A DNA stretch of 37,867 nucleotides from Actinomycetota bacterium (GCA_039795205.1 JBDKEO010000035.1:1-37867); one strand, 5' to 3'; shown: positions 1 through 37,867, counted from the first letter of the stretch. Made by a program: numbers and translations. Notes: generated by a model from the letters alone, not told the origin.

Positions 1-374
1 GACACGGCGCTCAGGTCATCCGTGAGTCATCTCGTCCGCAAGTCACGTTGATTGGTACGGGAAGCGAGGTGTCGGTAGTGCTCCGCGCCGCCGAAGAGTT
101 GGATTCTCGTGGAATAGGTAGTCGGGTGGTGTCGATGCCATCGTGGGACATGTTCGCTGAGTCTGATGAGCCTTATCGAACGGCGACACTTGGCAACCTA
201 CCTACGCTCTCCGTCGAGGCTGCCGCGACGTTCGGGTGGGAGCGTTACGCGGACGTTCCGATCGGCATCGACCGCTTTGGTGCCAGTGCACCAGGGGCAG
301 TGGTGATGGACGCTCTTGGCATCAACGTTGACCACGTGATCTCCGAGGCCTTGAGGCTGATCGAATCGACGTGA
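1..374 (+). CDS. tkt: Transketolase, C-terminal fragment (5' end outside window)
   Basis: The frame is open from the window edge (codons from nt 3). The translation ...VTLIGTGSEVSVVLRAAEELDSRGIGSRVVSMPSWDMF...IDRFGASAPG... matches the conserved transketolase C-terminal domain. The stop TGA at 372-374 overlaps the GTG start of the next gene (GTGA). Confidence 0.9.
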   Translation, partial: HGAQVIRESSRPQVTLIGTGSEVSVVLRAAEELDSRGIGSRVVSMPSWDMFAESDEPYRTATLGNLPTLSVEAAATFGWERYADVPIGIDRFGASAPGAVVMDALGINVDHVISEALRLIEST

Positions 375-1456
375 CGCTGCTCCACGATCTCCATCGCCTG
401 CAAGGGCAAAGCCCATGGCTCGACAACCTCCGTCGCGACGAATTGCACGATGGCCACATAGCCGATCTCGTTCGCCGCGGTGTGCGCGGCATCACCTCGA
501 ATCCGACGATCTTTCAGAAGGCCATCTCGTCGAGCTCCGCCTATGACGAGCAGATCGAGTCGTGTCGATCGCGCGGCTTGTCCACCGTCGAGACGTACTG
601 GGATCTCGTGGTCACCGACGTCGTGGAGGCATGTCGATTGCTCTCCCCTCTTCATCGTGAGTCTCAAGGCGAGGACGGATTCGTCAGCCTGGAGGTCGAT
701 CCCCATCTAGCCCACGACGCAGATGAGACGGTGCGTATGGCGCTCGAGCTTGCCCAGCGCATCGGTCTTCCCAATTTGATGATCAAAGTGCCCGCCACGC
801 AGGAATGCTTGGGTGCCATCACGGCGATCCTCGCCAGTGGGATCTCCGTCAACGTCACCTTGATATTCGGTCTGCGGCGTTACGAGCAAGTTCTCGAGGC
901 GTTCTTGGAAGGTCTGCGTTCGTGCGCAGCGCTCAATCCGACTCGAATGTCACATGTCCGTAGCGTCGCCAGTTTCTTCGTGTCGCGAGTTGACAGCACC
1001 ATCGATCCTCGTTTGGAATCCTTGGGGCGTTCGGAGATCGGTGGCCAGACTGCCGTCCACCAGGCGCGAGTCGCGTACCAACTCCAGGATCGATTCTTCG
1101 CACGGAGCGAGTGGCTCGATCTGGAAAAGCGAGGCGCGCATCGTCAGCGTCCTCTGTGGGCAAGTACCTCCACGAAGAACCCCGCCTACCCCGACCTGCT
1201 GTATGTCGACTCGCTGATCGGCCCGGGCAGCGTCAACACGTTGCCCGAACCGACGTTGCTCGCTTTCGAGCATCATGGTGTCGTCGCACGCACGATCGAC
1301 CACCAACCTGAAGTGAGCGACCGCTTCCTCGCCGACCTCGAGAAGATGGGAATCGACATGGACGAGGTGGCGTCCACACTGGAGCGCGAGGGCATCTCCT
1401 CTTTTGCACAAAGCTTCGACCAACTGATCGAGGCTCTGCGATCCAAGACATCATGA
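371..1456 (+). CDS. tal: Transaldolase (long actinobacterial type)
   Basis: 361 aa. Contains GQSPWLDNLRRD...GVRGITSNPTIFQKAI and IKVPAT motifs typical of transaldolase. It is GTGA-coupled to tkt and ATGA-coupled (1453-1456) to the next gene. Confidence 0.9.
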   Translation: MTLLHDLHRLQGQSPWLDNLRRDELHDGHIADLVRRGVRGITSNPTIFQKAISSSSAYDEQIESCRSRGLSTVETYWDLVVTDVVEACRLLSPLHRESQGEDGFVSLEVDPHLAHDADETVRMALELAQRIGLPNLMIKVPATQECLGAITAILASGISVNVTLIFGLRRYEQVLEAFLEGLRSCAALNPTRMSHVRSVASFFVSRVDSTIDPRLESLGRSEIGGQTAVHQARVAYQLQDRFFARSEWLDLEKRGAHRQRPLWASTSTKNPAYPDLLYVDSLIGPGSVNTLPEPTLLAFEHHGVVARTIDHQPEVSDRFLADLEKMGIDMDEVASTLEREGISSFAQSFDQLIEALRSKTS

Positions 1457-2478
1457 GCGACGCCGTCGATCCTCGTTCGTTGACTGTCGAAATCGAGCGG
1501 TTGATTCGCGAATTCGGTGGCGAAACTGAACAGGGCTATGTAGCCCAGTTGATCAAGTCTGCGATCGACATTTCACGCAGCGACGTCTCGACTTTGGATG
1601 CAAAGATCGCCGCTTCCGCATTGCGTGAGATGCATCAGGCATTCCGCATGATGGCGCCATTTCGTGAACGCAAGAAGGTCACCATCTTCGGATCGGCCCG
1701 CACCAGCAAGGGCGATCCACTCTTCGATCGAACGGCACAAATCTCCCGACAGTTCGCCGAGCGTGGGTGGATGGTCGTGACAGGGGCCGGTCCCGGGATC
1801 ATGGAAGCCGGCATGGTGGGGGCCGGACGCGAGAACTCCATCGGCGTATCGATACGTTTGCCGTTCGAGACCTCTGCAAACGAAGTGATACAGGGTGACA
1901 CGAAATTCGTTTCGATGCGATATTTCTTCACGCGCAAGTTGATGCTCGTCAAGGAGTCGCACGCATTCATCTGTATGCCTGGCGGATTCGGCACCTTGGA
2001 TGAAATGTTCGAGTTGCTCACGCTGATCCAAACTGGCAAGGGTGTACCGGTACCGCTTCTGTTGATGGATCTCGAGGATGATCCTTTTTGGGAGACCGTG
2101 GAGCAGCTCATCGATCAACAACTTCTCCCGCGTGGTCTCATTTCACAGGACGATCTTGCCTTGTTCGAAGTGTGTCACTCCCCTGAGGAGGCATGGCGCC
2201 GTGTCGAAACCTTCTATTCCAACTATCGATCGATGCGCTTTTTCGGAGAAACCCTGGTGCTGCGAGTGAATCGCCCAGTGAGTGACGATCTCCTTGCTTC
2301 GCTCAACGACCAGTTTTCGCTGCTGCGGGTCGATGGACTTTTCGTGCGAACTGATGCCAGGCAGGAAGAGATCCGGGACAATGACGAACTAGACGCTCAT
2401 CGGATCGAATTCCGATTTGCCAGACGCCACTACGGGCATCTCCGCATGATGATCAATCACCTGAATCAGCACGGCTGA
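1453..2478 (+). CDS. LOG-family (TIGR00730-like) nucleotide 5'-monophosphate nucleosidase-like protein with N- and C-terminal extensions
   Basis: 341 aa. Has the LOG signatures TGAGPGIMEAG and PGGFGTLDEMFE. About 70 aa precede the core and about 100 aa follow it. Confidence 0.8.
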   Translation: MSDAVDPRSLTVEIERLIREFGGETEQGYVAQLIKSAIDISRSDVSTLDAKIAASALREMHQAFRMMAPFRERKKVTIFGSARTSKGDPLFDRTAQISRQFAERGWMVVTGAGPGIMEAGMVGAGRENSIGVSIRLPFETSANEVIQGDTKFVSMRYFFTRKLMLVKESHAFICMPGGFGTLDEMFELLTLIQTGKGVPVPLLLMDLEDDPFWETVEQLIDQQLLPRGLISQDDLALFEVCHSPEEAWRRVETFYSNYRSMRFFGETLVLRVNRPVSDDLLASLNDQFSLLRVDGLFVRTDARQEEIRDNDELDAHRIEFRFARRHYGHLRMMINHLNQHG

Positions 2479-2728
2479 GAATCGCGATCGCCTTCTCGAC
2501 CGCACGCCGCGCCTGGCTGAGTGACTTCTCGGATTCTGGTCGCTTCGTCGCACCAGAACGATGAGCTTCCTTGAGCTCGACCAGCGCTCGATCAGCCAAC
2601 TCCTCGGAGATGACACGCAGGCGCTCCGTGATGTCGGCCAGATCGCCGTTCAGGTTGTCGGTCACCCTCTCAGTATTCCATTGCGTAGTCGTGTTCCGAG
2701 CATCACGACAACTAGTGTGAAGCGCCAT
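2453..2728 (-). CDS. Hypothetical small helical protein (start uncertain)
   Basis: Minus ORF 2453-2779. The internal ATG at 2728 gives 91 aa with an Ala/Glu/Leu/Arg-rich helical C-terminus (ITERLRVISEELADRALVELKEAH...). No family recognised. It overlaps the LOG gene 3' end by 26 nt. Confidence 0.3.
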   Translation of the reverse strand: MALHTSCRDARNTTTQWNTERVTDNLNGDLADITERLRVISEELADRALVELKEAHRSGATKRPESEKSLSQARRAVEKAIAILSRADSGD

Positions 2729-3455
2729 GCCCAAAGTCTCCGATCTCCACGAATGGCTCAGTTTCAGCGATCCCGACAAGGATCAAACCTGGATGGTCGA
2801 TGCCACGTTCCTCCGTTCCAACTATGAGTGCATCTACGGTCGCGGTTGCAAGGGTGTGCTCGATGACGATGCCACCAAACTGCAACAGGGCTGTTGCAGT
2901 TACGGAGCTCATTTCATCGACAAGAAGGACTTGGCAACGGTCAAGAAGAGCGTCAAGCGCTTGGAGCCTCGACACTGGCAACATCATGCAAAGGGAGAAA
3001 ACGGCAAGTGGCTCCGCAAGGAGCGTGATGGCGCCGATGTGACCGCCCGCGTGAACGGCGCATGTATCTTCCACAACGAACCGGGGTTCGAAGGCGGTAT
3101 GGGTTGCGCGTTCCACATCGCGGCGCTCGAGGCTGGAGAGCGTCCCATGGACTGGAAGCCGGACGTGTGCTGGCAGGTGCCCCTACGACTGGAGGAATAC
3201 ACGGAGGACGACGGTCATGTCGTCTCTTTCGTCCGTGAGTGGAAGCGTCGTGATTGGGGTGAGGGTGGGCACGACTTCCATTGGTGGTGCACCGACGATG
3301 CCAAGGCATTCGTCGGCAAGCGTCCCGTGTATGAAACCCTCAAGGACGAACTCGTCGAGCTCGTGGGGGCGCACATCTATGCACGAATCGTGCAATTGCT
3401 CGACGAAAAGCGTTCGGTGCCGGTGCCGCACCCGAAGATGAAGAAGCGCTCTTAG
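2727..3455 (+). CDS. Conserved-looking Cys-rich hypothetical protein (possible metal or Fe-S binding)
   Basis: 242 aa with balanced composition. Cysteine pattern is C-x4-C ... CC ... C ... C ... C ... C (CIYGRGCKGV, QQGCCSYGAHF, GACIFHN, GMGCAFH, DVCWQVP, HWWCTDD). I cannot name the family. Confidence 0.6.
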   Translation: MPKVSDLHEWLSFSDPDKDQTWMVDATFLRSNYECIYGRGCKGVLDDDATKLQQGCCSYGAHFIDKKDLATVKKSVKRLEPRHWQHHAKGENGKWLRKERDGADVTARVNGACIFHNEPGFEGGMGCAFHIAALEAGERPMDWKPDVCWQVPLRLEEYTEDDGHVVSFVREWKRRDWGEGGHDFHWWCTDDAKAFVGKRPVYETLKDELVELVGAHIYARIVQLLDEKRSVPVPHPKMKKRS

Positions 3456-5296
3456 GGAGTCTTCTTGGCCTGACGTCGGCGATCCTCTAGCCCGAGGAAT
3501 CGCTTGCGAATACGCACCTTGGTCGGCGTCACTTCCACCAGTTCGTCGTCGGCGATCCATTCGATCGCGGTCTCCAGGGTGTGGATCTTGGGGCTCGCGA
3601 GCTTGATCCCCTCGTCGTGGCTGTGCGTACGAATGTTGGTCTTCTCCTTGGCGCGGACCGCATTGACGACCATCTCATCCTCGCGCGCGTTCTCACCCAC
3701 GACCATCCCTTCGTAGATTTCGTCACCGGGTGAGATGAACAATGTCCCGCGTAACTGCAGGTTGTCGAGAGCGTACGCAGTTGCGGTGCCGAGGCGATCG
3801 CCCACCATGGCTCCACCCTTGCGGTGCGGCAGATCACCACACCACGGAGTCCAGCCAGCGAGAGATTGATGCAACAGAGAAGTGCCTCGCGTGAGGGTCA
3901 GCAAAGCTGAGCGGAATCCGAGCAGTCCACGCGACGGTGCTTCGAATGAAACGATCGTGCGTCCCGGGTCTCCCGGCGCAATGTCCAGAATCCTGCCCTT
4001 GCGCGGAGCAAGCTCCTGAGTGATTGCACCGACGTACTCGTCCGGGACGTCGCACGTTCCCGATTCGAGTGGCTCATGGAGCTTCCCGTCGATGTCACGA
4101 GTCACCACCTCTGGACGGCTCACCTGCAGTTCGTAGCCCTCGCGTCGCATATTCTCAATCAGCACAGCCAATTGCAGTTCACCGCGTCCCGAAACCATAA
4201 CGGACTCCGAGTTCGCAGATTCGTCGATCTTGATGCTGACGTTTCCGAGCACTTCGCGGCGCAGACGTTCACGGAGGTGACGGCTAGTGAGGAACTTGCC
4301 CTCCTTGCCTGCCATCGGTGACGTGTTCACACCAAAAGTCATTCGCAAGACGGGTTCATCGACTTCCAGACGCGGGAGCGGAGTCGTGTCATCCACCGAT
4401 GAGATCGTGTCCCCGACCTGGATTTCCTCGATTCCCGCAGCAATGAAGAGATCTCCACTGCCGACTTCCTCGACCTCCACTCGGCCGATTCCCGCGAACT
4501 TGAACAAACCAGTGAGGCGTCTCTTGATGATCTGGGGTGTTCCGTCGGCTGATGATTGCTGAATGACCGCCACGGAGTCGCCCTTGCGTAGTCGTCCCGC
4601 GACTACCCGTCCTATACCCAGGCGACCGAGATAGTCCGACGCGTCAAGGTTGGTGACGAGAGCCTTCAATGGTGCATCGTCATTGGGAGCCGGTGCCGCG
4701 ACGTGTTCGAGCACCGCATCGAGCATGGGATGAAGGTCGTCCGACGGTCCGGGCATGCCGATTCCAGCAACGGCTTGGCCGTCACGCGCGATTGCAGAGA
4801 TGACGGGAAACGACAAATGATCATCGCGTTGAGCCAAGTCGAGGAACAACTGCTCCACTTCTTCGAGCACCTCAGCAGGTCGGGCATCTTGTCGGTCGAC
4901 CTTGTTGATCACCAGAATGACTGGAAGGTTTCGTCGGAGTGCTTTCCCCAAGACGTACCGAGTCTGGGGAAGCGGGCCCTCAGCAGCATCGACGAGCAGG
5001 ATCACCCCATCGACGAGCGCCAGCGCACGCTCCACCTCCCCACCAAAATCGGCGTGACCCGGCGTGTCGACCAGATTGATGCAGGTTCCTCGATAGTTGA
5101 TCTGTGCGGCCTTTGCCAAGATGGTGATTCCGCGTTCGCGCTCCTGGTCGTTGTTGTCCATCACACGATCGACCACTGCCTGGTGGGCGGCGAACGCACC
5201 GGTGTAGCGCAACAACGAATCGACGAGCGTCGTCTTTCCGTGGTCGACGTGCGCAACGAGCGCAACGTTACGAATGGGGGTACCTACTGGAGACAA
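3452..5296 (-). CDS. typA: Translational GTPase TypA/BipA
   Basis: 614 aa. G1 motif AHVDHGKTTL, DTPGHADFGGEV, NKVD and the EF-G-like domain order. The only available start is TTG at 5296. Its stop overlaps the stop of the convergent gene (TTAG at 3452-3455). Confidence 0.95.
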   Translation of the reverse strand: MSPVGTPIRNVALVAHVDHGKTTLVDSLLRYTGAFAAHQAVVDRVMDNNDQERERGITILAKAAQINYRGTCINLVDTPGHADFGGEVERALALVDGVILLVDAAEGPLPQTRYVLGKALRRNLPVILVINKVDRQDARPAEVLEEVEQLFLDLAQRDDHLSFPVISAIARDGQAVAGIGMPGPSDDLHPMLDAVLEHVAAPAPNDDAPLKALVTNLDASDYLGRLGIGRVVAGRLRKGDSVAVIQQSSADGTPQIIKRRLTGLFKFAGIGRVEVEEVGSGDLFIAAGIEEIQVGDTISSVDDTTPLPRLEVDEPVLRMTFGVNTSPMAGKEGKFLTSRHLRERLRREVLGNVSIKIDESANSESVMVSGRGELQLAVLIENMRREGYELQVSRPEVVTRDIDGKLHEPLESGTCDVPDEYVGAITQELAPRKGRILDIAPGDPGRTIVSFEAPSRGLLGFRSALLTLTRGTSLLHQSLAGWTPWCGDLPHRKGGAMVGDRLGTATAYALDNLQLRGTLFISPGDEIYEGMVVGENAREDEMVVNAVRAKEKTNIRTHSHDEGIKLASPKIHTLETAIEWIADDELVEVTPTKVRIRKRFLGLEDRRRQAKKTP

Positions 5297-5309
5297 GATG
5301 TGCAGCTAG

Positions 5310-5498
5310 TCAGTCTTCGTCGGATTCGTCTTCGTCATCATCGAAGCGAACCCCGTAACGCTCGGCAATAGCGGCGTATTCATCCTCTTCCGACTGCGGT
5401 TCACGCGACTTGCCACGGAGGCCCAAGTCCTCGGGGGACGGCCCCGACTGCTTGAGTTTGCGCGCTTCTTCGAACCGCCGATGGCGTCCCTTCTTCAC
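5310..5498 (-). CDS. Small charged protein with basic N-terminus and acidic C-terminus (DUF3073-like)
   Basis: 62 aa. GTG start at 5498 is preceded by GGAG with an 8-nt spacer. Sequence VKKGRHRRFEEARKLKQSGPSPEDL...DDDEDESDED resembles small actinobacterial DUF3073 proteins as I remember them. Stop lies 13 nt before the typA TTG. Confidence 0.45.
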   Translation of the reverse strand: MKKGRHRRFEEARKLKQSGPSPEDLGLRGKSREPQSEEDEYAAIAERYGVRFDDDEDESDED

Positions 5499-5522
5499 TG
5501 TCTGGGCTCCGTTGCTTCTAGT

Positions 5523-5541
5523 AGCGGACCCAAGGACCGCT
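5523..5541 (-). terminator. Weak hairpin downstream of rnd (possible terminator)
   Basis: AGCGGaCC-caa-GGaCCGCT forms 7 bp with one mismatch and a 3-nt loop. No U-tract follows on the minus strand. Confidence 0.2.
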
Positions 5542-5606
5542 TACGCGATGAACATTGGTCTACATCGTAGCGGGAGGTGAATGCCGATGTGGGCCACTCT
5601 CGAGCC

Positions 5607-6749
5607 CTACTCCGCATGTGGGCTGAGGCGCAGACGACCCCGATCATCCACACTCAGGGCGAGTGTGCCGTTGACCAAGCCGTCCAAATCACTTAGCAAG
5701 AGTTCGGCGCGCCAGCCATGGCGCAGACGGGCATCAGGCATGCCGCCGAGAAACTCGTCGATGTCCTGTCGCGTCGCGAGGAATGCCGGATCAAGGTCGG
5801 ATTGGCGTGCGCGTTCGGCAACCCATGCCACGATCAATGGGATAGCGGCACGTTGCCGGGGATCGATGTCATACCGCTTCGTCTCACCGGTCTCGAACAC
5901 TTCGTCAGCACCCGCCCTGATGGCAGCAAGGATCTCCGATGTCGCATCCGTTCCAAATTGTCGTCCCTCCACGCCCCTACACCCGAGCAATGCCGACTCC
6001 GTGGTGGGCCGCGCTTGGGCGATGCTGACGAGCGCCATGTCCGACATGACGCGACGGACGGGGATGTCCAATTGCATCGCGCGACGTTCACGCCAGCGGG
6101 CGAGACTGCGGGCAACACCGCGTGCTTCCCCACGGAGGGATCGCGCATCCTTCACCTTCATCCATGCGTCATCGAGATTCGGCTCACCGCTGGCCCGTTG
6201 CACGAGTTTCGAACATGCGTCGGCGACCCAATCGACACGGCCAAGATTGGTGAGAGCAGCGATCTGATGGTCATGGATCTCGAAGAGGTGCTCGACGTCA
6301 CTGGCTGCGTAGTCGAGTTGTGCTGGAGTCAGCGGACGTCTCAGCCAATCAGTGAGTCGATCCGATTTCGGAAGCACCACCTTTCGCACCTCATTCACGA
6401 GAGTCGCCAACGAAACCTGGGTCGCTCCAAGGAAGCCGGCAGCGATCTGCGTGTCGTACACCCTCATGGGAAGTCGACCACATTGCCGCGCGAGAATCTC
6501 GAGATCTTGGGCGCCAGCGTGAAGAACGCAGATCGATTCGTCATCGAACAGCGATGCCAGGAGACCCACATTGCAGCGAAGCGGATCGACCAACCCGATC
6601 CGATCCCCAAGCCGCACCTGCACCAATGCAAGTTGTGGGTAATAGGTGCGCTCCCGATGGAACTCGGTGTCGATCGCGTAGCGCCCGTCGTGTCCGACGC
6701 TGAGAAACTCCTGCAGGTTCTCATCGTCCTCGATCCAGCGAAAGGTCAT
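5607..6749 (-). CDS. rnd: Ribonuclease D (DEDD 3'-5' exonuclease plus HRDC domain)
   Basis: 380 aa. Contains YAIDTEFHRERTYYPQLALVQV, HAGAQDLE and YAASDVEHL exonuclease motifs, then an HRDC-like region. The ATG overlaps the stop of the upstream gene (ATGA at 6746-6749). Confidence 0.85.
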   Translation of the reverse strand: MTFRWIEDDENLQEFLSVGHDGRYAIDTEFHRERTYYPQLALVQVRLGDRIGLVDPLRCNVGLLASLFDDESICVLHAGAQDLEILARQCGRLPMRVYDTQIAAGFLGATQVSLATLVNEVRKVVLPKSDRLTDWLRRPLTPAQLDYAASDVEHLFEIHDHQIAALTNLGRVDWVADACSKLVQRASGEPNLDDAWMKVKDARSLRGEARGVARSLARWRERRAMQLDIPVRRVMSDMALVSIAQARPTTESALLGCRGVEGRQFGTDATSEILAAIRAGADEVFETGETKRYDIDPRQRAAIPLIVAWVAERARQSDLDPAFLATRQDIDEFLGGMPDARLRHGWRAELLLSDLDGLVNGTLALSVDDRGRLRLSPHAE

Positions 6750-7303
6750 ACGTCCGCCAACTCATTCACGTTGATCAGTTGATGGGCCAGCAGACTGACG
6801 AGCACGTGGGGAACGGTCTGAGCAACGTCCCGGACGCTGCGTCCGCCAGATTGGAAGAACGGCTCGACAAGGTCGTGTATCGCTTCGGCATTCCAAGCAG
6901 CCGCCAACCATTGCGGTTCGGTTTGGGGCGACATGGTTGCAAAGGCAGCCAGCCGGTCACTCGACGACAATGCATCGGACAACTGCGACACCCCCGTGCT
7001 GCCCAGGAATGGCATGTCACATGGCATGACGAGATATGTCTCCGCTCGCGAATGTTCTGCAGCATCGAGGATTGCGCCGAGCGGGCCGGACCCTTCACGA
7101 GATCCGAACACTGCAGTGGCTCCCCATCCTTCGGGAATGGAGTGACGTCCTACCACGAGGACTCGGTCGACCACTGGCGACAATGCCCCCACTGCCCGCA
7201 AGCCCATTTCCTTCCCTTCTACGAGATGGAAGAACTTGTCACTTCCGAAGCGGCTACTTCGGCCGCCCGCGAGGACGACACCCACTCGATCAGACAAGTT
7301 CAT
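6746..7303 (-). CDS. mobA: MobA-like molybdenum cofactor nucleotidyltransferase (GTP versus CTP specificity not decidable)
   Basis: 185 aa. Contains GVVLAGGRSSRFGSDK, GPLGAILDA, MPCDMPFL and C-terminal LINVN, which parallel remembered E. coli MobA motifs. Confidence 0.65.
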   Translation of the reverse strand: MNLSDRVGVVLAGGRSSRFGSDKFFHLVEGKEMGLRAVGALSPVVDRVLVVGRHSIPEGWGATAVFGSREGSGPLGAILDAAEHSRAETYLVMPCDMPFLGSTGVSQLSDALSSSDRLAAFATMSPQTEPQWLAAAWNAEAIHDLVEPFFQSGGRSVRDVAQTVPHVLVSLLAHQLINVNELADV

Positions 7304-7721
7304 CCCAGCTGGTCGATGGATCCAACTGCGCGAGGAATGTGCGGCAGCGCTCTGCTTCTCCGGCCTCCCCGATCAGGCTCGCCAAACGAGCCAGACCTGC
7401 GAGACAGCGCAAGAACCCACGGTTCGACTCGTTGCGCCAACGGACATAACCGGAACCACGCCAACCGTTTTGCCGCAGTGCGTCGAGTCCGCGGTGATAC
7501 CCGATGCGGTAGGCCATGTAGCGCTCCAGATCGTCCCGCGCCCGATCGCCATACTCGGCCCACGCGTTCAACGAGGTTGGATGTTGCACGACTACCTCGG
7601 AAACGCTTCCCCTGCCTGATTGGCCCGGAGCAGCTGCGGCCAACTTCTCGAGAATCTGGGTCGGCTCCGTGGGCAGCACCACCTCCGGCGGTTTGTTTCC
7701 TGAGAATTGAACGTCCGACAC
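7290..7721 (-). CDS. DUF3151-like actinobacterial protein
   Basis: 143 aa with GTG start. Contains AWAEYGDRA...YRIGYHRGLDALRQNGWRGSGYVRW...NRGFLRCL...ERCRTFL, which matches my memory of DUF3151. It overlaps the mobA-like start by 14 nt. Confidence 0.6.
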   Translation of the reverse strand: MSDVQFSGNKPPEVVLPTEPTQILEKLAAAAPGQSGRGSVSEVVVQHPTSLNAWAEYGDRARDDLERYMAYRIGYHRGLDALRQNGWRGSGYVRWRNESNRGFLRCLAGLARLASLIGEAGEAERCRTFLAQLDPSTSWDELV

Positions 7722-7745
7722 TGGGGCAAAGCGTAGTGGCAGACT

Positions 7746-8048
7746 TTGACGGTGAACCTCTCCAACTTCGACGCAGAATCGGCAAAGAACTTTTCCCTGG
7801 TTGCTCTCGGTAGTTCGGTTTTCGTGGCGCTTCTCGTGTTGAAGTTCGCGAAATCGATCGTCACGAAGCTGATCTTGTTGATCGTCTGCGGCGCGTTGGG
7901 GTGGAGCTTTTTCAGTCAGCGCGACAGCCTGAATAGTTGTATAGATGCCGCACGCGCCCAGGCCAGTTCAGGTTCGTTGACGAGTCTGGAGTGCGAATTC
8001 TTCGGTCGATCATTGAAGATCGACAAGGACGGCGCTTCGCTGCAGTGA
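7746..8048 (+). CDS. Small membrane protein, hypothetical
   Basis: 100 aa with only TTG (7746) or GTG (7752) starts available. Two hydrophobic helices (LVALGSSVFVALLVL, LILLIVCGALGWSFF) and two Cys in the tail. The stop overlaps the GTG start of the next gene (GTGA at 8045-8048). Confidence 0.45.
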   Translation: MTVNLSNFDAESAKNFSLVALGSSVFVALLVLKFAKSIVTKLILLIVCGALGWSFFSQRDSLNSCIDAARAQASSGSLTSLECEFFGRSLKIDKDGASLQ

Positions 8049-9280
8049 ACGCCGATTCGCTGATCCTCGACATCGATCGCTCTCCTACATCCAGTCACGT
8101 CGTCGCACTCTGGGCCGAGCGGCTAATGGAGCGAGTCTTTCTCGAGGCAAAGGACATCCTCTCGCTCTCACCCACGGCCGGATTTTTTCGCCGTTCTGGG
8201 CTCCTCGTGGCCTGGCGAAACATGGACTCATTCGGTGACCATGGAGTGCGAATCATCGGCGCCCACACAGACTCACCCGGCCTACATCTGAAGCCCAATC
8301 CGAATCGCTCGACGCAGCATCACGGACAGCTCTCGGTAGAGGTCTACGGGTCGCCCATCCTGTCGAGTTGGTTCGATCGTGATCTCGGACTTGCTGGAAC
8401 CGTGGTGGGGCGCGATCGGATCGAACGTCTCATCCACATCGACCATCCGATTGCGCGTTTGCCTCACTTGGCGATCCACCTCGATCGGGAACTGAACGAT
8501 CGTGGCCATGTCATCGACCGTCATCGCCATCTCAGTCCCGTGTGGTCAGTCGAACCGGCGGATGTCACCAACCTGATGGCCGATGCAGCAGGTCTCGCCG
8601 TAGTCGACATCGATGCCATGTCGGTGCAGCTCGTCGATGTCCAACGCGGAACTCGACTGGGTAGGAATTCGGAGTTCATCTCGTCTCCCCGACTCGACAA
8701 TCAGATCTCCTGTTGGGCGGCGATGCATGCCCTCCTTGCGCAGGTGGCGGATCAGCCGAGCATGGTCGTGTTGTTCGATCATGAGGAGGTGGGTTCGTCG
8801 TCTAAAGATGGTGCTGCCTCTGTCATCGTCGAACAGATCCTCGAATCGCTGGCCTATGCCGCAGGTGGATCGAGGAAGGACTACCTGAACGGCGTGAGCC
8901 GTTCGATGTTGCTTTCCATGGACAACAGCCACGGTGTCCATCCGAATCATCCCGAGAAGCACGATCTGGACAACGCTCCCACCATCGGCGGCGGAGTCGC
9001 GGTGAAGATCAACGTCAACCAGCGTTACGCGACCTCACCTCGGTCGCTCCCCGTGGCAGCAGAAGCAGCACGGCGGGCAGGCATCACATTGCAGAGATTC
9101 TCCTCGCGCAACGATGTTGGTTGTGGTTCCACGATCGGTCCGATCGCCGCAACCCGGCTTGGTATCGACACGGTCGATGTCGGTGTGCCGCAGTGGTCGA
9201 TGCATTCGATTCGTGAATTGGTGCATGCGAACGACGTGGAGTCGCTGGCGAGGCTTGCGGCTGCTTATTTGAGTCGCTGA
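8045..9280 (+). CDS. M18-family aminopeptidase (aspartyl aminopeptidase-like)
   Basis: The ORF is open from 7937. The GTG at 8045 gives 411 aa and a GTGA overlap with the upstream gene. Contains GAHTDSPGLHLKPNP, FDHEEVGS and a PQWSMHS-type C-terminal motif typical of M18. Confidence 0.85.
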   Translation: MNADSLILDIDRSPTSSHVVALWAERLMERVFLEAKDILSLSPTAGFFRRSGLLVAWRNMDSFGDHGVRIIGAHTDSPGLHLKPNPNRSTQHHGQLSVEVYGSPILSSWFDRDLGLAGTVVGRDRIERLIHIDHPIARLPHLAIHLDRELNDRGHVIDRHRHLSPVWSVEPADVTNLMADAAGLAVVDIDAMSVQLVDVQRGTRLGRNSEFISSPRLDNQISCWAAMHALLAQVADQPSMVVLFDHEEVGSSSKDGAASVIVEQILESLAYAAGGSRKDYLNGVSRSMLLSMDNSHGVHPNHPEKHDLDNAPTIGGGVAVKINVNQRYATSPRSLPVAAEAARRAGITLQRFSSRNDVGCGSTIGPIAATRLGIDTVDVGVPQWSMHSIRELVHANDVESLARLAAAYLSR

Positions 9281-9957
9281 GATACTCGGCGGTTGGCCTC
9301 GTCGAGGAGCGACTGCAACTCGCCTTGTAGTCGCCCTGTCAACATGGCCATCTCGTCTCGCGACTGGCGCCCGTTCGACGAGTAACCAATCGGTCGGCCG
9401 ACGATGACCGTGCAGCGCCACTTGGCCATCTGTTTCAGGGACTTGGGGAACGAAATCTCGGTACCCGAGATGGCCACGGGAACGATCTGTACTTCCGCCT
9501 TGGCGGCCACGAACGCGGCACCGTCGAACAATTCGGCGATCACCGGGCCTTCGTGCCGAGTTCCCTCCGGAAAGAGCACCAAGGGTTCACCGTTCTTCAG
9601 AACGCCGATGCAACGCTTGAGCGCCTCCAAGTCGGCCGAACCGCGCGTAACTGGGAACCCACCGAGCGCACTCAGAAAACGTCCGAAGACGGGAACCTTC
9701 CACAACGCGTCCTTACCCATGAACCGCAGACGCCGCGACGTCACGCCTGCGGCGACCGGAATGTCGAGAAGGGATCGATGCGTAGGCGCAACGATGAACG
9801 ATCCCGACCGGGGAACGTGTTCGAGACCGATGTATTCGACACGGAGCAACGAGCGAGCGAGGAAAACGACGAGCCCCTTGACAAATCGGTAGAACGCACG
9901 TGCAGCGAATCCGTCTCCTGCGAGTTTGCTCGTTACTTCAGCCACAGCGCTCTCCAA
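9265..9957 (-). CDS. plsC: 1-acyl-sn-glycerol-3-phosphate acyltransferase family protein
   Basis: 230 aa. Has the HxxxxD acyltransferase motif (APTHRSLLD) and LFPEGTR. Its 3' end overlaps the convergent M18 gene by 16 nt. Confidence 0.8.
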   Translation of the reverse strand: MESAVAEVTSKLAGDGFAARAFYRFVKGLVVFLARSLLRVEYIGLEHVPRSGSFIVAPTHRSLLDIPVAAGVTSRRLRFMGKDALWKVPVFGRFLSALGGFPVTRGSADLEALKRCIGVLKNGEPLVLFPEGTRHEGPVIAELFDGAAFVAAKAEVQIVPVAISGTEISFPKSLKQMAKWRCTVIVGRPIGYSSNGRQSRDEMAMLTGRLQGELQSLLDEANRRVSQRLK

Positions 9958-10579
9958 AGAGACTGACCATTTCGTTCAAGACTTCATCGATGGTCCGACC
10001 CGTCGTATCGATCACGACGGCGTCATCGGCAGGTTTCAGCGGGCCGTCCTCGCGTGACATGTCGCGCTCGTCTCGCATGGTGATCGCTGCTTCCACTTCG
10101 TCGAGATTCCCCCCAGATTGTTCGACTCGTCGCCGTGCTCGTTCATGTGAACTGGCAGTCAGGAAGACCTTGAGACAGGCCTCAGGGAACACGACGGTCG
10201 CGATGTCGCGACCCTCCACCACGCCTCCGCCGATGCGATTGGCCCACTCCCGTTGCAACACCCTGAGACGTTGCCGAACACCGGGCAGCGATGCCACCAC
10301 GCTCACCCCCGCGGTCACCTCCTTGGATCGGATACGAGTGGTCACGTCCAGATCATTGATCGTGACGGTGGTCTTGCCGACGAAGATCCGCGACTCGTCG
10401 AGGAGCGCTGACATCTTCTCGTCGCTCGCTAGTTCGACTCCCATGTCTTGTGCCAGCAGGGTGATCGCCCGGTACATCGCTCCCGTATCGAGATACATCA
10501 GCCCGATTCTCTCGGCCAACAGGCGGGCGATCGTGGACTTACCAGCGCCTGCTGGGCCGTCGATGGCGACGATACGCAT
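9938..10579 (-). CDS. cmk: Cytidylate kinase
   Basis: ATG at 10579 gives MRIVAIDGPAGAGKSTIARLLAERIGLMYLDTGAMYRA, a classic Cmk N-terminus. The ORF extends to a TTG at 10591. Confidence 0.9.
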   Translation of the reverse strand: MRIVAIDGPAGAGKSTIARLLAERIGLMYLDTGAMYRAITLLAQDMGVELASDEKMSALLDESRIFVGKTTVTINDLDVTTRIRSKEVTAGVSVVASLPGVRQRLRVLQREWANRIGGGVVEGRDIATVVFPEACLKVFLTASSHERARRRVEQSGGNLDEVEAAITMRDERDMSREDGPLKPADDAVVIDTTGRTIDEVLNEMVSLFGERCG

Positions 10580-10584
10580 GTCGC

Positions 10585-13039
<2,455 letters not shown>

Positions 13040-13985
13040 CTTCTGATCGCGTTCTGCAACGCCACATCACGTCCATCGTGGTGATCACGACTCCCATGCT
13101 GATGGCGATGTGAATCGCCACCAGCTGAGCAGGAACACCACTGAAGTACTGCAGATAACCCACGAACATCTGGGCGAGAAAGACGCCGAGCATCACCTCG
13201 ATCGGACGTCGCAGCACACGCCACGCTGAAAATGATTTCCAAATCCCGTACAGGAGCAGGCCGGCCGTGATCCAGGCAAGGACGCCATGAATTTGCACCG
13301 TCGAACGAAGGTCCAAGTCGAATCGTGGAGCGTTCTCATCGCCGGCGTGAGGCCCTGTCGCCGTCACCACCGTGCCTGCGACGATGGTGGCGATGGTGGA
13401 GAGCATCAGTGCGCCACCCCATCGCGATGCACCCGACAGGCCAGCAGTTTCCTCTTCCCGACCCGCTAGGCGCTTCGCTTCGTTCAACAACCATCGCGAC
13501 ATCGCAACGAGAACGACTGACACCAGGAAATGGAGCATGTTGCTCGATGGGTGAAGTCCGGTGAGGACCACGATTCCCCCGATGACGACCTGAGCGAGCA
13601 CGCCGATTACGAGCCCGATTGACAGCACCACGAGTCGTCTACTGCGAGGCCGCATCAGGAGCGAGGTCCCGAGGGCCAGAATCACCGACAGGGCCACCAG
13701 GCCTGTGAAGAGTCGGTTGACCTGCTCTATCGCGGCATGGCCCGAGGAGACATCGATGAAGCGCTCCTCGTTGCATTCTGGCCAGTCGACACAGCCCAGG
13801 CCCGAGCCAGTGAGACGCACCACCGAGCCCGTGATGACGATGGCCACGAGCATGATCAGCGCGAATCTGGCGATCCAGACGTAACGGCTCGGGGTCACCA
13901 CCACGGCAGAGCACCGTAGTTCTCACCACCCCGAGGGGAACCGTCGTCCCCACCACGAGTGCCATCTGGGCCGACTCGGGCGTGT

Positions 13986-14006
13986 TTCACCACTGAGAGT
14001 GGTGAA
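13986..14006. promoter_or_regulatory. Perfect 9-bp inverted repeat TTCACCACT-gag-AGTGGTGAA in the ctaA / M23-peptidase divergent spacer (operator or leader hairpin)
   Basis: Read directly from the sequence. It is followed by CTCAACATTTTTGG on the + strand. Further CACCAC copies lie at 13896-13904, 13924-13929 and 13951-13956. Confidence 0.35.
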
Positions 14007-14095
14007 CTCAACATTTTTGGTCACTTTTCTCTCAAGATGCCCTGTTCCCGGGCCGATCCCTTCAGCGGATCTCACACCAAGCCAGGGAGCACATC

Positions 14096-15421
14096 ATGAA
14101 GTCAGTAGTTCGCAAGGCCGTCATCGCCGGAGTCATTTCCTGCATCGGACTCAACGTAGTAGTGGAGGGCACTTCGGCAGCCACGGTGCAAGCCGTCCAG
14201 CCACAACTTCCTCGCTTGGGCGACACCAGCCCCGACGTCACGCGTCTCCAGCAGGCCATCGTTGCACGCGGTTTCACCCTCCGCGGCGGCATCACCGGCA
14301 GCTTCAACGAGGCCACTCGATCAGCGCTCCGCAACCTGCAAAAGGTGGCCGGTTTCCGTCCCACGGGTCGTGTCGATGCGCGTACTGCGAAGTTCCTCGG
14401 TCTTGGCACCATCGTGGTGCCCGCCAAGCAGGCTCCTGCAGCAACCGTCGTCCAAGCCGCAGTGACCGTCGCAACACCATCTGTTCCGATGTTCAAGGTC
14501 GGCGACCGTGGTGAGACGGTTCGTCAAATTCAGCAGGCGATGCTTCGTGATGGAATTGGTTTGCGGGGCGGTGCCGATGGCGTGTTCGGTCAGGGCACCC
14601 GTGCCGCTGTAGGCGAGTTCCAGAAGCGCCGCGGACTTCCCATCACGGGTGATGTCGACCAAGCAACGATGAGCGCGATCACGGCAATGGCCCCCGCAGC
14701 AGCACCTGCACCAGCTCCCGTGGTTGCGGCGCCGGCGCCGGCCGCAGGGATCACCTTGGCGAACCTTCCTCGCCGGGGCGAAACGAGCGAGAACGTTCGC
14801 GCAGTGCAGAACGCGCTGATTGCCAACGGTGTGCAGGTCAAGGGTGGCGCCGATGGCGTGTTCGGTGCCGCCACCACGATCTCGATCACCGCATTTCAGC
14901 AGTCACGCGGACTCAACGCCTCTGGTGCGTTGGATGCACCTACTGCCGCCGCCCTCGGTCTGATTCCCTCACTCGAGCAACTCGGACTCCCCCAGATGCG
15001 CGTCTTCCCGATGCAGGGTCGATGCTCGTTCGTCGACTCGTGGGGTGAGCCCCGTAGCGGCGGTCGCACGCACGAGGGCACCGACGTGATCGGCGCACGC
15101 GGCCTCGCGATCTATGCAGTCATGGACGGCGTGATCACGCGCACCTACAGCGGCCTCGCTCTTGGTGGAAACGCCATCCGCCTGACGATCGCCGATGGCA
15201 CGTACTTCTACTACTCACACCTGGATTCCTTCGCGCCAGGGATTGCCAACGGCACCCCAGTGCGCGCGGGACAGATCATCGGCTACAACGGTTCAACTGG
15301 TAACGCTGGTTCGCCCCACCTGCACTTCGAGATCCATCCCCAAGGTGGAGCAGCGATCAATCCTTTCCCGCTGCTCAAAGCAATCGACGGCTGCGCCAAC
15401 GAGGCGGTGCTCCCGCAGTAA
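14096..15421 (+). CDS. Secreted peptidoglycan-binding (3x PG_binding_1) M23 metallopeptidase
   Basis: 441 aa. GGGAG lies 8 nt before the ATG and there is a signal peptide. Three repeats of G(D/E)xxxxVxxxQxxL...GxxGxFGxxTxxAVxxFQ are followed by a C-terminal M23 domain with HEGTD and SPHLHFEIH. Confidence 0.85.
   Translation: MKSVVRKAVIAGVISCIGLNVVVEGTSAATVQAVQPQLPRLGDTSPDVTRLQQAIVARGFTLRGGITGSFNEATRSALRNLQKVAGFRPTGRVDARTAKFLGLGTIVVPAKQAPAATVVQAAVTVATPSVPMFKVGDRGETVRQIQQAMLRDGIGLRGGADGVFGQGTRAAVGEFQKRRGLPITGDVDQATMSAITAMAPAAAPAPAPVVAAPAPAAGITLANLPRRGETSENVRAVQNALIANGVQVKGGADGVFGAATTISITAFQQSRGLNASGALDAPTAAALGLIPSLEQLGLPQMRVFPMQGRCSFVDSWGEPRSGGRTHEGTDVIGARGLAIYAVMDGVITRTYSGLALGGNAIRLTIADGTYFYYSHLDSFAPGIANGTPVRAGQIIGYNGSTGNAGSPHLHFEIHPQGGAAINPFPLLKAIDGCANEAVLPQ
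14207..14962 (+). repeat. Three tandem PG_binding_1 domain repeats inside the M23 peptidase gene, with a Pro/Ala linker at about 14684-14746
   Basis: Protein-level repeats are at residues ~38-103, ~131-195 and ~224-289. The linker reads APAAAPAPAPVVAAPAPAA. Confidence 0.7.
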
Positions 15422-15433
15422 GCCAGTCGAGTG

Positions 15434-15474
15434 ATGGGGGCGGCACAGGTGTGAGATCCTGGTGTCGCCCCCAT
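15434..15474. terminator. Strong hairpin between convergent genes (candidate bidirectional terminator)
   Basis: ATGGGGGCG (15434-15442) pairs perfectly with CGCCCCCAT (15466-15474). Further inner pairing is possible around an 8-nt loop. It is followed on the + strand by CTCCATTTCT. This is the only convergent junction in the window with a real spacer. Confidence 0.5.
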
Positions 15475-15504
15475 CTCCATTTCTGGAGACTGCGAGTGCT
15501 GATC

Positions 15505-16182
15505 TCAGCGAGTACGGATTTCAGTTGGCAGGTGCTCCACGTCACTGAGATTGATCAGACTGAACGTGTACCCATCGCCCAACTTCATCGCCTTGATCGT
15601 CGTCACCGAAGCATGTCCGATGACGAAGCGTTCCCACTCCCAAGGCGTCGGTTGCAGACCCAGGAGATGGCAAATGATCACACTGTTGGTGCCGGCGTGG
15701 GCAACGAATACGAACGATTCGCCAGGGTTGTCGATGTGCCAGAGCGGCAATGGCGAATCCATGCGATGCACACCGCGAGAAGCGAGAAACTGCTCCGCAC
15801 CTGCATGGATGCGGTTGACGAAGTCTCGAACAGGTTCCCCTCCGTGTAGGCCGTGCCAACGATCCTCTGCGTTCCGCGCCATTTCGTCGCGATAGGCCTT
15901 GATCGTCGTCTCAGCCGGCTCACCGTGCCAGGCAGGCTCACGAATCTCCTCCAACCACGGCTCGATGATCAAGTCACGTCCATGGGCTTCCAGTGTCGGC
16001 GCCGCAGTCTGATGGGTGCGAATGAGTGGGGAGGCAAAAATGTGATCGAACCGAGCATCGGCCATTCTCTTTCCGAGTAGCGCTGCTTGGTCCAGTCCTC
16101 GATCGGTGAGCGGTGGATCGACCACGGCCTTGCCATCCTTGATCCATTCCGGTTCGGCGTGACGTATCAGTGTGAATTCCAT
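15505..16182 (-). CDS. Histidine phosphatase (phosphoglycerate mutase-like) family protein
   Basis: 225 aa. N-terminal MEFTLIRHAEPEW carries the RH(G/A) catalytic motif. A downstream SPLIRTHQTA and a late His region are also present. Confidence 0.8.
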   Translation of the reverse strand: MEFTLIRHAEPEWIKDGKAVVDPPLTDRGLDQAALLGKRMADARFDHIFASPLIRTHQTAAPTLEAHGRDLIIEPWLEEIREPAWHGEPAETTIKAYRDEMARNAEDRWHGLHGGEPVRDFVNRIHAGAEQFLASRGVHRMDSPLPLWHIDNPGESFVFVAHAGTNSVIICHLLGLQPTPWEWERFVIGHASVTTIKAMKLGDGYTFSLINLSDVEHLPTEIRTR

Positions 16183-16194
16183 GACTATGCGAGA

Positions 16195-16941
16195 CTAATC
16201 GCCCGCTCCCGCCGAGGTCGTGCTCGTTGACGGACTCTCGATGCACTCACTCAACGCGCGATCGATCATTGCCTCGAGCACGGAGTCGTCCGTGGATCCT
16301 GACTCCAATGCAGCATTCGAGACCGAACGACCGATGCACTCTGCTTGTGCGTCATCGATGACAATTTCTCGACCGGCAACCAACAGGTACCCGTACGCCG
16401 TAAGCGCTGACGGCTCATCTTCGACCACGAACGGGTACTCCTCAGTCTCGTCAGGGGTTTGGATCGGTGTCGGGAGGGACGTGCCATCCCCCATGGCCGG
16501 TGGAATCGGCGACTCCAGATCGGCATTGCATCGTTCCGCCACGAACCGATCGAGTCGCTGAAACGCGCGAATGACATCCGATCTGCGCAAACCCGACAAG
16601 GCATTGATCGTTGCCGCATCGTTCACTGCGAGTTTCCCGTCGAAATCAACGTTGATCAATGCAACACGTACTTCTCTGTATGCGCGATCGAGCGCGAGTA
16701 GAGAGTCCGCGATCTCAGAAGGTGGACTCTCGAGCAAGGAATTCAGTGTGTCGATCAGCACCGATAGCGAACTTTCCAGAACCGCCGAGTCGACCTGTGC
16801 GAGATCTTCGAAGGCCACCGCGATCGCGACGGTGCTGGAGTCGAGTTCCGGCATGAGCCGACAAACCTGACCGGTTGAATCGAGTGGAGCACATGCGGCC
16901 GACGCCAACACGAGCGAAATCAGGACAATCTTGAGCTTCAT
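16195..16941 (-). CDS. Secreted protein or putative lipoprotein, hypothetical
   Basis: ATG at 16941 overlaps the stop of the upstream ABC gene (ATGA). The signal sequence MKLKIVLISLVLASAACAP has a relaxed lipobox Cys. No family recognised. Confidence 0.6.
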   Translation of the reverse strand: MKLKIVLISLVLASAACAPLDSTGQVCRLMPELDSSTVAIAVAFEDLAQVDSAVLESSLSVLIDTLNSLLESPPSEIADSLLALDRAYREVRVALINVDFDGKLAVNDAATINALSGLRRSDVIRAFQRLDRFVAERCNADLESPIPPAMGDGTSLPTPIQTPDETEEYPFVVEDEPSALTAYGYLLVAGREIVIDDAQAECIGRSVSNAALESGSTDDSVLEAMIDRALSECIESPSTSTTSAGAGD

Positions 16942-18728
16942 TTCCCTTGCACCGTCGTCGAGGCCAGCCACGCCTCATGAAGCGTCCAATACTCCGGAGA
17001 GGTTTCGAGAAGTTCGGAATGGCTCCCTTCAGCGATGATCTGGCCCTGATTCATCAAGACGACCCGATCGGCTCGACTCGCAGTCGACAAACGGTGGGCG
17101 ACGGAGATGGTCGTCCTTCCTGCAGAGAGCGCCTCCAGGGCTCTCCCCAACTGTTGCTCAGTGACCGGGTCCACTGAAGACGTTGCCTCATCCAAGATCA
17201 GGACATCGGGACTCGTGATTGCGGCGCGCACGAGCGCAACCAACTGCCGCTCCCCTGCGCTCAGTGATGAGCCACGTTGTCCTACCTCCGAATCGAGGCC
17301 CTGAGGAAGTGAGTCGAGCCACTCTCCCAAGCCAAGCCGAACGAACGCAGTGCGCATCTCGTCTCGTGTTGCGTGGGGGGCAGCAAATTGCAGATTTTCT
17401 TCGATGGTTGCAGAAAACAGAAAAGGTTCTTGGGGAACGATCACGACGCGAGCGCGAAGTTCATCGTTGGTGACTCGTCGCGCGTCCACTCCTCCAATCA
17501 GTACCGCACCTCCAGACGGGTCGATAAGACGTGCAACCAACCTTCCAAGGGTGCTCTTGCCTGAGCCTGAAGGCCCCACGAGAGCAACGTGCTCACCTGC
17601 TGCAATGTGCAAGGAAACACGGTCGACAGCGGGACGTTCGCCTCGATCATCCACCGTGTCGTAGACGAAACTGACCTTGTCGATGTCGATTGCGATACTG
17701 CCCATCGGAATTGGTTTCGGATCGCGAGGCTCCGGTGGGCCGATCGGTATCTCGAGCACACCGAGTACACGACGAAGACTGGCCACCGCACTTTGTGTCA
17801 TGTCCATCACCTCGGTGAATTCCGCAATGGGCTCGAGCAGCCGGTACGTGAGGAAGACGAAACCAACCAAAGCGCCGGCAGTCAAGCCTCCAGCGGGACC
17901 GATGACCAGTCCAACTCCGACCACCGCGCAGACCGTGAACACGGCGAAAATCTCTCCGAGGGGAAACAGGAACGCACCTACTACTCCCGCACGGATGTTC
18001 GCAGAAGCGCGGGTTCGCGAGGCCGTCACGAGACTTTCGAGTCGCCGATCCACCGCGCCATACGAACGCAATGTTGCCAAACCTGAAAATGACTCCCCCA
18101 AATCGGCATAGAAGTCTGCGTTTCTTTCGCGACTCCGAGAGTGAGCGCGAAGGAGCCTGCCTTGGAGTGCACGGAGCACGAAAGCAAGCGGTGCCGAAAC
18201 CAGCAATGCCACACAGGCGAGACGCCAGTCGTACGCCATCATCACCATGGTCACGACGATGATCTGGGTGGTGTCGAGAAGGAGCGTCAACCCGCCCCAA
18301 GCAAAGAAACGAGTCATTGACTCGATGTCGCTGGTGACCCGCGATACGAGCTCACCCTTCCGTGTCTCGTGATGGTCCTCGATACTCAAACGATGGATGT
18401 GCTCGAAAAGCCGAACACGAAGGAAGTAGAGCCCGTGTTCGGCGCGAACACCGAGACGGGCTGCTGCGGTTCGCAAAGACCATGAGGAACACATGATGAA
18501 TGCCGCGGCGATGGCGGCAGTCACGTAGATGAACGACATGTCCACTTCGCCATCGTCGAAACCTCGGTCGATGACTTGTTGCAGGAGGACGGGTATCGCG
18601 ATTCGCGCGCCCGTTCCCAAGATGGCGAACAGCAAGGTGAGACCGATTCCCTCCGTGAAGGAGGGTGCGGTTCTCATGCCTTTGGTGATGATCTCGAAGG
18701 ATCCGCCGTGTCTCTCGGAATCAACCAT
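16938..18728 (-). CDS. ABC exporter half-transporter (TMD-NBD), consensus ATPase subunit
   Basis: 596 aa with a six-helix TMD followed by an NBD. Walker A GPSGSGKST, Walker B VLILDEATS and H-loop VAHRLS are canonical, but the signature is LSAGERQ. Confidence 0.9.
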   Translation of the reverse strand: MVDSERHGGSFEIITKGMRTAPSFTEGIGLTLLFAILGTGARIAIPVLLQQVIDRGFDDGEVDMSFIYVTAAIAAAFIMCSSWSLRTAAARLGVRAEHGLYFLRVRLFEHIHRLSIEDHHETRKGELVSRVTSDIESMTRFFAWGGLTLLLDTTQIIVVTMVMMAYDWRLACVALLVSAPLAFVLRALQGRLLRAHSRSRERNADFYADLGESFSGLATLRSYGAVDRRLESLVTASRTRASANIRAGVVGAFLFPLGEIFAVFTVCAVVGVGLVIGPAGGLTAGALVGFVFLTYRLLEPIAEFTEVMDMTQSAVASLRRVLGVLEIPIGPPEPRDPKPIPMGSIAIDIDKVSFVYDTVDDRGERPAVDRVSLHIAAGEHVALVGPSGSGKSTLGRLVARLIDPSGGAVLIGGVDARRVTNDELRARVVIVPQEPFLFSATIEENLQFAAPHATRDEMRTAFVRLGLGEWLDSLPQGLDSEVGQRGSSLSAGERQLVALVRAAITSPDVLILDEATSSVDPVTEQQLGRALEALSAGRTTISVAHRLSTASRADRVVLMNQGQIIAEGSHSELLETSPEYWTLHEAWLASTTVQGK

Positions 18729-20448
18729 CGGATCGACCCGTCTCGTAGGAAGTGACGAGTTCGCGGTATTCCTTGAGACGCTCCATCAGTTCGTCATGAT
18801 CACCGATTCCTTGAATCTGCCCATGAGCAATGAAGATGATGTGATCGGCTGCACGAATTGCTGACGGACGAGATGCAGCCATCAACACGGCGGGTCGTGG
18901 TTGCATCTCCCGGAGATGCTGCAAAACCCGAAGTTCATTGGTCGAATCAAGGGCGGATGTCGTATCATCCAGGAGCAACAAGTCGTTTTTGCGACAAAGT
19001 GCGCGTGCGAGCGCCAGCCGTTGCCGCTGCCCGCCGCTCAGTCCGACTCCACGCTCTCCGGTCGGCGTCTCCAGTCCAGCTGGAAGTTCGTCGAGAAACT
19101 CAAGAGTGCAAGAGATTCGTAGCGCCTCGTCAAGGAGGGATGCATCGGAGTCTCCAAGTAGCACGTTGTCGCGAATCGTTCCGTCGAACAGGAACGGCTC
19201 CTGAAAGACGATGCTCGTGCGACCTGTGGCCACCGAACCAGTGTCTGCACCCAACAAGCCGGCAACGACCATCAACAAGCTCGACTTGCCGGAACCCGTG
19301 GGACCGACCAAGGCCACCGTCTCCCCTCTCGCAACGGAAAATGTGACGTCACGAAGCACCACATCAGGTCCATATCCGAGAGACACGTTTTCCAGTTCGG
19401 CCACATGAGCCTGATTGCGGACGGTACTCACGGTCGGTTGGGCGGGAGATGACTCGTCAAGGATCTCATCGATCCGGTCCATGCCGCTGCGGGAATGTGG
19501 GAGTTCGCTGAACACGTATCCGATGATTCGGAGCGGGAAAACCAGCAGCGTGAACAAATAGACGAACCCAGACAGTTCTCCGACGGTCAGTGCACCCGAC
19601 TGCACTCGATGCGCGCCGATGACCACGAGCAAGACGTTGATCAGCGCGGGCATGGCGTCCATCAAGCCGTCGAACGTGGCTCTTCCCCTGACTGCGCGGA
19701 TACGTGCTTCCCGCAACCGTTCAGAAATCGATGCCATGCGGTCCGCTTCGCGGGACTCTGCACCAAAGGCCTTGACCACCGAGTAACCCTCGAGACTCTC
19801 GTACGCAGCCTCGGAGAACGCACCCAATTCATGCTGAGCGGTGACGAAGTGACGATCGACCTTGCGCTGATATGTGACGTTCAACAACATCATCAATGGA
19901 AGAACGATGAGTGCGAGAACACCCAACAATGCATCCACCACGATCAGGGCGGCACCTGCGGCCACGATGAGGACCACTACCGAGGTGGCAAACGGCATGG
20001 GTCCGAGCAATGCCACCGCCGCGTCGGCATCGACGCCGGCCCGTGCAACGAGATCGCCAGGCTGCCGAGACAGGTGCCATGTGAGGGGCCTGGCAAGGAG
20101 GGATCGAACGGTCCGCTCTGAGAGAGACGAGGCGGTGCGCCACTGAGTCACCCCCGCGAATGAACGTCGGACCACGACTCCTGTCGCGCGCACGAGCGCG
20201 ATGGCGATGATGACTGCGCAGGCCATTAGATAGGCCCGCCCGACGCTCTCTCGATCCAAGAAGAACGGCTGAATCACCGAGTCGATCAAGCGAGATACGG
20301 CAAAACTCGACGCCACCGTGCATAGCGCATAAATCGCTGCACCGCAGACCGCCACCGTGAATGGACGACGGTGAAAGGAGAGCAACTTGCGAATCAGTGG
20401 GATCGAATGCTTGAGTCGCGTCCTGTCTTCGCGCGACGAAACATCCAT
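18721..20448 (-). CDS. ABC exporter half-transporter (TMD-NBD), degenerate ATPase subunit
   Basis: ATG at 20448 gives 575 aa (ORF open to 20718). Walker A is GPTGSGKSS and the signature LSGGQRQ is canonical. Walker B is LLLLDDTTS (Asp in place of the catalytic Glu) and the H-loop position reads AASRPS (Ser in place of His). Confidence 0.9.
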   Translation of the reverse strand: MDVSSREDRTRLKHSIPLIRKLLSFHRRPFTVAVCGAAIYALCTVASSFAVSRLIDSVIQPFFLDRESVGRAYLMACAVIIAIALVRATGVVVRRSFAGVTQWRTASSLSERTVRSLLARPLTWHLSRQPGDLVARAGVDADAAVALLGPMPFATSVVVLIVAAGAALIVVDALLGVLALIVLPLMMLLNVTYQRKVDRHFVTAQHELGAFSEAAYESLEGYSVVKAFGAESREADRMASISERLREARIRAVRGRATFDGLMDAMPALINVLLVVIGAHRVQSGALTVGELSGFVYLFTLLVFPLRIIGYVFSELPHSRSGMDRIDEILDESSPAQPTVSTVRNQAHVAELENVSLGYGPDVVLRDVTFSVARGETVALVGPTGSGKSSLLMVVAGLLGADTGSVATGRTSIVFQEPFLFDGTIRDNVLLGDSDASLLDEALRISCTLEFLDELPAGLETPTGERGVGLSGGQRQRLALARALCRKNDLLLLDDTTSALDSTNELRVLQHLREMQPRPAVLMAASRPSAIRAADHIIFIAHGQIQGIGDHDELMERLKEYRELVTSYETGRSDG

Positions 20449-20499
20449 CGTCACGAATTGTACGATCACGTGGTGCCAAAACTGAACACTCTCAAACGA

Positions 20500-20988
20500 A
20501 TGGGTCTTGGTGTCGTCATCGCGTTGATGGCAGCCATGTGGGTCTATGCCTTCTTTTTGTCGCCTCGCGAAAGCATCAATCGAGTCGCCGATCGCACGTG
20601 GTCGTCGCGCGCCCAAGAGATTTGCTTGACAGCACGAATCCAGCTTGCAGAATTGGCGGATACTCGCCGCATCCAAAGCACGGATGACCTCCTGATTCGT
20701 TCGGAGTTGGTGGAGCAAGCCACCGAGATTCTCGACCAGATGGTGAAGGACGTCTTCGAGCAGTTGCCATCAGACGAAAAGGGTCTGGCCATCAGCGATC
20801 TATGGCGTGCCGATTACCTGACTTATCTGGATGATCGGCGCGCATACATCGAGCTGCTGCGGCAGGGCAAGAACGAACCGTTCGCTGAGACACGGGTGGA
20901 CGGAATCCCTCTCAGCGAAAAACTCGGCACGTTCGCGCGAGCCAACGACATGGACAGTTGCGCGCCACCTAGCGATCTGTCGGTGTGA
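20500..20988 (+). CDS. Membrane-anchored hypothetical protein (start uncertain)
   Basis: ATG at 20500 gives 162 aa starting MGLGVVIALMAAMWVYAFFL (a TM anchor), then a soluble helical domain with two Cys. GTG codons at 20470 and 20473 are alternative starts. Confidence 0.45.
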   Translation: MGLGVVIALMAAMWVYAFFLSPRESINRVADRTWSSRAQEICLTARIQLAELADTRRIQSTDDLLIRSELVEQATEILDQMVKDVFEQLPSDEKGLAISDLWRADYLTYLDDRRAYIELLRQGKNEPFAETRVDGIPLSEKLGTFARANDMDSCAPPSDLSV

Positions 20989-21607
20989 CCGGAATCCAAC
21001 CCTGGCCATCCACATAGCGCTTGATCACGCGGGCCGGCGCTCCGACGGCTACCGAGTAATCAGGGATGTCGCCGGTCACGACGGAGTTTGCTCCTATCGT
21101 GCAGTGCTTGCCGATGGTCGCTCCCGGCAACACCACTGAGCCGGTTCCGATCCAGGATCCGTCGCCGATCCTCACCGGACGTTCCGCTTGTGTCTGAGTG
21201 GAAATCGGTCGTGTCACGTCCTGATAGCCGTGATTTTGGTCCGTGATGTACACCCGATGTCCGGTCCAGACGTCGTTCCCGATGTGGATTCCCAAATGTC
21301 CGACTATTCCGCTGTCGCGCCCGATCAAGCAGCGATCTCCGATCTCGACGACCGGATTCGTCAGACACGACTGCCCGGGGACCATGCCGGCTGCAAGCGA
21401 AACATTCGGGCCGATGGTGGTACTTGAACCAATCTTGACGTAATGCTCGTTGTACACGTTGGCGAAGGGATACATGATGATGCTTCCCTCGCCGAAGGAG
21501 TGGAACCGTTTCCCCCGCGATGTGTTCGGCCCTATGTGCAGGTTGGCTGCGAGAAAGGAATCCAGACGAGACGCAAGCGCTTCCATCAATCGTGTTCTAC
21601 GAATCAT
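20969..21607 (-). CDS. Hexapeptide-repeat (left-handed beta-helix) acyl/acetyltransferase
   Basis: 212 aa. Repeated [LIV]G-x4 hexapeptides (IGDRCLIGRDSGIVG, IGDGSWIGTGSVVLPGATIGKHCTIGANSVV) resemble maltose/galactoside O-acetyltransferases. It has an ATGA overlap with the upstream gene. Confidence 0.8.
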   Translation of the reverse strand: MIRRTRLMEALASRLDSFLAANLHIGPNTSRGKRFHSFGEGSIIMYPFANVYNEHYVKIGSSTTIGPNVSLAAGMVPGQSCLTNPVVEIGDRCLIGRDSGIVGHLGIHIGNDVWTGHRVYITDQNHGYQDVTRPISTQTQAERPVRIGDGSWIGTGSVVLPGATIGKHCTIGANSVVTGDIPDYSVAVGAPARVIKRYVDGQGWIPVTPTDR

Positions 21608-23046
21608 CGGCGCAGGTTCTCGTCAATCTGTTTGACCCGATATCGCACCGAATGGATGTCCGCACCAGAGAGGATCGCGCCGCGACCAAGAGGAACTCCG
21701 TTCTCCCAATTCGACAATCCAAGCTCAGGTCGTCGAAGTGCGAATTGCCCGTCTACCCATCGAGAGAAACCATCACCGACGAAGGGGCACGAGAGATGGT
21801 TCCACCCGAACTCGTGGTCTGAAGGATCCTCCGAAATGATCGATGCAACGAGGCGGGGCGATGACTCGTTGAACAGCGACACCGCTTGTTCGAAACCGTC
21901 CACGATCAGGACTGTGATTTCCGGATCGTTCTCCCATTCCCATTCCGTCTGCACGACATCGATGTCTGCGGCGACCACCTTCAATCGCGTACTCGAAAAA
22001 TCCACGTAACCGAGTGGGTCGATGTCATGACTCGCGATGACATGGACGATTCCATTGGCATTTCGAGCTGCGGCTGCCTCGTCCACCGCCTTCAGGATGG
22101 TCGTCAACCATTGGGTTGCTTGTGAAATCGGTATCGTCACCACATTGGCGGTATTGCAGACCTTGCGATCGAGCGAGTTTCGCAACGTGGCGAGTAAACG
22201 GGACTGGTCTGCACTGTCGCCAACCAGGAACCACGCTCCCCCCCGCCCGTGCAGGCTGACAGGAACTCCACTCTGACTTGCCACCGAACCAAGATCCTGC
22301 ACGGCTGCCCCACTTCCCCGAGCCACCGCCAACGACACGTCGCCATTGGAGAACAGCGCCCAGCCACTTGCGTGGTCATCACGTGGAATCAAGACGACAC
22401 TGTCTGCAGGAAGGCCATTTTCGAGAAGAGCCACCTCGATCACCTCTTTGATGATCGCCTCGGCGGTACGCCGAGCATCGCGACCGATTCGAAAGACACA
22501 GGAGTTTCCTGTCACCAGTACTCCACATGCGTCGACGACGACGTTGGGTCGCCCCTCGAAGACGAATCCGACGACACCCAGCGGCGCAAGAACTTGACTC
22601 ACGGTCCATGAGTCGTGCCGAACCTCTTCCACCAACACTTCTCGTTGGACGGGTTGGTTTGCCCAAATCTCGAATGATGCCTGCATCGCGTCGAGCATCC
22701 GGTCGTCGAGTCTCAAACGAGTGGTCGATCTCCCGATCGACTCTGCTCGTCGAACATCCTCCTCGTTCACTTCGATGAGGTGACTACGCACTGACGGAAT
22801 CCGCAGGATTTCAGCGGCCCGTCGAAAAAACCCTGAAATGGCCGCCTCGGGCGCAACACGAATTCCCTGGAGCGCCCCCTTGGCTCGTTTTACGCACCCA
22901 TCGACATCACGGATCACCTCGGCCGGAACATGCAGGACACGACCCGAATCGGTCGCGAAAAGTTGGTCTCCATCCTTGAACAGGGAGCGAATATCTGCAG
23001 GGATCGGAATGGGCCTTCCACGGTGCAAAATCGAGCCATCGATCAC
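21604..23046 (-). CDS. Glutamate-5-semialdehyde dehydrogenase (ProA)-like aldehyde dehydrogenase with extra N-terminal region
   Basis: PLGVVGFVFEGRPNVVVDA, a VCNTAN Cys loop and a ProA-like C-terminus. GTG at 23046 is chosen as start. The ORF continues to a TTG at 23160, which would overlap the divergent MBL gene by 82 nt. Confidence 0.7.
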   Translation of the reverse strand: MIDGSILHRGRPIPIPADIRSLFKDGDQLFATDSGRVLHVPAEVIRDVDGCVKRAKGALQGIRVAPEAAISGFFRRAAEILRIPSVRSHLIEVNEEDVRRAESIGRSTTRLRLDDRMLDAMQASFEIWANQPVQREVLVEEVRHDSWTVSQVLAPLGVVGFVFEGRPNVVVDACGVLVTGNSCVFRIGRDARRTAEAIIKEVIEVALLENGLPADSVVLIPRDDHASGWALFSNGDVSLAVARGSGAAVQDLGSVASQSGVPVSLHGRGGAWFLVGDSADQSRLLATLRNSLDRKVCNTANVVTIPISQATQWLTTILKAVDEAAAARNANGIVHVIASHDIDPLGYVDFSSTRLKVVAADIDVVQTEWEWENDPEITVLIVDGFEQAVSLFNESSPRLVASIISEDPSDHEFGWNHLSCPFVGDGFSRWVDGQFALRRPELGLSNWENGVPLGRGAILSGADIHSVRYRVKQIDENLRR

Positions 23047-23078
23047 GGCTCCATCGTAGGACCACGTAAAGTTCGAAC

Positions 23079-23798
23079 GTGCCTGGCAGCGGTGGTCATG
23101 ATCTCTACTTTCGACAATTGCTCTCCGGACGCGATTTTGCCCGCGACGATCAAGTGGCAAACCAGATGCGCAACTTTGCCTATTTGATCGGCGACCCTAG
23201 AACGCGTAGGTGTGCGGTGATCGATCCCGCTTACGCGCCGCTTGAACTTCTCCAGATTGCTGCCGATGACGGGTTTGAAGTGGATTCGATCCTCATTTCG
23301 CATTATCACGCCGACCACTGCGGAGGGCGAATGATGGGTATGAGTCTTCCTGGAATCGTCGAAATCTTGAGCGCTCGATCCATGCCCGTGTTCGTCAATC
23401 GAAACGAAAGCGAGTGGATCATGAAGACCACCGGAGTCTCCATCGACTCGCTGAAGCTCGTCGAAGGCGGAGATGTTCTCGATGTCGGAGACGTTCGAGT
23501 CAGCCTCCTCCACACGCCAGGCCACACACCAGGCAGTCAATGTTTCATGGTCGACGGTCGACTGGTTTCGGGTGACACGATTTTCCTCGATGGATGTGGC
23601 CGAACCGATCTTCCTGGCGGAAATCCCGAAGATCTCTTTCGCAGCCTCGCCAAACTTGCGCAGTTGCCGGACGACACCGATCTCTACCCCGGTCACGACT
23701 ACTCACGGAAGACACACGCGCAGTTCAGCGAGGTCAAGCTGCACAACGTCGTGTATCGCGCGCAGACGATGGATGACTGGTTGAGACTGTTCGGCTAG
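23079..23798 (+). CDS. MBL-fold metallo-hydrolase (glyoxalase II / ETHE1 persulfide dioxygenase-like)
   Basis: 239 aa with GTG start. Contains LYFRQL..., SHYHADHCGG (HxHxDH), HTPGHTPGS, GDTIFLDGCGRTDLPGG and YPGHDY. Confidence 0.85.
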   Translation: MPGSGGHDLYFRQLLSGRDFARDDQVANQMRNFAYLIGDPRTRRCAVIDPAYAPLELLQIAADDGFEVDSILISHYHADHCGGRMMGMSLPGIVEILSARSMPVFVNRNESEWIMKTTGVSIDSLKLVEGGDVLDVGDVRVSLLHTPGHTPGSQCFMVDGRLVSGDTIFLDGCGRTDLPGGNPEDLFRSLAKLAQLPDDTDLYPGHDYSRKTHAQFSEVKLHNVVYRAQTMDDWLRLFG

Positions 23799-24518
23799 CT
23801 AGACGATCGCTCCCACGAGCGTGGACAACCCTGCCACTACCAGTAGTCCGAGCACGAGTATTCGAAAACGCGCTTCTGCCAGGCGACCTACGAGCCTGTT
23901 TCCGAGGAGAACGGAAATCGTCATCACTGGAAGACAGACGATGGTCGACACGACGATGGTTGCACTCAAATCGCCAGTGAGTGCGAACAGCGCGACACTG
24001 ATCAGGCCCGACACGAAGAAGATTCGTGCCAACGTGGCTCGGAACTGCAGCATTGGCATCCGTTGCGCCTGCATCGCGAGAACGATCGGTGGCCCATTCG
24101 TGGACGTTGCGATGAGCAGGACTCCACTGAGCACCCCGAGCAGATTCTCCGACCGTCTTCCTACCCGAAATCTGCCACCAAAGGCCACCACCGCCGTCCC
24201 GAACAGCACTGCGAGACCGACGATCAACCGAAGCACTTGGTCGTCCAGCAGGGTGAAGGCCGCATAGCCGAATGGGATGCCAACCAACGACGCGACGATG
24301 TATCGCAGTGCCGTCGAGCGCTGTGCATCGGCTCTGAGCAGTCTGGTTTGCCAACCACTGCTGATGGTTCCGAGACATGCCGACAGCACGACTGCCTCAT
24401 GCACATCTATACGAAGCGCAAAAAGTGGCACTGAAAGTAGGGCAAACCCGAAACCGGTGATCGACTGGAGCAAAGCGGTTGCCGCCACCACCAAAATGAC
24501 GAAGAGGAGATCGCTCAC
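23799..24518 (-). CDS. TauE/SafE-family (DUF81) anion permease or exporter
   Basis: 239 aa, about 7-8 TM helices. The N-terminus (LQSITGFGFALLSVPL) is typical of the family. Its stop directly abuts the MBL gene stop (TAG CTA at 23796-23801). Confidence 0.8.
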   Translation of the reverse strand: MSDLLFVILVVAATALLQSITGFGFALLSVPLFALRIDVHEAVVLSACLGTISSGWQTRLLRADAQRSTALRYIVASLVGIPFGYAAFTLLDDQVLRLIVGLAVLFGTAVVAFGGRFRVGRRSENLLGVLSGVLLIATSTNGPPIVLAMQAQRMPMLQFRATLARIFFVSGLISVALFALTGDLSATIVVSTIVCLPVMTISVLLGNRLVGRLAEARFRILVLGLLVVAGLSTLVGAIV

Positions 24519-24525
24519 TGATTGG

Positions 24526-25881
24526 TCATTTGGTGACGACAGCGTTCACGGACTCTTCGAATATCCGGGTGTGGACATCGACATCGTCAGAGGAATGAAG
24601 GGGGGACAGAAGCGCCATGTTGTGGAACGGCGTCAAGAGCACTCCCCTGTTGAGGGCTGCCAGATGGAAGTACGACTCCAATTCACTGTCGACGGAAGCG
24701 GCTGCGTCTCGTCCATTTCGTGGAGGTGAACTGAACCAGTATTCGGCGCGCACTCCGAGGCGCTGTACGTGCCAGTCAAGACTTCTCGAATTCACGACGT
24801 CTCGCACTCCCTCGGTCCAACGAATCGCCAAGGGTTCAGCTTTGGCAAAGTCCGCAGGCTGGAGTGAATTCGCCAGGGTCGCACGCATCGCCGCCATTCC
24901 GAACGCGCTACCACTCAACGTGCCCCCAACCCCCGAGACATCCACGTCATGACCGTGCATCTGGTCCTCGAGGACTCGCGAAACTGATTCAGCGATTCCG
25001 TATGCAGCGACCGGGACGCCGCCGCCGATCGTCTTGCCGATGATCACGAAGTCCGGCTCCAAATTCCACGCTTTGGTGCAGCCACCTGGTCCTGCACAGA
25101 TCGTGTGCGTTTCATCGATAGCGAGCAAGGTGCCGTGTCGGCGCGTGATCTCGCGGACTCCCTCCAAGTATCCGGGTTCGGGGAGGACGATCCCGATGTT
25201 CGTCAGCGCCGGCTCCATGAGCACCACTGCCACATCACCATGGGACAGGGCTCGATCAAGCGCGTCGAGGTCATTGAACGGCACGGCGCGTGTCGTTGTG
25301 CTTGGCTCCACTTGCGGTCCGATTGCTCCTGGCCGCGAGATCGTCGAGCCATCCTCGGACAGGATCACGAGGGCCTCGTCGACGGTGCCGTGATAACACC
25401 AGTCGTTGACGACGATCATCTTTCGTCGAGTCACATGTCGCGCGAATCGGAGCATGAAACGATTGGCGTCGGTGGCACTCAAACAAAACTGCCACTTCAT
25501 TTTGCCGAATCGATTGCTCAACTCGTTGGCCACCCACAACGCGTCAGCGGTCGGCATCATCGTCGTCAAACCACGCCGAGCCTGTCGGGAAATGGCGTCC
25601 GCAACGTCCTCGCGACCATGCCCCGTCATCGCTCCCGTATCTCCGAGACAAAAATCCACGTAACGGTTTCCGTCGACATCCAGGAACGACACTCCCTCGG
25701 CACTCTCCAGGAACAACGGAAAATCACCCGGCCATCGCACCATCCACGGCATGGGCACACCAGAAAGCATTTGTGCCTTGGCTTCCTGTGCGAGACGACG
25801 GGATTCGGGGTGTGCCTCGATGAAGCGTTCACGCTCCGCCTGCATCGCTGCGGACAAACGCCGTCTATCCACTGCGGTCAT
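24526..25881 (-). CDS. Class-III (GSA-aminomutase-like) PLP aminotransferase
   Basis: ATG at 25881 gives 451 aa (ORF open to 26298). Contains DFCLGDTGAMTGH, LAIDETHT and the PLP-Lys context IGKTIGGGVPVAAYG. It lies 7 nt upstream of the TauE gene on the same strand. Confidence 0.85.
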   Translation of the reverse strand: MTAVDRRRLSAAMQAERERFIEAHPESRRLAQEAKAQMLSGVPMPWMVRWPGDFPLFLESAEGVSFLDVDGNRYVDFCLGDTGAMTGHGREDVADAISRQARRGLTTMMPTADALWVANELSNRFGKMKWQFCLSATDANRFMLRFARHVTRRKMIVVNDWCYHGTVDEALVILSEDGSTISRPGAIGPQVEPSTTTRAVPFNDLDALDRALSHGDVAVVLMEPALTNIGIVLPEPGYLEGVREITRRHGTLLAIDETHTICAGPGGCTKAWNLEPDFVIIGKTIGGGVPVAAYGIAESVSRVLEDQMHGHDVDVSGVGGTLSGSAFGMAAMRATLANSLQPADFAKAEPLAIRWTEGVRDVVNSRSLDWHVQRLGVRAEYWFSSPPRNGRDAAASVDSELESYFHLAALNRGVLLTPFHNMALLSPLHSSDDVDVHTRIFEESVNAVVTK

Positions 25882-25892
25882 TGCTCCATTAT

Positions 25893-25904
25893 TGGCGATC
25901 GCCA
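25893..25904. promoter_or_regulatory. Perfect 12-bp palindrome TGGCGATCGCCA in the divergent promoter spacer (candidate operator)
   Basis: Read directly from the sequence. It lies in the 69-nt spacer between the aminotransferase ATG (25881) and the M20 amidase GTG (25951). Confidence 0.3.
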
Positions 25905-25950
25905 GTGATTGCCACCAAACCTTTCGAGTGGTGAGGAATACACTCATGAC

Positions 25951-27201
25951 GTGGTGTCGACTCTGCAGATCAACGGTCCGCGCCTGATGCGCAGGATCTT
26001 CGAACTGGCCGAGGTGGGCGCGATTCCCAACGGCGGTTGCGCACGCCTCGCCCTCACCGACGATGACCGAGCTGGTCGTGATTTGGTCGTTGCCTGGATG
26101 AGGGAACTCGCACTTGAGGTGACGATCGACAAGGTGGGCAACGTCGTCGGTACTTGGCAAGTGGGCTCGGGTGCACCGGTCATGACGGGATCGCACATCG
26201 ATACCGTGCGCACAGGCGGAAAGTACGACGGCAATCTCGGCGTCCTTGCCGGCCTGGAAGTGATTCAAACGATGCAGGAATCCGGACTCGTTCCGCAACG
26301 TCCGATTTCGGTTGCTTTCTTCACCAATGAAGAGGGTGCTCGTTTTGCGCCCGACATGCTCGGCTCATTGGTATACGTAGGTGGAATGAGCGTCGAAGCG
26401 GCCTTGGAGACGACGTCGATCGACGGAAAGAACTTCGGCGAGGAGCTCCGTGAGATTGGTTATGCAGGACCCGTGCCGTGCCCTGGCCCGACACCCCATG
26501 CATTCGTCGAGTTGCACATCGAACAGGGGCCGGTTCTGGAGGCCGAAGGAATCACGATTGGCTGCGTGGATGGCGTACAGGGAATCTCTTGGTCGGAACT
26601 CGAGATCCTCGGACAAAGCAACCATGCCGGCACCACCCCCATGGCACTCCGACATGATCCCGCCTATGTCGTGGGCCGAATCACCGTCTTCCTACGAGAG
26701 CTCGCGACCAAGATGGGACCACCGCAGGTCTGCACTGTCGGCAAGATCGACATCCACCCGAATTTGATCAATGTCGTGCCTGCGCGCGCCACGATGACCA
26801 TCGACGTGCGCAACACGGACGAGGCGCGGCTCCGCGAAGCAGAGTCGGAGATCACCGACTTCCTCGCCCATCTGGAGAAGGCTGAAGGCGTCACCATCAA
26901 CAAGCGGCAGCTTGCTCGTTTCGAGCCCGTCGTCTTCGACCCACGGGTGATCAAACTGATCGACGAATGCGCCAACGACATGGGTTTGTCGAGGAAGCAG
27001 ATGCCGAGTGGTGCAGGGCACGATGCACAGATGCTCGCGCGTGTTTGTCCGACTGCGATGATCTTCGTGCCGAGCGTGCGCGGGATCAGCCACAATCCTG
27101 CGGAGTTCACTAGCGAGGAGGACTTGGTGCTCGGTTCCACCCTGTTGCTCCGCGTCATGCATCGTCTATCGGAGACCGAATTCGCAGGCGTGTCATCGTG
27201 A
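25951..27201 (+). CDS. M20-family amidase of the hydantoinase/carbamoylase group (N-carbamoyl-L-amino-acid hydrolase / allantoate amidohydrolase / beta-ureidopropionase type)
   Basis: GTG at 25951, with GGTGAGGAA 12 nt upstream, gives 416 aa. An alternative TTG lies at 25909. Contains INGPRLMRRIFELAEVG, GSHIDTVRTGGKYDGNLGVLAGLEVI and SGAGHDAQ. Confidence 0.85.
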   Translation: MVSTLQINGPRLMRRIFELAEVGAIPNGGCARLALTDDDRAGRDLVVAWMRELALEVTIDKVGNVVGTWQVGSGAPVMTGSHIDTVRTGGKYDGNLGVLAGLEVIQTMQESGLVPQRPISVAFFTNEEGARFAPDMLGSLVYVGGMSVEAALETTSIDGKNFGEELREIGYAGPVPCPGPTPHAFVELHIEQGPVLEAEGITIGCVDGVQGISWSELEILGQSNHAGTTPMALRHDPAYVVGRITVFLRELATKMGPPQVCTVGKIDIHPNLINVVPARATMTIDVRNTDEARLREAESEITDFLAHLEKAEGVTINKRQLARFEPVVFDPRVIKLIDECANDMGLSRKQMPSGAGHDAQMLARVCPTAMIFVPSVRGISHNPAEFTSEEDLVLGSTLLLRVMHRLSETEFAGVSS

Positions 27202-28124
27202 CGAGAAACATCCGCGTTGCTGCTGCCCAAATGGGCCCGATTCAACGAGATCACGATCGTCCGCAGGTAGTGGAGCGACTGATCTCGTTGTTGCGTGATG
27301 CACATGCAAAGGGTGCCGAACTGGTGGTCTTTCCCGAACTTGCCCTGACCACCTTCTTCCCTCGCTGGTTCGTGGATGACATCAGCACGGCAGATCACTG
27401 GTACGAACGCTCGATGCCGTCACCGGTGACGCAGTCGCTGTTCGACGAGGCAAAGCGTCTCGGTGTCGGTTTCTGTCTCGGATACGCCGAACTCACCGAC
27501 GAGGGAGAGCGTTTCAATACGCAGATTCTCGTCGAACGTGACGGTCGGGTCGTCGCAAAATACCGCAAGGTACACATCCCCGGACACGAACACCACGAAC
27601 CCGATCGTCCGTTCCAACATGCCGAGCGCTACTACTTCACCCCAAGCAACGAAGGTTTCGGTGTGTGGAAGGCATTCGGTGGTCGGGTTGGCATGATGAT
27701 TTGCAACGACCGACGTTGGCCGGAGAGCTATCGCGTCATGGGCCTACAAGGTGTCGAGCTCATCTTGTGTGGTTACAACACTCCCTTGCACTACGCACCG
27801 GACCCGTCGCAGAACCCTCTCCAGAGCTTCCACAATGGACTCGTCATGCAGAGTGGCGCCTACCAGAACGGAACGTTCGTCGTCGGTGTCGCCAAGGGCG
27901 GTGTCGAAGAAGGAGTGGACAGCCTCGCGGACTCACAGATCATCGCCCCCTCGGGCGAGGTGTTGGCCAAGACGACGACATCCGCAGACGAGGTGGTAGT
28001 TGCCGACTGCAACCTGGACTGGTGCTACCAATACAAGAACACGCTCTTCGACTTCGACCGCTACCGGCGCCCCGAGGTGTACGGCAGGATCACGTCCCAA
28101 CGTGGCGCAGTACTCGCTGATTGA
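27198..28124 (+). CDS. Nitrilase-superfamily N-carbamoyl-D-amino-acid hydrolase (D-carbamoylase)-like enzyme
   Basis: 308 aa, GTGA-coupled to the M20 gene. The Glu-Lys-Cys triad contexts are intact (VVFPELALTTFFPRWF with Glu47, YRKVHIPG, MMICNDRRWPE). As I remember it, the match to Agrobacterium DCase runs the full length. Confidence 0.85.
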   Translation: MTRNIRVAAAQMGPIQRDHDRPQVVERLISLLRDAHAKGAELVVFPELALTTFFPRWFVDDISTADHWYERSMPSPVTQSLFDEAKRLGVGFCLGYAELTDEGERFNTQILVERDGRVVAKYRKVHIPGHEHHEPDRPFQHAERYYFTPSNEGFGVWKAFGGRVGMMICNDRRWPESYRVMGLQGVELILCGYNTPLHYAPDPSQNPLQSFHNGLVMQSGAYQNGTFVVGVAKGGVEEGVDSLADSQIIAPSGEVLAKTTTSADEVVVADCNLDWCYQYKNTLFDFDRYRRPEVYGRITSQRGAVLAD

Positions 28125-28177
28125 CATTCTGTAAAACTGAAACCCTTGTCGGATAAGGTACCCAGCAGGGTCAGGGG

Positions 28178-30796
28178 GTGTCAGTGGGGATGATGGACAC
28201 GAGCGAAACTGTCGAGACTTCAGCAGAGGTCGAATTCACTCTCAACGGGACGGCCGTCACCGTGCGCGGGCGACACCCGCACTTGTTGTCGGCGCTTCGC
28301 GACGAGCTGAACGTCACGTCCCCAAAGGACGGATGTTCGCCAAGTGGACAATGCGGATGTTGCACGGTCATCGTCAACGGGAAGGCAGTCGTCAGTTGTC
28401 AAACTCCCCTCACCAAGGTGGCAGACGGCACCGTCACCACGCTCGAGGGTTTCTCGGAAGATGAAAGGCGGGCATTCGCCGAGTCGTTTGCCGCCTGTGG
28501 TGGTCTGCAGTGTGGCTTCTGCATCCCGGGCATCGTCGTTCGCGCGAAGGCGCTGATCGACAAGAAGGGCGAGGGTTTAGAGCGAGGCGACATCAAGCGC
28601 CATCTCGGAGCCCATCTGTGCCGATGCACTGGATACGTCAAGATTCTCGATGCGATCGAGGCGGTTGCCAAGAAGCGCGTGCCTACGCCGACGACGAGTG
28701 CCGAGATCGGCTCGAGGTTCGCCAAATACGAGGCTTCCGAGCTCGCCCTCGGTGACCGCGGCTACATCGACGACATTCGCATTCCCGGCATGTTGCACGC
28801 CGCATTGCACCTCACCAAGCACGCGCGTGCCGAAGTGCTCCTCATCGATGTGAGCAAGGCGACCGCCGTACCGGGAGTGCGTGCCGTCTACACCGCTGCC
28901 GACATTCCCGGTGAACTGCTCGTCGGCATCATCTACAAGGACTGGCCGGTGATGATTCCGCAGGGCGGATTCACTTCCTATGCGGGCGACGTGCTCGCAA
29001 TCGTCGTCGCGGAAGACCGCCTCACGGCGCGAGCTGCAAGTGAATTGATCGAGGTGACCTACCGACCGCTCAAGCCGATCACGGATCCTTTCGAGGCCAT
29101 CGCTTCGAGCGAGATCGCGGTGTGGCAGACCGACGACAACGTCCTTTCGGTCAGCCAGTACCAACGCGGCGATGTCGATACCGCACGGCAGAGCTCGACA
29201 CATGCGGTGCAGCAGCGATTCACCACCCAACGCATCGAGCACGCCTTCCTCGAACCCGAAAGCACTCTGGCGGTGCCAAACGCCGACGGGACGGCGTTGC
29301 ACGTCTACTCGGGTGGTCAAGGCGTGTGGGACGACCGCAACGACATCGCTCGTGTGCTCGGCATTTCGAATGATCAGGTCACGGTCGAATTGGTCTCCAA
29401 CGGTGGTGCATTCGGTGGCAAGGAAGACATGAGCAATCAAGCCCATGCGGCGTTGGCGGCATGGCTCCTGAAGGCGCCCGTGCGGTGCACGCTCTCGCGC
29501 GAGGAGAGTTTGCTGATGCACGCGAAGCGACATCCGATCGTCATGGACTACGAAGCCGGTTGCGACGAGCAAGGCCGACTGACATTCCTGAAGGTGCGAG
29601 TCGTCGGAGATTCAGGGGCGTATGCATCAGTGGGCATGAAGGTGTTGGAACGAATGGCCGGTCATGCCAGTGGTCCGTATCACGTGCCTTCCATCGACGT
29701 ATCCGCCACCGCCGCGCGAACGAACAATCCGATTTGTGGTGCGTTCCGTGGATTCGGCGCCAATCAGGCGCAGTTTGCGATGGAGGGCGTGCTGGATCGC
29801 CTCGCCGAGAAGGTCGGCATCACGGGTTTCGAAATTCGTAAGCGCAACGTGATCAAGCCCGGAATGGTGTGGGGTCCAGGCCAAATCATGGACGATGGAT
29901 GTCTCGGCGCGGAACTCTGTCTCGACGAATTGCAGGCCGACTACGAACGGGCCCGCACGGATGGTTTCGCCGTGGGGATCGGTCTGGGATTGAAGAACAG
30001 TGGTCTCGGAAACGGTTTCAAGGAGATCACTCGTGCGGTCGTCCGCTTCTGCGAAGACGGCAGCGTAGAAGTCCGTCATGGTTGGACGGAGATGGGTCAG
30101 GGAATCCACACCGTCGCCCTGCAGGTAGCCGCTACCGAACTCGGCATCGACCCCGAACGGATCCGAGTCCTCGTCGACACCACCCGCGAACTCGGACTCG
30201 GACAAACGACCGGAAGCCGAGGAACGTTGATGGGTGCCGGCGCAGTCAAAGCCGCATGTGACGTGGCCAAGGCCGCAGATTGTGCGGTGGGTGTCGATCA
30301 CCTCGGCGAATACCGTGTCGACTGGACGACCAAACTCGGCGATCCCGGCGTAACCAATCCGATCATCCACTCGACATTCGGTTATGCGGCACAAATGGTG
30401 GTCATGAGTCGTGAAACCGGGAAGATAGTCAAGGTGATCGCGGCGCATGACGTCGGTCGGGCGATGAATCCCCAACTCTGTGAAGGCCAGATCGAAGGAA
30501 GCGTGCACATGGGCCTCGGCTATGCACTCACCGAGGACTTCCCGAGCGATCCCGAGACCGGCTTCCCACTAAACAACACACTGCGCAGCCTCGGCATTCT
30601 GCGTGCCAAAGACGTACCACCCATCGAGGTGCGGATCATCGAGTCTCCTCAGCCCAACTCGCCCTACGGAATCAAGGGTGTCGGCGAGATCGGACTGGTG
30701 CCGACGGCCGGTGCCGTAGCCGCAGCACTCCGACAGGCGACCGGAACATGGCACGACACGTTGCCCATGCAACGCGCGACAGGCGACGAGGACTGA
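28178..30796 (+). CDS. Fused 2x[2Fe-2S] plus molybdopterin-binding hydroxylase, no FAD domain (D. gigas MOP / XdhD-like architecture)
   Basis: 872 aa from GTG 28178 (ATG alternatives at 28190 and 28193). Fe-S motifs are GCSPSGQCGCCTV and QCGFCIPG...CRCTGY. Moco-domain motifs are GGAFGGKE, CGAFRGFGANQ and GVGEIGLVP. Confidence 0.85.
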   Translation: MSVGMMDTSETVETSAEVEFTLNGTAVTVRGRHPHLLSALRDELNVTSPKDGCSPSGQCGCCTVIVNGKAVVSCQTPLTKVADGTVTTLEGFSEDERRAFAESFAACGGLQCGFCIPGIVVRAKALIDKKGEGLERGDIKRHLGAHLCRCTGYVKILDAIEAVAKKRVPTPTTSAEIGSRFAKYEASELALGDRGYIDDIRIPGMLHAALHLTKHARAEVLLIDVSKATAVPGVRAVYTAADIPGELLVGIIYKDWPVMIPQGGFTSYAGDVLAIVVAEDRLTARAASELIEVTYRPLKPITDPFEAIASSEIAVWQTDDNVLSVSQYQRGDVDTARQSSTHAVQQRFTTQRIEHAFLEPESTLAVPNADGTALHVYSGGQGVWDDRNDIARVLGISNDQVTVELVSNGGAFGGKEDMSNQAHAALAAWLLKAPVRCTLSREESLLMHAKRHPIVMDYEAGCDEQGRLTFLKVRVVGDSGAYASVGMKVLERMAGHASGPYHVPSIDVSATAARTNNPICGAFRGFGANQAQFAMEGVLDRLAEKVGITGFEIRKRNVIKPGMVWGPGQIMDDGCLGAELCLDELQADYERARTDGFAVGIGLGLKNSGLGNGFKEITRAVVRFCEDGSVEVRHGWTEMGQGIHTVALQVAATELGIDPERIRVLVDTTRELGLGQTTGSRGTLMGAGAVKAACDVAKAADCAVGVDHLGEYRVDWTTKLGDPGVTNPIIHSTFGYAAQMVVMSRETGKIVKVIAAHDVGRAMNPQLCEGQIEGSVHMGLGYALTEDFPSDPETGFPLNNTLRSLGILRAKDVPPIEVRIIESPQPNSPYGIKGVGEIGLVPTAGAVAAALRQATGTWHDTLPMQRATGDED

Positions 30797-30803
30797 CCGT
30801 TCG

Positions 30804-31883
30804 ATGACGCTCGATTCGACGCAGACGACTGGTTTCGTCTGTGCGCACCATCACCTGTACTCCACACTCGCTCGAGGAATGCCAGCGCCTCCTCGCCAGA
30901 GTGAACACTTCACCGAAATCCTCGAGGACATCTGGTGGCGTCTCGATGCCGCACTCGATGAACAGATGCTCTATTGGTCAGCCGCCCTCGGTGCCGTGGA
31001 GGCGCTCTTGGTGGGCACCACTGCGATCGTCGACCACCACGAGTCACCACGCTTCATCGAGGGTTCATTGAGCGTGCTCGCCAAGGCATGTCGCGATGTC
31101 GGCGTGAGACTCAATACCAGTTACGGCGTCACCGACCGCTGGGACGACAGCGGCAACCTGCACAGCGTCGTCGAGCCGGGGTCACCGATGACCTCCGCCG
31201 CCCGTCGAGGTTTGGACGAATGCGATCGCTATCTCAGCAGTGGAGGCGAGGGCATGGTGGGACTCCATGCAGCCTTCACCTGTTCCGATGAGACGATCGC
31301 AGCGGCTGCTCAACTTGCGCAAAAACACGGAGTGGGCGTCCACATCCATGTCGCCGAGGGACCAATCGACAAGGATGCCGCCAAACGTTTGGCGGCCTTC
31401 GCCACCGACGACTGGCTTCTCGTGCATGGCGTGCACATGGACACTCCCCTGCGTGGCAGGCTCGTCCACAATCCACGCTCCAACATGAACAATGCAGTTG
31501 GTTATGCCCGTCCATCCACTCGCGAGAACACGATCCTGCTCGGCACTGATGGAATAGGCAGCGACATGCTGGATGAAGCCCGTGTCGCCTACGCACGCCT
31601 CCGCGAATTCGACGTTCAGGCCACACCGGAGACCGTGTGGGGATGGCTACGGAACAACCAAGCGTTGATGCCCGCCACCTCGCGCGATGTGGTGACATGG
31701 AACTATGACCACATGGACTCTCCGTGGCATCTGGCTTTCACCACCGGTGTTCGACCGATCAGAATTCAGGTGAACGACGACGTCGTGCTCGACAATGGCC
31801 TGCCCACCAAGATCGACATACACGAAGTTCGCGCCAAGGCAGCAGAACAGAGCAAACGACTCCACGAAAGGCTCAGCACATGA
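30804..31883 (+). CDS. SsnA-like amidohydrolase (cyclic amidase/aminohydrolase superfamily), N-terminally short
   Basis: 359 aa. [54 protein letters not shown] and [10 protein letters not shown] parallel remembered E. coli SsnA segments. The HxH motif starts at residue 15, and the start lies 7 nt after the upstream stop. Confidence 0.7.
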
Positions 31884-32920
31884 CCATCAGTCCACTCGCA
31901 TTCAATGACAAGGGCCACCTGCGGGCCGCGATTTACCTGCAAGATGCCCATCCACTGCGCGAGGGTATGGCTTTCGCCCAGTACGCCGAAGCAAAGGGAT
32001 TTGAGGCGGTGTGGCAGGCGGAGAGTCGCCTCGTACGCGAAGCCACCGTGCCCATGGCGGCATTCGCATCCGTCACCGAACGTCTCAAAGTTGGTTCGGG
32101 AGTCGTCGACTGCTGGAGCCGAAACCCGGCGAGACTCGCCGCGACCTTCTCGACGCTCGATGACCTCGCACCAGGTCGAGTGATCCTTGGTATTGGTGCG
32201 TGGTGGGATCCGTTGGCGCAGAAGGTGGGAATCAGTCGCAACAAGCCGCTCAAGGCGATGCGCGAGATCGTGACCGCAGTTCGCGCCCTTCTCAACAATG
32301 AGAACGTCACCTTTCAGGGCGAGTTCGTCCAACTCGATGGCGTGGAGCTGGACTACGTGTACCAGGATCGTCGCGCCAAGGACGTTCCCATCTACATCGG
32401 CGCGACTGGCATGCAGATGATGGAGTTGACCGGCGAAATCGCAGACGGTGTCGTGCTCAACTACCTCGTATCGCCCGACTACAACGCACAGGCCCTCGCC
32501 GCCCTGGAAAAGGGTGCAGCCAAGGCCGGCAGGTCATTGGAATCGATCGACCGTCCGCAACTCGTCGTCTGCAGCGTGCATGAGGACCGCAAGGTCGCCT
32601 TGGACATGGCGCGCATGATGGTCACTCAATACCTCGGTCAGCAACCACACATCATGAAGGCATCAGGCGTCCCCCAGAGCCTCCTCGACAAAGTCGGCGA
32701 GGTACTGACCTGGCCGGCAACACACGAACAGGTGGAACGTGCATCGAAGCTCGTTCCCGATGAAATCGTGCAGATGCTCACGGCATCGGGCACGCCGGCA
32801 GAGGCACGTCAGGCCGTCCGCACCTACCTCGAGAATGGTGCGACTTGCCCGATTCTGTATCCGCTCGGCGACGTGCGTGCGATGATCGACACCTTCTCGG
32901 GATGGGACGGCACGTTGTGA
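31880..32920 (+). CDS. Luciferase-like (LLM class) flavin- or F420-dependent oxidoreductase
   Basis: ATG at 31880 overlaps the upstream stop (ATGA) and gives 346 aa. Contains [22 protein letters not shown] and VLNYL, a pattern typical of Mer/LLM TIM-barrel enzymes. Confidence 0.8.
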
Positions 32921-33762
32921 CCGTCGTCAATGCCCGCTCCGTCGAGGAGGCACTCGCAGCGCTCACAGCGCATCCAGAGGCGCGACTTGTCGCAGGCGGA
33001 ACGGACTTGATGGTCGAAGTCAACTTTGGTCGTCACGATGTTCACGACGTGGTGTCGTTGCGCCGCGTCGATGAGCTCAGGTCATGGCACCGCAACGACG
33101 ACGGCAGCATCTTCATCGGGTCAGGACTGCCCTACCGACACATGGAGCAAGGTGAACTGGCTCGAGCGTTGCCCGCGCTGGCCCAAGCAGCACGAACGGT
33201 CGGATCGCCGCAGATCCGTGCGGCGGGAACCCTGGGGGGAAACCTCGGCACGTGTTCTCCCGCCGGTGATGGACTCCCCGTGCTTGCAGCACTCGAAGCA
33301 GACGTCCACCTGCGATCCATTGGTGGCGAACGTCGGGTCAAGTTCGTGGACTTCATGGTCGGCGTGAAGAAGAACGCTGCTCGCCGCGACGAACTCATCA
33401 CTGGTGTCACGGTGCCCCGTCTCGACGGTTTCCAGGCCTACTCGAAGGTGGGCGTGCGCAACGCCATGGTGATCGCGATCGCCTCGGCATGTTTCGTCCA
33501 CGATTCGACGAACGATCGGGTCAGGCTGGCACTCGGTGCAGTTGCCCCCACGATCGTTCGGTGCACGGATGCTGAGCAGTTTCTCGAGGGAATCCTGGGT
33601 TCACACAAGGCGGTCACCGACGATAACGCCCGCGAATTCGGGCGACGTGCGGCGAGTGCATCCCGCCCGATCACCGATCATCGATCCACCGCCGAGTATC
33701 GCAAACATGCCGTAGCGGTACTGGCGAGGCGCTTCGCAGAAAGGGCTTTCAATGTCCGCTGA
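32917..33762 (+). CDS. FAD-binding medium subunit of a molybdenum hydroxylase (CoxM/XdhB/YgfM-like)
   Basis: GTG at 32917 overlaps the upstream stop (GTGA) and gives 281 aa. Contains [26 protein letters not shown] and a C-terminal CO_deh_flav_C-like region. Confidence 0.85.
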
Positions 33763-34234
33763 GCACTATGCCCTACAAGTCAACGGAACTCGTCACGAGG
33801 TCCGCGATTCATGGGTGGGTGAAAGCCTGCTCTACGTCCTGCGGGAACGGCTGGGCTATTACGGCACAAAGGGTGCGTGTGAGCAGGGCGAATGCGGTAG
33901 TTGCACGGTACTCATGGATGGTGAGGCCGTCTGCTCGTGCTTGGTGCTCGCGGCCACTGCCCAAGGATCAGAGATCGTCACCGTGGAGGGCCTCGCCAAG
34001 GATGGTGAACTCAACGAAGTGCAGCGAGCATTCGTCGACAAGGGTGCCGTGCAGTGTGGATTCTGTACACCCGGTTTGATCGTCGCGATCACCCACCTCC
34101 TCGACACGGATCCGAATCCGAGCGAGTCCAAGATCAAGGAATCCATTTCCGGAAACATTTGCCGCTGTACCGGTTACGGACGAATTTTCGACGCCGTGCA
34201 ACAGGCCATCGAGGTCCGGGGGATGAACCGATGA
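33752..34234 (+). CDS. [2Fe-2S]-binding small subunit of a molybdenum hydroxylase (CoxS-like)
   Basis: 160 aa. Contains CEQGECGSCTV, SC, QCGFCTPG and CRCTGY. It overlaps the FAD subunit gene by 11 nt. Confidence 0.9.
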   Translation: MSAEHYALQVNGTRHEVRDSWVGESLLYVLRERLGYYGTKGACEQGECGSCTVLMDGEAVCSCLVLAATAQGSEIVTVEGLAKDGELNEVQRAFVDKGAVQCGFCTPGLIVAITHLLDTDPNPSESKIKESISGNICRCTGYGRIFDAVQQAIEVRGMNR

Positions 34235-36492
34235 GCACCACGATCACGGCCAATCGCAACACCCTCGGCACGAGCGTCCTGCGCCCCGACGGAGCGGCGA
34301 AAGTTCGCGGGGACTTCCAATTCTCTTCCGACGAATTCGCCACCAACATGCTGTGGGGGGCAACCTTGCGCTCCCCTCACCCATATGCGCGAATTCTCTC
34401 GATCGACGTTTCTGCTGCGCTGAAGATCAATGGTGTCTCCTGCGTCCTGCTCGCCGATGACGTCCCCGGCAAGGCCACCTATGGCTTGATCTCGAGCGAC
34501 CAACCGGTCTTCGCCAAGGACGTCGTGCGCTACATGGGTGAACCGATCGCCGCGGTCGCTGCCGATCATCCCGAAACCTGCAAACGCGCCCTCCAAGCGA
34601 TCGTCGTCGAGTTCGAAGTGTTGTCACCGCTGGTCGACCCAGAGCAGTGTCTCGACGATTCGATTGCCCCGATTCACCCTGATGGCAACGTCTTTCGTCG
34701 TCAACGCATCGTTCGCGGCGATCAGACGATCGTGGGCGAAGTTCAGGTGGAAGGCACGTACGACATCGGCATGCAGGATCAGGCGTTCCTGGGCCTCGAG
34801 GCGGCACTGGCCATTCCCGGCCACGACGGCCGATCAGTCGAGCTGCACATCGCCACGCAATGGTTGCACGAGGATCGCAAGCAGATCGCTGATTGCTTGG
34901 GACTTCCCGAAGAAGCCGTCCAGCTCGTCCTCGGGGGTGTCGGAGGTGCCTTTGGTGCACGCGAGGACATCAGTCTGCAAGTGCATAGTTGTCTTCTGGC
35001 GCTCCGCACGGGGCGGCCAGTCAAGATGCAATACAGCCGTGAGGAGAGCTTCTTCGGGCATGTCCACCGACACCCCGCAAAGATCTGGATGCGTCACCAC
35101 GCCACGCGAGACGGCCGTATCCAGCGAATCGAGGCACGCATGTTGATGGACGGCGGTGCGTACACGAGCACTTCACCCGCCGTGTTGATCAATGCGATCA
35201 CCCACACTCAAGGTCCATATGTCTGCGAGAACGCCACAGTCGAAGGAATCGCAGTGCGTACGAACAATCCGCCGTGTGGGGCCATGCGAGGTTTCGGTGT
35301 GGTGCAGGCTTGTTTCGCCCACGAACGACAGATGGACAAGTTGGCCAAGGCGTGTGGCATCGACCCAGTCGACATCCGACTCCGCAATGCCATGTCCAAG
35401 GGCGATCTGCTGATCACGGGTCAACCGATGGACTCCGTCGCCCCCGTAGCACGCTGCATCACCGAGACTGCCGCCATTCCCCTACCCGACGATCCGGAGG
35501 GCGGTGATCCACTGCTCCTTCCGGGCGGTTCGGGTCTGACCGCCGAGCGACGCAACATTCGGCGAGGAGTCGGCTGGGGCGTATCGATGAAGAACCTCAT
35601 GTACAGCGAAGGTTTCGACGACTACAGCACCGCCCGCTGCACGCTCCGTGACGGAGTCGCCCACCTCAAATTCGCTACGTCCGAAGTGGGCCAAGGCTTC
35701 GTCACCCTGGCCATTCAGATCGCCACGAGCATCCTCGGCGTGGATCATGTCGAACTCGAGCAGATCGACACCCGAATCGGCAGCGCCGGTTCCACGTCGG
35801 CGTCCCGCCAGACGTGGATGAGTGGCGGCGCCCTCGATGGAGCTTGCCGCATGGTGCGGGAGATGCTCTTCCAGAAAGTCGGCGCCGAGCATGGCATCGA
35901 CCCTCTTCGACTCGCGATCGTCGACACTGACGTCGTCGACACGATGGGTACGTTGCGCATACCGGTGCGCGAGGCAAGCGCCGGCAGCACCCTTGCCCAC
36001 ACGTTCGAGCATCACCACCGACCCACGAGCGATCTGGACGAGAACGGTCAGGGCAACTGTCACGTTGCCTTCGCCTTCGTTGCCCACCGCGCAGTCGTGG
36101 ACGTCGACCCCGATCTGGGGCTGGTCAAGGTCATCCAAATTGCCACCGCTCAAGACGTCGGTCGTGTCCTCAACCCGCTGTCAGCGATTGGCCAAATCGA
36201 AGGTGGAATCGCCCAAGGACTCGGTCTTGCCGTCATGGAGGAGATCGTCATCGACCAGGGGCGCGTGCGCAACCCGAGCTTCACGGACTATCTCCTGCCC
36301 ACGGCGCTCGATGCGCCAGACGTCGAGGCCGTCTTCATCGAAGAGCCGGAACCCATGGCTCCGCTCGGTGCCAAGGGAATTGGCGAGCCTCCGTGCATCT
36401 CCGTGACTCCGGCAATCGTGGCTGCCATCAGCAACGCGATCGGCAAGAACATCGACCGTACACCCGTGCGGCCACAGGACATCTGCCTCTAG
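34231..36492 (+). CDS. Molybdopterin-binding large subunit of a xanthine dehydrogenase/aldehyde oxidase-family hydroxylase
   Basis: ATG at 34231 overlaps the upstream stop (ATGA) and gives 753 aa. Contains GGAFGARED, CGAMRGFGVVQ and GIGEPP. I did not find the CO-dehydrogenase active-site loop (AYRCSFR or AYRGAGR). Confidence 0.9.
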   Translation: MSTTITANRNTLGTSVLRPDGAAKVRGDFQFSSDEFATNMLWGATLRSPHPYARILSIDVSAALKINGVSCVLLADDVPGKATYGLISSDQPVFAKDVVRYMGEPIAAVAADHPETCKRALQAIVVEFEVLSPLVDPEQCLDDSIAPIHPDGNVFRRQRIVRGDQTIVGEVQVEGTYDIGMQDQAFLGLEAALAIPGHDGRSVELHIATQWLHEDRKQIADCLGLPEEAVQLVLGGVGGAFGAREDISLQVHSCLLALRTGRPVKMQYSREESFFGHVHRHPAKIWMRHHATRDGRIQRIEARMLMDGGAYTSTSPAVLINAITHTQGPYVCENATVEGIAVRTNNPPCGAMRGFGVVQACFAHERQMDKLAKACGIDPVDIRLRNAMSKGDLLITGQPMDSVAPVARCITETAAIPLPDDPEGGDPLLLPGGSGLTAERRNIRRGVGWGVSMKNLMYSEGFDDYSTARCTLRDGVAHLKFATSEVGQGFVTLAIQIATSILGVDHVELEQIDTRIGSAGSTSASRQTWMSGGALDGACRMVREMLFQKVGAEHGIDPLRLAIVDTDVVDTMGTLRIPVREASAGSTLAHTFEHHHRPTSDLDENGQGNCHVAFAFVAHRAVVDVDPDLGLVKVIQIATAQDVGRVLNPLSAIGQIEGGIAQGLGLAVMEEIVIDQGRVRNPSFTDYLLPTALDAPDVEAVFIEEPEPMAPLGAKGIGEPPCISVTPAIVAAISNAIGKNIDRTPVRPQDICL

Positions 36493-37730
36493 TTATTCAC
36501 CGCGATACGCCAGGTCGTCCAGGCCAACAGGATTGACGCAAAGACGAGGGACGACAACGAGAGAGCGTGATAGCCGACTGCCGAACGGATGAAACCGCTC
36601 GAGAAACCAGCCAGTGCCCCACACCCACTCATGAGGAAGTCGGCGGCGCCTTGCGTGCGAATCCGCAATTCGATGGGGATCGAATCCACGAGCAAACTCG
36701 AACCACCGATCAACCCGAAACTCCATCCGATTCCGAGCAGCCACAGCGCAGGAAACAACAGCGTCGGCGATTCGCCCGACAATGCAGCCAACGCTGTAGC
36801 CGAAATGGTGAGACCTGCGCCCACCACGATGGTGGCCAGCCTGCCACGACGATCACTGAACCGACCTACGAGCGGACTGAATGCGAACATGCCGGCGATG
36901 TGCAAGGAGATCACGAATTGACTGATCGACTCGTGGCCGTGTTCCTTCATGTGTACCGGAGTCATGGTCATCACCGCGACCATGGTGGCCTGTGAAATCG
37001 CCATACTGCCGAAGGCGAGTTGAGCGAGACGTGACGAGCGCAACACTGCGAACATCTCCGCAAAGCCAGTCCTCGGCACCTCCCCCACCGACACGTCCGA
37101 GTTCTCTCGTTGCACATGCAGGGGGTCAGGTCGAAGGCGCAACAACGCGTTGACGAGCGAAGTCAGGAAGAACAAGCCGGCAAACACCCACGGCCCCGTG
37201 TATTGACGCCAACCGAACAACGCCACTCCGAGCTCCTGTGCCGGTTGGATCAACAGCGGACCGAACACCGCCCCGAATGTCGAAGCAAAAAGAATTCGAC
37301 TCATCGCACGACCACGCTCAGCAGGAAGCGCCAGATCGGTGGCCGCATAGCGAGAAAGCAAGTTTGCTGCCTGTCCATTACCGAAGAAGAACAAGCCCAC
37401 CAGGAAGACTGTGAGCGATTGTCGCTCTACCCCAAGCCCGGCGAGCAATCCTCCACCGATGGCAAGTCCATATCCCAATACGAGGCCAGAACGTCGCCCT
37501 CGTCCGCTCATTCTTCGCGCCAGTATTTGCGCCATGATCGCCGTGCCCATCGTCACCGTCGCGCTCGCGATTCCACCCCAGGGTGTCTTCTGTCCAAGGA
37601 TCTCCTGCACTACGAACGCACCGACCGTTACCGCAGCCGCGAGTGCCGCGGATCCCGCAACCTGCCCGAGCACGAGTACGCGCAACGTCCGCTGCTGGAT
37701 CAGTGCGATTTCATCGGCGGTATGACTCAT
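36489..37730 (-). CDS. MFS transporter
   Basis: About 413 aa, 12 predicted hydrophobic helices and an MFS loop-like motif (RRMSGRGRR). ATG at 37730 or GTG at 37736 could be the start. Its stop overlaps the convergent large-subunit stop (CTAG at 36489-36492). Confidence 0.8.
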   Translation of the reverse strand: MSHTADEIALIQQRTLRVLVLGQVAGSAALAAAVTVGAFVVQEILGQKTPWGGIASATVTMGTAIMAQILARRMSGRGRRSGLVLGYGLAIGGGLLAGLGVERQSLTVFLVGLFFFGNGQAANLLSRYAATDLALPAERGRAMSRILFASTFGAVFGPLLIQPAQELGVALFGWRQYTGPWVFAGLFFLTSLVNALLRLRPDPLHVQRENSDVSVGEVPRTGFAEMFAVLRSSRLAQLAFGSMAISQATMVAVMTMTPVHMKEHGHESISQFVISLHIAGMFAFSPLVGRFSDRRGRLATIVVGAGLTISATALAALSGESPTLLFPALWLLGIGWSFGLIGGSSLLVDSIPIELRIRTQGAADFLMSGCGALAGFSSGFIRSAVGYHALSLSSLVFASILLAWTTWRIAVNN

Positions 37731-37749
37731 GACCACACGAACCTAGCAA

Positions 37750-37836
37750 TGGTGTCGAAGGGGGGACTTGAACCCCCACGCCCTTTCGAGCGCCAGCCCC
37801 TCAAGCTGGTGCGTCTGCCAATTTCGCCACTTCGAC
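37750..37836 (-). tRNA. tRNA-Leu (anticodon GAG), class II with long variable arm, CCA encoded
   Basis: The reverse complement reads GTCGAAG TG GCG AAATTGGCAGA CGC A CCAGC TTGAGGG GCTGG CGCTCGAAAGGGCG T GGGGG TTCAAGT CCCCC CTTCGAC A CCA. That gives a 7-bp acceptor stem, 5-bp anticodon stem, GAG anticodon, 5-bp variable-arm stem and a canonical T-arm. Confidence 0.9.
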
Positions 37837-37867
37837 GTGCGAGAAATGCTACCTAGGCACGAACCTC

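Follow-up and report, generated by a model that had tools for sequence, protein, structure and literature searches.

A conserved operon of aerobic Acidimicrobiia that may encode a hydrolytic, probably F420-dependent variant of the 2,8-dioxopurine pathway

Which compound is broken down by the enzymes of a densely packed gene cluster in an Actinomycetota bacterium (GCA_039795205.1, JBDKEO010000035.1; "the window" is the whole 37,867-nucleotide stretch analyzed) is the question raised by this locus. The initial annotation described 10 to 12 genes forming one N-heterocycle degradation system that matched no nameable pathway and regarded the chemistry of the Escherichia coli yge/ygf locus as only partly resolved. 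That assessment is out of date, as the E. coli pathway was reconstituted in 2025: urate is converted to 2,8-dioxopurine, reduction is followed by ring opening by SsnA and the action of a hydantoinase, and two ureido cleavages lead to 2,3-diaminopropionate and then pyruvate (PMC12507026; bioRxiv 10.1101/2025.04.24.650524). The route is known from the gut anaerobes E. coli, C. difficile, and C. sporogenes (Li et al. 2025, PMC12507026; Liu et al. 2025, bioRxiv 10.1101/2025.04.24.650524), and the E. coli genes are arranged as ygeW-ygeX-ygeY-hyuA-yqeA ... ygfK-ssnA-ygfM-xdhD (PMC12507026; bioRxiv 10.1101/2025.04.24.650524). From homology and gene context, on which every step proposed below is based, we think it fairly probable that the cluster encodes a hydrolytic, probably F420-dependent variant of this 2,8-dioxopurine (reductive uricolytic) pathway in aerobic Acidimicrobiia. 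If this is true, a route so far believed to be restricted to anaerobes may be at work in free-living aerobes too, with several enzymes replaced by unrelated ones. The features of the cluster are as follows.

23799..24518, minus strand: TauE/SafE-type anion exporter (PF01925, 95 bits), 7 nt downstream of the aminotransferase gene
24526..25881, minus strand: class-III (GSAM-like, PRK07046) aminotransferase (NF005453, 622 > 425), divergent from the operon
25882..25950, no strand: divergent intergenic region of 69 bp between the aminotransferase and M20 genes
25951..27201, plus strand: M20 amidase of the hydantoinase/carbamoylase (AllC-like) family (TIGR01879, 411 > 204; NF006771, 417 > 399)
27198..28124, plus strand: N-carbamoyl-D-amino-acid hydrolase (D-carbamoylase, CN-hydrolase fold; 393 bits to PDB 6lcg)
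28178..30796, plus strand: fused [2Fe-2S]/molybdopterin hydroxylase, TIGR03311 type (TIGR03311 profile)
30804..31883, plus strand: N-terminally truncated SsnA-family amidohydrolase, 359 aa (SsnA homology)
31880..32920, plus strand: luciferase-like (LLM) oxidoreductase (PF00296, 231 bits)
32917..33762, plus strand: FAD-binding subunit of a three-subunit xanthine dehydrogenase (XDH) (PF00941, PF03450; XdhB-like, 192 bits)
33752..34234, plus strand: [2Fe-2S] subunit of xanthine dehydrogenase (PF01799, PF00111; XdhC/PucE-like)
34231..36492, plus strand: molybdopterin subunit of PucD-type xanthine dehydrogenase (TIGR03196 pucD equivalog, 825 > 784)
36489..37736, minus strand: MFS transporter (PF07690, 107 bits), convergent and overlapping the end of the operon by 4 nt

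Rereading of the sequence reproduced the eight plus-strand genes (25951-36492) with the open reading frames, order, strands, and junctions first listed for them. The M20 and CN-hydrolase genes overlap by GTGA at 27198; the fused XDH gene is separated by 53 nt from the CN-hydrolase gene and by 7 nt from the amidohydrolase gene; the amidohydrolase and LLM genes overlap by ATGA at 31880, the LLM and FAD subunit genes by GTGA at 32917, the FAD and Fe-S subunit genes by 11 nt at 33752, and the Fe-S and Moco subunit genes by ATGA at 34231. The GTG start of the M20 gene at 25951 was chosen by where the profile begins, and the true start of the aminotransferase is the ATG at 25881, which gives 451 aa versus 590 aa for the open reading frame. 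Nearly all of the original gene-family calls, including those for the M20 amidase (TIGR01879) and the LLM oxidoreductase (PF00296), proved correct in HMM, Pfam, and PDB searches.

The 69-bp divergent region is presumed to hold the promoters of both transcription units; it contains one weak sigma-70-like match on the minus strand (25915-25888), no better than chance, and no Rfam match. Rfam found no riboswitch in the window, and terminator-like sites within the cluster were not above chance (5, versus 10.8 ± 3.5 expected). Profile searches of the window found no hydantoinase, uricase/allantoinase, ygfK, yqeB/yqeC/selD, or regulator gene, confirming every absence reported initially, and likewise no dihydropyrimidinase or diaminopropionate (DAP) ammonia-lyase. 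The window does encode the heme A synthase CtaA, which indicates that the host is an aerobe.

Gene context was counted in 43 well-flanked Acidimicrobiia loci. The core M20-D-carbamoylase-fused XDH-SsnA-LLM recurs among the 43, and its order is retained from Ilumatobacteraceae through Microthrixaceae, at SsnA identities of 56-68%. Since the same order is found in dozens of species-level genomes, the arrangement is not due to chance; the cluster is a tightly packed, widely conserved operon of aerobic aquatic Acidimicrobiia. A GuaD-like amidohydrolase gene lies near the cluster in 11 of the 43 loci (24-28% tblastn identity to E. coli GuaD), and in both loci that were scanned (L075 and L060) it encodes a urate-forming 8-oxoguanine deaminase (603 > 532 in L075).

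In the proposed pathway, the PucD-type FAD/Fe-S/Moco dehydrogenase would first convert hypoxanthine and xanthine to urate. The fused Fe-S/Moco enzyme would then strip urate of its 6-oxo group, yielding 2,8-dioxopurine; this is the reaction of the fused TIGR03311-type enzyme in the known pathway (PMC12507026; bioRxiv 10.1101/2025.04.24.650524). The window protein covers the TIGR03311 profile nearly end to end (positions 2-843 of 848), although its score of 814 bits is under the cut-off of 830. Along its entire length it shares 47% identity with an enzyme of locus L089 that passes TIGR03311, is likewise encoded directly upstream of SsnA, and has YgfK-like, D-hydantoinase, OTCase-like, and DAP ammonia-lyase genes in its cluster. 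Identity to E. coli XdhD is only 24%. The Moco domains of the C. sporogenes 2,8-dioxopurine dehydrogenase occupy residues 307-839, which fits the TIGR03311 architecture of ~850 aa and not the 956-aa XdhD. We therefore propose, from these resemblances, that the fused enzyme may be a 2,8-dioxopurine dehydrogenase (urate 6-dehydroxylase). It has no FAD domain of its own, and the FAD subunit of the three-subunit enzyme might also serve it. The initial annotation had cast both Moco enzymes as hydroxylases, which is probably wrong for the fused one, as the corresponding enzyme of the known pathway runs in reverse; the remainder of its chemical outline (Moco chemistry, LLM redox, SsnA ring opening, two decarbamoylations, and amine handling) holds.

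In its barrel, the amidohydrolase shares 38% identity with E. coli SsnA. It begins at the HxH metal motif, and its metal and HxxE residues are invariant. Because ~55 N-terminal residues are missing, it aligns only with positions 59-353 of TIGR03314 and scores 217 against a cut-off of 455; the SsnA-like call thus failed the HMM threshold, but homology and genomic context support an SsnA-type role. Part of the beta-sandwich is missing and a 15-residue insert is present, and together with the failed threshold this means that the specificity may differ. The AF2 model (pLDDT 94.6) has a subtype-III deaminase-like fold with isocytosine and triazine deaminases as neighbors. The short length of ~355 aa is kept across thousands of homologs, and in members of this clade the next gene is directly LLM or YgfK. 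A published SsnA survey used IPR017700 (TIGR03314) (Li et al. 2025, PMC12507026) and so probably missed the Acidimicrobiia clade, which does not reach that cut-off. The closest characterized SsnA acts on reduced 2,8-dioxopurine (PMC12507026), and the truncated enzyme is proposed to do the same, hydrolyzing the reduced purine at its amidine bond to yield ureidomethyl-hydantoin or 5-ureido-dihydrouracil.

The preceding reduction would be carried out by the LLM protein, the most conserved of the cluster, which we propose dearomatizes 2,8-dioxopurine with F420H2 in place of YgfK or UacX. Its top 16 matches in NCBIfam all belong to F420-type LLM families, with no score over the respective cut-off; all nine PDB hits are F420 enzymes (best, Mer, 129 bits), and FMN monooxygenases score far below these. 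No flavin reductase partner is encoded, and the protein is probably F420H2 dependent. LLM is present in 30 of the 43 loci and YgfK in 2, never both. In the latter two (L073 and L077), YgfK comes right after an SsnA of the same short clade (58% identity), and genes for a YgeW-like protein and a carbamate kinase lie close by; this places LLM in the YgfK slot. Replacement of YgfK/UacX next to SsnA by a nonorthologous PF00296 F420 enzyme has already been proposed, by bioinformatics only, for SsnA clusters of another phylum, the Chloroflexota (Li et al. 2025, PMC12507026). The start codon of LLM overlaps the SsnA stop codon (ATGA), and the two genes are translationally coupled.

The remaining ring would be converted to 2,3-diureidopropionate, an allantoate analogue (2025 pathway literature), by a cyclic amidohydrolase encoded outside the window. 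This counts against the proposal: a hydantoinase, dihydropyrimidinase, or allantoinase gene is absent from the window and such a gene is present in only 3 of the 43 loci, as a HyuA-like gene recognized by tblastn against E. coli HyuA (30-42% identity). The only one scanned (L060) encodes a cyclic amidohydrolase below all cut-offs, and de novo clustering of neighboring open reading frames gave no other conserved hydantoinase candidate. The aerobic nature of the host also speaks against a reductive route.

Both ureido groups would then be removed hydrolytically, freeing ammonia and CO2, with no ATP regained via carbamate kinase. The CN-hydrolase scores 336-338 bits against Agrobacterium D-carbamoylases and is conserved in its catalytic-triad context and CNDRRW substrate-binding motif; it is proposed to cleave the 2-ureido group of a D-configured intermediate in place of YgeW/UacY, and a D-carbamoylase agrees with the D (R) configuration proposed for the pathway intermediates. 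D-carbamoylase is found in 33 of the 43 loci and YgeW in 2, never together. The nearest structures to the M20 protein are carbamoylase-family amidases, L-carbamoylase, and N-carbamoyl-beta-alanine amidohydrolase, whereas its match to E. coli YgeY has an E value of only 0.001. It belongs to the allantoate-amidohydrolase/beta-carbamoylase family and is not an orthologue of YgeY, but may be its functional analogue, acting on 2,3-diureidopropionate or albizziin to cleave the 3-ureido (beta-ureido) group.

The fate of 2,3-diaminopropionate is the weakest part of the proposal. In sister lineages it would be consumed by DAP ammonia-lyase (YgeX), for which a candidate gene follows LLM in 10 of 82 loci with a short SsnA, identified by equivalog in L075 (336 > 276), where it overlaps the LLM stop codon, and in the other nine by tblastn against E. 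coli YgeX (33-40% identity). In the lineage of the window, the divergent GSAM-like aminotransferase may tentatively be regarded as the outlet for the C3 diamine, although its membership in the pathway is uncertain. This role rests solely on alternation with the lyase (12 and 5 of the 43 loci, respectively; never both), which may just reflect lineage. Its nearest structure is 5ykr, a "probable aminotransferase" (430 bits), followed by glutamate-1-semialdehyde aminomutases. Where the aminotransferase has been lost (L020, L024, and L039), TauE remains beside an MBL gene, and it probably goes with that neighboring MBL/persulfide-dioxygenase-like (sulfur) gene and not with purine catabolism. The MFS protein, which has no NCBIfam hit, is kept at this position in 8 of the 43 loci, all of the Ilumatobacteraceae type, a single family-level lineage; it is a possible carrier of substrate or product, with uncertain membership. 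Of the single system of 10 to 12 genes first described, the eight-gene operon is sustained; the aminotransferase and MFS genes are uncertain members, and TauE is probably not one.

It is conceivable, though unlikely, that the operon gathers separate, cotranscribed functions and not one linear pathway: a conventional urate-making xanthine dehydrogenase, a D-carbamoylase/M20 pair that recovers nitrogen from ureides such as allantoate or from N-carbamoyl amino acids, and an SsnA/LLM/fused XDH module for some other heterocycle. The cluster is indeed modular. Fused XDH and LLM occur together in 28 of the 43 loci, neither is present in 11, and one alone in only 4; six species-level loci have cleanly lost both yet keep M20-D-carbamoylase-SsnA-XDH. 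This counts against the 2,8-dioxopurine reading as well, and so do Chloroflexota-type loci in which SsnA and a three-subunit XDH occur with no visible reductase; SsnA may therefore have a substrate that requires neither enzyme. The three-subunit XDH is downstream, upstream, or divergent depending on the lineage, short SsnA is solitary in several genomes, and NF006771, which the M20 protein passes, is an "allantoate amidohydrolase" subfamily model. However, translational coupling spans all eight genes, and the core order is kept between the two families. The DAP ammonia-lyase gene directly after LLM in sister loci argues further for a single pathway, as this placement makes sense only if the C3 skeleton derived from SsnA action is what undergoes ureido cleavage.

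Less probable still is an oxidative breakdown of urate or a different N-heterocycle. Here LLM would be an FMN-dependent monooxygenase and the fused enzyme a second hydroxylase, such as a urate or 8-oxopurine dehydrogenase, with SsnA deaminating or opening the oxidized ring to give an allantoate-like ureide for the M20 amidase and D-carbamoylase. The aerobic host, the failure of LLM to reach any F420-family cut-off, the GGKED and FRGFG motifs of the fused enzyme (with canonical XDH active-site Glu and Arg residues that, in an alignment, E. coli XdhD lacks), and the missing hydantoinase and DAP lyase are compatible with this scheme, but the significant structural and HMM relatives of LLM are all F420-dependent reductases or dehydrogenases, it has no flavin reductase partner, and it alternates with the reductase YgfK. 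Sister loci ending in DAP ammonia-lyase imply that all three carbons are retained and therefore point to a reductive route. We give the least credence to a pterin/lumazine substrate, or a pyrimidine degraded by a barbiturate-like route, in which ring hydroxylation would fall to the XDHs and reduction of a pterin-type ring to a Mer-like F420 enzyme, and SsnA would be an isoxanthopterin-/pterin-type deaminase or ring hydrolase. Pterins are oxidized by XDH-family enzymes, the best named relative of LLM is the pterin-acting methylene-tetrahydromethanopterin reductase, and the fold neighbors of SsnA would suit such a role; yet any F420 LLM would typically score ~129 bits against Mer, a xanthine dehydrogenase equivalog (PucD) is passed by the large XDH subunit, and the characterized SsnA works on a purine. 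The 8-oxoguanine deaminase and DAP ammonia-lyase of sister loci and the adenine deaminase of a Chloroflexota-type locus are purine-specific links.

The proposed 2,8-dioxopurine variant shares with the known pathway an SsnA adjoining a reductase gene, a fused XDH homolog directly upstream of SsnA as in the canonical-type L089, two ureido-cleaving enzymes, and a nearby xanthine dehydrogenase, and sister Acidimicrobiia loci have DAP ammonia-lyase and, in a few cases, YgfK, YgeW, and carbamate kinase. It differs in its luciferase-like reductase, its CN-hydrolase D-carbamoylase, the carbamoylase/AllC family of its M20 amidase, its truncated SsnA, and its aerobic free-living host, and the window lacks HyuA, YgeX, carbamate kinase, and YqeB/YqeC. 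The Chloroflexota-type loci L087, L090, and L091 encode full-length SsnA, a three-subunit XDH, OTCase, a CysK-like PLP enzyme, adenine deaminase, and 8-oxoguanine deaminase, with no LLM in view.

The classical aerobic purine/ureide pathway (B. subtilis pucABCDE-pucLM-pucH-pucF-pucG; E. coli allB-allC) has in common with the window a PucD/PucC/PucE-type XDH, an allantoate amidohydrolase-family M20 protein, and a nearby aminotransferase, which is however class III GSAM-like and not of the class-V PucG type. Uricase, HIU hydrolase, OHCU decarboxylase, and allantoinase are lacking in the window, and that pathway has no place for SsnA, LLM, fused XDH, or D-carbamoylase. The window CN-hydrolase is close to the crystallized D-carbamoylases of the hyu systems of Agrobacterium and relatives, with conserved catalytic and substrate-binding motifs, but its gene is set among those for Moco hydroxylases, SsnA, and LLM, and D-hydantoinase, hydantoin racemase, and hydantoin permease are all missing from the window. 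Compared with reductive pyrimidine breakdown by the Pyd pathway (PydA reductase, PydB dihydropyrimidinase, and PydC beta-ureidopropionase), the window has no PydA or PydB homolog, has two XDH-family enzymes, and has an SsnA-type (deaminase-like) amidohydrolase as its proposed ring-opening enzyme. The logic of reductive dearomatization, hydrolytic ring opening, and decarbamoylation is nevertheless the same, and beta-ureidopropionases come from both the M20 and CN-hydrolase families.

The eight plus-strand genes encode an M20 amidase of the AllC/carbamoylase type, a D-carbamoylase of the CN-hydrolase superfamily, a fused Fe-S/Moco protein of the xanthine dehydrogenase type (fused XDH), a short homolog of SsnA, a luciferase-like oxidoreductase (LLM), and the FAD, Fe-S, and Moco subunits of a second XDH. 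When the junctions were reread from the window sequence, they were, in order, a GTGA overlap at 27198, a 53-nt gap, a 7-nt gap, ATGA at 31880, GTGA at 32917, an 11-nt overlap at 33752, and ATGA at 34231, exactly as listed in the initial annotation. Terminator-like sites within the cluster were no more frequent than expected by chance, and there is good support for treating the eight genes as one unit. A promoter scan gave chance-level results, and an Rfam scan of the window for riboswitches or other regulators returned only the flanking tRNA-Leu. The G+C content of the window is 57 to 62%. The initial annotation had drawn a cluster of 10 to 12 genes, of which the eight plus-strand genes are retained and TauE is probably to be removed. 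The features to which we refer are as follows.

23079-23798, plus strand, MBL-fold gene, convergent with the TauE gene and ending exactly where that gene ends
23799-24518, minus strand, TauE gene, 7 nt after the aminotransferase gene
Start ATG at 25881, divergent to the operon, class-III aminotransferase gene (451 aa from this true start)
25951-36492, plus strand, operon of eight open reading frames (ORFs)
28178-30796, plus strand, fused XDH (Fe-S/Moco; TIGR03311 type)
30804-31883, plus strand, SsnA homolog (359 aa)
31880-32920, plus strand, LLM (PF00296)
36489-37736, minus strand, MFS gene, converging on the operon end

TauE probably lies outside the pathway. The neighboring MBL-fold protein resembles glyoxalase II and persulfide dioxygenases (TIGR03413, 107 against a cutoff of 201; PDB 4ysb and ETHE1 4chl) and was ruled out as a ring opener on this basis. 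In relatives without the aminotransferase (L020, L024, and L039, all loci from other genomes), TauE still adjoins the MBL-fold gene, and this retained pairing suggests a sulfite exporter and a persulfide dioxygenase that are unrelated to purine catabolism. The MFS protein matched no curated family, and its gene was found at 8 of 43 related loci, in the closest lineage only. Upstream, a ProA-like dehydrogenase and a hexapeptide acetyltransferase keep their synteny within the Ilumatobacteraceae, with no evident link to the pathway. Other minus-strand genes (5607-7303, 10585-12195, 13005-13904, and 37750-37836) include those for RNase D, a MobA-like molybdenum cofactor nucleotidyltransferase, IMP dehydrogenase, CtaA, and tRNA-Leu(GAG), and two plus-strand ORFs without family matches (5718-6782 and 6779-7813), whose spans overlap those of RNase D and MobA on the other strand, are probably shadow ORFs. 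Since the window encodes the heme A synthase CtaA (13005-13904), we take the host to be an aerobe.

The E. coli yge/ygf locus has been solved by two 2025 studies and an accompanying commentary (PMC12507026; bioRxiv 10.1101/2025.04.24.650524). XdhD-YgfM or, in Clostridium sporogenes, the fused XdhAC reduces urate to 2,8-dioxopurine, YgfK or UacX dearomatizes this product, and SsnA opens the ring to give ureidomethyl-hydantoin (PMC12507026; bioRxiv 10.1101/2025.04.24.650524). HyuA then converts the hydantoin to 2,3-diureidopropionate, YgeW or UacY together with YgeY takes off both ureido groups, and YgeX converts 2,3-diaminopropionate to pyruvate (PMC12507026; bioRxiv 10.1101/2025.04.24.650524). 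The initial annotation had regarded the yge/ygf locus as only partly resolved and the cluster as one that could not be named, a view that this literature has made outdated; its interpretation, degradation of an N-heterocycle, holds in outline and is superseded by work that allows the cluster to be named. Among the family models that it had proposed as checks, TIGR01879 was passed by the M20 protein (411 against 204) and the LLM belongs to PF00296, whereas TIGR03311 was matched end to end by the fused XDH at 814 bits, under the cutoff of 830, and the SsnA call fell below the threshold of TIGR03314.

Relatives of the short SsnA, which belongs to an N-terminally truncated clade, were sought in species-representative genomes with a six-sequence alignment. 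At least 592 were found, and the best 80 all came from Acidimicrobiia, with the Ilumatobacteraceae, Microthrixaceae, Acidimicrobiaceae, "Ca. Aldehydirespiratoraceae," and the sponge-associated "Ca. Poriferisodalis" represented; the habitats of the cluster, across at least 80 species-level Acidimicrobiia genomes, are lakes, oceans, sponges, and soils. Proteins of the window and of the E. coli pathway were mapped by tblastn onto those loci and onto three metagenomic contigs, and genes were counted in a set of 43 nonduplicate loci in which SsnA has a flank of 7 kb or more upstream and 6 kb or more downstream. The D-carbamoylase was present at 33 of these, the M20 protein, the fused XDH, and the LLM at 30 each, and the three XDH subunits at 24 to 28. 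The order M20, D-carbamoylase, fused XDH, SsnA, LLM was kept as SsnA identity fell from 68% to 56%.

Within the 43 loci, the fused XDH and the LLM occurred together at 28, were both missing at 11, and occurred singly at 4. Six species-level loci (L020, L024, L033, L036, L039, and L067) show a clean loss of both, two nonadjacent genes that flank SsnA (around 7800-14700 in L020), and they keep M20, D-carbamoylase, SsnA, FAD, Fe-S, and Moco genes with junctions of 12 nt and about 58 nt. This joint loss supports the view that the fused XDH and the LLM form one two-step module; a strictly linear model does not account for SsnA being kept at the same six loci.

The fused XDH is of the TIGR03311 type and was ruled out as an ortholog of E. 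coli XdhD, to which it is 24% identical (TIGR03313, 180 bits). A closer counterpart was found at L089, the contig carrying P0279, where a canonical-type cluster encodes an OTCase-like protein, a YgfK-like protein, a diaminopropionate (DAP) ammonia-lyase, a fused XDH, a full-length SsnA, and a D-hydantoinase. The fused XDH of L089 passes TIGR03311 (859 against 830) and is 47% identical over its full length to that of the window, and both genes lie directly upstream of SsnA. Liu et al. (bioRxiv 10.1101/2025.04.24.650524) place the Moco domains of the 2,8-dioxopurine dehydrogenase from C. sporogenes at residues 307 to 839, which fits the TIGR03311 architecture of about 850 aa and not the 956-aa XdhD. 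In the window protein, the Glu and Arg of the canonical XDH active site have counterparts (GGKED and FRGFG motifs), whereas pairwise alignment places Gln at both positions in E. coli XdhD; if both enzymes yield 2,8-dioxopurine, they would do so with differing active-site solutions. In the three-subunit enzyme, the large subunit scores above the cutoff of the PucD equivalog TIGR03196 (825 against 784), with the FAD_binding_5/CO_deh_flav_C and Fer2_2 subunits encoded immediately upstream, and from its sequence the enzyme qualifies as a putative xanthine dehydrogenase of the PucCDE type.

Across the barrel, the short SsnA shows 38% identity with its E. coli counterpart (E = 1e-54). It reaches 217 bits against the cutoff of 455 in the curated model TIGR03314/IPR017700 and covers only profile positions 59 to 353 of 441 because the protein begins at the HxH metal motif, without the N-terminal 55 or so residues. 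It also carries an insert of about 15 residues at about residues 113 to 129. A pseudogene was ruled out by the length of about 355 aa kept in thousands of homologs, by the catalytic residues (metal and HxxE), which are invariant among homologs, and by an AF2 pLDDT of 94.6; the AlphaFold model has a fold like that of subtype-III deaminase amidohydrolases. Since the protein scores below the threshold of the curated model, urate-pathway surveys built on InterPro would overlook the whole Acidimicrobiia clade, which spans at least 80 species-level genomes.

Neither a YgfK (TIGR03315) nor a UacX (PydA-like) reductase has a homolog in the window, and the candidate for this step is the LLM. Its 16 best NCBIfam matches are all F420 LLM families, each below its cutoff (the best, Mer NF002619, at 177 against 276), and 9 of 9 PDB matches are F420-dependent enzymes. 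The LLM never co-occurred with YgfK, which was found at 2 of the 43 loci. At L073 and L077, a YgfK homolog (36 to 37% identity over 95% of E. coli YgfK) comes within about 15 nt after an SsnA of the same short clade (58% identical to that of the window), and because YgfK directly follows SsnA there, the position taken by the LLM in the window is the YgfK position. The LLM is also the most conserved protein of the cluster, with 84 to 91% identity where SsnA has 60 to 76% and the FAD subunit 53 to 66% (window against L002 to L086), which indicates unusually strong constraint. The best 120 LLM homologs all belong to Acidimicrobiia and are at least 84% identical. A review of F420 was found to hold no statement on F420 in Acidimicrobiia.

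Among loci with this SsnA clade, L073 and L077 represent the canonical, ATP-yielding flavor of the pathway. They also encode a YgeW-like carbamoyltransferase, a carbamate kinase (YqeA), ThrC-like and CysK-like PLP enzymes, and an XdhD-like enzyme that is 43% identical to E. coli XdhD (L077: 598-14081), and one of the two metagenome-assembled genomes behind them comes from a sample labeled mud.

For removal of the ureido groups, no orthologs of YgeW, UacY, or YgeY were found in the window, which instead encodes the analogous D-carbamoylase and M20 protein. The CN-hydrolase scores 393 bits to 6lcg and 336 to 338 bits to the Agrobacterium enzymes and keeps the CNDRRW substrate motif, and on sequence grounds we regard it as a bona fide D-carbamoylase. 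It never occurred together with YgeW, which was present at 2 of the 43 loci. The M20 protein passes the "allantoate amidohydrolase" subfamily model NF006771 (417 against 399), and its closest structures are carbamoylase-family amidases, L-carbamoylase, and N-carbamoyl-beta-alanine amidohydrolase; it was ruled out as a YgeY ortholog (E = 0.001 over 99 residues). A scan of every sizeable ORF in the 37.9-kb window revealed no HyuA-type hydantoinase. HyuA-like genes were present at 3 of the 43 loci, and the single one scanned (L060) is a cyclic amidohydrolase under all cutoffs. De novo clustering of neighboring ORFs in the related loci gave no conserved nonhomologous candidate for a substitute, the recurring neighbors being an ABC ATPase and housekeeping genes.

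The terminal enzyme YgeX, a diaminopropionate ammonia-lyase, is likewise absent from the window. A YgeX-like gene (33 to 40% tblastn identity) lies directly after the LLM at 10 of 82 short-SsnA loci, and the only one scanned, at L075, passes the DAP ammonia-lyase equivalog NF006058 (336 against 276) and overlaps the LLM stop codon. The class-III aminotransferase was found at 12 of the 43 loci and never with YgeX, an exclusion that may be a lineage effect. Its nearest structure is PDB 5ykr/5ykt, for which a literature search found no paper. A GuaD-like amidohydrolase gene lies near the cluster at 11 of the 43 loci, and both of those scanned (L075, 603 against 532, and L060) encode a urate-forming 8-oxoguanine deaminase.

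Context evidence indicates that the window cluster probably works like a 2,8-dioxopurine cluster. It was not filed as a canonical one because the window lacks YgfK/UacX and HyuA, as well as YgeW/UacY, YgeY, and YgeX, and its SsnA is below threshold. The E. coli version uses a carbamoyltransferase and a carbamate kinase; the window variant has neither and would be purely hydrolytic, with no ATP gained at that step. The D-carbamoylase is shared with hyu systems, but the hydantoinase and racemase of such systems are absent from the window. The classical ureide pathway fares similarly: the M20 protein alone reaches a model of that pathway, and uricase/HpxO, HIU hydrolase, OHCU decarboxylase, and allantoinase are all missing from the window. 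A literature search found no paper on this Acidimicrobiia variant, and the nearest published statement is a one-line remark by Li et al. (PMC12507026) that SsnA clusters in Chloroflexota, as judged from neighborhood analysis only, have a PF00296 "F420-dependent" protein in place of YgfK/UacX. At the Chloroflexota-type SsnA loci that we reached, no LLM was seen.

In the likeliest mechanism, a scheme of the 2,8-dioxopurine kind, XDH would make urate, the fused XDH would take off its 6-oxo group, the LLM would reduce 2,8-dioxopurine with F420H2, and the translationally coupled short SsnA would hydrolyze the amidine bond. The second ring would then be opened and the 2-ureido group removed by the D-carbamoylase, a role that fits since the intermediates are proposed to be R (D) configured. 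The AllC-like M20 protein would remove the 3-ureido group, diureidopropionate being an allantoate analog. A hydrolytic variant without ATP yield would fit a respiring host, as suggested by CtaA. In the Ilumatobacteraceae-type lineage, the vicinal diamine may leave by way of the GSAM-like, class-III aminotransferase instead of YgeX, and this is the weakest link.

We hypothesize, while considering this reading rather unlikely, that aerobic, free-living planktonic and soil Acidimicrobiia possess an oxygen- and selenium-independent, fully hydrolytic 2,8-dioxopurine pathway in which an F420H2-dependent LLM dearomatizes the purine, a truncated, barrel-only SsnA opens it in the absence of a dedicated hydantoinase in the cluster, and a GSAM-like aminotransferase takes 2,3-diaminopropionate, possibly with redox neutrality from hypoxanthine if the two XDH oxidations pay for the two reductions. 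The 2,8-dioxopurine pathway was framed as anaerobic and largely host associated, with aerobic purine catabolism set apart from anaerobic purine catabolism (PMC12507026; bioRxiv 10.1101/2025.04.24.650524; commentary). If it works as proposed, the cluster would challenge this "anaerobes only" framing, since abundant free-living aerobes would also use the pathway, which would bear on how purine and urate nitrogen dissolved in fresh and marine waters is recycled; redox neutrality would make it a cheap means of nitrogen scavenging in oligotrophic waters. Purine dearomatization would be a new physiological role for F420. Four steps would have nonorthologous alternatives: the LLM for YgfK/UacX, the D-carbamoylase for YgeW/UacY, the carbamoylase-type M20 for YgeY, and perhaps the aminotransferase for YgeX. 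Being oxygen tolerant, Fe-S poor, and possibly selenium free, such alternatives could serve as parts for engineered urate-lowering probiotics.

Other SsnA loci differ in their gene content. Three Chloroflexota-labeled loci (L087, L090, and L091; L087: 8162-18277) encode a full-length SsnA, an FAD/Fe-S/XdhA-like XDH, a CysK-like PLP enzyme, an OTCase, an adenine deaminase (passing TIGR01178), an 8-oxoguanine deaminase (also passing its model), and an NMT1-type binding protein, with no YgfK, UacX, or LLM within view. The short SsnA is solitary in some Acidimicrobiia genomes (L079, L082, L084, and L085), where its neighbors are unrelated (acyl-CoA dehydrogenase, OpuAC/ABC transporter, wax-ester synthase, and SbcC), so that clustering of the pathway genes is not universal. 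YqeB, YqeC, and SelD are not encoded in the window. Downstream and on the opposite strand at L046, L050, L065, and L076 lie genes for an XdhD-like protein (38 to 39% identity with E. coli XdhD), an amidohydrolase distantly like SsnA (27 to 29%), a YqeC-like protein, and another LLM (about 27%); this second gene set may encode a paralogous Moco-hydroxylase pathway, marked by a gene of the selenium trait.
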